From an uncultured Pseudomonadales bacterium (GTDB taxonomy: Bacteria; Patescibacteriota; Microgenomatia; UBA1400; PJMF01): 64,000 bases of DNA. Below, piece after piece: positions 1 to 64,000 of this stretch. The notes below the pieces were generated by a model, which did not search any database, had not been told where the DNA came from, and saw nothing but the letters and a program-made list of their open reading frames with translations. The translations under genes were made by a program, and so were the position numbers. The stretch spans positions 57,718-121,717 of the forward strand of contig CAYOQI010000004.1 of NCBI GenBank assembly GCA_964406075.1, read 5' to 3'. Numbering within the stretch: the first letter of the stretch is position 1; each line of letters begins with the position of its first letter.

Positions 1-282
1 CAAAGGAATGAAAAGAAGCATACGACAGCAGAAACTACGGAATTCGATTATTAAAACGAAGAGATTTAACTCTCTGAAACTTTAATAAAAGAATGCTCGT
101 TAACAAGGTAGTTACAGAAAATTTTAGTCAAAGTTTTTGGCTAAGGATATTGTCATGTCAGCCAAAGAGGGTTCGTTCTCTAATCAACGTTCCTTCCTTG
201 GCTGGCATTACACCCGCGCAAGCGGTGCCTGGCCGAAAACCTAATCTAATCAATCGTTCACTTAAGGAGTTTGTAGAAACAA

Positions 283-1352
283 TGAAGCGTAATTTTGTCA
301 TTCTGTCTGTTATCGTCCTGGCCCTCGTGGCCAGCTTGTCGCCAGTTATGGCACAAGAAGCAACCGAGGAACCCGTTTTTACATGCATCATTTCGGTTAT
401 CGACAACGTTGTTACGCGTGGAGCATGTCCCGAAGCCGCTCTGGCCGCTACTGGTCAAGGTGGTGGATTGACACCTCTCGCAGTTCCGTTCGATTTCATG
501 TCGGAAGCCTACGCCGCCGAAGCATTTGATTTTGGTAACGGTTTCCATCGCGTGAACGCCGCCTTCAATGGCGAATACACCTCATGGTGGCATCAAGAAA
601 GCCTTACGACTAACCGAGCTGTGAAGCCCGGCGAAATCGTCGCAGAAGATGCATTACTTTGGGTGTTTGAACCTGACGACGACGATCTGACCGTTCAATT
701 TACCGTTCAACTGAGTGTCGAGGATATTTTGGATTGGCAGTCGAAAGACTTCCCCTTCCAGCCCTACGACGCGCAGCGTGGTATGTGGATTGATCGCCCG
801 GCTGATGGCGAAAATGTGGCGCTTTTCCTGCTCGGTGATGCCACTTCCTTGAGCATCAATGGATCAATTCCATTTGATGTCTCAATCGATGGTTGCACAG
901 ACTGCGACAAGCCAACATTTGTGGTTAATCCTAGCACGGTAAATATCCCGGCTGAGTGGTTCGCCACTGAAAGTACACGCAAGGTCGATCATGACGCTGC
1001 CATCACTATCCCGATGGTGAATAATGCTGCCGCAGTTCGCGCCGGTACAGAACAACTCGTTCCAGTGACGATCCAGTTTACTGTCTTGAAGGACACGCGC
1101 TTTACCGTACACGCTGGTGCATGGACAGAAGTCGAAAACGCCGAGGCACTGATCGTTGGTGACTGCACGCTGACAGCAGTACAAAACGTGAACGTGCGCA
1201 CCGAAGCGAATTTGACCGCTGCAATTGAAACCGTGCTGGTCGCCGGCGCGAGTTTGCCCGTTGAAAGCCAAGAGAACGACTTTTATGTTGTTCCCGGTGG
1301 CTACGTTTCGAAAAATGCCAACGTCACTCTCTCTGAGGGTTGCGCTGGCTGA
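283..1352 (+). CDS. Secreted protein of unknown function. The start is called at the internal Met that opens a signal peptide, not at the ORF-track start at 93.
   Basis: From 283 the sequence reads MKRNFVILSVIVLALVASLSPVMAQE, a classic signal peptide. AAGGAG lies upstream at 264-269. The region is visibly GC-richer than the rest of the window. No recognisable catalytic motif. Confidence 0.5.
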
Positions 1353-1466
1353 ATCAATTTTCCTGTAACACCTTGGAATCCCCCGGTCACAAAACTGGGG
1401 GGCTTCACAAAGTTTATGACCTTGAGTCGTGAATTTTGAAAAGCTAAAAAATTATTAAGGAACTCT

Positions 1467-1697
1467 ATGCAAAACACATTGTCTGCTATTGCACAAATGC
1501 TTATCGCCCTGGCTATCATTGCCGTGGCTGTGGTCATGTATTTATACATGCCAAAAGTCTCACAATACCTCGAGCAGACTGCTCGACATGATTGTGCGCA
1601 AGACTACCGTCTTGCCTTCACTGACAACAACACCACAGTTTCTCGACCTGTCGATGAACTGTACGCCAAGTGTTTAAGTGAAAAAGGTATTAAATAA
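1467..1697 (+). CDS. Small single-TM membrane protein (76 aa), unknown function.
   Basis: AAGGA precedes the ATG. There is a hydrophobic N-terminal helix (IAQMLIALAIIAVAVVMYLY). A strong terminator follows directly downstream. Confidence 0.4.
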   Translation: MQNTLSAIAQMLIALAIIAVAVVMYLYMPKVSQYLEQTARHDCAQDYRLAFTDNNTTVSRPVDELYAKCLSEKGIK

Positions 1698-1723
1698 TCA
1701 ATACTCTTCAAAAATTATTAAAA

Positions 1724-1753
1724 CAGGTGAGCCACAAACTCACCTGTTTTTTT
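1724..1753 (+). terminator. Rho-independent terminator.
   Basis: The sequence caggtgag-ccacaaa-ctcacctg forms an 8-bp GC-containing stem, followed by TTTTTTT. An A-run precedes the stem, so it may act in both directions. Confidence 0.6.
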
Positions 1754-1811
1754 ATGCTCCTGATGGATTTGTTCATACCACTCTTCCCTCAAGTTCGATA
1801 TAGTAGAAGTA

Positions 1812-2657
1812 ATGGGGAAAATTCTTCTCTTTGGAGCTAAAGATCTCATCATTTTGGCCGTCTTTTCAGTCGCCTGTCTTGCTGTATTTGCAGGGGTAGT
1901 TCTCCCTTTTCAGTTCCCTATTATTCCCTTCGGCCAGTATCAAGTCGGTATTTTCCCAATGGGGTTTGCTTTATACCAACACAATACCAATGGTCCGTAT
2001 TATGGCGTTTCTCCATTTAATGACTTTTATGTCACTTCTTCTGGTTTTCGAGCACCTTTACTCGAGTCGAAAGAATACCAAGACAATAGTTTTAAAACGA
2101 ATATAAATCAGCCTGCCTGGAGACAGATCGGGTTAGTCTGGTCCAATATCTTTCTGAACGCTCAACCGAGTTACATGATTGAAAATGCACGCCACAAGAC
2201 ACTCTATACTGCCAAAATCGCTGAAAATAACCTGCTCTTGCAGAGAAGTACCCAACTCAAAGATAATCAAGTTATTACAGCAGGCGGCATAACCCTTCAG
2301 TATTTTGAAAATGATCTGGTATTAGAACCTCAATCTCGTTATTACTACAATCAAATCTCACCAAAAGATCTTGAGGTGGTCGAAAAAGAAATGTATTTCA
2401 CTCCTCAATACAGAGAAATCCCTGAAGAACTTCCTGATCAGGATAACTTCTCGTGGATTGTGGAGTCGGGAAAGATCGTAGTCGTGAATCCTAATAAACC
2501 AGGAGGATTTATGATTGAAAGCCTTCCAGGTCAAAGTATCTTAGTGCATCCTGTGGCACGCCTTATTGAAGTCGTAGAACAGAACCCTGAGAAATCCTCA
2601 ACTCAGTCTATAGAAATCCGAGTAAAAAACTTTACTGATTTAGGAGATAGTATCTGA
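1812..2657 (+). CDS. Membrane-anchored hypothetical protein (281 aa).
   Basis: N-terminal hydrophobic helix (LIILAVFSVACLAVFAGVVL). The stop overlaps the next start (TGATG), which suggests translational coupling to the downstream membrane protein. Confidence 0.5.
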   Translation: MGKILLFGAKDLIILAVFSVACLAVFAGVVLPFQFPIIPFGQYQVGIFPMGFALYQHNTNGPYYGVSPFNDFYVTSSGFRAPLLESKEYQDNSFKTNINQPAWRQIGLVWSNIFLNAQPSYMIENARHKTLYTAKIAENNLLLQRSTQLKDNQVITAGGITLQYFENDLVLEPQSRYYYNQISPKDLEVVEKEMYFTPQYREIPEELPDQDNFSWIVESGKIVVVNPNKPGGFMIESLPGQSILVHPVARLIEVVEQNPEKSSTQSIEIRVKNFTDLGDSI

Positions 2658-4615
2658 TGATTCAAGCTTTATTTTCTAGCCTTTTTTTCTATCTCCTACC
2701 ACTAGGAACAGGGTTATTTTGTTTTTCGCTGGTTCAGCTCATTCGAGAAACTCGGAATAAAAACCAGCCACTGTATGCCAGATTTGAACATGTTGTGGAA
2801 GAGAAAATTGATCTAGTACTCCACCCACATACTTTTTCCCTAGCCTCACTGTTTTTTTACATAACTTCAGCCTTCACAACTGGAATTGTTGTACTATTTC
2901 TTCTTGCTGTCGGACTCCAATATGGAGTTGTTCAACTGTTGTCATTGCCAACATTTAGCTTTCCTCAACTCTTTTTCCCTCTAGTGTACCTATTAGCACT
3001 TAGTGGTGTTGTTCTTTCTCTGATTACTCAGAAACACTATTTTAAAAAGCTATCTAAAGCTCGATTAACGCAATTCTTACCTGTATTTCTCATCATTTTC
3101 TTGGCTATAGTCACATCTCTTCTCTGGAATTACCGCAGTCCATACTCTCTGAATTGGGATCTGTATCAACATCAATTGATGTCGAGAGTAATTATCGAGA
3201 AGCAATTTAGCCTGACTACCTCGAGCTTATCTGATACGTTTGGGTTTGATAGCTATCCTCCGACTTTCCATCTCCTGATGGCGAGTGCTCAGTGGCCTTT
3301 TGAACTGGCTCCTACTTTCATTACCAGTTTTTGGCAAATCACGGCCTTTTTTCATCTGGCATTAATAGGAATTGCATCGTATCTCCTTGCTCGATCCTTA
3401 TATCCCAATCGCTGGGTCGGGATACTTTCCATCCTGACCGGAATGTTGATATTCGATTCAGTCGTTTCTTTTACTAATATCTTTCTTCTTCCTCAAACCT
3501 TAGCTGCCTTAATTTTTACTCTAGCATTTGCCCACATCATTGCTTTTAAACCTCATTGGCTTCAGATTGCAATATATTTGGTAGCTATTTTCATGTTGCA
3601 CTATGTGGTGGGAACTCTGGCTGTCACCATCTTATTAGCCACTGCCGTAGCCTTTCGAGTAGATAGCTTTTGGTCACCGGTTACTTCTCACTTCCCTTTG
3701 CTTCCAGTTTTTTTCTTTCTTTGTCTGGTTGCCTTGATCGGAGCGCCACAATTGAATTTAAGCGGTCTTAATCAGGGTGAAGCGGCTTTATATACTTATT
3801 CCTTATCTCAAAAGTGGGAATTTGCTCTCAGAGTTTACGGCTGGTTACTGATCATTTTTCTGCCGTTATCAGCTGTCACTATCTATGAAGCCAAAAGCAA
3901 GAAATTAGCCTGGAGTTCACTTATTTTCCTCGGCTTATTAACGATAATCTCAACCCAACTTCCATACATGTTGAAGTTTTATGTTATTACCCGATTTTTC
4001 CTTCATTTCTTTTTAGCCTTGGGTATTTGGAGTATTGTGAAAACGCTTGATTTAAGAATTTCTAAAGCTATTGCCATTATTTTAGTGATTCTGACCTGTG
4101 TGGGATTGTTTGGATACAATATTTCCTTCTGGAAACATGGATTAAATTACCAGGATCAACTTACTCATCTGGATCAATCTGATCTGGATACCGCAGAATT
4201 TTTACAAAAAGTCTATGCTGATCAGGAAATACTTATGATTTCTGATCCGGCTACTCAATTTATTTTGGAAGGCTTTAGTGGGGTGAATTCGCCTGGAGGT
4301 TCATTTATGACTCCTGTAAATCGCAATCTGTTATTTCAAGCTTTATCTCAAGAAGACTCAACTCAAATAAAAAGTCGTCTCGACCAAATGACTGATAAAT
4401 TAAGTACTCAATATGACAAAAAACTCTTTGTGGTTAGCGGACGGACCTTCCTCTGGAAAACAAGTGACGAAAAGTTCAGAAACTCTTTTGATTACAACAT
4501 CTGGTCTCCTCGAGACTTATCATGGCGTGATAAAGAATTTATTGAAAAATTAGACCAGTCAGCTGACTTTTCCATTGTTTTCTCTTCTCCTGTTTATACA
4601 GTCCTAGAGTTTTAA
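2657..4615 (+). CDS. Polytopic membrane protein (~12+ TM helices plus a C-terminal soluble domain); possible GT-C-fold glycosyltransferase (ArnT/PMT/YfhO-like).
   Basis: 652 aa, with many hydrophobic segments over the first ~480 aa and then a hydrophilic ~170-aa tail. Sits immediately upstream of a DPM1-like GT2. The family assignment is inference only. Confidence 0.5.
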   Translation: MIQALFSSLFFYLLPLGTGLFCFSLVQLIRETRNKNQPLYARFEHVVEEKIDLVLHPHTFSLASLFFYITSAFTTGIVVLFLLAVGLQYGVVQLLSLPTFSFPQLFFPLVYLLALSGVVLSLITQKHYFKKLSKARLTQFLPVFLIIFLAIVTSLLWNYRSPYSLNWDLYQHQLMSRVIIEKQFSLTTSSLSDTFGFDSYPPTFHLLMASAQWPFELAPTFITSFWQITAFFHLALIGIASYLLARSLYPNRWVGILSILTGMLIFDSVVSFTNIFLLPQTLAALIFTLAFAHIIAFKPHWLQIAIYLVAIFMLHYVVGTLAVTILLATAVAFRVDSFWSPVTSHFPLLPVFFFLCLVALIGAPQLNLSGLNQGEAALYTYSLSQKWEFALRVYGWLLIIFLPLSAVTIYEAKSKKLAWSSLIFLGLLTIISTQLPYMLKFYVITRFFLHFFLALGIWSIVKTLDLRISKAIAIILVILTCVGLFGYNISFWKHGLNYQDQLTHLDQSDLDTAEFLQKVYADQEILMISDPATQFILEGFSGVNSPGGSFMTPVNRNLLFQALSQEDSTQIKSRLDQMTDKLSTQYDKKLFVVSGRTFLWKTSDEKFRNSFDYNIWSPRDLSWRDKEFIEKLDQSADFSIVFSSPVYTVLEF

Positions 4616-4736
4616 GACTCATCCGTTTAATTATTTCCATTGAACTAGCCCAGTTAACTCATTGCCAAAATCAGTTTTATTGGTTATATTCTCACCCTTG
4701 TCCTTACAATCTTTCTCTGGATCTCTTGCACTATAA

Positions 4737-4765
4737 TTGACATTTTCATTATTATAGGATATAAT
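4737..4765 (+). promoter_or_regulatory. Consensus sigma70-type promoter: TTGACA, 17-nt spacer, TATAAT.
   Basis: TTGACA is at 4737-4742 and TATAAT at 4760-4765, with an exact 17-nt spacer. The ATG of the GT2 gene at 4772 lies ~7 nt after the -10 box, which implies a leaderless or near-leaderless mRNA. Confidence 0.5.
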
Positions 4766-4771
4766 CTCCGC

Positions 4772-5560
4772 ATGATTTTAAACAAATCTATTACACTCAT
4801 CATTCCCTGTAAGAACGAGCAAGGCTCGATCCCTAAGCTTTTGCGACGTGTTCCTACATACGTTGACGAAGTGATCGTCGTCGATAACAACTCTTCAGAT
4901 AATACTTCTGAGGTTGCTCGAAAACTTGGTGCTATCGTCGTTTCTGAAAAAAGAAAAGATAAATTTGGCATTGGGTATGGATATGCTCACCAAAAAGGTA
5001 TGCGATTTGCTACCAGTGACTATATCGTTACGATGGATGGTGACCGCACTTACCCTCTCAATGAGATCAAGAACTTGGTGAAACACATGGAGAAAAACCA
5101 ACTCGACTTTGTGTCATGTACTCGATTTCCTTTAATGCGATCTCAAGCTATTACTAAAATGAGACAATTTGGTGTTTGGATTTTGAACACTGAAGTAAAA
5201 ATGTTGTATCAATATCCTATGCAAGACATATTGAGTGGTATGTGGGCTATGAATAGAAAAACCGCACGCAAACTCAAACTTATTGAAGGTGGATGGGACT
5301 TATCTCCAGAGATTAAGCTTGAAGCTTTACAAACGAAAGATTTGAAGTTTGCTGAGTATCATATTGACCATGCTCACCGAGATAATGGTGCCAGTAAGCA
5401 ACAACTCTGGACTACGGGTTTTAATCATTTAAAGTATATTGCTGTTCGTAGATTTACTCGAGATAATCCAGCTTTCCATTTTTATAAAAAGCAAGTCAAA
5501 AGCTTTCGAAAAGGCTGGGAAATGGTTCTCGAAACCTTTGCACCAAACTTAGCTGAGTAA
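4772..5560 (+). CDS. Family 2 glycosyltransferase, polyprenyl-phosphate sugar synthase type (DPM1/ArnC-like).
   Basis: N-terminal IIPCKNEQGSIPKLL...VIVVDNNSSDNT followed by a TMDGDRTYP DxD-type motif, the typical GT2 GT-A fold signature. Confidence 0.8.
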   Translation: MILNKSITLIIPCKNEQGSIPKLLRRVPTYVDEVIVVDNNSSDNTSEVARKLGAIVVSEKRKDKFGIGYGYAHQKGMRFATSDYIVTMDGDRTYPLNEIKNLVKHMEKNQLDFVSCTRFPLMRSQAITKMRQFGVWILNTEVKMLYQYPMQDILSGMWAMNRKTARKLKLIEGGWDLSPEIKLEALQTKDLKFAEYHIDHAHRDNGASKQQLWTTGFNHLKYIAVRRFTRDNPAFHFYKKQVKSFRKGWEMVLETFAPNLAE

Positions 5561-5587
5561 TTGAGATAAACACGCTAGAATAAACTC

Positions 5588-6715
5588 ATGCGTATTCTTG
5601 TCACAACTCCCTATTTTCACCCTCATCCTGGCGGAAGCCAACGATATATTGAGGAACTGTATCAGGAGTTGCTCAAAATTTCCCCTGAATCATCAGTCGA
5701 TGTGCTTACTTACAATACAGAACATGTCAAATTTCATGAAAGTTATCATGGAATTGATGTGTATCGTGTTCCCTGCTGGGAAGTTCTTCGAGGTCAATTT
5801 ACCATTCCTCATCCTCTCGCCTTGATTAAAACGCTTCGTTTCTTGAAAAAGAAACGTAATGGGTATGATGTTCTCAACGCCCATACTCGTTTTTTTGATA
5901 CGGCCTGGTGGGGTCCTTTAGCTTCTAAATATCTGAGTGCAAAATCAGTTTTAACTGATCATTGCGCTGCTCATCCAGTTCATCCTTCTTTTATCGTTTC
6001 TTCATTGACTGCTTTACTGGATAAAATTGTTATTCCAGTATTAACTCGAACCTTTGATGCCGTCACTGTCGTAAGTGATGCCACTGGAAAATTTCTCGAG
6101 TCTCAAGGTGGGAAATCGAATTACACGGTCATTTATGGTGGTATTTGGTTAAGAGATAAAAAGCTGACAAAAAAGACTAATAACCAGCTTGTGATTGGTT
6201 TTTTAGGTCGAATGATACCAAGCAAAGGCGCTCAAAGATTACTTACCCTTGCTCAAAAAATGAATACTCAGGAGAAAGATATAATTTTCAAATTTGCGGG
6301 TGATGGACCAATCTTGGAGGAATTAAAACACTCACAATCAAAGAATACACAATTTTTAGGTAAACTCAATCGGCCTCAAGTAAATGACTTTCTCGATCAA
6401 GTAGATATTCTTGTTCACCCATCCACTCATCATGAAGGTTTCCCAAGCGTCTTACTCGAAGCAGGAGCTCATGGTTGTGCTGTCGTAGCTACCCCACAAG
6501 GTGGTACGACTGAGTTGATTATCGATCACGAGACAGGGTTGATTTGTTCTGCAGACGAAAATGACATTCAATCTAAAGTCATTGAATTAATTGAGAACAA
6601 AGGATTAAGAGAAACACTCGGTAAAAAACTCCAACAAAAAGTAGATAAAGAATTTCAATGGCAGGATATTGCCAAAAAGTACAAAAACTTCCTTGAACTA
6701 GTCATTAATTCTTAA
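5588..6715 (+). CDS. Family 4 (GT-B, retaining) glycosyltransferase.
   Basis: C-terminal EGFPSVLLEAGAHGCAVVAT matches the GT4 E-x7-E donor-binding motif. 375 aa. Confidence 0.8.
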   Translation: MRILVTTPYFHPHPGGSQRYIEELYQELLKISPESSVDVLTYNTEHVKFHESYHGIDVYRVPCWEVLRGQFTIPHPLALIKTLRFLKKKRNGYDVLNAHTRFFDTAWWGPLASKYLSAKSVLTDHCAAHPVHPSFIVSSLTALLDKIVIPVLTRTFDAVTVVSDATGKFLESQGGKSNYTVIYGGIWLRDKKLTKKTNNQLVIGFLGRMIPSKGAQRLLTLAQKMNTQEKDIIFKFAGDGPILEELKHSQSKNTQFLGKLNRPQVNDFLDQVDILVHPSTHHEGFPSVLLEAGAHGCAVVATPQGGTTELIIDHETGLICSADENDIQSKVIELIENKGLRETLGKKLQQKVDKEFQWQDIAKKYKNFLELVINS

Positions 6716-7961
6716 CTACCAACCTTTTCCACTCTTTCCAAGTCAAAATCATCACCACCACTCGACTGATAATTCGAGCTACAGCGGCTCCCATCAGGCC
6801 AAAAACGGGTATTAGAAGCAAATCAAATAAGATCAGCGTACCACTGAGCAACCACCCAACTCTTGAGAAATACTGCGGATACTCAATGCTGTAAAACAGT
6901 GACGAAAATGGAACAGTCATGAAGAGTAAAAATGAAGAGATGGTTAAAATACGAAACTCAGTCAATGCCATCAAATACTCTGATCCAATTGTGTATTGAA
7001 GCAACCAGGGTGCAGTGATAATGACCGCTAAACAACTTCCCACACTTAACGCTACAATTCCCCAGCTTTTCTTCATAAACGCTTGTCGGTCAGCTTTTAA
7101 TATATATCGACTAGCTCGAATATTGAGCACATTCCCCAAACTAATTGCCAGCACACTAAATAAAAATGCTACTCGAGAAATTCCACCATAAATACCCGTC
7201 AAGTACACACCGAGGAACAGCTGAACAATGAGGACGTCAAGATTATCTGCAATCGCAATCGCAATGACTTGGACGCTATTATGTCGAAGAAACTGAGTCA
7301 AACGACCAGTCAATTCTTTCTCAAAGGTAAAGGTTGGACGTAAATATTTTTTTAACAAAAATAAAAATGGAAGTAATACTAACAACGGTAAAAGGTAGTA
7401 AATGACCGTAATACTAACGGCTGATTTCACTCCGAGAAAGATCAATCCTCCGACGATAAGTAACTTCAAAGCAGATTGCGAAATAAACATCACCATGGCT
7501 GGAATAAACCGATGAAGTGATTGATACAGACTCATACAATGTTCAAACCAGATCCCAATCAAGGCAAAAATCAACGCCGCGGGATAAATCCACCAGGCCG
7601 GAAGTTGGAATGCCCAAGTCACCACCGGAGAAAGCAATAATGCTGGAATCCACAGTAAGAGTAATTTCCACCGAAGACCAGTGATATGTTGCAAAACTTG
7701 TTGCACTTCGTGCTCTGATTTTTCTCTGGCTGTCGGCACAAATTTCTGCATGGCATACAGAAAGCCAGCATCACCAAACTTGATAAATAGCGAAAAAATA
7801 GCAAACACCAGAGAAAAGATTCCGAACTCGACCGGACCTAACATTCGAGAAATCAGGATAATTGTTAAAGCAGAAATACCTGTAGCCACCAGCGTTCCAC
7901 CAAATGTGATTACGCTCTGCTGAAAACCTTGAGAAGAAATGATTTTTTTGAAATCAACCAT
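6705..7961 (-). CDS. Wzx-like oligosaccharide flippase / polysaccharide biosynthesis protein (MOP superfamily).
   Basis: 418 aa with ~12 predicted TM helices and the hydrophobic profile typical of Wzx/RfbX. Convergent with the GT4 gene and overlapping it by 11 nt. Confidence 0.65.
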   Translation of the reverse strand: MVDFKKIISSQGFQQSVITFGGTLVATGISALTIILISRMLGPVEFGIFSLVFAIFSLFIKFGDAGFLYAMQKFVPTAREKSEHEVQQVLQHITGLRWKLLLLWIPALLLSPVVTWAFQLPAWWIYPAALIFALIGIWFEHCMSLYQSLHRFIPAMVMFISQSALKLLIVGGLIFLGVKSAVSITVIYYLLPLLVLLPFLFLLKKYLRPTFTFEKELTGRLTQFLRHNSVQVIAIAIADNLDVLIVQLFLGVYLTGIYGGISRVAFLFSVLAISLGNVLNIRASRYILKADRQAFMKKSWGIVALSVGSCLAVIITAPWLLQYTIGSEYLMALTEFRILTISSFLLFMTVPFSSLFYSIEYPQYFSRVGWLLSGTLILFDLLLIPVFGLMGAAVARIISRVVVMILTWKEWKRLVVKN

Positions 7962-8040
7962 GACTGGAAGTATAAGAGGTACAAGGCACCAGATTCAAGC
8001 AGTAAGGAAAATATGATCATCATCTGGACCTATCTGCACG

Positions 8041-8766
8041 TTAATACTCAACCCGTCGAGCATACCGGAAGTAACGAACCGGAGAGTTCAAGAATTTACA
8101 GGTGTACAAAATAATATCGGCATCATAATCAGTGATTTCTTCACCTTCTTCACCAGCATAAATCTCATACTCATATCGACGTTTATCCCAGATCACTTCA
8201 AACGTATCCCCAACTTCTAATTTATTGAGGTTAAAAAAGGAATTTTGTCGACGATAGGCGTCTGTCCACTTGAGATATCCAAAGCGGTGAGCCAATAAAA
8301 TCATCGGACCAAGACTCTCTGGAGTAGCAAACTCTGTTTCTCGCCATACACCATGGCGCAAAGAATCTTCTGGCTCCACCGATTCTCCAATTTCAGTACG
8401 AACTCCAATCTTAGGAATGACTAACCAATTTCCATCTGGCAAATTTTCATCTCGAGGAGGGAGAACGATTTCAGAGTACAAAGTTCCCTCAGAATACAGT
8501 CCTCCCAGAGGTGATTCAGGTGTCTTGGCTTCAATTTGGACTCGTTCAACGGGTACAAATTTATAAAATGTATCTGGAAATAAGAATGCTGAAGCTACAA
8601 CGATTGACCCAAACAGTCCAATGGAAGAAATCAAGGAAATCAGATGTTTCCCAATTTTTCTTGGCTGTTTCTTAGGAAGAATAGTAGTTTGCACAGCAGA
8701 CCACATGAGCCACTCTTGGACTCTCTGTTCGCGTTGTCTGGCAAAATTGATCGTTGTATATAGCAT
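8041..8766 (-). CDS. Sortase family transpeptidase with an N-terminal membrane anchor.
   Basis: TM helix HLISLISSIGLFGSIVVASAFLF. Then LVIPKIGV, ILLAHRFGY (His motif), LYTCKF (catalytic Cys in a TLxTC-like context) and a downstream Arg. The start is placed at the second in-frame ATG, because a TGGACA-17-TATAAT promoter lies between the two ATGs. Confidence 0.7.
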   Translation of the reverse strand: MLYTTINFARQREQRVQEWLMWSAVQTTILPKKQPRKIGKHLISLISSIGLFGSIVVASAFLFPDTFYKFVPVERVQIEAKTPESPLGGLYSEGTLYSEIVLPPRDENLPDGNWLVIPKIGVRTEIGESVEPEDSLRHGVWRETEFATPESLGPMILLAHRFGYLKWTDAYRRQNSFFNLNKLEVGDTFEVIWDKRRYEYEIYAGEEGEEITDYDADIILYTCKFLNSPVRYFRYARRVEY

Positions 8767-8778
8767 ATTAACTTGATT

Positions 8779-8807
8779 ATTATAGGATACTTTTCCCGTT
8801 TTGTCCA
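8779..8807 (-). promoter_or_regulatory. Candidate promoter for the sortase gene (minus strand): TGGACA, 17-nt spacer, TATAAT.
   Basis: On the minus strand, TGGACA is the complement of 8802-8807 and TATAAT the complement of 8779-8784, with a 17-nt spacer. The ATG at 8766 is 12 nt downstream of the -10 box. Confidence 0.4.
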
Positions 8808-8867
8808 GATACAACACATATAAATAGCCTTGACTTTTTTATAAAGAGCAATGAGAATGATGTCTAT

Positions 8868-9197
8868 ATGACGGAAAAACACCAGCGCTCTGCAGCAACT
8901 ATTGCAATTGAAATAGGTTCAGGCCATCCTGTAACAGAACAAGTAACAAATATTAAGGTTACTTCTGATGACATAACCAGACTTCTGTTGAGAACCTCAT
9001 CAGAAGCAGAACTGCCAAATTTTGACCTTGAAAAAACTGTAACTCAACTTACGGAACTTCAAACTGCACTTCAGCAAGAACAATTCCCAAATGGTCCAGG
9101 AGAAATTGACCCTGAACTCAATACAGCATTGCGTGAACTTTCTTCGTTTTTAAACGGCATCAAACTGATGCAAAAGTTAGCTTCTCGACCAGAATAA
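8868..9197 (+). CDS. Hypothetical protein (109 aa), acidic and helical-looking.
   Basis: Open frame with no recognisable motif. Transcribed divergently from the sortase gene. Confidence 0.35.
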   Translation: MTEKHQRSAATIAIEIGSGHPVTEQVTNIKVTSDDITRLLLRTSSEAELPNFDLEKTVTQLTELQTALQQEQFPNGPGEIDPELNTALRELSSFLNGIKLMQKLASRPE

Positions 9198-9303
9198 AAT
9201 TCTCTACTTCATTGATCATTTTTAAAAAAAACATAGATCTTTAGAATTTTTTTAGTTATTACCCACTAGTTTCGTACACGCTTTCCGCTGTTATACTACA
9301 AGT

Positions 9304-11454
9304 ATGCCCAATACCACTCTGGTCACTCTCGAGCTTCGAACAGCGCGCGATGCCACCCATACGCCAGAGGCTGCTGCGCAACTTTTTGCTTCACTTCCCA
9401 ATCCACCTCATGGTTTTTTCAATCAATTCAAATCAGCCCCCTTATGTACATTTGAAATTTTGAATCAAGGTCAGGTGACGTACTTTTTTCTAACAGTTCC
9501 CGAAGATCTGGTGACATACTTTAAAAGCCAGCTTACTTCTAATTACCCTGAAATTTTAATCAAAAACCTCGAGCATAACCCGTTTGAAGAATTATATTCA
9601 GAACTCCCCAAAGCTTTAGGTGAGCTTCGATTAAGTGCGACAAACTACTTCTCGTTAAAAACGTATCAAGAATTCAAAGATATTGATCCTTTGTCTTCGA
9701 TCCTTTCTACCTTAACCCGAGCCATGGAAGGTGATACAGCATTGATTCAATTTCAACTCCGCAAAGATCGAGAAAGATGGAAAAATCATCCTTGGTCGCT
9801 AGTGCACGATGGTATTAAAAAAGCTGATGGTACTTTCTCACCCCACCCCCAAAAATCAGAAATTGAGGCCAAGATTACTCAAACCACGCTACAAACTGGA
9901 ATTCGTATTTTGATTCAAAGTCAAAATCAAACTCAGGCTGATCAGCTCATGATGAGTCTCACTCAGTCATTCCAAAGTGTTGATTCCCAACACAATCGAC
10001 TAACATTGAAGAAACCCGCTTTTTTTAATCGAAAAAAGTTTATAAAACAAACATTAGAGAGAACTTGGGAGCCTCCCAAACAATTTTTATCGCTGTCTGA
10101 ACTGGCAACGCTATACCATCTCCCCAACGTTCAACTCTCAACTGTCAAAAATATTGCCTGGGGAAAAACATTACTCGGTGAACCGCCTGAAAATTTACCA
10201 TTTTTTGAAGTGATACCAGAAGAACAACGGACCGAAGTCAATCTTTTTGGAACTACAGAATTTAAAAATCAAAAACGTATCTTCGGTATTCGTGAACCTG
10301 ATCTACGTCGTCACATGTATGTGATTGGGAAAAGTGGAACTGGAAAATCAACGTTGCTTGCCAACATGATCATCAATGATTTAAAACATGATAAAGGTGT
10401 TGCAGTCGTCGACCCTCATGGAGATTTGATTGAGACCGTCTTGAATTACATCCCTAAGCGACGTATGAACGATGTCATCTTAATCGATCCCACTGACCCA
10501 CATGCCGTAGTGAAGTTAAATCTGTTTGAAGGTGGAACGATGATTCACCGAGAACTCATTGCTTCAGGTATCGTAGCTATTTTTCAAAAACTCTATGCAA
10601 ATTCTTGGGGACCGAGACTCGAGTATATTTTACGAAATACCCTTTTAACTCTGCTGTCTCAAAATGCCAAATTGGAAGACATCCTGAGGATGCTGACTGA
10701 CAAGCGGTATCGTCAAAGAGTGATTGAAAACATGGATGATATGGTTTTGAAAAATTTCTGGGTGGAAGAATTTGAAAAACTACAGGATAAACAACGCACC
10801 GAAGCCATCTCTCCTATTTTGAATAAAGTTGGCCAGTTTGTGACATCTCCTTTGATTCGAAATGTGGTCAATACTAATCAAAGTTCATTTAGTATCGAAG
10901 ATGCCATGAACAACGGTCAGATCATGTTGATCAACCTATCCCAAGGAAAGTTAGGTGAAGATAATACTGCCTTGCTTGGAGCGATGTTGATTACCAAAAT
11001 TCAATTGGCTGCCATGAATCGTGTCTATATTCCTGAAGAAGAGCGTCGAGATTTTCACCTCTATATCGATGAGTTCCAAAACTTTGCTACCTCTAGTTTT
11101 ATCAAAATTTTATCTGAAGCCCGCAAGTATCGATTGAGTTTAATTTTAGCCAACCAATACATCGATCAAATTCCGGATGAAATTAAGGCTGCTATTTTTG
11201 GAAACGTCGGAAGTATGGCCAGTTTCATTCTAGGAGCTCAAGATGCGGAGTGGATGATGAAAGAATTTGGGAATAAATACACCCAAGAAGATTTGGTTTC
11301 TCTTGGACGTTATCAGATCATCGTCAAGCTCATGATTGATAATCACATGAGCCACCCATTTCCAGCAGAAACACTCGGCCTGGCATCATCATTTAATCAG
11401 AACAAGGAAAAGGTTATTCGTGTATCACGAGAACGCTACGCAAGAAAACGGTAG
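9304..11454 (+). CDS. P-loop ATPase of the TraD/TraG/VirD4 (T4SS coupling protein) / DUF87-HerA-FtsK type; no N-terminal TM segment.
   Basis: Walker A VIGKSGTGKSTLLANMI followed by VAVVDPHGDL. Walker B FHLYIDEFQNF. C-terminal ANQYIDQIPDEIKAAIFGNVGS. A ~330-aa N-terminal region with no recognisable motif. Confidence 0.65.
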   Translation: MPNTTLVTLELRTARDATHTPEAAAQLFASLPNPPHGFFNQFKSAPLCTFEILNQGQVTYFFLTVPEDLVTYFKSQLTSNYPEILIKNLEHNPFEELYSELPKALGELRLSATNYFSLKTYQEFKDIDPLSSILSTLTRAMEGDTALIQFQLRKDRERWKNHPWSLVHDGIKKADGTFSPHPQKSEIEAKITQTTLQTGIRILIQSQNQTQADQLMMSLTQSFQSVDSQHNRLTLKKPAFFNRKKFIKQTLERTWEPPKQFLSLSELATLYHLPNVQLSTVKNIAWGKTLLGEPPENLPFFEVIPEEQRTEVNLFGTTEFKNQKRIFGIREPDLRRHMYVIGKSGTGKSTLLANMIINDLKHDKGVAVVDPHGDLIETVLNYIPKRRMNDVILIDPTDPHAVVKLNLFEGGTMIHRELIASGIVAIFQKLYANSWGPRLEYILRNTLLTLLSQNAKLEDILRMLTDKRYRQRVIENMDDMVLKNFWVEEFEKLQDKQRTEAISPILNKVGQFVTSPLIRNVVNTNQSSFSIEDAMNNGQIMLINLSQGKLGEDNTALLGAMLITKIQLAAMNRVYIPEEERRDFHLYIDEFQNFATSSFIKILSEARKYRLSLILANQYIDQIPDEIKAAIFGNVGSMASFILGAQDAEWMMKEFGNKYTQEDLVSLGRYQIIVKLMIDNHMSHPFPAETLGLASSFNQNKEKVIRVSRERYARKR

Positions 11455-12564
11455 TTAATTCGGTAGGGGTTCAACTTCTTGGAAACGATATGATTCTCGC
11501 TTGAGTGTATTTACTTGCTGACCAATACCTTCAAAAATCTCCTGCAGATCATTGGCATTCGTGGTTTCATACACTTTTGCAGGATCCGCAATCATTTCTC
11601 CCAATATTTTACTTCCCAACTCAAGCTGGGCTGAATTTAAAAATGATGTATTTCTATAAAATACTCCGAATAATTCATATCCGGCTTCACGCTGGTTTGT
11701 AGCAATCGTAATCGCATTATCTGAACACTCAGTGCCTGCACCCTCAGGGGCATAATTATCTAGTGACGCATAATCAAGTACTTCTCTGCTACACCCAAAA
11801 ATTGTTCCATTCGAACGAACTCCTCGATTCGCGACACCATCTGTAAAAAAGACAATGATATTTTTACGTGGAATAGGTGGTGGATCAGCTTTATCTAATT
11901 CTTCTGATGCTGATAGCATCCCAGCTCCAATATTGGTCAACTGTGTACCTCGTAAAATCTCAACTTCACCCACCCTATTAATAATCGATATTTTATCTGT
12001 ACTTAATTCATGATCAATTCTACCCTCGTTGGCATAACTAATGATGCTGATTCGATCATCTGGACCAAGTTCAATCTCATTTACCATATTTTGAATTGCA
12101 GTTTTTAAGGTATCAATGGTTGAATGCATACTACCTGAACGGTCAATCACAATTGCAATATCTAAAGGTAAATCTGCTGTGGAAGTTTCTTCGGTCACTT
12201 GGTACTGAGCTGTAAAACGCCGCTTGGCATCCCGAAAATTTGATCCGATATCAATATCGTATGTTTCAGATCCAGCATCATAGGTTAAATTTCTGGTAAC
12301 TCTAGTGTCACCAATCATGATTTCATCGGAATATGGATTTTCAGCCGGCCAACCAGGATACGTTCGTAATATTTGAAATGTGTCATACAAACCACCCTCA
12401 ACAGCATAGTACGCTTTTCTGGAATACTGCCCACTCAACGATCGTTCCGATCCAACTCTTGCTAGAAGCAACATACTAAAAAAAGCCAGTTCTAATAACA
12501 ACGCAATCACTAAAACGAGTAGTAGTGTTGACAAGCCTGATTGGTGTGAGAGTTTTTTTTTCAT
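11455..12564 (-). CDS. Prepilin-like membrane-anchored protein with a von Willebrand factor A domain (pseudopilin/tip-adhesin-like; compare TadG/PilY1-type vWA).
   Basis: N-terminal hydrophobic helix LSTLLLVLVIALLLELAFFSMLLLA, which contains a conserved Glu. MIDAS motif IAIVIDRSGSMHS plus a downstream T/D motif. This is the last gene of a four-gene pilin operon. Confidence 0.7.
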   Translation of the reverse strand: MKKKLSHQSGLSTLLLVLVIALLLELAFFSMLLLARVGSERSLSGQYSRKAYYAVEGGLYDTFQILRTYPGWPAENPYSDEIMIGDTRVTRNLTYDAGSETYDIDIGSNFRDAKRRFTAQYQVTEETSTADLPLDIAIVIDRSGSMHSTIDTLKTAIQNMVNEIELGPDDRISIISYANEGRIDHELSTDKISIINRVGEVEILRGTQLTNIGAGMLSASEELDKADPPPIPRKNIIVFFTDGVANRGVRSNGTIFGCSREVLDYASLDNYAPEGAGTECSDNAITIATNQREAGYELFGVFYRNTSFLNSAQLELGSKILGEMIADPAKVYETTNANDLQEIFEGIGQQVNTLKRESYRFQEVEPLPN

Positions 12565-12576
12565 TTGATTTTAAAT

Positions 12577-13104
12577 CTATAAAACGATCTGGTTCCTCAT
12601 CGAGACCACGATCACTTTTTCAATTCTTTCCGGATTTCCTATCGCCATTTCCAATCCAATCCGAATTCTTAAGAGCGACAAAGTTCCTTCATCTTGAAGA
12701 TTCTCAATATCAAAATCTGTCACTCGAATGTTCGATGACAGTAATGTCTTCTCATTTTTCAAAAGTACTCCGTCTTCTACTCTATAGATCGTCGTAATGA
12801 GGACACCTGGTGTCTCTTCTTTTACTACTTCTAAGCTGTCTTCAACTCCCATGTCTGTCACAATTGCCGACTCCCCCCATTGAATTTCTTGGGTTAAATC
12901 ATTGGCTAAAGAAATCATCGAGCTTTGAATAACTTCTTGCCGATCTCCGGTTCTCTGAGAACGAAAGATGTCTGTCACAATCGCTAAAATGGAAGTTATC
13001 AGCACCACAATAATTAGGAGGAAAATAATCAACTCAAACAAGGTAAACCCCGCCTCAAGATCATGGTTCTTTTTATTGTTAACTGTTAACTGGTCGACTG
13101 ACAT
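12577..13104 (-). CDS. Type IV pilin-like / pseudopilin with a prepilin N-terminal cleavage-methylation motif.
   Basis: The sequence AGFTLFELIIFLLIIVVLI fits the G-F-T-L-x-E consensus with a hydrophobic helix. Confidence 0.7.
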   Translation of the reverse strand: MSVDQLTVNNKKNHDLEAGFTLFELIIFLLIIVVLITSILAIVTDIFRSQRTGDRQEVIQSSMISLANDLTQEIQWGESAIVTDMGVEDSLEVVKEETPGVLITTIYRVEDGVLLKNEKTLLSSNIRVTDFDIENLQDEGTLSLLRIRIGLEMAIGNPERIEKVIVVSMRNQIVL

Positions 13105-13634
13105 TATTCTTCCCCTTTCTTAATCACATACATTTCATACTCAACCTCTTGGGGAATACCATTAATATTCCAGCTCACTCGTGTAATAAGTCTTAAAGTA
13201 TCGGGATCATCGATAGCATCACTGACACTTTCATCCACAACTTGAAACGTAACCGGATCTCGAACAATGTTTTGAACAAATATTTCGCGAGTGAATTTAT
13301 CTTCCAACACCTCTGTTCCATTCAGTAACTGTAAAAATGGTGAATACTCAGGGTGATATGGCTCATCAGCATCAAAACTGGTACTAAACAACTCCCAATC
13401 GGTGGTAGAACTTGCCAAGTTGTACGCAATTTCCATCCCCTCTTGAGCATGTAAACCTGCTTCTACTCTTTCCCAAGAAGTACGTTGGGAAGAAAATACA
13501 TGTTGAAAAGAGATTATGAAAAAAACAATTAAAGAGATAAAAATCCCCATAGAAATGACAGCTTCCAGCAAGAGATATCCTTGCTCAGAGTGACGCTTAG
13601 AGTGGTTGTGGTACGGTTGTGTCAAGAACGCCAT
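13104..13634 (-). CDS. Type IV pilin-like / pseudopilin.
   Basis: The sequence QGYLLLEAVISMGIFISLIVFFI fits a G-Y-x-L-x-E prepilin-type motif. Its start overlaps the stop of the upstream pilin gene. Confidence 0.6.
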   Translation of the reverse strand: MAFLTQPYHNHSKRHSEQGYLLLEAVISMGIFISLIVFFIISFQHVFSSQRTSWERVEAGLHAQEGMEIAYNLASSTTDWELFSTSFDADEPYHPEYSPFLQLLNGTEVLEDKFTREIFVQNIVRDPVTFQVVDESVSDAIDDPDTLRLITRVSWNINGIPQEVEYEMYVIKKGEE

Positions 13635-14076
13635 AAGAATTTATACGAATCTGAGTGGTAAAACGGTTTGATTGTAGTTCAAGAGTTAAATCACTTCCCG
13701 GTGGATTTGTTTCTTGCGGGGACAATTCTAGTTGCCCCGTCAATTTCCGAAAAAAAACAAGGTCTGCGGTTGAATTTAATTGAATACCATATTGATAAGA
13801 AATTTGTTTATTTTCAGGCAAAAGCAAGTAGAATCCTGGAGAAACGAATGAGATACCATAACTCTCCCCGTTTTGAGCCACACGTGATTTTTGTTGTGCT
13901 TGCTTGAGCTCAGCCACGATTTTGTCGCGTTCCTTGGTCAATCGTTGGCGCTCTAAAGTTCCAAGTAAATATGGGGTGCTCGCACCAACCACCAACGCAA
14001 TAATTGTCATCACCACAATCAACTCCACTAAAGTGAAACCAGATGAATTCTGATGTTGGGCAGAACGAAAAAACAT
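13597..14076 (-). CDS. Type IV pilin-like protein (GspH/FimT-like minor pilin).
   Basis: The sequence SGFTLVELIVVMTIIALVV is a textbook prepilin peptidase-dependent N-terminus. It is the first gene of the operon. Confidence 0.75.
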   Translation of the reverse strand: MFFRSAQHQNSSGFTLVELIVVMTIIALVVGASTPYLLGTLERQRLTKERDKIVAELKQAQQKSRVAQNGESYGISFVSPGFYLLLPENKQISYQYGIQLNSTADLVFFRKLTGQLELSPQETNPPGSDLTLELQSNRFTTQIRINSYGVLDTTVPQPL

Positions 14077-14136
14077 GTACGTATTTAGTGTACATGAGGA
14101 CTGTGAGGAAGAAAAGAAAGTGTGCCCCCACCGGGA

Positions 14137-14158
14137 ACCTGCCTGCCGGCAGGCAGGT
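14137..14158. repeat. Perfect 22-nt palindrome ACCTGCCTGCCGGCAGGCAGGT (9-10 bp hairpin), copy A of a conserved 30-nt element that sits beside tRNA genes.
   Basis: The 30-mer GGGAACCTGCCTGCCGGCAGGCAGGTCGAA at 14133-14162 recurs at 62367-62396 with one substitution. Both copies lie just 3' of a minus-strand tRNA. Confidence 0.6.
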
Positions 14159-14189
14159 CGAAATTTGGATTTAGGGTTTAGGAAATTAG

Positions 14190-14261
14190 TGCCGATACCG
14201 GGAGTCGAACCTGGATTTAAGGTTTAGGAAACCTCCGTTCTATCCATTGAACTATATCGGC
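14190..14261 (-). tRNA. tRNA-Arg(CCT).
   Basis: The reverse complement folds as a cloverleaf: acceptor GCCGATA/TATCGGC, D-stem GTTC/GAAC, anticodon stem GAGGT/ACCTT, loop TTCCTAA (U33-CCT-A37), T-loop TTCGACT. There is one A-C mismatch in the T-stem. Confidence 0.7.
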
Positions 14262-14343
14262 TATGAGTATAAAAAATTGTCATCCATAGGCTGCCTGCCC
14301 GCCTTTGGAGGGATCGCCTTTGGCGGAAACTATGGGAGCAGTG

Positions 14344-14415
14344 TCGGGGTGGAGGGAATTGAACCCTCTGCCTCTCGGTCCCGAACCGAGCGCTCTACCG
14401 ATGAGCCACACCCCG
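14344..14415 (-). tRNA. tRNA-Pro(CGG).
   Basis: The reverse complement gives CGGGGTG...CACCCCG-A with a C1:G72 pair (typical of bacterial Pro). D-stem GCTC/GAGC, anticodon stem CTCGG/CCGAG, loop TTCGGGA (anticodon CGG), T-arm GAGGG-TTCAATT-CCCTC. Confidence 0.85.
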
Positions 14416-14482
14416 TATAAAAACTCTTACCAATTTCTCCACACAGGTGAAGATAATCCTTAGAATTTTACCACCCTGATCC

Positions 14483-14518
14483 AAAAACGGACGGATGAGT
14501 TCCGCCCGTTTCTTTTTT
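14483..14518 (-). terminator. Rho-independent terminator downstream of ndk; a flanking A-run and T-run could make it bidirectional.
   Basis: On the minus strand the hairpin AAACGGGCGG-AACTCAT-CCGTCCGTTT is followed by TTTTT. Confidence 0.5.
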
Positions 14519-14531
14519 ATTTAAAAAAAAG

Positions 14532-14999
14532 TTACTTCTTCATTTCGTAATCAGCGTAAATAACGCACTCCATAGCAGATGAGTAATCAAATAATTCATC
14601 TTTTCCGAAAACGATTTTAATTTCTCGCTCTGCATCTTCAGCAATGGCTGAAGCATGAATAAGATTGAATTGTTGACTCATTCCAAAATCACCTCGAATA
14701 GAACCAGCCTCTGCTTCACGTCCTAACGTCGTTCCAACCAATTTGCGAACAACTGGAACCGCATCAATACCTTGCCATGCCATTGCGACAATTGGCATCT
14801 GCCCCATGAATGATTTTAAATCGCCAAAGAAACTCTTATCTTTGTGCTCGGCATACCAATCAGACAACATCTCATCAGTCATGAGCACCATCTTAATTCC
14901 GACTAACTTGAGGCCTTTTCGTTCAAATCGAGAAATGATCTCTCCGATCAAACCTCGTTGCAAACCATCTGGTTTGACTAATACTGCTGTGCGTTGCAT
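14532..14999 (-). CDS. ndk: Nucleoside diphosphate kinase.
   Basis: ERTAVLVKPDG, GLIGEIISRFERKGLKLVG, NLIHAS with the active-site His, at a length of 155 aa. Confidence 0.9.
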   Translation of the reverse strand: MQRTAVLVKPDGLQRGLIGEIISRFERKGLKLVGIKMVLMTDEMLSDWYAEHKDKSFFGDLKSFMGQMPIVAMAWQGIDAVPVVRKLVGTTLGREAEAGSIRGDFGMSQQFNLIHASAIAEDAEREIKIVFGKDELFDYSSAMECVIYADYEMKK

Positions 15000-15197
15000 A
15001 AAATATCCCTTTCTTTAAAACTTTGTAGATCTGGAAGAATTGTATGATAAAAAGAAAAAAATGCTAGCTTAAAGTCGAATGCTCATTTTTGAGCTCTTAT
15101 AAAATCCTTACTATTAGTATAGTATCCAAAAAAAATCATCTGTACTCATTTGGCTATTACACTAAAACAAATCGTGTTCAACTTATCATAAATTAGT

Positions 15198-15824
15198 ATG
15201 CTGAAAAAAACTCAGATAATTAATCATTTTAAAACTTCTGATCCGATCATTTTCCAGTATTTGAGCACCTTTAATTTTGAAGAAAAAATAAATTCTAGAC
15301 CCGAAGAAACATACTACACTCATCTAGTGGAAAATATCATCGGCCAGCAACTTTCAACCAAAGTGGCTGATATCATCATTAAACGCTTTCAAAACTTGTT
15401 TGAACATGGATCTTTTACCCCACAACAAATAATTACCATAGAAACTGAGACTTTACGAGGCATTGGTATGTCCTACGCCAAGATAAAATATGTCAAAGAC
15501 TTATCCGAGCGTACCAAAGATAATTTGATTCAGTACTCAGATTTTAAAAATATGGTGGATGAAGACGTCATTCTTCAGCTTACCCAAGTCAAAGGAATCG
15601 GTCGGTGGACAGCAGAAATGTTTCTGATGTTTTCGTTGGGACGAGAAAATGTCTTTTCTTACGGCGATGGTGGACTTCGAAGAGCCATGACCAATTTGTA
15701 CGGTTTGGAAAAAAAAGCCGATTTTGAAGAAATTGGTGCTATCGTTGAAACTTGGAGCCCCTACAAAAGTTATGCGTCATTAGCGTTGTGGCATAGTTTA
15801 GATAATGTCTCACGACTAGATTAA
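15198..15824 (+). CDS. HhH-GPD superfamily DNA glycosylase (AlkA / 3-methyladenine DNA glycosylase II-like).
   Basis: The sequence LTQVKGIGRWTAEMFLMFSLGRENVFSYGDGGLRRA shows the helix-hairpin-helix Gly/Pro...Asp signature of AlkA-type enzymes. Confidence 0.7.
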   Translation: MLKKTQIINHFKTSDPIIFQYLSTFNFEEKINSRPEETYYTHLVENIIGQQLSTKVADIIIKRFQNLFEHGSFTPQQIITIETETLRGIGMSYAKIKYVKDLSERTKDNLIQYSDFKNMVDEDVILQLTQVKGIGRWTAEMFLMFSLGRENVFSYGDGGLRRAMTNLYGLEKKADFEEIGAIVETWSPYKSYASLALWHSLDNVSRLD

Positions 15825-15834
15825 AATCAACTCA

Positions 15835-17127
15835 TTACTTTAATAACTTTTTAAATCTCTCTTCATCTTCAAATGGGCCGATCATGGCAAACCGGACTTC
15901 TCCAGGCTGAACCAGACGTGAGACTATTCTCTCAATATCTTCTGCATTCACTGCTTGTATCTTTGCAATGATCTCATCAAGAGTTCGGATTTTCCCTTCA
16001 AGAAGTAATTTAATCCCGTACGATAAAGCCACATTTTGACTATCTTCCATTCCAAGGATTAAATTCCCCACTGTAAAGTCCTTAGCCCGCTGAATTTCAG
16101 CTTCTTTAATTCGATTTGAACTCTCTAGCAGTTGAGTAAATTGGGATAGTGTTACTTGCACAGCTTCATCTATTCGCTTGGGATCCACGCCTGCAGCAGC
16201 CCCAAAGAAACCTGCTTCAGCATATGAATCAGCTTCACTATGAACGTAGTAACACAGTCCTCGTTTTTCTCGAACTTCCGTAAAGAGACGAGAGCTCATG
16301 TTTCCGCCAAGTGCAGTACTCAAGACTGACAAAGCGTATCTGTCTGGATCCATACGTTTTATGCCTGGAAATCCAATCACAAAATGAGCTTGTTCCGTTT
16401 TCTTATACTCCACCTTTACTCGAGATTCTTGACCAATTGGATTCTTAGTCACATCGAGAGATGCCGGCTTACTTCTTTTCAGTACTTCACCTTTACTAAA
16501 CATCTGGCTCACTTGATCAAGTAAGTCTGCTTTTTCAACTACTTCAGCATCCCCTACCACCATGACTACGATATTGTGCAGACCGTACCATTTATGTAAG
16601 TGATCTTGGAAATTTTGAATGGTCATGGATTTAACAGTTTCTCGAGTTCCAATCACCTCTCTACCAAGTGGAGATCCCGCATAAAACATTTGCTCAAACA
16701 CATCCCCAATATGTCTCATCGGTGTGTCTTCATACATGCTGATTTCTTCCAGAATAACTCCCTTTTCTCTCTCAAGATCATCTACTCGAAGCTTTGGCGT
16801 CAGCAACATATCAGAAACCACATCGAGTGCGACTGAGATATCTTTGCTTGCGGATTTGACGTAGTAGCCGGTATATTCCTTACTGGTAAAAGCGTTGTAC
16901 TCAGCTCCAATCGCATCAACTGTCATCGAGACATCTTGAGCTGTTGGATACTTCTCTGTTCCTTTAAATACCATGTGCTCAAGAAAGTGCGAGATCCCAC
17001 CGAGTTCAGCAGATTCATATCGAGATCCAACTTTGACTAAAGCCAAGACTGTCACACTCTTCACACTCTGGATCGGCACTCGCACGACTTGTAAACCAGA
17101 ATCCAAAACTGTTTTGTTGTATTGCAT
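15835..17127 (-). CDS. M16 family (pitrilysin/insulinase-like) zinc peptidase.
   Basis: Inverted zinc-binding motif HFLEHMVFKGT (HxxEH) near the N-terminus. 430 aa. Confidence 0.85.
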   Translation of the reverse strand: MQYNKTVLDSGLQVVRVPIQSVKSVTVLALVKVGSRYESAELGGISHFLEHMVFKGTEKYPTAQDVSMTVDAIGAEYNAFTSKEYTGYYVKSASKDISVALDVVSDMLLTPKLRVDDLEREKGVILEEISMYEDTPMRHIGDVFEQMFYAGSPLGREVIGTRETVKSMTIQNFQDHLHKWYGLHNIVVMVVGDAEVVEKADLLDQVSQMFSKGEVLKRSKPASLDVTKNPIGQESRVKVEYKKTEQAHFVIGFPGIKRMDPDRYALSVLSTALGGNMSSRLFTEVREKRGLCYYVHSEADSYAEAGFFGAAAGVDPKRIDEAVQVTLSQFTQLLESSNRIKEAEIQRAKDFTVGNLILGMEDSQNVALSYGIKLLLEGKIRTLDEIIAKIQAVNAEDIERIVSRLVQPGEVRFAMIGPFEDEERFKKLLK

Positions 17128-17337
17128 ACTGTTCCTCTTTGTCTCACTCGAAGTGAGACAACCTAGTTAGGTAAAAACGGTTATTTATAACTTCACTCTC
17201 CACTTGTTCGCTGAGAAGCGTTTACATCCTAATTCGAATGCATCTCCTAAACAAGCTGGAAACCAATAACACCACCTACTAGCTGTATTAGTCTTATAAC
17301 TTAATTCGAAATACTATATCAAAACATATCATAATAC

Positions 17338-17414
17338 ATCTTAATATAAAGAATGTGATCAAACTACCTGTTTATATATCAAAAGATATCTTAATATAAA
17401 GAATGTGATCAAAC
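17338..17414. repeat. Two copies of a 27-nt direct repeat ATCTTAATATAAAGAATGTGATCAAAC (17338-17364 and 17388-17414) inside a longer ~50-bp imperfect tandem duplication, in a divergent promoter region.
   Basis: Read directly from the sequence. The repeat lies between the M16 peptidase start (17127, minus strand) and the O-antigen-ligase-like gene start (17436, plus strand). Confidence 0.6.
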
Positions 17415-17435
17415 CGCATCAGCTACAATAGCTGG

Positions 17436-18788
17436 GTGCTAAAGTACCAAAATCTTGCTTTTTTTTCTTACATTGGAAAATATTCTAAAAAATGGGACTA
17501 TGTCTCATTCATTCTGCTTGCAACTTGCCTGTTTCTAGCTCCTAGTAACCTTTTTCTCAAGTTGCTTCCAAACACCGGCTACGTAAACAATCTGCAAATC
17601 GATTATTTGATCCCAAAACTGCATCTCTCTTTCCTTTTCCTCTTACTTTTTGTAATCACAAGACTACCAGTTATACTATTTAAATTTAACAAATCTTCTC
17701 AAGTATTTAAAAAAAATAAGTATTGGCTATTAGGACTGACGACACTTTTCATTCACCAATGCTTTGCCGTCTTCCCTATGGTTGCATTGTGGACCTTTAT
17801 TAGCCTGGTCATTTTTCTGTTATTTTATCGAACTGCTACTCTTTTTTTGGATACACTTTCTGACGCAAAAAAACAGCTCTTTATCTGGGTGCTGTACATT
17901 ACTCTGTTCTTTCAAGCAGGACTCGGAACATTTCAGTTTGTAACCCAACGATCACTTGGAGGATTTTTATTCTTAGGAGAAACAACATTACGCAACCAAC
18001 CGTATTTAGCCCGAGGAGATTTTTACTTCATTGATTCAATTGTAGGAACTAGTTTTGGGCAACGAGTACTCCCTTACGGCACATTACCTCATCCCAATGT
18101 CTTGGCAGGATTTTTGGCTGTAGGAATGGTTGTGCTTTTTTATCGATTAACAATAAATAACTGGCTCAAAAGTTTGTTGATGCTCCCACTACTGGTGACG
18201 TTATTCTTAACACTCTCTATCTCAGCTTGGATGACACTCTTACTCGGTTTGCTATCTCTATATTTCAAAAAAACGGCTCTTTTTCAGAGCAAATCTATCT
18301 GGTTCGCTATTTTAGGAGTCTTTTTTCTGATTCCAGTACTTCTTGGAATTTCTCAGCCAAAGGCTGATCAGCCTTTGGCTGAGAATTTATTTCTGAGGTC
18401 TTGGTCATCTAATACTTCAATCACTCGTCGAGTTATTTTAAATGAAGTTGCTCTTAAAGAACTCGCTTTCCAACCAGTATTTGGAGTGGGATTTAATCAC
18501 TTCACAGTCTTTGTAGAAAGATTCCAACCATCTTCAGAAGTCGTCGCTTTTGTCCAACCAGCGCATCACGTGGGACTCTTGATGTTGGCAGAACTTGGAA
18601 TTCTTGGTACAGGATTAATCTTGAGGTTAATGAAAAAGATAATGAAGCTGGATCGCCAATCAGTCTTGTTTCTGGCTATTTTGTTCTTACCCATTGCTTC
18701 GCTTGATCACTATCTCTTCACCTTAATTCAAGGGTGGTGGCTGGTAGTAATTGCTTGTTTATTTCTCAGTTCTGAGAAGAAAACTTAA
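17436..18788 (+). CDS. O-antigen ligase / Wzy_C-like polytopic membrane protein. The start is uncertain: the ORF track uses GTG at 17436, and there is no nearby in-frame ATG.
   Basis: ~10-12 TM helices with a periplasmic loop region, typical of the O-antigen ligase family. Resembles the N-terminal half of the protein at 60143-62296. Confidence 0.5.
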   Translation: MLKYQNLAFFSYIGKYSKKWDYVSFILLATCLFLAPSNLFLKLLPNTGYVNNLQIDYLIPKLHLSFLFLLLFVITRLPVILFKFNKSSQVFKKNKYWLLGLTTLFIHQCFAVFPMVALWTFISLVIFLLFYRTATLFLDTLSDAKKQLFIWVLYITLFFQAGLGTFQFVTQRSLGGFLFLGETTLRNQPYLARGDFYFIDSIVGTSFGQRVLPYGTLPHPNVLAGFLAVGMVVLFYRLTINNWLKSLLMLPLLVTLFLTLSISAWMTLLLGLLSLYFKKTALFQSKSIWFAILGVFFLIPVLLGISQPKADQPLAENLFLRSWSSNTSITRRVILNEVALKELAFQPVFGVGFNHFTVFVERFQPSSEVVAFVQPAHHVGLLMLAELGILGTGLILRLMKKIMKLDRQSVLFLAILFLPIASLDHYLFTLIQGWWLVVIACLFLSSEKKT

Positions 18789-18791
18789 ACT

Positions 18792-20627
18792 CTACATCTC
18801 CTCAACAGTTTGAATTCCGAGTAAGCGTAACCCTTCACCAATCACTTCTTTCGTGGCTCGAACGATATTTAGACGCAACCAGGTTTGAGGAGTGAGTTCT
18901 TTTTTATCTAACGCTTCTCCCAAAATCGTGTGCTTGTTGTAGAAGGTATTGAAAAGCTGAGCTGTTTGATAAAGATACGTGCAGAGATGATGTGGTTCGT
19001 ACAGATCAGCTGATTGTTCGACTACCTCTCCAAACTGACTTAGTTTTTGAAGTAACTCGATTTCTTCCGGTTGAAGTAACTTTGCTACTTCACGCTCACT
19101 AGAAAAATCATTCAAATCATCAAACCAAGCTTGATTAAGAGATTTTTCTAACTCGATGAATTTCTTGAGCACGCTAATCGTTCGGACATAGACATACTGC
19201 AGATATGGACCGGAGTTGCCTTCCATACTTAAGATTTCATCCCAATCAAATACCACATCGAGATGTGAAGCTCGCTTCAAGTCATTCCATTTTAATGCTC
19301 CAATTGCCACTGCCTGGACTGAGGCATGATTAACTTTTGAACTCTTCTCACTTGAACCTTGAACCTTAAACCTTTCCCCTGCCCTCTTCTTCGCTTCTTC
19401 AATCACATCATTTAGCCAAATTACATTGCCTTTTCGAGTCGACATCTTTACATCTTTAAAACGAAACATGCCATGTTTGACGTGCACTCTCTGCCCTGGC
19501 TTATACCAACCGAGCAACTCTTCAATTTTATACAGTTGTCGAAAATAAAACTCTTGCTCAGCTCCTACTTCATTGATGACCAATACATCCTCACCATACT
19601 GTTTCAATCGGAACTTATCAGTCGCCAAATCACGAGTGGCATAGAGGGTTGAGCCATCTTTTTTGAGAATCATGAGCGGAGCCAACTCTTCGTTAGGGAA
19701 AAAGAATAATTGAGCACCTTCTTTTCCATCCTTGAGGAATTTTGAAGATTTTAACTCAGATACTACCTCTGACATTTTGTCCTCAAAGTATGATTCACCG
19801 TACCCTTTTCCATTATTCTCGGTAAAATGTACATTCAATTGGGCATAGATCCGATCGAACTCTTTCCAAGACCAATCGATGCATTTTTGCCACAATTCTC
19901 GTGCTTCTATATCACCATCTTCCAGCTTTTTAAACCATGCTCGCCCTTCGTCTTCGAATTCAGGATTTTTTTCAGCTTCATCATGAAATTTGATATATAA
20001 ATCAACCAAGTCTTTGACCGGGTTTTCTGATTTTTCTATGGCCTCTAAGTCTCCCCATTTTTTGATTGCCACGATTAACTTCCCAAACTGTGTTCCCCAG
20101 TCACCCAGATGATTGTCTCGAAACACTTGATAACCTGTAGCATCTAATACATTTGCAACCGCATCACCGATGATAGTTGAACGTAGGTGACCAATAGTAA
20201 ATGGCTTAGCAATGTTGGGTGAGGAAAACTCTACGATGACTTTTTTGCCAGCATTTTTCTTTCTCGTCACCTTTCCTTCTTTTTGAATCAACTCGCCCAT
20301 TTCTGCCACATAAAAATCTTTAGACACAAAAAAATTAATGAACCCGGGTCCGGCTACTTGAATATCTGAGATTAGTGATTGGAGGTGGGAACTTTGAATC
20401 TCTTTTTTTAGTTCAACAACTAAAGCTTCAGCAAGTTGTCGTGGATTTTGAAACCTGTTCTCTGATCTCTGATCTTTGATTCCTTGTAGTGCTAAATTTG
20501 TGGTCCAATCTCCAAACCCACTTCGAGTAGGTCGATCAAGTTGAATTTCTAGTTTTTCTGAAAAGCCGAGCGCCGACAAACTGTTTTTAAGTGAGTGAAT
20601 GATGTGGTCTTGAGTTGCAGTAGACAT
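18792..20627 (-). CDS. argS: Arginine--tRNA ligase.
   Basis: Class I HIGH-region PFTIGHLRSTIIGDAV, a C-terminal DALR-type anticodon-binding region, and a length of 611 aa. Confidence 0.9.
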   Translation of the reverse strand: MSTATQDHIIHSLKNSLSALGFSEKLEIQLDRPTRSGFGDWTTNLALQGIKDQRSENRFQNPRQLAEALVVELKKEIQSSHLQSLISDIQVAGPGFINFFVSKDFYVAEMGELIQKEGKVTRKKNAGKKVIVEFSSPNIAKPFTIGHLRSTIIGDAVANVLDATGYQVFRDNHLGDWGTQFGKLIVAIKKWGDLEAIEKSENPVKDLVDLYIKFHDEAEKNPEFEDEGRAWFKKLEDGDIEARELWQKCIDWSWKEFDRIYAQLNVHFTENNGKGYGESYFEDKMSEVVSELKSSKFLKDGKEGAQLFFFPNEELAPLMILKKDGSTLYATRDLATDKFRLKQYGEDVLVINEVGAEQEFYFRQLYKIEELLGWYKPGQRVHVKHGMFRFKDVKMSTRKGNVIWLNDVIEEAKKRAGERFKVQGSSEKSSKVNHASVQAVAIGALKWNDLKRASHLDVVFDWDEILSMEGNSGPYLQYVYVRTISVLKKFIELEKSLNQAWFDDLNDFSSEREVAKLLQPEEIELLQKLSQFGEVVEQSADLYEPHHLCTYLYQTAQLFNTFYNKHTILGEALDKKELTPQTWLRLNIVRATKEVIGEGLRLLGIQTVEEM

Positions 20628-21834
20628 ATGCTTGAGTAAATTAAATTAGTTGTATTGTATACCACCATAGGTTTCTCTTCATCTCAGTAACTTTCTATAT
20701 AAAAACTTGGAAGTTATCACTACTGTAGTTTGTTAACAAATGAGATGAACAAACACTGTTCGCTTTTTATTCGTTCTTTTCACTTATTTACTCTACCCCT
20801 ACTTTTTACTTGAACAGAGCGATTTCTTTTTGTTTCCATTTGATTTTTAATTTCTTTTTAACTAATTATTATTTTAATTAAATAGTAATTTTAAATTGAT
20901 ATTTCCACTCTTTTTAATACAATAAAATGTATTCAATAATTTAAATTAGAAAATATATTCGTGTTTAGTTTGGAGAATGAAAAAAATGACAATTTTGGAG
21001 TTTTTTTTATTATTGAATCTTCACGAAAGTATTTCTCACCGAAAAAACTTCGATGTCCGATTATTTTCAACAAACACAACCAGTGTTTTCTTCACTCGCC
21101 AGGCAATTATCATTTCTCATTGAATATTCTCTCCAGGCGTAAAGTTCTCCACGAGCTACACGCTGAATTCGTTTTAGATTGATTGATCAATGCAATATTG
21201 TTTCTGTATTCTTCGGTTTATTTAACCATCAATTTACAGCAACTTGATCAAGAGAGGACTGATCCAGCAATCTTTTTTACCACACATTTAGTTAGCACTC
21301 GGTAAGAATACTGCTAGTTTTAGCCATTGTGATTTCTCCTCAAGAGGATTGATGTCTACACGTTTCAATATCTTTAAATATTTCAGTGTTTATCATCATA
21401 GAACTCGAGATAATTAGAACTCGAACGATATAACCTTCAAAAATATTCTGAATTAGATGTACATAGTGACATGATCTGTTTATTCAGAGACAAAATCAGG
21501 AAATTAATCTCACAATACTCTCCTGTTTACTCAAGTTCACCTATGTTTGATGTGATCTCTGTTTTCACTACAGATTTCTTAAGTTGTAACTACCATTGCA
21601 GTTGAGAATAAGCTTCATGTTTCCCTCAAGAAAAACCTCTAAGTTCCATTTCATATTACGTCTACTCGAGGGGAAATCTAAAATGAGGAGTGCTACATGT
21701 GCTGACCAACTCATAAAGATGCCGAAATTGGGCAAATGACAGGGTTGGTATCTCTGCACATTTCATAAAAAATTATTGAGGAAGAATGCATTCCAGTGAG
21801 GATTTAAAATCAGTGATGAATGATCTACTTTTTC

Positions 21835-22746
21835 TTACTTTTCTCGAGAAGGTTTGACTTCATACCCTCTTCCATCACTGATAATTTCAATGTGTCCATG
21901 TTGGCTTGTTGTGTATATTTTGATATTTCTATATCGAAGTATATCAATTACTCGAGTGTGAGGATGCCCAAAACTATTGTTTTTGCCCACTCCCATCAAT
22001 GCAGTTTCGGGTCTGGATGCCATGATGAATTCCTCATGTGTTGAGTTTTTAGAGCCGTGGTGGGATACTTTTATTACATCGATGTCCTTTATCACATGCT
22101 CTCTTGTTAGTGATAACTCAATCTCACTACTGATGTCACCAGCAGACAGCATCCTGAACTCCCCATATCCCACATAGCCAGATACAGAAAGGTCATTATC
22201 ATTTTTTTTACCTTTGTTTTTTACCATTCGATTTGGGTCTTGTTCTTGTTCGGTCTTTTTAAAAACAGAAATATCTTCTACCTCTGGCCAGATACTTAGA
22301 AAAGTCACGTCCGTTTCTCCATTTTCAATGGTTATTTTCTTTCCTTGAGTAAGTGTATGAGTCTCTATCTGGTATTTTTTTATTATTTCTTCAATTGCTT
22401 TACTGAGTTCTGTGGGCTCCCATGGTGGATTGCGAAAAATAACACCAACTTTATATGAAGTAACTATCGATTTAATCCCCGCAGCATGATCTGCATCATC
22501 ATGCGTTAATACTATTACTTCAATATTCCTGTCCCAAAATGGCATGAATTCCCCAAGACAGTCCAATACAGCGTCACTTGGTCCGGTATCAATCAATAGT
22601 TGATGAAAATGCAGATTGATAAGTATCGCATCTCCTTGGCCGACATCACACATGACCACATGAAGTTTATCATCAGGCCACTTCCACCAAATTAAAAAAA
22701 ACAGAAGTATTAATCCAATCAATAGTACATACAGAGCCTTTTTCAT
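21835..22746 (-). CDS. ComEC-type metallo-beta-lactamase fold domain protein, encoded separately with its own N-terminal TM anchor.
   Basis: HVVMCDVGQGDAILIN, LLIDTGPSD, VIVLTHDDADHAAG and VSHHGSKNS match the MBL domain that normally forms the C-terminus of ComEC. The N-terminus carries the TM helix LYVLLIGLILLFFLIWW. The start overlaps the ComEC stop (ATGA). Confidence 0.8.
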   Translation of the reverse strand: MKKALYVLLIGLILLFFLIWWKWPDDKLHVVMCDVGQGDAILINLHFHQLLIDTGPSDAVLDCLGEFMPFWDRNIEVIVLTHDDADHAAGIKSIVTSYKVGVIFRNPPWEPTELSKAIEEIIKKYQIETHTLTQGKKITIENGETDVTFLSIWPEVEDISVFKKTEQEQDPNRMVKNKGKKNDNDLSVSGYVGYGEFRMLSAGDISSEIELSLTREHVIKDIDVIKVSHHGSKNSTHEEFIMASRPETALMGVGKNNSFGHPHTRVIDILRYRNIKIYTTSQHGHIEIISDGRGYEVKPSREK

Positions 22747-24254
22747 TTTGGTCTTTTATTAAATTGACGATGAAAGTAGAAAATTGAGAAAATTATTAAT
22801 CCATACACAATCACCATTTGCCTCCCAGTTACTGTAAACACCACACTTGCCCATTTTGGACTGCTAAAAATTTCCACCAACTCAAAAAATACAAATAATA
22901 TTGAATCACAGACCAAACCTAGTGCTTTAGCTAAAAAAGGATGGATAAGCCAAGATCCAACGATGATCACGCCAAAAGCCATCAAAATCGGTATAAATAG
23001 TAGTAAGACTGAGTTAGCTACAACTGAAATGAGGCTTAACCGCTCAAAGTGATACACAATTAAAGGAGTGGTGAGTAGTAATGCTGAAATGGTTGCAAAA
23101 AGATTTTCTTTGATGGAGTCAAAAAGGAACTTGCCATTCAATGACGTTGTTTTAAAGTTGAACTTCGCAAAAAATGTTTCAATGAGTGGTGAGATCCAAA
23201 TTAAACCGGCTGTTGCTAAAACTGAAAGTTGAAACGAGATTTCAAAAAGGAACCATGGATTCCATAATAAGAGTATCAAAATGGTTAACCAGAATGCCCA
23301 ACTCGTTTTTTGTTGACGTCCATATAGTTGTGATATGAGAACCACACTAATCATTAATGTCGCTCTGACAATCGGAGCTGTGAGTCCTCCAATAAATGCA
23401 TAGATCCAAATGAAAATGAGTGCAACAATTCTCCGCATTCTAAAACTGAGAAATAACTGAGTAAGCGAAAGAAGACTTGTGCTTACCACCATGACGTTGT
23501 ATCCTGATGCAACCAAAATATGAGTCATACCTACTATTTGGAATTGATCAGCACGATTTTGAGGCAAATTATCGTCGCCTCCAAAAACGACACCATAAAT
23601 AAAAGCTGCATGGGTCGGTAAAAGACTTTCGTTAAAAATTTTTCGTAACCACGTCTTGTTTTTCTCTCTCCAGGCTAAAAAGTGCCCTTCAACATATAAA
23701 CCCGAATCAGCGGAGTGATTTTTAACTTCAATTTCCTTTGAAATCAATCTAATTTGACACACAAATTTTTCTATCATTTGAGGACTATTACTGCCATCCT
23801 CCAACTCAGTATTTGTACTATTCTTACTACCCATTTTTAGCCTGGTACTATCACTACTGGTTGACGTTATTTCACTTGAGCTAATTGAGTGAAATACATT
23901 CTTTTTTTCTTCTACTTGAACTGTAATCAAGAGATCACTCAAAACTGTTGGATTTTCTAAGTCTTCAGAACTTTGTATCTGATACTGAGGAATTGTAAGG
24001 AACATCGCTCCTTTTCTTACGTAATACCCACCATGCTTACTCTGTTTTAGTTCCGAAGTATTTGCAGTAATCACAAAAGTGCTTCCGATTTCCTTTTCAC
24101 GACAGTATTCAGTTAACTGAATTAGGTGCAATAATATAAAAGATGTAATAAGCATCAATATGGATCTAAATGCATACTTTCGTAACGTGCTTCGTCGTCG
24201 TAATTCGTCCGTGAAATGAGTAACTTCTGGAGTTAATTGCCTTGAATGGCTCAT
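22743..24254 (-). CDS. comEC: ComEC/Rec2 family DNA internalisation channel (competence domain; no fused MBL domain).
   Basis: The polytopic core LPTHAAFIYGVVFGGDDNLPQNRADQFQIVGMTHILVASGYNVMVV resembles the ComEC competence domain. The start overlaps the comEA stop. Confidence 0.75.
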   Translation of the reverse strand: MSHSRQLTPEVTHFTDELRRRSTLRKYAFRSILMLITSFILLHLIQLTEYCREKEIGSTFVITANTSELKQSKHGGYYVRKGAMFLTIPQYQIQSSEDLENPTVLSDLLITVQVEEKKNVFHSISSSEITSTSSDSTRLKMGSKNSTNTELEDGSNSPQMIEKFVCQIRLISKEIEVKNHSADSGLYVEGHFLAWREKNKTWLRKIFNESLLPTHAAFIYGVVFGGDDNLPQNRADQFQIVGMTHILVASGYNVMVVSTSLLSLTQLFLSFRMRRIVALIFIWIYAFIGGLTAPIVRATLMISVVLISQLYGRQQKTSWAFWLTILILLLWNPWFLFEISFQLSVLATAGLIWISPLIETFFAKFNFKTTSLNGKFLFDSIKENLFATISALLLTTPLIVYHFERLSLISVVANSVLLLFIPILMAFGVIIVGSWLIHPFLAKALGLVCDSILFVFFELVEIFSSPKWASVVFTVTGRQMVIVYGLIIFSIFYFHRQFNKRPK

Positions 24255-24865
24255 AAAGAAATCTGGTCTTTAATTTTTTGAAAAATACTTTCAGACAGAA
24301 CTTTCTTAGAAACTAACTCTTCAATCGAAGAATATGGGCGGTTTTCGATAATATTATTCGCTCTCGACTCACCAACACCTTCCAATGTATCAAGTTCCCC
24401 TAGTGTTGCAGAGTTAATACTAATTTTGGAAGAGTTTTTTTGAATAGAGCTCTGACGAGCTGACTCGGAGGAAGATGGAATATAAATTTTCTGTTGATCT
24501 TGAATGACTTCAGCCAAATTGATTTGCTGGGCAATATAAACAGCATCTGCATGAGAATTCCACCCACCAGCAAGTGCAATTGCATCTTTTACTCGACTAC
24601 CTTCAGACAAAGTATATACTCCTGGTTTTTGGACTGCGCCACTTATATCCACTGTTATTTTACTTGTGACTTGAGTGCTTATTTCCTCTTTCACATCTGT
24701 ATCAGTAACAGTAATACTGTCATTCGTTGATCCAACAGCCCTGAGTTGTACAAAACCGAATCCAAATCCGCCTAAGCCAAGCAGGATGAGCAAAAGAGAC
24801 CAGATCGGAGGGAGGGTTGAAAAGAATGAAGAGGACGGATGAACAGAATCACCAGAATCTTCCAT
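24251..24865 (-). CDS. comEA: ComEA competence DNA receptor (membrane-anchored, SLBB plus tandem helix-hairpin-helix).
   Basis: The C-terminus INSATLGELDTLEGVGESRANNIIENRPYSSIEEL is an HhH motif, and there is an N-terminal TM helix. Confidence 0.8.
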   Translation of the reverse strand: MEDSGDSVHPSSSFFSTLPPIWSLLLILLGLGGFGFGFVQLRAVGSTNDSITVTDTDVKEEISTQVTSKITVDISGAVQKPGVYTLSEGSRVKDAIALAGGWNSHADAVYIAQQINLAEVIQDQQKIYIPSSSESARQSSIQKNSSKISINSATLGELDTLEGVGESRANNIIENRPYSSIEELVSKKVLSESIFQKIKDQISL

Positions 24866-24903
24866 TCATTCATGAAACAGAATTTACTTACAAAAGTCAA
24901 ACA

Positions 24904-27366
24904 TTAATTCACAACAATGCTTAAGATCTTATTGGGAATATAGATAATTTTTTGAATATCACCTTCCAGCCACTTTACTAACTTGTCATCACCTTTTGCT
25001 TTCTCCAAGATCAATTCTTGAGTCAAAGACTCACTGGTATTGATCTCTAAAGCGCCACGAATTTTCCCGTTTATTTGAACTGCTACTCTAGCCGTATCTA
25101 ATGAAAGTAAACCCTGGTCAGCTTGTGGCCAAACACCTAAGTGAATTGAGCTCGATGCTGGATTGACAGTACGCCAAAGTTCTTCAGCCATAAATGGCGC
25201 GAAGGGTGCCAGCAGTTTTAAAAACATGTTTATCTCGTTTTTAGAGAGTGAGTTTGGGGCTTTTTCCCACTCATTGACGCACTCCATCATCATCGCAATT
25301 GCAGTATTAAATTTGAGCTCTGTAATGTCTTTGGAGACTTTTGCCACTGTTTGATGAAGCTTCCGTACAACCAATTTCTCAGAAGTTTTATCGCTATCTT
25401 CTTGAGAAAGTGTCCAATTTTTAACCAATGAATAGATACGATGGAGAAAACGATATATACCAACCACTGAGCTCGTACTCCATGGTTTATCGGCCTCGAT
25501 TGGCCCCATAAACATCTCATACACCCGTAAAGTATCTGCTCCATACTTCTCGATAATCTCGTCTGGATTGATAACATTTCCTTTACTCTTACTCATCTTC
25601 TTTCCATCTGGACCTAAGATCATTCCTTGATGTCGCATCTTCATAAATGGTTCATCAAACTCTAGGTATCCTTCATCTCTGAGGAACTTGGTAAAAAATC
25701 TCGAGTAGAGTAAGTGAAGCACGATATGCTCTGGGCCAATCATGTAGAGATCAACTGGCAACCACTTTTTAATTTGATCAGAAGAAGAAAATTCTTGAGT
25801 ATTTCGTGAATCGACATACCTCAAGAAGTACCAAGATGAATCCACAAAAGTGTCCATCGTGTCGTACTCTGGTCTCCACCCTTTTCCATAGAGTTTTTCA
25901 GTTCTTTCAATAAATTCCTTCGAGTACGTTAATGGCGACTCCCCGGTTGGTTTAAACTCAACATCTGTGGGTAATAACCACGGTAAATGTTCTTCTTTGA
26001 CTGGATGTGGATTCCCCTCAGGGTCATAAACGACTGGGATTGGAGCACCCCAGTATCGCTGTCGAGAGATCAGCCAATCACGAAGTTTGTAAGTTGTTTG
26101 CCAAGAAGCATAACCGCTTGAAATCATCCACTCGGCCATTTCCTGCTTCCCTTCTTTCCATGCACTCTTCCCATCAAATTGAGCTGAGTTGATTAGTGTT
26201 CCTTCTCCCTCTGCAGACTTCTCTCCACTCGAGATCGCCTGATTGAGTTCTTTATCGTCATATGCAACAACTTGGAGAATATCGAGTTCATATTTTTTTG
26301 CAAATTCAAAATCTCGGCCATCATGGGCAGGTACACCCATAACGATAGCTGTTCCAACTCCCATTAAGACATAATCCGCAATAAACAAAGGGACGACTTT
26401 CCCATTCACTGGATTCACGACAGTTAAGCCAGTATCTACTCCAGATTTATCTTTATTTATTTTTCGTTCTTCCTCAGTTTTTTTCTTACTTTGACTTAAA
26501 TACTTCAGCACTGATGCTTTCCGTTGAGGCTTAACTTGATCCAACAGGCTCATCTGCTCAAACTGCTCTGGAGCAATAACAAGAAAGGTCACACCAAATA
26601 TAGTTTCCCAAAATTTAGTCCAAACCGTTAACTTCTCTTTTTCAGGCGTGTTTAATTGAAAATCGATGGCTAACCCCTTTGATTTACCAATCCAATTTAA
26701 TTGTTGCATTTTTGTTGCATTCGGCCAATCTACTTGATCAAGTCCGGAAATCAATTCATCTTGATACTTAGTAATCTTAAAAAACCATTGCTTCATGTCC
26801 TTCTGAATCACTTGACTTCCACATCGCTCACAATTGCCATTGACTACCTGCTCATTAGCCAAGACGGTTTGGCAAGAGGGACACCAATTTACCATCCCAG
26901 TTCCTTGATAGGCTAAGTCTTTTTTATACATTTGTAAAAATAACCATTGAGTCCACTTATAATACTCGGGGTGATTCGTGGCGAGTTCATTCGCCCAGTC
27001 GTAAGAAATTCCAATTCTTTTAATCTGTCGACGAAAAGTATTTATCGCATCCTTTGTGGTTTTTACCGGAGGGATTCCAGTTTTTATCGCATAGTTTTCC
27101 GCTGGCAAACCAAAGGCATCCCAGCCCACAGGGAAAAATACATCCTTCCCATTCATCCGATAATACCTCGCAAGAATGTCTAAAGCTGTTTTTGACTCAA
27201 CGTGACCGACATGTAAACCGGCTCCTGATGGATACGCAAATGCAAAAAGCAAATAGATCTTGTCTTTTATGGATGGCTTGGCTGAGTCTTGAAAGAAACC
27301 TTCTTTTTCCCAAGATTTCTGCCATTTTTCTTCTATCCTGATGTGATCATACATTGGTCGTGTCAT
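24904..27366 (-). CDS. leuS: Leucine--tRNA ligase.
   Basis: HIGH motif (AYPSGAGLHVGHV), KMSKSKGN, and a CP1 editing domain. 820 aa. Confidence 0.95.
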   Translation of the reverse strand: MTRPMYDHIRIEEKWQKSWEKEGFFQDSAKPSIKDKIYLLFAFAYPSGAGLHVGHVESKTALDILARYYRMNGKDVFFPVGWDAFGLPAENYAIKTGIPPVKTTKDAINTFRRQIKRIGISYDWANELATNHPEYYKWTQWLFLQMYKKDLAYQGTGMVNWCPSCQTVLANEQVVNGNCERCGSQVIQKDMKQWFFKITKYQDELISGLDQVDWPNATKMQQLNWIGKSKGLAIDFQLNTPEKEKLTVWTKFWETIFGVTFLVIAPEQFEQMSLLDQVKPQRKASVLKYLSQSKKKTEEERKINKDKSGVDTGLTVVNPVNGKVVPLFIADYVLMGVGTAIVMGVPAHDGRDFEFAKKYELDILQVVAYDDKELNQAISSGEKSAEGEGTLINSAQFDGKSAWKEGKQEMAEWMISSGYASWQTTYKLRDWLISRQRYWGAPIPVVYDPEGNPHPVKEEHLPWLLPTDVEFKPTGESPLTYSKEFIERTEKLYGKGWRPEYDTMDTFVDSSWYFLRYVDSRNTQEFSSSDQIKKWLPVDLYMIGPEHIVLHLLYSRFFTKFLRDEGYLEFDEPFMKMRHQGMILGPDGKKMSKSKGNVINPDEIIEKYGADTLRVYEMFMGPIEADKPWSTSSVVGIYRFLHRIYSLVKNWTLSQEDSDKTSEKLVVRKLHQTVAKVSKDITELKFNTAIAMMMECVNEWEKAPNSLSKNEINMFLKLLAPFAPFMAEELWRTVNPASSSIHLGVWPQADQGLLSLDTARVAVQINGKIRGALEINTSESLTQELILEKAKGDDKLVKWLEGDIQKIIYIPNKILSIVVN

Positions 27367-27947
27367 ATGTTGCCTTTATAAACAAAAAATCCCTCTAAGG
27401 GGATCTTTAAACATCTACTTATCCCCTGTTCTTAATTGTTAGGAAGAAGAAGCTGTTGATAAGAATGAATCATATTCATAACTTTGAGAAGTATATCACA
27501 TGCACAATAGGACATAGTAACCTTAATCTGAGATAAAAACCTTTTCACCAGAGTATTTTCCGAACCATATATAAATTACAGAGATATTAACTCACATTCA
27601 CCGCATAATTACCTCATAGCCTGTATAACTATCAACGCAGTACTCTTATTTTTACTATAAAGATCTCTTAGTACTACTATATATAGCTATATGCTCGTGT
27701 TCACATACTTTCACCAAGTGCCTGAGAAGATTCTTGCTAATTTTTTCACGAATAGATCGCGTCAATCGAAAATGATGCTGTTTTATACATATTGATATAC
27801 TTAGATGCATTTAGTTTTGATACGAAAATGACGCGACATTATCGCTCTGCAGTCAAGTTACCAGACAAGAAATTGTTTTCACTTCGAGATCGAAGTCATT
27901 GAATACCGCAAAATACAAAAGAATGTTAGGCAATTGAGGAGGATTTG

Positions 27948-27973
27948 GAAAAAATAAAGGTTTTATAAAAACC
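27948..27973 (-). terminator. Weak candidate terminator after atpC (minus strand).
   Basis: On the minus strand GGTTTT-TATA-AAACC is followed by TTTATTTTTT. The stem is mostly AT, hence the low confidence. Confidence 0.3.
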
Positions 27974-28080
27974 CGTAACTGTAGAAGCCTAAATAGTTAA
28001 AAAGGATTGATCAATAAATATAATTTTGATATGTAAAAAATATAGCAGAACGAGTAAAGTACCGATCGAACTTGAGGGAA

Positions 28081-29789
<1,709 letters not shown>

Positions 29790-30668
29790 TTATCCGACAT
29801 TCATTAAGATACCAGATAATGAGTCTAACTGTTTGCGGTCCGACTGACGATGAGATGCCGCATGACGAGCTAAAATATAGCCAGTCCGTTGGTCTTTGAT
29901 CCGATCCATGGCTTGATCCATTGCCAGGATACGCGAGGCAAATTTTGCCAACTGTGACTCACGAACACTTTGCTCAAAAAGAGACGCAAATATTTCTTTT
30001 TCAAAGAATTGTAAAATTTTCTCTAAATTCGGTTCAAACAGGTACTGTCGTTTTGATTTAATTTCTTGAGGTTTTGAAAAGTCTAACTCAGCAGCTAAGG
30101 TAAAGACCACCGGCTTTTGCACTAAGACATTTTCAAACTGGCCAAAGAAAAGTTGGATCTGACTATATTGGACGATATGTTGCATGATCTTGAGAATAGC
30201 GTCTTGATTCAAACCATAGTCCGGCAATTCAAAAAAAGTGTATGGCTGATCAGGAGCATAAAATTCAAATAAAGCGGTTCCCTGTCTGCCAATAATTGTA
30301 ATCTCACTGTTTTTCTTTTTTGCTTCTTCTAGAAATACACGGAAGGTACGATGTACAATATCTCCATACAATCCTGAATTCGATGACAGTAAAACTGCAA
30401 CTGACTTTCCATTATGTGAAAGCAAGGTCAGCCCTTTATTGGTTCGCCGAGAACTCTGTTTCAGCAACTTGGTTATTTCTTTGGCATAGTTGGCTCGGAC
30501 CTCTTCAAAAACGTCTTGAATTGCACTTAAAAATTCTCGAGCTGATAAGACTGACGTGCGAGTCGACTTCATTCGAATCGATGCAATTTCTCCATAGGTC
30601 TGAACAACGCTCTGAAGCACATCTAGCTCGGTTAAAATTCCAGTAATTTTTTTCTTGTCCATTATCAT
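29790..30668 (-). CDS. atpG: F-type ATP synthase gamma subunit.
   Basis: 292 aa, positioned between atpA and atpD. The N- and C-terminal helices show loose similarity to gamma. Confidence 0.7.
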   Translation of the reverse strand: MIMDKKKITGILTELDVLQSVVQTYGEIASIRMKSTRTSVLSAREFLSAIQDVFEEVRANYAKEITKLLKQSSRRTNKGLTLLSHNGKSVAVLLSSNSGLYGDIVHRTFRVFLEEAKKKNSEITIIGRQGTALFEFYAPDQPYTFFELPDYGLNQDAILKIMQHIVQYSQIQLFFGQFENVLVQKPVVFTLAAELDFSKPQEIKSKRQYLFEPNLEKILQFFEKEIFASLFEQSVRESQLAKFASRILAMDQAMDRIKDQRTGYILARHAASHRQSDRKQLDSLSGILMNVG

Positions 30669-32113
30669 GCTTGTACGGAGCCTTTCATTTTTTCAACTAG
30701 CTCAGCAAAACTCTGAGCTGTACTCAAGAGTTGATCAACTTGGGATCGGAAATTGGCATCCTGATCATATTGTTTTCGATAGTTCATGATCTCACTCTTC
30801 ACAGTTTGTGGATCTTGATCTTTCCATTGCCCATTCCAGAGTAAGCCTAATACATACACACTAATCGAGACAGATACGATTTCGTCAGGGCTTTGATCGA
30901 GTAAAACAAAAATTCTTTCTCCTAGGTTCAATTGATCTCGAACACTTTGGCTGACTTCAGAACCAAAGTGACTGTACTGCTTAATTTTTTCATAATTCAC
31001 CAGATAACTCGTGAGTTGCCTGGAGACATCTTTAATCAAAGGAAGCTGCACTCCTCTTCCCACACGAGTAACTGATAAAAAGGGATTCACCGCAGGGCGT
31101 CGCCCTTGATCAAAAAGTTCTGTGTCAAAAAATATATGCCCGTCAGTCATCGACATGATATTGGTCGTAATATACGCCGAGAGGTCACCGAGGATGGACT
31201 GAACCACCGGAAAACAAGTGATCGGGACATTTCCTTTCTTTGTGACAAAATTACCGCCGCGTTCCATCAAGCGTGAATGCGTATAAAAAATATCACTTGG
31301 ATACGCGCTTCTTCCTGGGAAACGTCGAGCCAACAAAGTAATTTGTCGATAAAACTGCGCATGAGTTGTCAGATCATCAAAAACAACAATCGTTTCTTTT
31401 CCTTGATCTCGAAAGTACTCAGCAATGGTCATGGCAACATATGGATTGAGAAAGATAAGTCCAGCAGGATCTGATGCTCCAGTAGCGACAATCACCGTAT
31501 TCTGAGTCACACCTTGTTTCTCAAAAAATTCTTGAAGCTGCTGAATTTCTAACTGTTTCTTTCCGATCAGTGCGAAGATACAGATGACTCCTTGACGGGC
31601 TTGACGCAGTACAGTCTGGAGAAGAAAAAGGGTTTTCCCTGTTTTACGATCACCAATAATGAGCTGACGTTGGCCTTTTGCCAGAGGAACAATCAAGTCC
31701 ACTGAAGTCACACCACTCTCGAGTGGGTCTACTATGGGAGCTCGAGCAAAAATACCTGGAGGTTTCGTATCAATCTGTCTGTATTCAACCTCCCCTAAAA
31801 TGGGTTCTGACAATGGATGTCTTCCTAATGGATCGATTCTTTTTCCTAAGATCCCAGGTCCAACTCCAATCGTGAGTCGCTCTCCGGTTCGGGCTACTCG
31901 AGTACCAATTTCCAAAACGTTTCTATCAAACAGAAGAATTTCTACACCAGATTCAAGTAAACCGATGACTTGACCTTTTTCGCCAGATTCAAAAAATACT
32001 AATTCGAACAAACGTACACCTGGAAGTCCGTTCACAACAACGAGACTCTGTTTGAGCTCTTGAACAGTTCCGACTTCTTGAGTGGAGGTAAGGTATTCTT
32101 GAAAAGATTTCAT
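30665..32113 (-). CDS. atpA: F-type ATP synthase alpha subunit.
   Basis: GDRKTGKT P-loop in a 482-aa protein, at the canonical operon position. Confidence 0.95.
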   Translation of the reverse strand: MKSFQEYLTSTQEVGTVQELKQSLVVVNGLPGVRLFELVFFESGEKGQVIGLLESGVEILLFDRNVLEIGTRVARTGERLTIGVGPGILGKRIDPLGRHPLSEPILGEVEYRQIDTKPPGIFARAPIVDPLESGVTSVDLIVPLAKGQRQLIIGDRKTGKTLFLLQTVLRQARQGVICIFALIGKKQLEIQQLQEFFEKQGVTQNTVIVATGASDPAGLIFLNPYVAMTIAEYFRDQGKETIVVFDDLTTHAQFYRQITLLARRFPGRSAYPSDIFYTHSRLMERGGNFVTKKGNVPITCFPVVQSILGDLSAYITTNIMSMTDGHIFFDTELFDQGRRPAVNPFLSVTRVGRGVQLPLIKDVSRQLTSYLVNYEKIKQYSHFGSEVSQSVRDQLNLGERIFVLLDQSPDEIVSVSISVYVLGLLWNGQWKDQDPQTVKSEIMNYRKQYDQDANFRSQVDQLLSTAQSFAELVEKMKGSVQA

Positions 32114-32128
32114 GGGCAGTCTGTTTTC

Positions 32129-32605
32129 CTATGGTGCAAATAACACTTGACGAATTTTGTCTGAATTATGTAAAAAATACTCTTGGACTTTTCGATGTAA
32201 TGAGTAATCAAAAAACTTTCCGTTGAGAGTAAAGTGAACTCCTCCCATGAGCTGAGGCACCGATTTCAAACTCAGTATCGCATTACCGGACTCGGGGCTT
32301 TGTCTGATAAGCCGAATGATCTCCGCAATAAAATTCGGCTTTACTGGGAACGCCAGTGAGAGTTCTATGACTGGTAAGTTCTGAACTTCTTTTTTCCAGA
32401 CCTGCCAGTCCTGAGGTGTCAGAGTATTTTTTTCTAAAAATTCAGTCCAAATCTGTAGACTCTGTGGACGAACCGTATTATTCAAAGTTTCTTTTTTCTT
32501 GTCAGGATCAGTAAAAAAAGCAATCTGGGATAATAACGACATCTCTTCCAACAAAGCGTTTCTATCTTCAAGGGTGAGTAGTATTGGTTGAAACTCAGAG
32601 TACAT
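32129..32605 (-). CDS. atpH: F-type ATP synthase delta (OSCP) subunit.
   Basis: 158 aa between atpF and atpA. The C-terminal LMGGVHFTLNGKFFDYSLHRKV resembles the delta GG-x-I-D-GS-R motif. Confidence 0.65.
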   Translation of the reverse strand: MYSEFQPILLTLEDRNALLEEMSLLSQIAFFTDPDKKKETLNNTVRPQSLQIWTEFLEKNTLTPQDWQVWKKEVQNLPVIELSLAFPVKPNFIAEIIRLIRQSPESGNAILSLKSVPQLMGGVHFTLNGKFFDYSLHRKVQEYFLHNSDKIRQVLFAP

Positions 32606-33203
32606 GATCTTGTTTGGCTTTTTGTAATGCTTCTAAAATAAGTTGCTCGTGTTGTTCTTGACTAAGTAATTTTCCGGAAACGTCTTCAAGCACTGATTGG
32701 ACTATTTTGAAAATATGTTCTTCTAGTTTGGAATTTAACTCAGTTTTTCTCTCCTGAATATATTTTTCCAACTCGGCCTGCACTGATTCAGTTTTCTTCT
32801 CTAAAACTTGTTCATTCTTTTTTGTTTCTTCAAGCAGCTTCGTACTAAAACTATGTAATTGCTTGACGGATTCGGACGTAATCTTTTTTTGAATCTGATC
32901 CATGGTTTTTTGATACTCTTCAGCTTCTTTTTGTTCTGCTTCTACTAATGCTTCTCGAACATGTTGCTTCATATCAGAAGAAATGAATTCGGAATCTTCA
33001 ATGATCTTTAACGCATGACGATGCGCTTTCTTGATCATGGCTTCTGAATGAAGAAGCACTCTCTCCCACAGCTTGTCATACTCAGTTTCTAACTCAGTGA
33101 AAGATCGCCGTTGGCGAAGATACACCATGATCATTGCGACAGTGGTGACAATGCCAATGCTGGCACTTGAGGCTAGTAGGAAGAAAAGAAAAAAGTCATT
33201 CAT
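32595..33203 (-). CDS. atpF: F-type ATP synthase b subunit.
   Basis: A single N-terminal TM helix followed by a long charged coiled coil rich in E and K. It directly precedes atpH. Confidence 0.7.
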   Translation of the reverse strand: MNDFFLFFLLASSASIGIVTTVAMIMVYLRQRRSFTELETEYDKLWERVLLHSEAMIKKAHRHALKIIEDSEFISSDMKQHVREALVEAEQKEAEEYQKTMDQIQKKITSESVKQLHSFSTKLLEETKKNEQVLEKKTESVQAELEKYIQERKTELNSKLEEHIFKIVQSVLEDVSGKLLSQEQHEQLILEALQKAKQDHVL

Positions 33204-33204
33204 A

Positions 33205-34890
33205 TTATTTTTGTTCCAATAAATTATTTCCGGTCATCTCTTTGGGTACAGGTAAATTCATCATGCCTAACATCGTTGGAGCGACATCACTTAATGCCCC
33301 TGGTCGTAGCTGAATTGCTGGATTATTTTTAAATGCTGGATTCATGATAACAAATGGAACGGGGTTATTTGAATGCTCTGTATTTACCGTCCCTGGACTA
33401 CTGGTAAAAAAGAAGCTCGATTGATCATAAGTCAGCAATTCTTCTACATTTCCATGATCTGCTGTGATACACAAAGTACCTTGTCTTTCGATTAATACAT
33501 CGACAATTTCTCCCACCGCTCGATCTACAATTTCACACGCTTTGATCGAGGCTGATAAATTTCCACTGTGCGCAACCATGTCCGGATTCGCAAAATTCAT
33601 GACGATAAAATGATACACATCTTTCTCTAAAGCCAGATGAAATTCTCGCATGATCTCAGACAGAGACATTTCAGGTTTACGATCATATGTCCCTACTTTG
33701 GAAGAAGGCACAATCATAATGTCTTCACCTGAAAATGGCTCAAGTCGCATGCCATCAAAATAATACGTCACCATTTTCTCCTTCTCACTTTCCGCTAGGT
33801 GAAATTGACGAAGGTTTTGTTGAGCCAATACCTCTGAAAGTGTATGCTCAACATCAATTTTGGGATATGCGACTGCGGACACAGGTAAATTATGCTGATA
33901 CTCAGTCATGGTCACAAAACATAAGTTTTTTAAAATAACTGGTCTCTCAAAGGTGCTCACTCTTTTTTGTTCTGTTGAATTCTTAGAGCTCTCGACCAAG
34001 ATTCCCTGTTCAAAATCTGGAAGCACAAATACTTGACTCAACTGCCTGGCACGATCTACACGAAAGTTAAAATAAATCATCGCATCGCCATCTTTGATAA
34101 AGACTGGAGGTTTTCCTGGTTGATTGATAAGAGTTGGGATGACAAATTCATCAGTTAAATTTTGCTCATATGAACTTTTTATAGCCTCAGAAGCACTCGT
34201 TGCCGTTGCTCCTTCTCCAAGCGTCATGACTCGATATACTTTTTCAGTCCTTTCCCATCTGGCATCTCTGTCCATAGCGTAGTAACGACCAGCTACTGAA
34301 ACAATTTGACCAAGTTGAAGCTCAACGAGTCGTTTCTCAATGGTTTCCATCACCCCTGCCCCATCCTGAGGAGGAGCATCTCTTCCATCGGTGAATAAGT
34401 GTAAATACACTCGAGTGAAGGATTGGCGTTTACACAATTCCAACAACGCAAATAAATGTTCGGTCGAAGAATGAACATTCCCTGAGCCAATTAATCCACA
34501 CACATGCAGATTGGTATTATTCTCTCTAGCATAACTAATTGCTTTGAGTAGTGCTCGGTTTGAATAAAAATCTCCAGTTTCAATTGCTTTATTTATTCGT
34601 GGCAAACTTTCCAACACAGTCCTTCCAACCCCCATCGTGAGGTGACCTACCTCAGAATTCCCTACTTCATTGGCTGGCAAACCGACAGATTCACCGGAAG
34701 CAATCAGCTTGGTATTTGGATACTCTGAAATGAGCTGATCCCATCTTGGTAACCGAGCCTGAGACATTGCATTTCCCGCTGAAGGCGGAGCGATTCCCCA
34801 CCCATCCAGCACCAATAAAACCATTGGCCGTATGTTGTACGTCTTGGGAGTAGAAGAAGCGTTGAATAAAGTATCAAGCCAGGAAGACAT
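33205..34890 (-). CDS. gpmI: 2,3-bisphosphoglycerate-independent phosphoglycerate mutase.
   Basis: N-terminal VLLVLDGWGIAP, an alkaline-phosphatase-like metalloenzyme core, and a length of 561 aa. Confidence 0.9.
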   Translation of the reverse strand: MSSWLDTLFNASSTPKTYNIRPMVLLVLDGWGIAPPSAGNAMSQARLPRWDQLISEYPNTKLIASGESVGLPANEVGNSEVGHLTMGVGRTVLESLPRINKAIETGDFYSNRALLKAISYARENNTNLHVCGLIGSGNVHSSTEHLFALLELCKRQSFTRVYLHLFTDGRDAPPQDGAGVMETIEKRLVELQLGQIVSVAGRYYAMDRDARWERTEKVYRVMTLGEGATATSASEAIKSSYEQNLTDEFVIPTLINQPGKPPVFIKDGDAMIYFNFRVDRARQLSQVFVLPDFEQGILVESSKNSTEQKRVSTFERPVILKNLCFVTMTEYQHNLPVSAVAYPKIDVEHTLSEVLAQQNLRQFHLAESEKEKMVTYYFDGMRLEPFSGEDIMIVPSSKVGTYDRKPEMSLSEIMREFHLALEKDVYHFIVMNFANPDMVAHSGNLSASIKACEIVDRAVGEIVDVLIERQGTLCITADHGNVEELLTYDQSSFFFTSSPGTVNTEHSNNPVPFVIMNPAFKNNPAIQLRPGALSDVAPTMLGMMNLPVPKEMTGNNLLEQK

Positions 34891-34902
34891 AGAAATAAAA
34901 AT

Positions 34903-35838
<936 letters not shown>

Positions 35839-36771
35839 TTATTAAGAATTTTCTCAATAAATGTCCAACCTTTGAACGATGTGTCTAAGTTTAAAATTTA
35901 AGAAATCATTAATTATTTCATTCACATTTTAAACTTTCTCAATGCAAATATTTTTAATATCACAAGGATTTTAAAATCAGCCTTTCTGTTATCATCCGTC
36001 ATTTTTTTGAATCACTTTTACGATGATCCTATATCATTCAGTGCTCAATGAGACGATAACAATTCTTATTGATTCCAATTTAGGCTTCAAATAACTACGA
36101 CTGAGTCCAACACTCTTCTTTTTTAATTTTCTCAAACAGAAAAGGAAATGAGTTTAAAATTACTTCATTTATATTTTTATATAAAAACAAAATTCTTTTT
36201 GAAAACAAGTTGATTGATTTTCATATATTCAAAAAATAATGATTGAGTTTGGTTTAGCAACTTCATCATTTGCTTCCACTCTTAGGTGATTTCTTTATCA
36301 CATAACACAAACGCATGCGTTAATAAACTATATTTGCATTGATAAATATTTTTTCTATCTTAGATTATATTTTTAACGATTACTGTTCTTGCGATATTAA
36401 TTGTTGCGTCTTCGGCTGAAATAATCTTGTGCTATTTTCAAAGAGTCTTCATTCCGCATTCATCACATAAACACCCACTGAAAGATTTTAACGATTTTAA
36501 AAAGACTTTGTATCAATTGATCAAGCAACTTGAGCGAAAATAATTTACAGAATCAAATGAGAGAAAATATTACCAGCAGGCTAAATATGTGAATAAAAAT
36601 GTGTTCGTTGTGAACTTTTATTTGTATTTTATTCGGTAATAATTAAACATGATTATTACGAAACACAGTACACCTCTTGACACCATCAGGTAAAAAATGC
36701 CTTAATGAAGTTGGACAAAAAATGTGACAATTGCTCTTAAAATGTCCCACATTTCGTAAGAACGTAAAAAA

Positions 36772-39700
36772 ATGATTCCCAGTGATCTGCCCCCACTAGT
36801 CTCCATTCATGAAGCTGCAAAGTTTCTTAAAGTTTCGACAAAAACTTTACGTCGTTGGGAAGATCGACACATTTTGTTACCAGCTCGAACTTCTGGCGGA
36901 CACCGAAGATATGATCTCAACGAGATCAAGGCCTTCAAAAAACAAAAGTATTCCAGTGGCTCAGTCGTTCATCAAACAGTACTCCCACTTGCAACAGTTA
37001 AACCACTTGAATCAAAAGTGGTTGACCAAACAGATATTCTTCAAGTTTCCAAACCACTCATCATCAAACCCATTGATCATTTTCCGTTAAAAACACCGAA
37101 AGTAACTGCATACAAGCCATTCCCAGAGACAATTACGAAAGTAAAAAAAACATTTGAGTTTCCTTCATTCCAAGTTAGAAACAACATTCCTCCTCAGGTC
37201 GAAATTCCCACAGAGAAAATAACGGATTTCCCTATTCCAACCACTCCACCTTCTTGGGTGTCTGTCTCAATCGTGTTGGCTTTTTTCTTTATTTCAGCTG
37301 CAGCATTCAGTATTCAAGGTTTCTTCAAGCCTCTAGTTGCAAAACATCCAGTCCTAAGTGAAATTGCGTATTCCCTCGAAAAGAGATTGGCAATAAATGT
37401 TTTTCCTAAAAAAGAAGTGATGATTGTTCAGGCTAACGATAGCAAAGTCTTGGGAGAACACTCCAGCTTAGATTTTTTAAAATTTAATATTAATGTCGAG
37501 TCTTCTTTTCGCGAGTTTGCGAACTTCCTCTCAGATGTCAATGTCGAAGGAAATGCCACGGTCAGTGGAATTTTAAGTGTGAACTCCGGCTCACTTCAAA
37601 CAACTTCTGAAACAGCTCAAGTTTTTGAAAACGCTTCTACTCTCTCAATTGCTGCGAACACTGGCACCACAACAGTGAACAACTCACTAAACGTGGGTGG
37701 AAATTTAACAGTAATTGGTTTGATAAATGATATTGCCGGTACTCTCAATCTTTCCGGTAATACTTTGACTTCAACTGGTGATCTAGTTATTGATCCTGGC
37801 GGAGGTGGTGTTTCGATTGGAGATGCCACTCCAGGAATTATAGATATGACAGATGGAGATTTTTTTGTTTCAGGCGATGTAGAAATTGACGGCATTTTAT
37901 ACGCACCAACTGCAAATATATCAGGCACTGCGAGTATCGGCACTGTCTTGGTGAATTCCGACAGTATCAATGACTTTACTGGAACAGGCTTGACTGTCTC
38001 TGATGGAGCTCTTCAAACCACAATTGGCACATCGGTTTCTTCCTCTGAAATTGAGAATGACACAATTTTGGAAGAAGATCTTAAAGTCTCAAATGATGCG
38101 GTAAATGGTTATGCTCTTACCTATGATAATTCGACCGGCGGATTCACTTGGACAGATATTGCATCCAGTCAAGTTTGGATCGATGGTGGCTCAGTCTACT
38201 ATCAAGCCACGACCACCGATGATGTGGTGATTGGAGGTACTTCCAGCTTGGGTAAACTCTCGGTCGATGGGGATAGTGATGAAATCCAACTCGTAGTTCA
38301 AGGCAATGGGACGCAAACATCAAACATCTTCGTAGTTGAAGACTCCAGTGGGACAGATCTTTTTGTGGTGAACAATACTGGAAGCATCACCATTGCGTCT
38401 GGCCAAGATCTCACCATTGGGTCGATTGGATTGAATGATGTCGGAACAGATAATGTCACTTCTGGAGCATCACTTATCGGAGTGTTTGATGAATTCACTA
38501 ACTCCTCAGCTACGACACTACAAGATGTCCTCGATGATTTTGACGCTGCTATTGGTGGTGGAGCTTCAAAGTGGGCTCAAGATACTGGCTTTGTTTACCT
38601 AGCAAGTACGACTGACGACATCGTTGTCGGTGGTGACACAATAGCTAATGGTTCTTTGTATTTTGATGAATCTGCGGGAAGTCTGTATCTCGGAACTAAT
38701 GAGGCTTTGAACGGCTCACTTACTCTCTACTCTTCAGGAGCAGGGATAACTGACCCTACGATTACCGCAGATGCTACAGGAAATGCGAATATCACTACCT
38801 CTGCCACAGCCTTAGTAAATATATTAGCGGGTAATTTGAAAGTGGGTAATGGCGCGCCCACTCAGACCTTAAATGGTGAAGATGCCTATGTCGAAGGCAC
38901 GCTTGAAGTTGATGGGATACTCTACGCTGGTTCTGCCACTACAGCCTTAACCGTAGCAAGCGGACTGATCGATGCTGATGCAATTGCTTTAACTCCAACC
39001 ACTGAGGGATTAAGTGGTATCTCATCAGGCTCAGGTTTAGCGGTATACAGCGACACACTTTCTCTTCTCCAAGGTTGTGGTGATGGTCAAGTTTTGAAGT
39101 GGAACGAAACAAATGATTCATGGGAATGTGCAAATGATACCGGCGCTTCTTTTGCCGTGGTAAACATTGAGAACAATGATGTTGCAGTCGGGAGCAATGT
39201 CGATTCCATTGATTTCTCTACTGATTTCTTAGTCACTGCTTCCCCATCAAACGAAGCCAATGTTGCAATCGCCGATGACATTTTAAACTTCACAGAATTC
39301 TCTGATGCCCTTACCTTAGATGCCGCTACCACCATCACCAATTCTTTAGCCGGCAACTTGACAATCGACCTCACTTCAACCGGTGATTTCGTCATTGCAG
39401 ATGGTGGAGTTGCCTTCTTTACCTTTACTGATGGTGGTGCTTTAACTCAGGCTGGAAGCGGTCAAATAACCTTGACTGGAAACGTTGATGCTACAAATGG
39501 TCTTGATATAACAGGCGCTTCCCTAACGGTTGGTGGTGCAAATGCCACGATCACCACAGGTGGAGCGTTAACATTGGCATCAACAATTACAGCAGCGACC
39601 GACGAGACCATTAACGGCGTTGATATCAATGCCGGTACCGTTTCAGATGTTGTGAATTTAACTATTAATTCAGGTGGTGACTTAACCATTGGTTCAATCG

Positions 39701-42700
39701 GTTTGAATGATGTGGGTTCAGACAACATCACTTCCGGTGCTTCCTTAGTGGGAGTGTTTGATGAATTCACCAATTCAAGTGCAACAACTGTTCAAGACGT
39801 CTTAGATGATCTCGATGCAGCAATTGGTGCTGGTGCAAGTAAATGGACTGACTCTGGTACTGTTACCTACCTTACTGACACGACTGACAGTATTACGATT
39901 GGGAGTTCAACCGAACTTGGTAAACTTGCAGTCGATGGAGATGCTGATGAAGTTCAGTTATTAGTTCAAGGTAATGGAACCCAGACCAATGCCCTTGCAA
40001 TTTTTGAAGATTCAACAGGTGCTGACCAATTTAGCATTAGTAATACTGGAAACGTGACGTTAGCTGGAGATTTAACAATCAGTGGTGGAAATATTACCTC
40101 TGCAACTACCTTTGATTCCACCGCAACCGTAACAGGAACATTAACAGCAAATGGCACTTTAGATGCCAATGGGATCTTCACACTTGGTGACAATGGCGAA
40201 ACCGGTGCAATTGATACTTCTGATTGGGATATTTCTGCCACCGGTGTACTCACTGGAGTGAGTGGTATTACCACTGATGGTGGATACACTCAATCAGGCG
40301 CGACCGGAAATACATTTTCAGGCAATGTCGATGCAACTTCTGGCCTTGATGTCACAGGTGCTTCTCTGACTGTCGGTGGTGCAAATGCCACGATCACTAC
40401 AGGTGGAGCGTTAACTTTAGCCTCCACAATTACAGCCAACACAGATGAAACAGTGAACGGAGTTGATATTAATGCAGGGACTGTTTCTGATGTGGTGAAT
40501 TTAACAATCAATTCTGGTGGTGACTTAACTATCGGGTCAATCGGACTCAACGATATTGGTTCAGACAACATCACTTCCGGTGCTTCTTTAGTTGGAGTCT
40601 TCGATGAGTTTACTAATTCAGATGGTCTTAATGTACAAGATGTCCTTGATGACTTTGATGCTGCTATTGGTGCAGGTTCTAGTAAATGGACAGACTCTGG
40701 TACTGTTACCTACTTAACTTCTACTACTGATGACTTAGCCGTGGGAGGATCCACTGTCCTGGCTTCCATGTTTGGCATTGATGAATCGGCAGGAAATTTC
40801 TACTTTGGCTATGACAACTCAGTTTCCCCTACCTTCAACTTTGAAGCCTCTGATGGTGATGCTGGTGAATTTGGATTTAATACCAATGACACATTCTTCT
40901 TCTCCAATGCACGAGTGGGTGTCGGAACGACCAATCCTTCAAGGTTATTACATGTAAGTGATTCTTCAGGGTCGCCCGCCATTAGAGTTACTGGTTCAGC
41001 CAGTGGTTCACCGTTTATTGAGTTCGAACAGTCAGGAAATGTTAGAGGTGTTTTTGGTTATGATAATACAACTTCGACCTTGCAACTTGCATATGGAGCG
41101 AATTTTAGTACTACCTTCCTATCACTAAATAGTTCTGGTTCTATGGGTCTTGGAACCTCTGCACCTGACGCCGCATTAGAAATCAATCATGCTACGGGTG
41201 ATAGTTTACGACTTACATACAATGACTCAAATGGTTCCGCTACCAGCTACACAGACTTCTCTCTCGCCTCTGATGGAGATTTAACAATTGATAGTGCTGG
41301 TGGTGCCATAAACCTTGGTGCAAATGATGACCTCAATATCACTGCTTCTACTGACTTAATCTTTGGAGGATCAACCTCTCTTGGTGAATCTACAGGAGCG
41401 GCTGATTCAGGAGCTTTCTTAACTGGTATTTTTGATGAATTTGATAACTCTGCTTCCTCTACAGTACAAGATGTGATTGATGATATTGATGCAGCTATTG
41501 GAAATAGAACATACACTGCTGATAACTACGTGACTGATGGTCAAACTCTGACAGCTTCCATCAATGCCCTTGATATTGCACTTGCCTCTGTTTCAGGCGG
41601 TGCGTACACAGGATGGAGTATTGACGTGGATGATGACGGAGCTGATCCAATTGCAAGTGGAGCTACGCTGAATGTTGATGCTGGAAGTAATGTGTCATTG
41701 ACCTACACAGCTGGTACCAATACGCTTTTAATTGCTGCTACTGATACAAATACTACCTACACAGCTGGGAATGATCTTGATCTTACCGGAACGGTCTTCA
41801 GCCTAGAAACCACCCTCGATTTTGTCGACACAATTAATTTAGCTGGGACAGGAACTCTCAACGGTCTTGATGCCGTTGATGCTACTGGAGAAAATACTAT
41901 TGAGGCCCTGATCTTTGATACAGATGCTGAAAGTATTACCGGAGTCTGGACGGTAGCTGACTCGACCAACTTCAGAATTGGTACCGGTGGTGACTTAACC
42001 TTCGCTCATGATGGTTCAAACTCTACTATTACTAGTACGACGGGTGACTTACTTATCGACAATACAAATGCCACCGGTTCAACCATTTTTGACCTGGGCA
42101 CAGATACTTCAGCCACTGATTTCCTTATTAGGAATGATTCTGGCACTCAACTCTTAAGCTTGAACGGTGCCGGGGCACTTCAGCTTGGAAGCAATGGTCA
42201 AGATGGTCAGTTCATCCTCTACAACGAACTAGGTGTAACAGATTACACAAACACAATTAACCCAAGTGGTTCTCAGTCCCAAAACATCACCTATACCCTA
42301 CCTCCTGATGATGGTGGCGCTGATAATTACGTTCTCACCACGGATGGAAATGGCGTATTGCAATGGGAATCCGTCACTGGTGCCGGTGGAGGAAGTGGAG
42401 ATCTGACAGATATCATTGCTGGGAACTACATTGATGTTCAAAACGCTGGTGGTCCGAGTCCTACTGTAGACTTTGATCCAACCGAACTTGAAGGAGTGAC
42501 TTGGGGTGCCTCATCTGGCGCCAGTGAACCTTTTACCTGGACGTATGATGTGACGAACTCCGGAACTGATCCTTCCATCACTTTCGCGGACAATGCCATC
42601 ACTCTCACAGCAGCAACTCTTACAGCTAGTGGTGATTTAACAATTCAAGGTGGAGACGCAACGCTTGGAATGGCTGGAACCGATGGTTCGCTCACTTTTT

Positions 42701-45700
42701 ACAATGAACTCGGAGCCACAGATAGAAGTGTTATCTTTAACGTCTCGGGATCGCAGTCAGAAGATATTGTCTACACTCTTCCTCCTGATAATGGAGCTGC
42801 TGACAACTATGTTCTTACCACTGATGGGTCAGGTGTGTTGCAGTGGGAATCAGTTTCCGGAGCTGGTGGCGGAACAGGTGATGTTACCGATATCGTTGCT
42901 GGCAACTACATTGATGTTCAAAATGCTGGTGGCCCAAGCCCAACCGTGGACTTTGATCCAACTGAACTTGAAAGTGTGACCTGGGGAGCACAAACTGGTG
43001 CTTCATTTACCTGGACGTTTAATGCTTCATCTGGCACTGATACCAGTATCGCCTTTGCGGATGGCAGTATCTCCCCCACACTCGCTGCAACTGGACTATT
43101 CAATGTCTTAACTGGAAATTTGAAGGTCGGAAATGGAACACCTGGACTTTCGCTCGATGGTGAAGATGCATATATTGAAGGCACTTTTGAAGTGGACGGC
43201 GCATCTCAATTTGATGGTGCTTTGACAACTAATGGAACGTTAACCGCAAACGGCCAGTTCACACTCGGAGATAATGGTGATACTGGGGCTATTAATACCT
43301 CAGATTGGGATATTTCTACTACTGGTAGTCTCACAGGAATTTCTGGAATTGCGAATGACGGAAGCTATACCCAAACCGGATCAAGTGCAAATGCATTTAC
43401 AGGTGTAACAACATTTAACACTGATGTTGATTTCACCTTCGCTGATACTGAAAATATTGCCATTACTAATACCGTAACAGGCACAAACGGTCTCGATCTT
43501 ATTTCTGCTATTATCACAAATCAAACTTCCTCTGGAACTCAAAGAGGTATTGTTATTTCTAATGCGAACGATGCTGCCAACGCCTCAACTGAGTCATTAA
43601 TCTTCTTAGACAATGCCGAAACTACCGCTTCTACCCTTACAGACGCAATACTCATTACTTCATCTGGTGCTGATGGTGGCATTGTCGATGCCATTGATGT
43701 TTCAGCTGGCAACATCACCAATGCGCTCAATGTCGGTGGGAATAATATCATCGGAACAACAGCAGTCATAAACTTTGATAACTTTGACATTGATGGTTCA
43801 GGAAACCTCGTAACTGCTGGAACATTAACAGCTGCCACGAATGAAACAATTAATGGGGTTGATATCAATGCTGGAACTGTTTCAGATGTGGTGAATTTAA
43901 CAATCAATTCTGGTGGTGACTTAACTATTGGTTCAATCGGTCTCAATGATGTCGGATCAGACAACATCACCTCTGGGGCTTCCCTAGTTGGCATGTTTGA
44001 TGAGTTTGATAACTCTGCGTCCACCACAGTTCAAGATGTTATTGATGACATTGATGCAGCTATCGGGAATCGAACCTACACTGCTGATAACTATGTGACT
44101 GACGGTCAGAGTTTAACCGCTTCGATTGATGCCCTTGATGTTGCTCTTGCTGCTGTCTCCGGTGGTGCGTACACGGGCTGGGATTTAGATGGTGATTCCG
44201 GAACCGCCGAAACCATTGCTAATGGCAATACGGTCAATATCCTCGGTGGCACCAATGGAATTGATACCGTCGTAAGTGCGACTGATACTTTAACTATTAA
44301 TTTAGATACTACGGAAATTGGTACAAGCACTTTTGGATCTGGATCAGGTTTTACTTGGACTTTTGACGCCGGTGCTACTGATCCCACACTTGCCTTTGCA
44401 AGTAACGCCATTACTATCGGGGGTGCTGCTACACTCAACTTTGGCGGTACTCTTGACCTCGGAACAAACACTCTCAGTGATGGCAACTTTAATGGTAACT
44501 GGGCATTTAATAGTGGAAATCTCTCCGGGATTGGAACCATCGGTGCTTCTGGTGCGATTACTGCTGCAACCGATGAGACCATTAACGGCGTTGATATTAA
44601 TGCAGGGACTGTTTCTGATGTGGTGAATTTAACAATCAATTCTGGTGGTGACTTAACTATCGGGTCAATCGGACTCAACGATATTGGTTCAGACAACATC
44701 ACTTCCGGTGCTTCTTTAGTTGGAGTCTTCGATGAGTTTACTAATTCAGATGGTCTTAATGTACAAGATGTCCTTGATGACTTTGATGCTGCTATTGGTG
44801 CAGGTTCTAGTAAATGGACAGACTCTGGTACTGTTACCTACTTAACTTCTACTACTGATGACTTAGCCGTGGGAGGATCCACTGTCCTGGCTTCCATGTT
44901 TGGCATTGATGAATCGGCAGGAAATTTCTACTTTGGCTATGACAACTCAGTTTCCCCTACCTTCAACTTTGAAGCCTCTGATGGTGATGCCGGAGAGTTT
45001 GGTTTTAATACCAGTGATTCCTTCTTCTTTAGTAACGCCTTAGTTGGTATTGGAACTGCAAGTCCAAGCGAACAGCTAGAAGTTGGAGGAAATATCGAGC
45101 TAACTGCTGCAGTTCCTCGTCTTGCGTTTGACAATACGAACGGTGATAACGATTGGTATATACAAGCTTCAGCCACTGGCTTTCAGTTTAGAAACTCATC
45201 TGATAACGTCAACTACCTTTTGATCAATCAAACAGGTCTTGTAAGCATTGGTGGAGATGATTCCCCTGATTATCTGCTAGAACTTTATGATGCCACAGCC
45301 ACTCCTACATTTGCCTTATCTGATGATGATGTTACACACGGACTCACAACACTTGCTCAGACAGATGTGTTTTCTCATCTAACATCACTCTCAACCACAG
45401 CCGGAGGTGCAGAACTTACCACAATCAGTGACACAGATGCTCAAGCACTATCGATCCGAGGCGTGATTGGTTCTACTGACCCGACCGATACGACTCCAGC
45501 AGTTAAGCTTGTAGGTGCAAAGAGTAATGGAACAACCGGTATGGCAGATCTTGGTGCAGCAGAAACAGTATTCCAAGTTGCAAACAATGATGACGCTTCA
45601 GCATTAACAATACTTGGGAATGGAAATGTTGGGATCGGTGATACAACGCCAGCTGCACTTCTGACCGTTGGAACATCAGATGCATTACAAATTGATGCTT

Positions 45701-48700
45701 CTGGAAATGTTGTGACGACTGGAACAGTAACTGCAGCTACGAATGAAACAATTAATGGAGTTGATATTTCAGCAGGAACGGTTTCCGATGTGGTGAATTT
45801 AACAATTAACTCAGGTGGTGACTTAACTATTGGTTCAATTGGTTTGAATGATGTTGGAAGTGACAACATCACTTCTGGAGCATCGCTCGTTGGTGTGTTT
45901 GATGAGTTCACCAACTCAAGCGCAACAACAGTTCAAGATGTCTTAGATGATCTCGATGCAGCAATTGGTGCTGGGGCAAGTAAATGGACTGATGGTGGAG
46001 CTATTACCTACTTAACAGCAACAACAGATGACCTCGCTGTCGGTGCTTCCAACACTCTCACTGCTCCTTTCTCTGTCGATGTCTCTGCCAACTTAGTCAG
46101 AATCGGTACTGGTTCAACAGCCAATGCTCAACTTGACATGTATGCTTCAGATGGCGACACAGGAAGTCTTATTTACAATACTTCAGATCAATTTAACTTC
46201 ACCGGTGGTGATGTCTTGATTGGTCAGGCATTAACAGTAACTGGAACAACTACCGCCAATGGTGCCTTTGATGCCAATGGTCAGTTCGATCTTGGAGATG
46301 GTGGCGATGCTGGAACAATTTCTGCAACTACGCTAGACATTGATGCCACAGGTGCTCTTCAAATTAACTCCTCAGGTGGAGCTATTGGGATTGGTAATGA
46401 TGCTGTTGCTCAAGCAATTAACATTGGCACTGGTGCTGCAGCTCGAACCATCACTATGGGAAACAATACCGGTGCTTCAGCGCTCCAACTTACCTCAGGA
46501 ACTGGCGACATTACTTTGACATCAACTGACGATATCTTATTCACTCCTACTGACGATATGCTCGCAACCTTTGCCGCAGGCTCAGCATTTACTATAGATG
46601 CTGCAACCACTGATACGACAGTAACCGGCGGAGTTCTTGCCCTTGATGTCGATGCTGGAAATGCGGCTGTGATTGGAATTGATTTAGATTTTTCTCAATC
46701 AAGTGGAGCAACGACAGGGACAGATGCTATTGGTCAAAACATCGCTGTTTCAGCCAATGATGCAGATGGTGATGTATTTGGACTTTCAATCCGATCAAAT
46801 GCCACAGCCAATGCTGGAGTGGGTTCTTATGAGGCATTAATTCGACTAATTAATGCTGAAGATACCGCCTCGGCTGTAACAGACGCTATTTTAATTGACT
46901 CAACTTCAGGCGTAGACGGTGACATCATTGATGCGATCGATGTTTCTGATGCAAATATCACCAACGCTTTGAATGTTGGCGCCAACAATATTATTGGTAC
47001 TTCAGCTGTTATCAATTTCTCAAGCTTTGATGTAGATGCTTCAGGAAATACGATAATTGGTGGAACACTCGACGTCACTGGAATTTCAACTCTAGTTGGC
47101 AACTTGAACGCAAACGGTGGTCTTGATGTCGATAACGCATTCGTTGTAGCGGATGGTGGAGTGTTAACCACCTCTCAAACTGCTAACTTTGATGGCACAG
47201 CTGACTTTGATGGTGCTGCCGACTTCTCCGCTGGAGTTACAAACTCTGCAGGTGAATTCTTAGTTTCAGGTGGAAACCTCCAGCTCAATGACAATATTAA
47301 TTTGACGGTTGGAACTGGTGATGACTTAACTATCGTTCACAATGGAACCAACACACTTCTCACTTCCGTAACGGGTGACTTAATCTTTGATAATACTTTA
47401 GTAACTGGTTCTACTATCTTTGATCTTGGAACCGATACCTCTGCAACTGACTTCTTAATTCGAAACAATTCTGGAACTCAACTTCTCAGCATGAACGGTG
47501 CTGGTGCATTCCAACTTGGATCAAATGGTCAAGATGGCCAGTTCATTCTCTATAACGAACTGGGTGGAACTGACTACACAAATACAATTAACCCAAGTGG
47601 TTCTCAATCTCAAAATATTACCTATACCCTCCCTCCAGACGACGGCGGACTAAACTACGTTCTTACCTCAGATGGTAGTGGTGTACTCACCTGGCAGTCT
47701 GTCGGTGGAATCGGAGCTGGTGGAGATTTAACTGACATTGTTGCCGGAAACTACATTGATGTCCAAAATGCTACCGGGCCAAGTCCTACAATAGATTTCG
47801 ATCCAACCGAACTCGAAACCGTGACCTGGGGTGCCCAAGCTGGATCTTCCTTTGCTTGGACATTTAACGCGTCAAGTGGCACTGATCCTGTCATGACATT
47901 TGCCGATAATGCCATCACTCTTACAGCTGCTACCACTACTCTCTCTGGAGATCTTGCGATCAATGGTGGAAATGTCACAACCGCGACCACCTTTGACTCA
48001 ACACTGACAGCAACAGGGACACTTACAGCAAATGGAGCCCTTGATGCTAATGGTCAGTTCGATCTTGGAGATGGTGGCGATGCTGGAACAATTTCTGCAA
48101 CTACGCTAGACATTGATGCCACAGGTGCTCTTCAAATTAACTCCTCAGGTGGAGCTATTGGGATTGGTAATGATGCTGTTGCTCAAGCAATTAACATTGG
48201 CACTGGTGCTGCAGCCAGAACAATCACAGTGGGAAACAATACCGGTGCCTCCGCACTCCAACTCACCTCAGGAACCGGAGACATCAACTTGAATTCTGCC
48301 GATGATATTTTCCTGAGTCCAAGTGATGACCTTACGGCCTTCATCACCGCCGTTGGTCAATTTACTATTGATGCGGCAACAATTGATAGTCAGAATACCC
48401 TCGGCGCATTTAGACTTGATATTGATAGCTCTACATCAGGGACTATTGGATTCTTGACCAACTTTAGAGCTATTGATGATGACGCAGCCGACATTCTCTA
48501 CGCCAATCGTACTGATGTCACAATTCAAGATGATACCACTGCTTCTGACACCGTCTATGGAAATTATATTAGTCTCATTCAGAATGACACCACACCAGCA
48601 ACAACATATGGCTTAGCGGTAGTAGCAGAAGATGCTGGTACTTCCCCTGTCTCTACTGGAATCTTAATTGAAAACTTACAAGCAACTGATATTGATCTCA

Positions 48701-51700
48701 CCGATGGTCTGTTGATCAGAGCAACAACAGATGGTTCATTAGTAGATGCTATTGATGCGTCAGATGCAGAAATTACCAATGCCTTAAATATTGGGGCAAA
48801 CACAATCTTAGGAACAACTGGGGTTATCGATTTCACTAACTTTGATGTTGCAGCTACAGGTGCGCTCTCACTCTCTACCGCCGGAAATACCTCAGCCTCC
48901 TTCACCAGAACATCTGCTGGTCAATGGATGGCATTCAACGATGGCACCGATACTTGGGGTATTTACAACACCGCTGGTAGTCCTGAAGCATCGTTGACCG
49001 CAAATACTGGAGCCCTCGCAATGGATACAACCAATGGAACTCTCTATGTCAAAACTGATGATGGCGATAACACAGGGTGGGTAAACCTCGCTTCCGGTGC
49101 TTCTTCACCTTGGACTGATTCAGGGACGACTTCCTACTTAACCGATACTACAGATGAAGTAGTGATTGGTGGAGCTTCCCCACTTTCCAGTGCCAAATTT
49201 TCAATCGATGGAGATGCGGATCAAACTCAACTACTTGTCCAAGGCAATGCAACTCAAACCACAGACCTCGCAATCTTTGAGAACTCAGCGGGAGCAGATC
49301 AATTCAACTTCAGTAATACTGGAAACTTGATTGCAGCTGGAGACATTACTGCCACTGGTGGAACATTCAACGGTGCATCTGGAGAAAGTATTGACCTCGG
49401 AGTCGCAAGCTCAGATGTCCTCACCTTCACGACTGGAGCCTCAACTGAACTACTCCTTTCCACAACTAACTTAACAGCTGGAACAGCTGAAGGAAACTCA
49501 CTTGGATCTGCAACAGTAGAATGGGAACAACTCTTCCTTGGTGATAACAATGGAATTTCCTTTGGTCTCGATCAAGATTGGTCATTTGGTTATGATGAAG
49601 CTACAGATGATCGACTTGAATTAATCACAGCAGGAACGTCTGGAATGTTAATCCAATCCGCAACGGCTACTGGCAACGGATTAGCACTTACTTTTGATTC
49701 ACTCTCAACCGGTGAAGGACTCTACTTGTCTTCTACTTCAACAGCATTAACATCAGGTGGACATCTTGGTCTCTTCGAGTGGAATCCTGGAAGTGCCAGT
49801 TCGACCACCGCAGATCTGTTTAGTATCAATATTGGAAGTAACGCCACTGTGCTGGGAGATATCTTTAATGTTCAAGATAACGGCTCTGATCTTTTCTCCG
49901 TTGGAGAAGCTCAAATTACCTCTGCTCTTCCCCACTCATTTACCGCAGCCGGCGATGTATCAGTGGCCTACGATCTCCAATTTACCAATCAAACTGCTAG
50001 TTATTTGAAAACATACGGCCCACTTCAGATCGAAGCTGGTGAATCGTTTGAATCAAATAACTTAACGATAAAAACATATAACTCAGGTGACGTCGTCATT
50101 GATCTACCAGCCACCGGCCAAATGATCGTACAAGGTGCGTTCTCAATTGGAGATCAGCAAACACTTCCTGCCGGAACCACACCTTCCGTAGCCGGTGGTT
50201 CACACTACATTGGAAACGCGAATGGATTGATCACCAACTTCACCAGTGGAACTGCAGGTCAGATCCTAGTACTTGAGTTCGATGGAACTTCGACTGACCT
50301 CGACTGTAGCACTGCCGGACCGATTCGTTGTGGAAGTACAGATATCACTACCCAACAAGCAGCCGGTGACATCATTACCTTCATTTATGACGGAACAAAC
50401 TGGAACATGATCGAGTATGTAGCACTGGACGCAGACTCTACAGCTGGAGCTGACCTTGCCGAGTACTACCCCGCTTCTGAACACTTAGAGCCAGGTGACA
50501 TCGTCAGTATTGATTCAACTCAGCCAGTGATGGTGGAAAAATCTCACGAGTCTCATCGTCAACGAATAATGGGTATCGTATCAAGTGATCCAGGATTATT
50601 ACTTGGTGAAGAAGCGGATAATTCTTACCCCATCGCCTTGGCAGGGCGTGTGCATGTAAAAATGTCAGAATCATCTGAAGCTATTCAACCCGGCGACTTA
50701 GTTGGAGTTTCTCAGGAAACCGGAAAAGCCAAAAAAGTAAACTCTGGATATACAGTTGGCCGTGCTCTTGAATCATGGGATCCAAACTCTGGCGATCGAG
50801 ATGTGGTGGTATTTGTGAACTTATCATATATTCCCGTAGATTTAGCTTTAAATAATGATGGTCAAGTCAGCTCAAGCTACTCACTTATTACGACGGATTC
50901 TCTTGAGTACGCGATTCGCGATCTGAACAATGGACAGGATATTCAACAAACCTTAGTCTTGGCCGAATCATTGATTGGACGACTGGAAACCGGAAGTATA
51001 GTTACTCGAGAATTACAAGCTCAAAGTATCGAAACTGAAGACTTCCTCACGAATAACGCCACAGTATCTGGACAACTCAATGCCAACTCTGCAGAAATTA
51101 ACTCATTGAGATTTGAAACCGCCACAGTGGCGGGTCAACTTTTCTTATCAGATGGACGAAGTGTCGGCTCATTACTGGATGAAAATGATGCCTACTTAGC
51201 TTCCCTCTCAGCTCAGACCCAACAACTCGCACAATCATTTAGTGAGCAAACTGTCCCAGGCACATCCACAGCCTTTGATGAATTCCTCGCTCAACTGACA
51301 GGTACAGAAGACGCTTCTCTCTCAGCTGCCTTAGCAGCAATTCAGAATCAAGAAGATATTGAACTCGATGCAGAAAGCATGGTCCTGGCACCAGACGCAG
51401 TCTTTGTCAAAGAATACTTGAATGTCACCGGCTTCACTCAATTAACTACGGCCAGCATTTCTCAATCACTTACTGTGGGAGATGGTTTACTCTTAACTCA
51501 AGATACGATCGCCACAGCAGAGGAAACACTCTATATCCAACCAACTGCCGGATCACTGAACTTACTCGCCGGTTTGATGACACTCACTCCAGATGGAAAC
51601 GTCACGATTAACGGTGATCTGACTGTTACTGGAATCGCTTCCATTACTGATGGAGTGAAAACTAGTCAGCTCTCTCCAAATGACTTTACGCAAGATTTGA

Positions 51701-52173
51701 CAGTCAAACTTGCATCAGAATCAGCCTCAGTCTTGGGCACAACTGATAGCTCAGAGTTCCAGATTTTGAACGCCAGTAACTCAGCAGTGGCCAGTATCGA
51801 TGCATCTGGATCCGCCAAGTTCTCTAGCATTTCAACTGAAGGCTTAGTCTTGAAACAACCTCAGTCAGAGGCATCATCCTCTGCTCAACGACAAGCTGAA
51901 ATTGCTCGCAAACAAACAGCGGGACAATTAACTCTTGAGGCTGGTGAAGTCACAATGGAAATTGAGAATGATAATGTTGAAGACGACAGCTTGATTTATC
52001 TCACTGCAACTTCAGATACTCAAAACCAAGTCATGTATGTTGGAGAGAAAGAAACCTGTGCATTTGCTGGCCCAACCTGTCAAACCAGCTTCACCGTAAA
52101 AATTAATCAACCGATTGCTACAGACATTAAGTTCAACTTCTGGATTGTAAATGTCTCAAAACAACAGCCGTAA
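36772..52173 (+). CDS. Giant (5133 aa) membrane-tethered surface protein: an N-terminal MerR/excisionase-type HTH, a single TM helix, a very long Thr/Gly/Asp/Ser/Asn-rich repetitive extracellular region, and a distinct C-terminal domain.
   Basis: The 15.4-kb frame runs uninterrupted. HTH: IHEAAKFLKVSTKTLRRWEDRHILLPARTSGGHRRYDLNEIKAF. TM: WVSVSIVLAFFFISAAAFSIQGFF. The module ...TINGVDINAGTVSDVVNLTINSGGDLTIGSIGLNDVGSDNITSGASLVGVFDEFTNS..VQDVLDD.DAAIG recurs at least 6 times. The module LQLGSNGQDGQFILYNELG.TDYTNTINPSGSQSQNITYTLPPDDGG..NYVLT.DG.GVLQWESV recurs 3 times. Confidence 0.85.
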   Translation: MIPSDLPPLVSIHEAAKFLKVSTKTLRRWEDRHILLPARTSGGHRRYDLNEIKAFKKQKYSSGSVVHQTVLPLATVKPLESKVVDQTDILQVSKPLIIKPIDHFPLKTPKVTAYKPFPETITKVKKTFEFPSFQVRNNIPPQVEIPTEKITDFPIPTTPPSWVSVSIVLAFFFISAAAFSIQGFFKPLVAKHPVLSEIAYSLEKRLAINVFPKKEVMIVQANDSKVLGEHSSLDFLKFNINVESSFREFANFLSDVNVEGNATVSGILSVNSGSLQTTSETAQVFENASTLSIAANTGTTTVNNSLNVGGNLTVIGLINDIAGTLNLSGNTLTSTGDLVIDPGGGGVSIGDATPGIIDMTDGDFFVSGDVEIDGILYAPTANISGTASIGTVLVNSDSINDFTGTGLTVSDGALQTTIGTSVSSSEIENDTILEEDLKVSNDAVNGYALTYDNSTGGFTWTDIASSQVWIDGGSVYYQATTTDDVVIGGTSSLGKLSVDGDSDEIQLVVQGNGTQTSNIFVVEDSSGTDLFVVNNTGSITIASGQDLTIGSIGLNDVGTDNVTSGASLIGVFDEFTNSSATTLQDVLDDFDAAIGGGASKWAQDTGFVYLASTTDDIVVGGDTIANGSLYFDESAGSLYLGTNEALNGSLTLYSSGAGITDPTITADATGNANITTSATALVNILAGNLKVGNGAPTQTLNGEDAYVEGTLEVDGILYAGSATTALTVASGLIDADAIALTPTTEGLSGISSGSGLAVYSDTLSLLQGCGDGQVLKWNETNDSWECANDTGASFAVVNIENNDVAVGSNVDSIDFSTDFLVTASPSNEANVAIADDILNFTEFSDALTLDAATTITNSLAGNLTIDLTSTGDFVIADGGVAFFTFTDGGALTQAGSGQITLTGNVDATNGLDITGASLTVGGANATITTGGALTLASTITAATDETINGVDINAGTVSDVVNLTINSGGDLTIGSIGLNDVGSDNITSGASLVGVFDEFTNSSATTVQDVLDDLDAAIGAGASKWTDSGTVTYLTDTTDSITIGSSTELGKLAVDGDADEVQLLVQGNGTQTNALAIFEDSTGADQFSISNTGNVTLAGDLTISGGNITSATTFDSTATVTGTLTANGTLDANGIFTLGDNGETGAIDTSDWDISATGVLTGVSGITTDGGYTQSGATGNTFSGNVDATSGLDVTGASLTVGGANATITTGGALTLASTITANTDETVNGVDINAGTVSDVVNLTINSGGDLTIGSIGLNDIGSDNITSGASLVGVFDEFTNSDGLNVQDVLDDFDAAIGAGSSKWTDSGTVTYLTSTTDDLAVGGSTVLASMFGIDESAGNFYFGYDNSVSPTFNFEASDGDAGEFGFNTNDTFFFSNARVGVGTTNPSRLLHVSDSSGSPAIRVTGSASGSPFIEFEQSGNVRGVFGYDNTTSTLQLAYGANFSTTFLSLNSSGSMGLGTSAPDAALEINHATGDSLRLTYNDSNGSATSYTDFSLASDGDLTIDSAGGAINLGANDDLNITASTDLIFGGSTSLGESTGAADSGAFLTGIFDEFDNSASSTVQDVIDDIDAAIGNRTYTADNYVTDGQTLTASINALDIALASVSGGAYTGWSIDVDDDGADPIASGATLNVDAGSNVSLTYTAGTNTLLIAATDTNTTYTAGNDLDLTGTVFSLETTLDFVDTINLAGTGTLNGLDAVDATGENTIEALIFDTDAESITGVWTVADSTNFRIGTGGDLTFAHDGSNSTITSTTGDLLIDNTNATGSTIFDLGTDTSATDFLIRNDSGTQLLSLNGAGALQLGSNGQDGQFILYNELGVTDYTNTINPSGSQSQNITYTLPPDDGGADNYVLTTDGNGVLQWESVTGAGGGSGDLTDIIAGNYIDVQNAGGPSPTVDFDPTELEGVTWGASSGASEPFTWTYDVTNSGTDPSITFADNAITLTAATLTASGDLTIQGGDATLGMAGTDGSLTFYNELGATDRSVIFNVSGSQSEDIVYTLPPDNGAADNYVLTTDGSGVLQWESVSGAGGGTGDVTDIVAGNYIDVQNAGGPSPTVDFDPTELESVTWGAQTGASFTWTFNASSGTDTSIAFADGSISPTLAATGLFNVLTGNLKVGNGTPGLSLDGEDAYIEGTFEVDGASQFDGALTTNGTLTANGQFTLGDNGDTGAINTSDWDISTTGSLTGISGIANDGSYTQTGSSANAFTGVTTFNTDVDFTFADTENIAITNTVTGTNGLDLISAIITNQTSSGTQRGIVISNANDAANASTESLIFLDNAETTASTLTDAILITSSGADGGIVDAIDVSAGNITNALNVGGNNIIGTTAVINFDNFDIDGSGNLVTAGTLTAATNETINGVDINAGTVSDVVNLTINSGGDLTIGSIGLNDVGSDNITSGASLVGMFDEFDNSASTTVQDVIDDIDAAIGNRTYTADNYVTDGQSLTASIDALDVALAAVSGGAYTGWDLDGDSGTAETIANGNTVNILGGTNGIDTVVSATDTLTINLDTTEIGTSTFGSGSGFTWTFDAGATDPTLAFASNAITIGGAATLNFGGTLDLGTNTLSDGNFNGNWAFNSGNLSGIGTIGASGAITAATDETINGVDINAGTVSDVVNLTINSGGDLTIGSIGLNDIGSDNITSGASLVGVFDEFTNSDGLNVQDVLDDFDAAIGAGSSKWTDSGTVTYLTSTTDDLAVGGSTVLASMFGIDESAGNFYFGYDNSVSPTFNFEASDGDAGEFGFNTSDSFFFSNALVGIGTASPSEQLEVGGNIELTAAVPRLAFDNTNGDNDWYIQASATGFQFRNSSDNVNYLLINQTGLVSIGGDDSPDYLLELYDATATPTFALSDDDVTHGLTTLAQTDVFSHLTSLSTTAGGAELTTISDTDAQALSIRGVIGSTDPTDTTPAVKLVGAKSNGTTGMADLGAAETVFQVANNDDASALTILGNGNVGIGDTTPAALLTVGTSDALQIDASGNVVTTGTVTAATNETINGVDISAGTVSDVVNLTINSGGDLTIGSIGLNDVGSDNITSGASLVGVFDEFTNSSATTVQDVLDDLDAAIGAGASKWTDGGAITYLTATTDDLAVGASNTLTAPFSVDVSANLVRIGTGSTANAQLDMYASDGDTGSLIYNTSDQFNFTGGDVLIGQALTVTGTTTANGAFDANGQFDLGDGGDAGTISATTLDIDATGALQINSSGGAIGIGNDAVAQAINIGTGAAARTITMGNNTGASALQLTSGTGDITLTSTDDILFTPTDDMLATFAAGSAFTIDAATTDTTVTGGVLALDVDAGNAAVIGIDLDFSQSSGATTGTDAIGQNIAVSANDADGDVFGLSIRSNATANAGVGSYEALIRLINAEDTASAVTDAILIDSTSGVDGDIIDAIDVSDANITNALNVGANNIIGTSAVINFSSFDVDASGNTIIGGTLDVTGISTLVGNLNANGGLDVDNAFVVADGGVLTTSQTANFDGTADFDGAADFSAGVTNSAGEFLVSGGNLQLNDNINLTVGTGDDLTIVHNGTNTLLTSVTGDLIFDNTLVTGSTIFDLGTDTSATDFLIRNNSGTQLLSMNGAGAFQLGSNGQDGQFILYNELGGTDYTNTINPSGSQSQNITYTLPPDDGGLNYVLTSDGSGVLTWQSVGGIGAGGDLTDIVAGNYIDVQNATGPSPTIDFDPTELETVTWGAQAGSSFAWTFNASSGTDPVMTFADNAITLTAATTTLSGDLAINGGNVTTATTFDSTLTATGTLTANGALDANGQFDLGDGGDAGTISATTLDIDATGALQINSSGGAIGIGNDAVAQAINIGTGAAARTITVGNNTGASALQLTSGTGDINLNSADDIFLSPSDDLTAFITAVGQFTIDAATIDSQNTLGAFRLDIDSSTSGTIGFLTNFRAIDDDAADILYANRTDVTIQDDTTASDTVYGNYISLIQNDTTPATTYGLAVVAEDAGTSPVSTGILIENLQATDIDLTDGLLIRATTDGSLVDAIDASDAEITNALNIGANTILGTTGVIDFTNFDVAATGALSLSTAGNTSASFTRTSAGQWMAFNDGTDTWGIYNTAGSPEASLTANTGALAMDTTNGTLYVKTDDGDNTGWVNLASGASSPWTDSGTTSYLTDTTDEVVIGGASPLSSAKFSIDGDADQTQLLVQGNATQTTDLAIFENSAGADQFNFSNTGNLIAAGDITATGGTFNGASGESIDLGVASSDVLTFTTGASTELLLSTTNLTAGTAEGNSLGSATVEWEQLFLGDNNGISFGLDQDWSFGYDEATDDRLELITAGTSGMLIQSATATGNGLALTFDSLSTGEGLYLSSTSTALTSGGHLGLFEWNPGSASSTTADLFSINIGSNATVLGDIFNVQDNGSDLFSVGEAQITSALPHSFTAAGDVSVAYDLQFTNQTASYLKTYGPLQIEAGESFESNNLTIKTYNSGDVVIDLPATGQMIVQGAFSIGDQQTLPAGTTPSVAGGSHYIGNANGLITNFTSGTAGQILVLEFDGTSTDLDCSTAGPIRCGSTDITTQQAAGDIITFIYDGTNWNMIEYVALDADSTAGADLAEYYPASEHLEPGDIVSIDSTQPVMVEKSHESHRQRIMGIVSSDPGLLLGEEADNSYPIALAGRVHVKMSESSEAIQPGDLVGVSQETGKAKKVNSGYTVGRALESWDPNSGDRDVVVFVNLSYIPVDLALNNDGQVSSSYSLITTDSLEYAIRDLNNGQDIQQTLVLAESLIGRLETGSIVTRELQAQSIETEDFLTNNATVSGQLNANSAEINSLRFETATVAGQLFLSDGRSVGSLLDENDAYLASLSAQTQQLAQSFSEQTVPGTSTAFDEFLAQLTGTEDASLSAALAAIQNQEDIELDAESMVLAPDAVFVKEYLNVTGFTQLTTASISQSLTVGDGLLLTQDTIATAEETLYIQPTAGSLNLLAGLMTLTPDGNVTINGDLTVTGIASITDGVKTSQLSPNDFTQDLTVKLASESASVLGTTDSSEFQILNASNSAVASIDASGSAKFSSISTEGLVLKQPQSEASSSAQRQAEIARKQTAGQLTLEAGEVTMEIENDNVEDDSLIYLTATSDTQNQVMYVGEKETCAFAGPTCQTSFTVKINQPIATDIKFNFWIVNVSKQQP
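40462..40862 (+). repeat. 401-bp exact intragenic direct repeat, copy 1 (identical to 44590-44990).
   Basis: Nucleotide identity over the whole span, read directly. Both copies lie inside the giant CDS. Confidence 0.8.
44590..44990 (+). repeat. 401-bp exact intragenic direct repeat, copy 2.
   Basis: Identical to 40462-40862, at an offset of 4128 nt. Confidence 0.8.
46276..46442 (+). repeat. 167-bp exact intragenic direct repeat, copy 1 (identical to 48049-48215).
   Basis: Read directly. It encodes ...NGQFDLGDGGDAGTISATTLDIDATGALQINSSGGAIGIGNDAVAQAINIGTGAA in both copies. Confidence 0.8.
48049..48215 (+). repeat. 167-bp exact intragenic direct repeat, copy 2.
   Basis: Identical to 46276-46442, at an offset of 1773 nt. 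Confidence 0.8.
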
Positions 52174-52447
52174 AACACTTGCCGAACTGAATTCATTTTT
52201 GCAATTTCTTCATGAATACTCTTACTTTTCAGATTGAATTGGTATTTTTTGAACTCTGAGATCGAATATGAATATTTTTTATACTCAAAAAAGGGTTGAT
52301 CAATAAACATTTACTACTTTTTAGAAAAATAAGAATACAAACTCTCTTCAGTTTTTTCTCCACAAATTTCTTAATTCTCCTCTGGTATTTCTCAATAATA
52401 AAAGCAGATTAAGTCGGAGATTTTTGGTATTATGTAGATAGAAATTC

Positions 52448-55400
52448 ATGTTCTCATTTCGTCGTCGCCCACTATCTTCCGTATCTAGAAAACGCTCACC
52501 GAAGGTAGTTGTTCTCTTATTGTTGTTAACACTGCTTTTACTCCCAATCGTCTACAGCCTCATTACACGTCCCAATCAAGGAACAGCTGCACCACTCAAC
52601 GCGACTGAAGATTCTACTTCCATCACAATTACATCCCCAGGAAAATATCGAGCAGTGATCCAAAAAGGCGATACCACAGATTACATTCTTTTTTATGATC
52701 TAGCTGAAGATGCCGGTAACCCTGATCCGACACATGAGTTTAAGGGCCCGTGTGTTTTGGAAACAAACACGTATTGCCTGCGAGATGATAGTAACCGAAT
52801 GACAACACTGATTGAGGTGACAGACACCGTTGTGAAAGTTCGGGTCATGGGCAGATTCAATAACGAAGCCAGTACTGATTATCTTGATGATGATACGCCA
52901 CTCTATTTCCCTGAAGTGATCGAAAACTATGCGTTCACTCGTGATGGAGTAAGTGTCATGAACCGTACGGACTTCGCTACGGGAACTGGTGTCACTTTTG
53001 ATGCAGATTCTGGGCACAACGGATATGACTGGCTCGGTGTGTACTCAGATGTCACCGATGGTGCATACGATGACACCGCCAATAATAACTATGGTGATGG
53101 TGCGACTGAGGCTCAAATATCCGCCGATGGAGAGTTTTCTAATACCAATAGTTACTTTCACATGCCTGGAACTGGGAGCTCTACCTACCAAGACGCCTTT
53201 GTCGGTATACATCGAGATGGTTGGTATAGCGATTTAAACTCCAGTGGTGTCCATGAGTGGAATTGGGATGAGGCTGAATCAGGTACGCAGGATTTAATCA
53301 CAGCACAAGAGCAAAACTACAACTCCAGCAGACGTCATGAGGCCAAATGGTATTTCCTCCTGAAAAGTGAATCAGATCTTGATACTGAAGCCGAACGAGA
53401 AGCTTTGAACAATGAAATGATCAATGCCGATATACTCTCCTACACCGTAGGTGAAACGTCCTACGAGATGCCGGTGACTGCAACTGCAATCAATTTTGAT
53501 GCGGATACTGATTACGTCAACGTGCCTGACAACTCAGCCTATGATTTTGGTGATACAGCAGACTACTCTGTTGAAGCGTGGATGATGAGAAATGGAAACC
53601 CTATTTCAGGTGATAACCCCATTGTCTCAAAACGGCTCTGTTGTGGTGCTTCCGGCTGGGAATTCCAGATTCGACTTTCAAGCGCACGAATGCGTTTGCA
53701 AATGACTGATGGAACAGATACGTATGATCTTGAAGGCAGTACGGTTCTTAGTGACCAAACTTGGTACCACGTTGCAGCCGTGTTTGATCAAGACAACGCC
53801 AGCAATAGCATTATCTATATAAACGGTGTTGCAGAAACGATGACTCGGACAGGGACTATTGGAAATTTGGGCAGTATGGCAAGTACCGCTGGACTCGGTT
53901 TTGGTGTTGGTGAGCCTGGTATTGGGAACTATAACAGTTTTTCCGGCCGAATAGCTGAAGTACGAATCTGGGATGATGTGCGAACAGCAGCTGAAATTCG
54001 CGAAAACATGTTTCGACAAATTGACCCCGCATCAGCAAACCTAGTGGGATACTGGAAACTGGATGAAGGGACCGGAACTGCAGTACATGATTCCAGTGCA
54101 ACCGGTGCGAATGGAACAATTGTTGGAGGTGCCACTTGGGACTCAGTCAATGAACGTAAGGCCGATCACTTCAATGAATTTGAATTTGCCCACACACTTC
54201 AGTCAACAGCCCAAAATGCGCAGTACGATATTGATGCTGGAGCATCAAATGTCTCAACAACAGCCAATGGTGCTATTTCCGATAACGCGACCACAGTCAC
54301 AGTTACCTCCACGACAGGCTTTGCCTCTTCGGGAATTGCCTACATTGATGGAGATAAGTTTAGCTACACTGGAACCACTGCCACGACATTTACCGGTGTT
54401 CCCTCTTCTGGTGAACACAGCGTAATTGCTCATGTCACAGGAAGTGTGGTCGCTCAGTTCACGCGAAGTAACACCAACTTTAAGGTTGGTGGCTACCAAT
54501 CCACTGAGAAACCTGCGCAAATTACCAAAGAAGGTATCTCGCAAAAAGAAGGGGTCGATTTCTCAGCTTCTGTAAAGCCAGTAACGGATGGCTACTTTGC
54601 CCAAGACTTAAGTTTTTATGCAGACTTTGCAAGTACGACAGTTGACGTTGGTTCAAACTTGACCAATAGCGGATGTACCCTGACACAAGGTGGCAATGAC
54701 TACACTTTAGGATTTATCACCGTATGTGATGGTGGCTCCGATGACATGACATTTACCTCAACAGGCAATATCGACTATGCCAAAGGAGCCCTTGAGTTTT
54801 CGATCGCGGCATTCAGTACCAGTGCTGACAGTACCGAACGTACATACTTTCGCATAACCGATGGCACCGATGAGTTTCGATTTCGCAAAACATCAGGCAA
54901 TACTTTAGAGTTTTTAATTGATGAAGGCGCTTCCACCTATACAGAATCTATCTCAAGTGCAAACTACAGTTGGGGGTTTTTGGACACTGTTCACATTCGA
55001 CTGGAATGGGATGACAGTGCCTCTACCACAGAAGATGAAATGAAAATTTACATCAATGGAAGATTACCGACCTCCACAGATGCGAGTGGTTTTACCGGTG
55101 CAAATGTGTCTCCTGGTACCACCTTCCGTTTAGGAAATAGTGCAGACTCTGGAGGTACGCACTGTAACTGCTTGATCGATGAATTCAAAATCTATGACTT
55201 CAACGGCAGTGGTGATCAAGTTGGACTGGCCAAGGTTGGAGCCGGTGGTGGAGGTGGTGATTATTTCTATAACCCAAATAATAATCTGACGCTTTCTTTT
55301 GCTCCGGTGGACGCTGGTAATCGAGGTGAGTATCTCTACTTAGGCGCTGATGCCAAAGTCAATGGATATAACTTTGATCTTGCTACCAATGGTGTTGGAA

Positions 55401-58400
55401 GTTCCTTAAATCTTGATTGGGAATACTGGAATGGTGTCGCTTGGACAAGCTTAGAATCCATTGTTGGCTTTACAGATACGACAAGTAACTTAACCCAAAG
55501 TGGCACCGTGTATTGGACTGCTCCACCGACCAACTGGAGACCATATGCGATGAACAGCAAAAATGAGTTCTACTATATTCGAGCTTCCTTAAATGCAGCA
55601 TCTGGTACGTACACCACAAGTCCTGTCGAAAATAGAATCACCACAACAACTCTCTACATTCGAAGCGACACGACACTTAATCTTGAAGATCAAACGTTTG
55701 TCATTCCCACCCAATTCCAACCATCTGTTTTCTGGAAAATGGATGAAGGTCAAGGAACAGCAATCAATGATAGTACTGGGAATAAAAACGACGGAACACG
55801 CCTCAATGCGGTGTGGCAAACGGAAGATATGTGTGTTTCAGGAAAGTGTCTCTATTTTGATGGGAGTGGCAGTCCAAGAGACTATCTGTATAGATTAAAT
55901 GATGACAGTTTCAACTTTACAGCCAGCGAAAGTTTCTCAATAAGTATTTGGATAAAACGTGAACCAATATCTACAGACCCGAATGTGATTCTTGCAAAAC
56001 ATAACTCAAGCGGTGGTGGATATAAAATTCGAATGGAAAATGATGGTGATATCAGTTGTGGAATTGATGATGACAGTACGTACACCCCTGATGCTGAGGC
56101 AATTAGTACGCTCGCCACCTATGATGATAATCAATGGCACCACATCGAGTGTGTCAAAGATGGTACTTCAAGTTTGTCGCTCTATATCGATGGAATACTT
56201 ATTAATACCAACTCCTCTATCTCTGGAGTAGGAAGTCTTGTAAACACGCAACCGTTTTACCTTGGAAATGGCGGTGACGGTTTATCAGATGCATTTAAAG
56301 GCTTCATGGATGAATTCAAAATGTATCCCTATGCTCGAACTGCAGATGAAGTAAAAGCCGACGCTATTGCAGGCGCTGGAAATCGTGGCTCCTCCGCTGT
56401 ACTCGGAGCACAGGACACCGCATTTCTAAATGACGGCTTAGCCGGTTATTGGTCACTCGATGAAGGAACCGCTAACTCTTGTAGTGGAGGAACAAACGAT
56501 AGCTGTGATAAATCTGGCAACAATAATGATGGTGCTTGGCAGGATAATGCCACAAGTACGCGTGGTAAGTTTAGTCGTGGCACAATTTATGATGGAACCA
56601 ATGACAATGTCACCATAACTGATCCAACGTCTGGGACATTAGATTTTGGGACAGGTGATTTTACCGTGTCAACCTGGGTGAACTTCAGTGCTATCGCGAA
56701 TGGAAGTACCCTGCTTGGGAAAAACTTCACTGGTTCGGGAGCCGGGTATGGTATGCGTATACAAACCACTTCCCCGACGATATGGGTGGGAGATGGTGCT
56801 ACTACGGCTGAGCTTGCCCACACGGCAGTACTTTCAAACTCTGCCTGGTATCATGTTGTTGGTGTCAGGAAAAACGGCACATTATATATATACGTGAATG
56901 GTGTACAAGGCTCATCCACTGCATCTTTTACTGGGAATGTGAGTACCACAGGAAATCTGTATTTGGGGGCCAGAGGAACGGGAGCAACAGCAAATATGGC
57001 TGGAAGTTTAGATGAGGTGAGAATATATAATCGGGCCCTTGCTCCTGCAGAAATAACTACTTTATATAACTGGGCACCCGGACCGGTAGGATATTGGAAG
57101 CTGGATGAAAATACGGGTATCAGTGCATATGATTCATCAGGTAATGCTAGCACTGGCACTCTCACAAATAGTCCAACCTGGACACCAGGAAAATTTGGTT
57201 CTGGAGTCAATTTAGGAGGAAATAGTTCCAATCATTATGTGAGCATTGCCGATAATGATCTCTACTCTCCTTCACTCTTTGCAGGAGCTACTATCCAGGC
57301 CTGGTTCAATCAAGACACCGCAACTGCAGCCCGAGACTGGATTGTGGCGAAGGGAAACACAAGTAACTTCGAGTGGGGTCTCGCCGTAAGCAATGGTGTT
57401 CTCTATTGTGAGATCTGGGATTCATCTGGTAGTAGTCAAGCCCAAGTCGTTGCAGGCGTGGTATCCACTGGAGCATGGCACTTCGCCTCTTGCACCATGG
57501 ATAATACCAATGGTGTTTATCTCTATCTTGATGGAGTGTTGCAGGGATCTTCCCCAGGACTTACTGGTGGAATGAGTAATACTACCTCTGCTGTACAAAT
57601 TGGTAATCGTGCCGATGGTGGAGACAATAATTTTGACGGAACTATCGATGAAGTAAAAATCTACAACTATGTTCGTACTCCCGGCCAGATGCTTGAAGAC
57701 ATGAATGGTACTCACCCGGTTGGAGGCTCCCCGGTGGGTTCTCAAATACTTAATTGGAAATTTGATGAGGGCAATGGAACCACAGCAAATAACGAAATAA
57801 CTGGTGGAACAAACGGCACCCTTACCAGTATGGCCACTGCCCCATCGACTTCTTCTTCAGGGTGGACTGCCTCAGGAAAATTTAATAAAGCCTTAGTTTT
57901 TGATGGGACAGACGACAAAGTCGTCATTGACACTGCAAGCGACGCAAATGTGGACTTCAATGCAAGTGAACAGTTTTCTTTGTCGGCCTGGGTGTACTCC
58001 ACCACTGTTCCCACTACTGCAACCGACGAGGATTTAATTATAGGAAAATGGGACGAAACAAGTTCTCAACGTGCATACAGAGTGTTCCTCGAAAATGATG
58101 ATACTGATTCAACAGGTCACATCCGAGTTGAAGTCATGGATGAATCCACCGGAGGAAATGAAATTCTCTCAGCAGTTACGAGTAATGACACTATCTCACA
58201 AAACACTTGGTATCACGTCACCATGACATTTAATGGAACGATCACTGGAGCTGCAAATAGTCTGAAGGTATATCTAGATGGCAAGCAACTTGGTACCAAC
58301 GCAGCGAATGCAAGTTTCGTAGGTATTGATGACGTCACCTCTGATTTCACGGTAGGTGATTATGATGCCACAGACAGTGACGGAGATCTTGATGGCTTTA

Positions 58401-59968
58401 CTGGTCGAATAGATACTGTGCAAGTGTATGGTGCAGAGCTTACAGCAGATCAAGTAAAAATTGTCATGAATGCGAACTCCGGTGTCAACTTCTCTACGGG
58501 TAGAGTTGAAACTGATCAGTCTATTGATGGAACACCATCAAACATAGCTGGATATTGGAATCTGAACGAGAACACAGGGACAACAGTGAATGATACATCT
58601 GGTAATGCAAACGCATTAACGATGAGTGGTGTGTCTGCTAGCTCTTGGGTACCTGCCAAATACGGATCAGGCTTGTACTTCGATGGAGCTGATGATTATC
58701 TCTCTATTGCTGATGATGCTGATTTTGATTTTGCTGCAGTTGATAGTTTTACTATTTCTGCCTGGGCAAAAAACTCTGGCTCACTTGCTTCAAGTCAACA
58801 TATTTTCGTCAAAGGTGACACCACTGATGGGGGCTGGAAACTCTACTTAAATACTGCCGGAAATTACTGTGTCCATTTTGCAGACAACATTAATAATGCC
58901 CCGACTGACTCAGCGTGTTCTTCATCAGGAGGATATGACTACAATGACAATCAATGGCATCACATTACTGCAGTGAAAGTAGCTAACTCTGAACTGCATC
59001 TCTATATTGATGGTGTGCTGGTAGCCTCTGATACAGCATTTTCATACTCCGGAACACTTGCAAACACTGGATCCTTATTGGTGGGCATAGGACAAAGTAC
59101 TACTACAGAAGAATTCACAGGTATCTTGGATGAATTAAAAATTTCGAGAACACCACTTACTGCCTCCCAAGTAGCTTTTGAATACAATCGTGGCCGTTCA
59201 CTAGCCTGGTGGAAATTTGATGACTGTACTGGAACTACTGCATACAATGCTGCCCAAAACGGTAACGGCGATGCGATTGGAAGTAATGGCACCATTACCA
59301 TAGGTGCAACCGGTTCCAACACATCCGCAGGTTCTTGTAATGTCGTGAACACCGCCACAGCTTGGTACAACGGGTTGGTCGGTAAATTTAATAACTCCAT
59401 TGATTTCGATGGCACTGATGATTATGTTTCTGTCGCAGATACAGAGATACTTCGACCAGAGGCAGGTAGCTGGTCCGTATCCTTGTGGGCAAACCCTGCA
59501 AATATCAATCAAAATTCTCCACTTATTACCAAGCGCCTAAACAGTGGGAATTTTGAACAATGGTCACTCTATATCTGTGGAAACATTGGATGTAGTACCG
59601 ATGGACAGCAAGTGCGCTTTGCTTTTGTTGAGGCCGATGGAACTACTGATCGCAAAGCACTCAGCACTCTAGACGTTGTTGATGGCAACTGGCATCATTA
59701 CGTGGGCATAGCCAGTAAAGACGATGACTCCATTATTTTATACAGGGACACAATAGAGCTAACTTCAACTTCTACAACAAATGGTTCCTGGCCTACTGTC
59801 AATAATACTGATCCTGTCCGCATCGCAAACGACAATGGAAGTGTTTACTATAATGGTCAAATTGATGATGTGCAGGTTTTTAACTATACTTTGTCTCAGG
59901 AACAAGTTAAAAAATTGTATAATGAAGGCTCTAGTGCTCGGTTTGGACCAGAAAGTGGAACTCCTTAA
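52448..59968 (+). CDS. Giant (2506 aa) secreted or membrane-anchored protein built from at least 7 LamG / concanavalin A-like lectin (Laminin_G_3-type) domains.
   Basis: N-terminal signal anchor VVVLLLLLTLLLLPIVYSL. Repeated hallmarks appear about every 250 aa: YWKLDEGTGTAVHDSSATGANGT, FWKMDEGQGTAINDSTGNKNDGT, YWKLDENTGISAYDSSGNASTGT, NWKFDEGNGTTANN, YWNLNENTGTTVNDTSGNANA, WWKFDDCTGTTAYN, each followed by ...LDEVRIYNRALAPAEI / IDEVKIYNYVRTPGQM / LDELKISRTPLTASQV. Confidence 0.85.
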   Translation: MFSFRRRPLSSVSRKRSPKVVVLLLLLTLLLLPIVYSLITRPNQGTAAPLNATEDSTSITITSPGKYRAVIQKGDTTDYILFYDLAEDAGNPDPTHEFKGPCVLETNTYCLRDDSNRMTTLIEVTDTVVKVRVMGRFNNEASTDYLDDDTPLYFPEVIENYAFTRDGVSVMNRTDFATGTGVTFDADSGHNGYDWLGVYSDVTDGAYDDTANNNYGDGATEAQISADGEFSNTNSYFHMPGTGSSTYQDAFVGIHRDGWYSDLNSSGVHEWNWDEAESGTQDLITAQEQNYNSSRRHEAKWYFLLKSESDLDTEAEREALNNEMINADILSYTVGETSYEMPVTATAINFDADTDYVNVPDNSAYDFGDTADYSVEAWMMRNGNPISGDNPIVSKRLCCGASGWEFQIRLSSARMRLQMTDGTDTYDLEGSTVLSDQTWYHVAAVFDQDNASNSIIYINGVAETMTRTGTIGNLGSMASTAGLGFGVGEPGIGNYNSFSGRIAEVRIWDDVRTAAEIRENMFRQIDPASANLVGYWKLDEGTGTAVHDSSATGANGTIVGGATWDSVNERKADHFNEFEFAHTLQSTAQNAQYDIDAGASNVSTTANGAISDNATTVTVTSTTGFASSGIAYIDGDKFSYTGTTATTFTGVPSSGEHSVIAHVTGSVVAQFTRSNTNFKVGGYQSTEKPAQITKEGISQKEGVDFSASVKPVTDGYFAQDLSFYADFASTTVDVGSNLTNSGCTLTQGGNDYTLGFITVCDGGSDDMTFTSTGNIDYAKGALEFSIAAFSTSADSTERTYFRITDGTDEFRFRKTSGNTLEFLIDEGASTYTESISSANYSWGFLDTVHIRLEWDDSASTTEDEMKIYINGRLPTSTDASGFTGANVSPGTTFRLGNSADSGGTHCNCLIDEFKIYDFNGSGDQVGLAKVGAGGGGGDYFYNPNNNLTLSFAPVDAGNRGEYLYLGADAKVNGYNFDLATNGVGSSLNLDWEYWNGVAWTSLESIVGFTDTTSNLTQSGTVYWTAPPTNWRPYAMNSKNEFYYIRASLNAASGTYTTSPVENRITTTTLYIRSDTTLNLEDQTFVIPTQFQPSVFWKMDEGQGTAINDSTGNKNDGTRLNAVWQTEDMCVSGKCLYFDGSGSPRDYLYRLNDDSFNFTASESFSISIWIKREPISTDPNVILAKHNSSGGGYKIRMENDGDISCGIDDDSTYTPDAEAISTLATYDDNQWHHIECVKDGTSSLSLYIDGILINTNSSISGVGSLVNTQPFYLGNGGDGLSDAFKGFMDEFKMYPYARTADEVKADAIAGAGNRGSSAVLGAQDTAFLNDGLAGYWSLDEGTANSCSGGTNDSCDKSGNNNDGAWQDNATSTRGKFSRGTIYDGTNDNVTITDPTSGTLDFGTGDFTVSTWVNFSAIANGSTLLGKNFTGSGAGYGMRIQTTSPTIWVGDGATTAELAHTAVLSNSAWYHVVGVRKNGTLYIYVNGVQGSSTASFTGNVSTTGNLYLGARGTGATANMAGSLDEVRIYNRALAPAEITTLYNWAPGPVGYWKLDENTGISAYDSSGNASTGTLTNSPTWTPGKFGSGVNLGGNSSNHYVSIADNDLYSPSLFAGATIQAWFNQDTATAARDWIVAKGNTSNFEWGLAVSNGVLYCEIWDSSGSSQAQVVAGVVSTGAWHFASCTMDNTNGVYLYLDGVLQGSSPGLTGGMSNTTSAVQIGNRADGGDNNFDGTIDEVKIYNYVRTPGQMLEDMNGTHPVGGSPVGSQILNWKFDEGNGTTANNEITGGTNGTLTSMATAPSTSSSGWTASGKFNKALVFDGTDDKVVIDTASDANVDFNASEQFSLSAWVYSTTVPTTATDEDLIIGKWDETSSQRAYRVFLENDDTDSTGHIRVEVMDESTGGNEILSAVTSNDTISQNTWYHVTMTFNGTITGAANSLKVYLDGKQLGTNAANASFVGIDDVTSDFTVGDYDATDSDGDLDGFTGRIDTVQVYGAELTADQVKIVMNANSGVNFSTGRVETDQSIDGTPSNIAGYWNLNENTGTTVNDTSGNANALTMSGVSASSWVPAKYGSGLYFDGADDYLSIADDADFDFAAVDSFTISAWAKNSGSLASSQHIFVKGDTTDGGWKLYLNTAGNYCVHFADNINNAPTDSACSSSGGYDYNDNQWHHITAVKVANSELHLYIDGVLVASDTAFSYSGTLANTGSLLVGIGQSTTTEEFTGILDELKISRTPLTASQVAFEYNRGRSLAWWKFDDCTGTTAYNAAQNGNGDAIGSNGTITIGATGSNTSAGSCNVVNTATAWYNGLVGKFNNSIDFDGTDDYVSVADTEILRPEAGSWSVSLWANPANINQNSPLITKRLNSGNFEQWSLYICGNIGCSTDGQQVRFAFVEADGTTDRKALSTLDVVDGNWHHYVGIASKDDDSIILYRDTIELTSTSTTNGSWPTVNNTDPVRIANDNGSVYYNGQIDDVQVFNYTLSQEQVKKLYNEGSSARFGPESGTP

Positions 59969-60142
59969 GCTTCTCTTCTTACGATCATTCAAGAAAGAAA
60001 CTCATTCAGTAAAACTTCAGTTTCCCTCTTACATTTTTCTCTCTATAAACAAGCTTTTTTTTATGAATTTTCTACTTGTATCTCATTGCAAAATACCGGT
60101 ACAATGACTACTTAATATAGTGAAGGTAACTTAATACGCACC

Positions 60143-62296
60143 ATGGCACAACCGTCCACTCGCCCACAATCACTTGATCTCATCATTCCCAAGCTCGTTG
60201 AATATATGCTGTATGGAGCAGTGATTTTAACTCCATTATTCTTTTTACCGTTTCTGCAAAATATTTTTGATACATCAAAGTATGCCCTGCTCTTGATAGT
60301 CACATTGATTTCACTTGGACTTTGGACGGTAAATACGTTGAGACATAAAGTATTACGATTTACTTTTCATCCTTTTACCTTTCCATTAATTCTTTTATCG
60401 TTCAGTATTTTAGTTTCTTCAGTATTGTCACCGGTGTATTTTCTTGAAGATTTTGCGGGAATTTTTGGACTCATCTTTTTCTTAAACTTACTTATTCTGT
60501 TTGGTTCAAGTTTAGTAAAAGTCAAACAAAGTAAAACATTTATTGATATGGCAAGTATTGGGGCCATTTTATTGAGCATCGTTTCTCTTCTCCAGCTCGC
60601 TGGAGTTGGACCAACAGTTGCATTAAATTCTTTACTGACCTTACAGTTTCCAAATACTTTTGCATTCTCTCCCGCTGGATCTCCATTGATTGGTTTATCT
60701 GCATTAGTAACCATCTTGGTACCAATGGTTGTGATGTTGGTTACTAATAAAGCATGGAAAGAAAAAATTCCGACAATGGTAGCTACTGCTATCGTCGCGA
60801 TCGGAGTACTTCTTCATGTCGGAGTAATGGTTGCAAAGCCTGAATTTCGACCTAACCTGCTTCCTTTATCAGCAAACTGGTTAATCTCCGTAGAAATTTT
60901 GAAGAACCTCCCCAGAGCCCTTTTTGGAGTTGGTCCTCAAAATTTTATGGATGCGTATGCTCAATTTCGACCAGTGAGCTTAAACAGTAATGACACATGG
61001 CAACTACTCTATCAATCAGGATCAAACACTCCATTCTTTATTTGGGTCAGTGTCGGGACTGTGGGATTGATTGCTTGGATCTTACTTTTTATTCAAAGTT
61101 TACTATTGCTCAAATCATCTCCAATATCCGCTCGCCCAGTTGGAATCATGGTCGTCACTGCTTTTATTATCGAGTTATTTATTCCGTTTAATATTGTCCT
61201 TGTCGCTCTACAAGCACTGGGTATGTTGTTCTGGATCGCGACACTCAGAGCTGAGCATCATCCCAAAAGTTCAGATATTGTCGTTAGCTTAAATGCCTTA
61301 AAAGTTACTCGCCCTGAAGACTACCCAACAGAAAAGAGAATGGGATCTTTGACATACATCACCACATTTTTTGTTCTGGTTGTAATCGCAGTCAGTACGT
61401 ACGGTCTCTTTAGAGTTATGGCCGGAGAGTTTTTCTTCTTCCAATCACTCCAAGCTGCTCAAGCTAGCGATGTCAAAAAACTGTATGAGATTCAACAAAA
61501 AGCCATTCAATACAATCCATATCGAGATATTTATCGCAGAACCTATGCCCAAACCAACTTTGCAGTGGCATTAAATTTGGCTCAAAAAGAAGGTATTACC
61601 GAAGAAGAAAAAGCCACACTTTCTAAATTACTTCAGCAAGCAATTCGAGAGGCTCGTATTGCCGCAAGTTTGAACCCTGCTCGCTCAGTCAATTGGAGAG
61701 TTTTAGGTGATATTTATCGAGGATTAATTGGTTCAACCAAGAATGCCGAACAGTGGTCAGTCGCATCATATGTCCAAGCCGTTCAAACTCATCCCAATGA
61801 CCCAACGTTGCGTGTTGATCTAGGTGGAATTTTCTTGAGAACCAAAAACCCTGATCAAGCAGCTCAATTGTTCCAACAAGCAGCACAGCTCAAACCAGAT
61901 TACGCCAATGCCTACTACAACTGGGCCCAAGCATTAATTTTACTCAATCGACCAGATACAGCTGTCTTAGCGTATGAGAAAGTTCTCACCTTACTTAAAC
62001 CTGATTCAGCCGATTACGTCAAAACTCAAAAGGAGTTAGTGGATTTGAGAGAAAAAGCCAAGGCCGCTGCAGCTGCTCAACCAAAACCACCTGCTACTCA
62101 AACCGCAACTGGATCAGCTACGACACCCACACCTCAACCAACACCAAGTAATACTCAACCTGAGGAAGCTGCCTTACCTGAGTCAGTCAAGCCATCACCA
62201 GGTTTGTTAGATCAAGAACCTGAAAATGTCCAGCTCGATCCTAATCAAGCCAGTCAATCAGCCACTCCCCAACCCAATCCAACTGCTGCTCCGTAA
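60143..62296 (+). CDS. Wzy_C / O-antigen ligase family polytopic membrane protein with a C-terminal TPR repeat domain and a Pro/Thr/Gln-rich tail; candidate O-oligosaccharyltransferase or polymerase.
   Basis: ~12 TM helices over the first ~410 aa. TPR-like helical repeats follow (YNPYRDIYRRTYAQTNFAVALNLAQ..., PDYANAYYNWAQALILLNRPDTAVLAYEKVL). The C-terminal low-complexity tail is PKPPATQTATGSATTPTPQPTPSNTQPEE. Confidence 0.7.
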   Translation: MAQPSTRPQSLDLIIPKLVEYMLYGAVILTPLFFLPFLQNIFDTSKYALLLIVTLISLGLWTVNTLRHKVLRFTFHPFTFPLILLSFSILVSSVLSPVYFLEDFAGIFGLIFFLNLLILFGSSLVKVKQSKTFIDMASIGAILLSIVSLLQLAGVGPTVALNSLLTLQFPNTFAFSPAGSPLIGLSALVTILVPMVVMLVTNKAWKEKIPTMVATAIVAIGVLLHVGVMVAKPEFRPNLLPLSANWLISVEILKNLPRALFGVGPQNFMDAYAQFRPVSLNSNDTWQLLYQSGSNTPFFIWVSVGTVGLIAWILLFIQSLLLLKSSPISARPVGIMVVTAFIIELFIPFNIVLVALQALGMLFWIATLRAEHHPKSSDIVVSLNALKVTRPEDYPTEKRMGSLTYITTFFVLVVIAVSTYGLFRVMAGEFFFFQSLQAAQASDVKKLYEIQQKAIQYNPYRDIYRRTYAQTNFAVALNLAQKEGITEEEKATLSKLLQQAIREARIAASLNPARSVNWRVLGDIYRGLIGSTKNAEQWSVASYVQAVQTHPNDPTLRVDLGGIFLRTKNPDQAAQLFQQAAQLKPDYANAYYNWAQALILLNRPDTAVLAYEKVLTLLKPDSADYVKTQKELVDLREKAKAAAAAQPKPPATQTATGSATTPTPQPTPSNTQPEEAALPESVKPSPGLLDQEPENVQLDPNQASQSATPQPNPTAAP

Positions 62297-62327
62297 AGAA
62301 AGAATAAATTAAAAATTGAAACAAAAA

Positions 62328-62352
62328 AGCTGACTAAAAGTCAGCTTTTTTT
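62328..62352 (+). terminator. Rho-independent terminator, bidirectional by symmetry (A-run / hairpin / T-run).
   Basis: AAAAA-AGCTGAC-TAAAA-GTCAGCT-TTTTTTT, a 7-bp stem. Confidence 0.65.
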
Positions 62353-62370
62353 ATGGTGGACCGTGGGGGA

Positions 62371-62392
62371 ACCTGCCTGCCGTCAGGCAGGT
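62371..62392. repeat. Copy B of the conserved palindromic element near tRNA genes, ACCTGCCTGCCGTCAGGCAGGT, ending 14 nt before the tRNA-Ala(CGC) 3' end.
   Basis: 30 of 30 positions match the 14133-14162 copy apart from one G-to-T substitution. Confidence 0.6.
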
Positions 62393-62405
62393 CGAACTCT
62401 CACTG

Positions 62406-62476
62406 TGGACTCACGGGGAATTGAACCCCGAACTATGCAATGCGAATGCATCGGTATACCGTTTACCTATGAGCCC
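62406..62476 (-). tRNA. tRNA-Ala(CGC).
   Basis: The reverse complement reads GGGCTCA-TA-GGTA-AACGGTA-TACC-G-ATGCA-TTCGCAT-TGCAT-AGTT-CGGGG-TTCAATT-CCCCG-TGAGTCC-A. It has the G3:U70 Ala identity pair and the anticodon CGC. Confidence 0.85.
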
Positions 62477-62518
62477 GAATGCTATGTACTACCACTATAC
62501 GAACGGCCCTCATTTCAA

Positions 62519-62755
62519 TTAAATCAGTCGCTTATTTCTAAAAGCAAATCCTGCTCCCGTTTTTAAATACTTTTCAAATTCTATTGCGAGTTTTTCTGAA
62601 GCAAAAGCGGAGTAGAAAATTAGTTTACATGGGAGAAAGTTTTTTGTTGCCTTAACTCTTCCCGAGCTATGCTCTTTCAAACGAGTTTTCAAATCAGAAG
62701 AATAACCAGTATATATTGTGTTATTTATTAGCTGAAGAAGATATGTGTAATACAC
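62519..62755 (-). CDS. Small GIY-YIG domain nuclease-superfamily protein (YhbQ/UPF0213-like), 78 aa.
   Basis: YYTYLLQLINNTIYTGYSSDLKTRLKEHSSG ... CKLIFYSAFASEKLAIEFEKYLK matches the GIY...YIG, Arg and Glu core of stand-alone GIY-YIG proteins. Confidence 0.7.
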   Translation of the reverse strand: MYYTYLLQLINNTIYTGYSSDLKTRLKEHSSGRVKATKNFLPCKLIFYSAFASEKLAIEFEKYLKTGAGFAFRNKRLI

Positions 62756-62825
62756 TTGAACCTTAAAGTCCTACTTCGCTAAAGCTACGCGGGACACACT
62801 TCGCATGACTTAAAATATCTCTTAC

Positions 62826-62848
62826 TATAAAAAGTGGCCTGCCACACG
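62826..62848 (-). terminator. Weak terminator immediately 3' of tRNA-Ala(GGC) (minus strand).
   Basis: On the minus strand GTGGC-AGG-CCAC is followed by TTTTTAT. Confidence 0.35.
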
Positions 62849-62878
62849 AAGCTCTGAGTGATAACGAAGAGCGAAGTG

Positions 62879-62949
62879 TGGACCCGAGGGGAATCGAACC
62901 CCTTTCTATTCCATGCCATGGAAGTATACTACCGGTGTACTACGGGCCC
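62879..62949 (-). tRNA. tRNA-Ala(GGC).
   Basis: Acceptor GGGCCCG/CGGGTCC with G3:U70. D-stem GTAC/GTAT. Anticodon loop ATGGCAT (U33-GGC-A37). T-arm AGGGG-TTCGATT-CCCCT. Length 71 nt. Confidence 0.8.
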
Positions 62950-63070
62950 CTAAAATAACTTTTCAACTTCTCCTCCCTGATGTATCGGGGAGAAAGCTGA
63001 GTTCTGTCATAACAGAACCAGCAGGTGGGGGTTTCAATTAAATCAATCTCAGAATTTTAACATACGCTTC

Positions 63071-64000
63071 TCAAGTTGAAAGGATTTGTTCCAAGCCTTG
63101 TTTGACTTGTTCAATTCCCTGTTGAGTGGCACCACTCCAAAATACAAGATTTTTCTTTTCTTTTTTAAATTTTGCCTCGACTTTTTTCTGAAGATCAGGT
63201 GAGTACAAATCAATTTTATTGATACTGATCAAAGACGGTAGGTTAACTAGATCTGGATTGTAATTCTTCAGTTCATCGAGCAACTTGTGATAATCATCAA
63301 AAATCTGTTGAGCCTGATCAGCTACTGATGCATCGAGATCTTGAACGAACAGGACATATAACAACACTCTACAACGCTCAACGTGACGAAGGAATTGAAT
63401 TCCTAATCCCTTGCCTTCACTTGCTCCTTCAATCAAGCCTGGAATATCTGCGATCACTACTTCTTTCCCATATAAAGAAAGCACACCTAAATTAGGAGAT
63501 AGGGTTGTAAAAGGATAATTCGCTATTTTTGGATTAGCTCGAGTGACAAGAGAAAGAAAAGTTGATTTCCCGGCATTGGGAAATCCAACTAAACCAACAT
63601 CAGCTAGAAGTTTTAACTCGAAATATACTTCGAGACTTTTACCTGGAGTACCTTTTTGAGCATACATTGGTGTAGTGTTGGTAGAGCTTTTGAAACGATC
63701 ATTCCCTTTTCCGCCATGCCCACCTTTAGCAACTAACTCTTCTTGACCATCAGCTAAAATTTCGACCACTTTTGTCTTTTGAATATCTTTGAGTCGAATA
63801 TCTTTCAGTTCTTTCTGGCGGGAAATAAACACTTCTTCAATATCATCCACTTCATCCTGCTTTAAATTTGCTTGAACTTTCTTTTTTGAATCCGAAACTT
63901 CGGATTGCATCTCCCAGACTACAGTACCAATTGGTACATCAATATACAGATCTTCACCTTTTTTTCCAAAGCTTTTATCTTTCCCACCCACTTGGCCATT
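63071..64000 (-). CDS. obg: GTPase Obg (partial; the N-terminus lies beyond the window edge).
   Basis: G1 GFPNAGKSTFLSLVT, then NYPFTTLSPNLGV, DIPGLIEGA and NKIDL. The N-terminal Gly-rich Obg fold (GGKGG...) runs off the window at 64000. Confidence 0.85.
   Translation of the reverse strand, partial: NGQVGGKDKSFGKKGEDLYIDVPIGTVVWEMQSEVSDSKKKVQANLKQDEVDDIEEVFISRQKELKDIRLKDIQKTKVVEILADGQEELVAKGGHGGKGNDRFKSSTNTTPMYAQKGTPGKSLEVYFELKLLADVGLVGFPNAGKSTFLSLVTRANPKIANYPFTTLSPNLGVLSLYGKEVVIADIPGLIEGASEGKGLGIQFLRHVERCRVLLYVLFVQDLDASVADQAQQIFDDYHKLLDELKNYNPDLVNLPSLISINKIDLYSPDLQKKVEAKFKKEKKNLVFWSGATQQGIEQVKQGLEQILST

Follow-up and report, generated by a model that had tools for sequence, protein, structure and literature searches.

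Three + strand genes at the locus

The window, that is, the whole 64,000-nt stretch of DNA analysed here, contains three consecutive open reading frames (ORFs) on the + strand, with the sizes and coordinates given in an earlier sequence-only reading. This reading had proposed that they belong to a surface-protein O-glycosylation module. The features are as follows.

36772..52173, + strand: ORF of a 5133-aa giant protein
36802-36912, + strand: MerR-type helix-turn-helix (HTH) of the giant
37258-37314, + strand: single transmembrane (TM) segment of the giant
50389..52173, + strand: conserved C-terminal module of the giant, about 590 aa (jackhmmer)
51847-52170, + strand: C-terminal domain (CTD) of the giant, roughly the last 90 aa of the module, ending FNFWIVN (CTD profile, alignment A5)
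52448..59968, + strand: multi-LamG protein, 2506 aa (Pfam, self-profile)
52508-52564, + strand: N-terminal signal-anchor of the 2506-aa protein, aa 21-39
53498-59926, + strand: eight to nine LamG repeats of the 2506-aa protein
60143..62296, + strand: 717-aa protein with a divergent Wzy_C-like membrane domain, a TPR domain, and a Pro/Thr/Gln-rich tail (ORF, TPR Pfam matches, AF2 model)
60143..61462, + strand: membrane domain (aa 1-440) with about 11 TM helices and a remote Wzy_C/WaaL fold (hhalign, Foldseek)
60836..61027, + strand: large extracytoplasmic loop, aa 232-295 (conservation in 168 relatives)
61022-61024, + strand: S294, which aligns with the canonical catalytic His (profile alignment)
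61472..62077, + strand: extracytoplasmic TPR domain, aa about 444-645 (Pfam TPR families, AF2 helices, topology)
62078..62293, + strand: disordered Pro/Thr/Gln-rich tail (pLDDT about 33, sequence)
62323..62351, no strand assigned: terminator-like palindromic hairpin

The hairpin, with A and T runs on either side, lies just past the stop codon of the 717-aa gene. No comparable site was found between the three + strand genes, which is consistent with their putative co-transcription.

For the 5133-aa giant, no Pfam match was obtained over the about 4350 extracellular aa ahead of the C-terminal module. The 2506-aa protein, previously credited with at least seven Laminin_G_3 domains, contains eight such stretches (PF13385, E 6.4e-159, Pfam), and its self-profile revealed eight strong repeats and one partial repeat. 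The 310-aa region between its signal-anchor and the LamG repeats had no family match, and the protein carries neither a C-terminal anchor nor an LPXTG sorting signal at its C-terminus. A sortase gene is present in the window, and this gene together with the CPR lineage would fit a monoderm-type envelope. The two large proteins had been called Thr/Ser-rich, but the enrichment is modest: the S+T share is 23% for the 5133-aa protein and 21% for the 2506-aa one, and it stays below 50% in every 40-aa window.

The AF2 model of the 717-aa protein had a pLDDT of 83 and a pTM of 0.81. Its cytoplasmic loops contain 11 K/R residues versus 0 in the short external loops, and by the positive-inside rule the TPR domain thus lies outside the cell. 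The TPR domain that follows the about 11 TM helices and the large loop are therefore both predicted to face outward, in agreement with the original description of a membrane protein with its TPR domain on the outer side. The tail is disordered and contains a conserved short motif (P662, L678, and P684).

Superfamily relationship and conserved residues of the 717-aa protein

The 717-aa protein had been assigned to the Wzy_C family, and this assignment stood or fell with the method used. The Pfam Wzy_C model gave no match even at E ≤ 10, and the NCBIfam O-antigen-ligase domain did not match either. However, profile-profile comparison, the relatives of the protein, and a weak fold match spoke for the relationship. 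Wzy_C was matched by 8 of 20 relatives (best E 6.6e-8, Pfam), and hhalign joined the 717-aa family (A2) to the canonical Wzy_C family of the window (A3) at 96.7%, with an E value of 3.9e-10 over 296 aligned columns. The top PDB match of the membrane domain in Foldseek was WaaL (7tpg_B, E 1e-3; next match, 0.09), a weak match with a TM-score of 0.36-0.38 and an rmsd of 12 Å. By these sequence and profile comparisons, the protein belongs, as a member that has diverged deeply, to the Wzy_C/WaaL-fold superfamily of membrane glycosyltransferases. PEX5 and Tom70 were also among its sequence matches.

The remaining glycan-related genes in the window are as follows.

17436..18788, + strand: canonical Wzy_C protein, 450 aa, with the ligase signature R332 and H377 (Pfam)
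2657..7961, no strand assigned: glycan gene cassette of four genes
2657-4615: ORF of a polytopic membrane protein, 652 aa, about 12 TM segments
4772-5560: GT2 resembling DPMS and ArnC
5588-6715: GT4
6705-7961: Wzx-like flippase gene

The gene at 17436-18788, noted earlier as a second Wzy_C gene, encodes a true Wzy_C protein by Pfam (37.5 bits versus a gathering threshold of 31.7). In its family alignment (A3), R332, H377, G350, and G352 are invariant, and R332 and H377 align to R288 and H338 of Escherichia coli WaaL. The gene is surrounded by housekeeping genes and makes a more conventional ligase or oligosaccharyltransferase (OTase) candidate than the 717-aa gene. Wzy_C_2 (PF11846) or PglL_A (PF15864) was found in 0 of 20 members of the 717-aa family at E ≤ 1, and both domains were absent from the 450-aa protein. 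Both proteins had been put forward as relatives of protein O-OTases; neither could be placed with PglL/PilO over WaaL/Wzy. The RX10G-type motif of Wzy polymerases was not recognised in the 717-aa family, in which basic residues are conserved in the external loops.

As for the cassette, the GT2 (DPMS/ArnC-like), GT4, and Wzx-like genes are present as proposed, but ORF 2657-4615, described as GT-C-like, lacked Pfam, PDB, or PMT similarity. This cassette is the only one in the window and lies 52 kb from the 717-aa gene, which is itself outside any Wzx/glycosyltransferase repeat-unit cluster in the window.

In ligases and O-OTases, the canonical His is considered to act as catalytic base, and the H324A variant of PglS serves as an inactive control (PMC12800693). 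When 168 relatives of the 717-aa protein were aligned, the His and Arg typical of these enzymes (E. coli WaaL H338 and R288) were missing in all members. Column 294 was occupied by S (102), R (25), and A (10) as the three commonest residues, and no membrane-domain position had His conserved at ≥80%. The RR motif containing the canonical ligase Arg, which coordinates the diphosphate (WaaL R288), fell in an alignment gap, with no conserved Arg in the neighbouring columns. Because both residues are gone family-wide, catalysis by the 717-aa protein seems doubtful. However, the large external loop (aa 232-295) is the best conserved stretch of the membrane domain. W246, G262, G264, N281, and W286 are invariant or nearly so, E/D251, K254, and R/K276 are conserved, and outward-facing basic residues (K46, K254, R/K276, and R/K289) are conserved in place of the canonical pair. 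Four basic positions and one acidic position are conserved in the external loop, which would be unexpected for a decayed pseudoenzyme. In addition, the TPR domain is conserved beyond ordinary TPR repeats (W518, Y525, P551, P554, R557, G561, K584, N589, Y592, N593, and D624).

Chromosomal position and the upstream CTD proteins

About 1995 clusters (50% identity) of relatives were retrieved at E ≤ 1e-30, all of about 650-720 aa. In the ultra-small CPR bacteria of the Microgenomates/WWE3 type, the family is represented by a core gene with a fixed chromosomal position: the gene (hereafter, the TPR gene) stays between LeuRS and Obg/LysM-M23/Rho even when no surface-protein gene lies upstream. The NCBI name for the family is only "tetratricopeptide repeat protein."

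The co-occurrence analysis suggested in the earlier reading covered 85 related loci, in which surface-protein genes were strongly associated with one side of the TPR gene, the one directly upstream. Same-strand CTD-protein genes occupied positions -1 to -3 upstream in 32 of the 85 loci, versus one locus downstream, and ORFs of ≥900 aa lay within three genes on the upstream side in 24 of 62 loci, compared with 4 of 67 on the downstream side. Four further loci had HTH-TM genes without a CTD at -1, and pilin-like genes on the same strand occupied this position in 6-10 loci. The LamG protein, part of the module proposed earlier, did not hold up as the conserved partner: a LamG-protein gene at -1 was rare (5/85 loci), the CTD profile did not match the 2506-aa protein, and the conserved partner was instead the CTD family that includes the 5133-aa giant. 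Many loci had no CTD gene near the TPR gene. Glycosyltransferase genes adjoined the TPR gene neither in the window nor in 84 of the 85 loci; the exception (L007) was an operon with a homologue of PMT/TMEM260-type protein mannosyltransferases between a CTD protein and the TPR gene. Since the position is conserved even without a surface-protein gene, the synteny could arise from an insertion slot with variable content, with no functional link behind it.

In the related loci, jackhmmer found 44 ORFs that end in the C-terminal module of the giant. The CTD profile found 43 ORFs, all 43 with the domain at the extreme C-terminus, and the family shares the ending motif FNWxI(I/V)N. The CTD is a previously undescribed domain. 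Its proteins span 181 to 5133 aa and share an architecture in which a DNA-binding-type domain in the cytoplasm is followed by a single TM helix, an extracellular region that varies, and the conserved CTD; MerR-type or tandem Phage_int_SAM-type DNA-binding domains form the cytoplasmic N-terminus in 11 to about 15 of 19 complete members. Relatives had weak similarity to the Peptidase_G2 intramolecular chaperone (IMC) and K1-lyase_C, and Peptidase_G2 and Peptidase_S74 IMC domains were found in neighbouring giants.

Possible roles and comparison with known systems

CPR bacteria rely on contact with other cells, and, to our knowledge, the biogenesis of their envelopes and giant surface proteins is almost entirely uncharacterised. 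The original proposal was that the giants are O-glycosylated by the Wzy_C machinery. Superfamily membership, the outward TPR domain, the WsfB precedent, and the synteny favour it, whereas the loss of His and Arg, the lack of Wzy_C_2 and PglL_A, and the cassette 52 kb away weigh against it. The proposal is therefore supported in part: a link to surface proteins is seen, and a role of the 717-aa protein in glycosylation is possible. Tentatively, and well short of confidence, we put forward the family as a core divergent Wzy_C/WaaL-fold and TPR protein that docks upstream-encoded surface proteins and transfers glycan to them. The TPR domain would dock surface proteins on their emergence from the membrane. 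The chief candidates are those encoded directly upstream, including the 5133-aa giant; in some genomes, the upstream gene instead encodes a pilin-like or LamG protein. The membrane domain would bind a polyprenyl-diphosphate-linked glycan and transfer it to the docked proteins, with a rebuilt active site (K46, E/D251, K254, R/K276, N281, and R/K289) replacing the canonical Arg/His pair. Superfamily membership, topology, the loss of the canonical residues, the conservation of the alternative ones, and the one-sided synteny are observed, whereas we infer that a donor is bound, that the protein is catalytic, and which proteins are acceptors.

The enzyme may instead serve an envelope glycopolymer, by Wzy-like polymerisation of a lipid-linked glycan or by ligation to a glycolipid or the wall, in the manner of pneumococcal TacL. 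The TPR domain would then be a scaffold, a role that TPR domains also play in polysaccharide export, and the upstream genes would fill a variable slot. Core-gene status, the fixed position beside LysM-M23, Obg, and Rho, the size and uniform length of the family, the conserved basic residues in the external loops, and a genome with a Wzx-like flippase and glycosyltransferases all agree with this, and we know of no dependence of Wzy polymerases on the ligase His. However, chance insertion would hardly place same-strand CTD genes upstream in 32 loci and downstream in one, glycan genes adjoin in no inspected locus but L007, and the Wzy_C gene at 17436-18788, with its His in place, makes a stronger candidate for a ligase; we regard this role as rather unlikely. 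The loss of both canonical residues would be explained by a non-catalytic assembly or anchoring factor, in which a Wzy_C-like pseudoenzyme is the platform and the TPR domain binds the CTD of fibre-like proteins to fold, trimerise, retain, or release them. The CTD at the extreme C-terminus in 43/43 ORFs with its conserved ending, the exceptional conservation of the TPR domain, and the tailspike-type IMC similarity in these proteins and in neighbouring giants point the same way. The conserved TPR positions include Lys/Asn/Asn/Arg, recalling carboxylate-clamp TPRs such as those of PEX5 and Hop, and PEX5 and Tom70 are among the sequence matches. This role is nevertheless unlikely, given that no other part of the membrane domain is as well conserved as the external catalytic loop, that many TPR genes have no CTD gene nearby, and that the terminal motif resembles not a free peptide but a beta-strand within a folded domain. 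Very unlikely, in our view, is that the synteny reflects regulation, with the upstream HTH-TM proteins as membrane-tethered transcription factors controlling the TPR gene. The N-terminal DNA-binding domains of most complete CTD proteins and the four loci with HTH-TM-only genes at -1 would fit, but the conserved CTD and the giant extracellular regions would be left unexplained. Such regulation is compatible with the other models and does not exclude them.

A bolder and improbable extension of the docking and glycan-transfer model is that the TPR protein and the upstream CTD proteins form an undescribed, CPR-specific maturation system for surface proteins. The TPR domain would recognise the CTD, the rebuilt WaaL-fold domain would glycosylate the protein or attach it covalently to an envelope glycolipid or polymer, and the HTH might signal to the chromosome what state the ectodomain is in. 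Such a system, with GT-C_B as its scaffold, would be a functional analogue of CTD-dependent type IX secretion attachment or sortase-type sorting. The present analysis defines a large, uniform, unannotated family of WaaL-fold proteins with a replaced active site, a membrane-tethered partner family with a common new CTD and cytoplasmic DNA-binding-type heads, and a fixed chromosomal slot housing variable surface-protein genes. If this is a glycosylation or attachment system, known Wzy_C/GT-C_B chemistry would be extended and a handle gained on how episymbionts assemble the apparatus with which they make contact. Should the membrane domain instead be a pseudoenzyme, it would clearly exemplify a glycosyltransferase fold turned to a new use, as a platform for protein assembly.

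Among known proteins, the canonical Wzy_C family of the window, which belongs to Patescibacteria, is homologous to the 717-aa family over the 296 columns but has no TPR domain, is about 420-460 aa long, and keeps R332/H377. WaaL (PDB 7TPG/7TPJ; E. coli WaaL) is the best structural match, at a TM-score of only 0.36-0.38, and shares with the 717-aa family the large external loop and a GxGxG..F motif, after which comes a TM helix with G..G. In contrast, the 717-aa family lacks equivalents of R288/H338 and has the additional TPR domain, and WaaL acts with an LPS acceptor, which would not be expected in a monoderm-type CPR cell, judging from the sortase gene and lineage. PglL, PilO (TfpO), and PglS belong to the Wzy_C superfamily, as does the 717-aa protein, but the 717-aa family lacks Wzy_C_2/PglL_A, an equivalent of PglS H324, and an NCBIfam match. 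Some of these enzymes are encoded directly downstream of their substrate gene (pilA-tfpO), an arrangement resembled by the 6-10 TPR loci with pilin-like genes at -1.

WsfB of Paenibacillus alvei is a predicted S-layer tyrosine O-oligosaccharyltransferase with Wzy_C and a C-terminal TPR, and in Geobacillus stearothermophilus the TPR protein WsaA adjoins WsaB (PMC2943079). WsfB and WsaB are recognised by the Wzy_C model and lie inside S-layer glycan gene clusters, whereas the 717-aa protein is not matched by Pfam, lacks the canonical His and Arg, and has no adjoining glycan genes. WsaB relies on the neighbouring WsaA for its TPR, while the 717-aa protein has its own. For both WsfB and WsaB, the proposed substrate is a large surface protein (PMC2943079), and WsfB, compared by description, shares with the 717-aa protein a Wzy_C-type polytopic membrane domain followed by a C-terminal extracytoplasmic TPR domain in a monoderm setting.

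The 717-aa protein as a divergent Wzy_C relative

The three plus-strand ORFs claimed by the sequence-only reading, which encode the 5133-aa giant (36772-52173), the 2506-aa LamG protein (52448-59968) and the 717-aa TPR protein (60143-62296), were all present on ORF calling. A terminator-like hairpin follows the third gene (see the list below), and no comparable hairpin was found in the window sequence between the three genes. The window is core chromosome from a low-GC (~39%) Patescibacteria (CPR) genome, with genes for ArgRS, LeuRS, ComEC/ComEA, the F-ATPase and iPGM, and also for a sortase, pilin-like proteins and NDK. The relatives of the studied genes came from Microgenomates, WWE3, and Woese-, Ames-, Beckwith-, Levy-, Gottesman- and Roizmanbacteria. 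GTDB records with a Patescibacteria-type TPR gene and neighborhood are often titled "uncultured Pseudomonadales" or "uncultured Gammaproteobacteria" (L013-L017, L021, L024, L025 and many other loci); these look like mislabelled submissions.

Features of the window
62323-62351, palindromic terminator-like hairpin, 3' of the stop codon of the 717-aa protein
8041-8817, sortase, in the envelope/secretion gene cluster 8041-14076
9304-11454, VirD4/TrwB-like coupling ATPase, same cluster
11455-12564, VWA protein, same cluster
12577-14076, three small ORFs, at least one with a type IV pilin N-methylation motif, same cluster

The 717-aa protein has ~11 TM helices, followed by a TPR domain (aa ~444-645) and a disordered Pro/Thr/Gln tail. 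Its short loops hold 11 K/R residues on the predicted cytoplasmic side and none on the external side; therefore, the 64-aa loop (aa 232-295) and the TPR domain were placed outside the cell. Its earlier designation as Wzy_C failed the direct test but was upheld indirectly. Pfam and NCBIfam returned only TPR for the protein, and its membrane domain alone matched no Pfam family even at an E value of ≤10. PDB sequence searches with the single sequence gave only TPR matches and none to membrane proteins, and those with the membrane-domain profile or the 450-aa Wzy_C protein gave no membrane-protein match. However, Wzy_C was matched by 8 of 20 relatives (best E value, 6.6e-8) and was present in 7 of 31 in precomputed Pfam annotation. 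When the profile of the family's membrane domain was aligned by hhalign with a canonical Wzy_C profile (ORF 17436-18788 and 31 homologues), a probability of 96.7% was obtained (E value, 3.9e-10; 296 columns); only this profile-profile comparison gave a usable probability, and comparisons of the family profile with single sequences (ORF 17436 and E. coli WaaL) did not. Because TPR proteins dominated the Foldseek matches of the full-length model, the membrane domain was modelled separately with AF2 (pLDDT, 86; pTM, 0.88). The only notable PDB match was then WaaL (7TPG; E value, 1e-3), with a low global TM-score of 0.36-0.38, followed by the GT-C enzyme AftB (E value, 0.09). The protein was thus filed as a divergent member of the Wzy_C superfamily, outside any characterised subfamily.

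In the canonical family, R332 and H377 are invariant and align with R288 and H338 of E. coli WaaL, both among those demonstrated to be indispensable to that enzyme. The corresponding His of PglS is considered the catalytic base, with H324A as the inactive control (PMC12800693). The 717-aa protein carries S294 at this position, and in 168 relatives the column is occupied mainly by Ser (102), Arg (25) and Ala (10), with His outside the top three. Across the same relatives, a gap takes the place of the canonical Arg-Arg motif in the alignment and no Arg is conserved in its vicinity, and no membrane-domain position has His as a residue conserved at 80% or more. PglL-type O-OTases have the extra domains Wzy_C_2 and PglL_A, neither of which was found in any of the 20 family members tested. 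The external face has nonetheless not decayed: P31, K46, W246, E/D251, K254, G262, G264, R/K276, N281, W286, R/K289 and G305 are conserved or invariant there, and they look like a remodelled ligand-binding or putative active site. The most apt description of the protein is a TPR-bearing, His-less form of the Wzy_C/WaaL fold that is new.

The ligase signature is kept in the second Wzy_C gene, 17436-18788, the product of which is, judged by sequence, the more conventional ligase/OTase candidate. The neighborhoods of this gene contain only housekeeping genes, without a functional clue. A TfpO-like reading, drawn from pilin-like genes 3.4 kb away, was set aside; that synteny is not conserved.

Gene order and the upstream surface proteins

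Conserved gene order links the His-less family to a family of surface proteins sharing a C-terminal domain (CTD). At an E value of ≤1e-30, relatives of the 717-aa protein form 1995 clusters (50% identity), nearly all of 650-720 aa, and one peptide pattern alone places the family in 278 GTDB species. For comparison of neighbors, ORFs were called in 85 loci, 80 of which were found with the subset of sequences sharing KPDxANAYY, so that the sample is biased towards this TPR motif. The TPR gene holds a fixed position within a conserved backbone encoded on the opposite strand, with an MBL-fold protein, ComEC, ComEA and LeuRS upstream and a 23S-rRNA-IVP protein, Obg, a LysM-M23 peptidase and Rho downstream. 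The window keeps the four upstream genes and, downstream, Obg, with the ATP synthase operon, iPGM and the giant genes in between. Across the 85 loci, the slot directly upstream of the TPR gene is variable and rich in surface-protein genes.

A module that makes up the last ~590 aa of the 5133-aa giant is C-terminal in 44 ORFs of related loci. Its final ~70-90 aa are a compact new domain, the CTD, ending in FNWxI(I/V)N and then the stop codon. A search from one short seed found nothing; a profile built from 42 C-termini matched 43 ORFs, always at the extreme C-terminus (43/43). No Pfam model reached threshold (nearest, K1-lyase_C, 22 bits), and a search of a 5.8-billion-protein database with the profile was uninformative, returning one protein. 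Genes for CTD proteins, which range from 181 to 5133 aa, lie one to three genes upstream of the TPR gene in 32 loci and one to three genes downstream in 1. When only loci with 3 kb or more of flanking sequence are counted, ORFs of at least 900 aa occur no more than three genes upstream in 24 of 62 loci, against 4 of 67 for the downstream side. The gene directly upstream encodes an HTH-TM protein without the CTD in four further loci and a type IV pilin-like protein in 6-10.

CTD proteins and a related operon
Window 51847-52170, CTD of the 5133-aa giant
L009:9143-9769, CTD example
L041:9169-9843, CTD example; others were found
L007:2-10230, operon with a CTD protein similar to Peptidase_G2, a TPR+CTD protein, a PMT/TMEM260-like GT-C, a 930-aa protein and the Wzy_C-like/TPR gene

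A single TM segment was present in 17 of the 19 CTD proteins with complete N-termini; of the 19, 9 have N-terminal tandem Phage_int_SAM-like domains and others a MerR-type HTH. The 5133-aa giant starts in the cytoplasm with a MerR-type HTH (aa 11-47) and has one TM helix (aa 163-181); it is therefore a membrane-tethered DNA-binding domain with ~4950 extracellular aa. Relatives of 181-2940 aa are built in the same way, their heads being MerR-like or tandem Phage_int_SAM-like. This membrane-tethered surface-protein family, including the giant, is previously undescribed. Weak matches to the intramolecular-chaperone domains of Peptidase_G2 and Peptidase_S74, and to K1-lyase_C, suggest that its large members are tailspike- or fibre-like.

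Several further observations concern the giants. In other CPR genomes, giants with a Peptidase_S74 (endosialidase-chaperone) domain (L003:5439-13831, minus strand; L091:15003-17251) occupy the same neighborhoods, either close to the TPR gene or following the ATP synthase operon, which suggests that tailspike-like giant surface fibres are a general class in these bacteria. Just upstream of the 5133-aa gene, a 308-aa ORF (34903-35829, minus strand) contains region 30-203 of the giant's C-terminal module in a second copy; each end of the ORF product has a hydrophobic segment, and Pfam gave no match. The GC content of the two giant genes (window 38000-60000) is 0.43-0.46, versus 0.35-0.41 in the remainder of the window, and is exceeded only in the first 2 kb (0.47); a Gly/Ala/Asp/Thr-rich composition or a foreign origin could account for this. 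LPXTG/sortase anchoring was rejected for both giants, each of which is devoid of a C-terminal sorting signal.

The 2506-aa protein has a signal-anchor (aa 21-39) and then a 310-aa region without a family match. At least seven Laminin_G_3 domains had been proposed; Pfam gave eight (E value, 6e-159), and a self-profile gave eight strong repeats and one partial repeat. No C-terminal anchor was found. A LamG protein is directly upstream of the TPR gene in only 5 of the 85 loci (the window, L002, L022, L050 and L084), the L002 relative being 67% identical.

Possible protein glycosylation and its alternatives

The observation behind the sequence-only reading was partly confirmed and its interpretation partly supported. 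The claim that a PglL/PilO-type O-OTase acts on the LamG giant was weakened because the 717-aa protein has neither the defining catalytic residues nor the accessory domains, the LamG adjacency is not conserved and the glycan cassette is 52 kb from the TPR gene. Within this cassette, the DPM1-like GT2 was confirmed as DPMS/ArnC-like. The label "GT-C-like" for the 652-aa protein directly upstream of it (ORF 2657-4615; pair, window 2657-5560) was unsupported, with no match in Pfam or PDB; the protein combines ~12 TM segments with a soluble C-terminal domain. Pairing of a polytopic protein with a DPMS/ArnC-like GT2 is typical of polyprenyl-phosphate-sugar-dependent glycosylation outside the membrane. 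If the 652-aa protein is a GT-C, the pair would be an independent candidate for such glycosylation.

For the 717-aa protein, we tentatively rank first a protein glycosyltransferase whose active site would have been rebuilt, a reading that has to accommodate the missing His and Arg-Arg motif; only in L007 does a gene of a recognisable protein glycosyltransferase family accompany the TPR gene in one gene string. Somewhat less probable is an envelope-glycan polymerase or ligase, for which the one-sided gene order would be incidental. A non-catalytic factor that assembles or anchors CTD proteins through its TPR domain would fit the lost residues, with the conserved external face set against it; we consider it unlikely and place it third. 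A regulator-target relationship, to which the HTH heads of the CTD proteins might point, is ranked fourth and appears quite improbable.

The one-sided synteny supports the more general idea that the outward TPR domain of a Wzy_C-type protein engages surface proteins encoded by its neighbors. So does the precedent of WsfB and WsaA-WsaB, where Wzy_C is combined with TPR for S-layer glycosylation in monoderms (PMC2943079).
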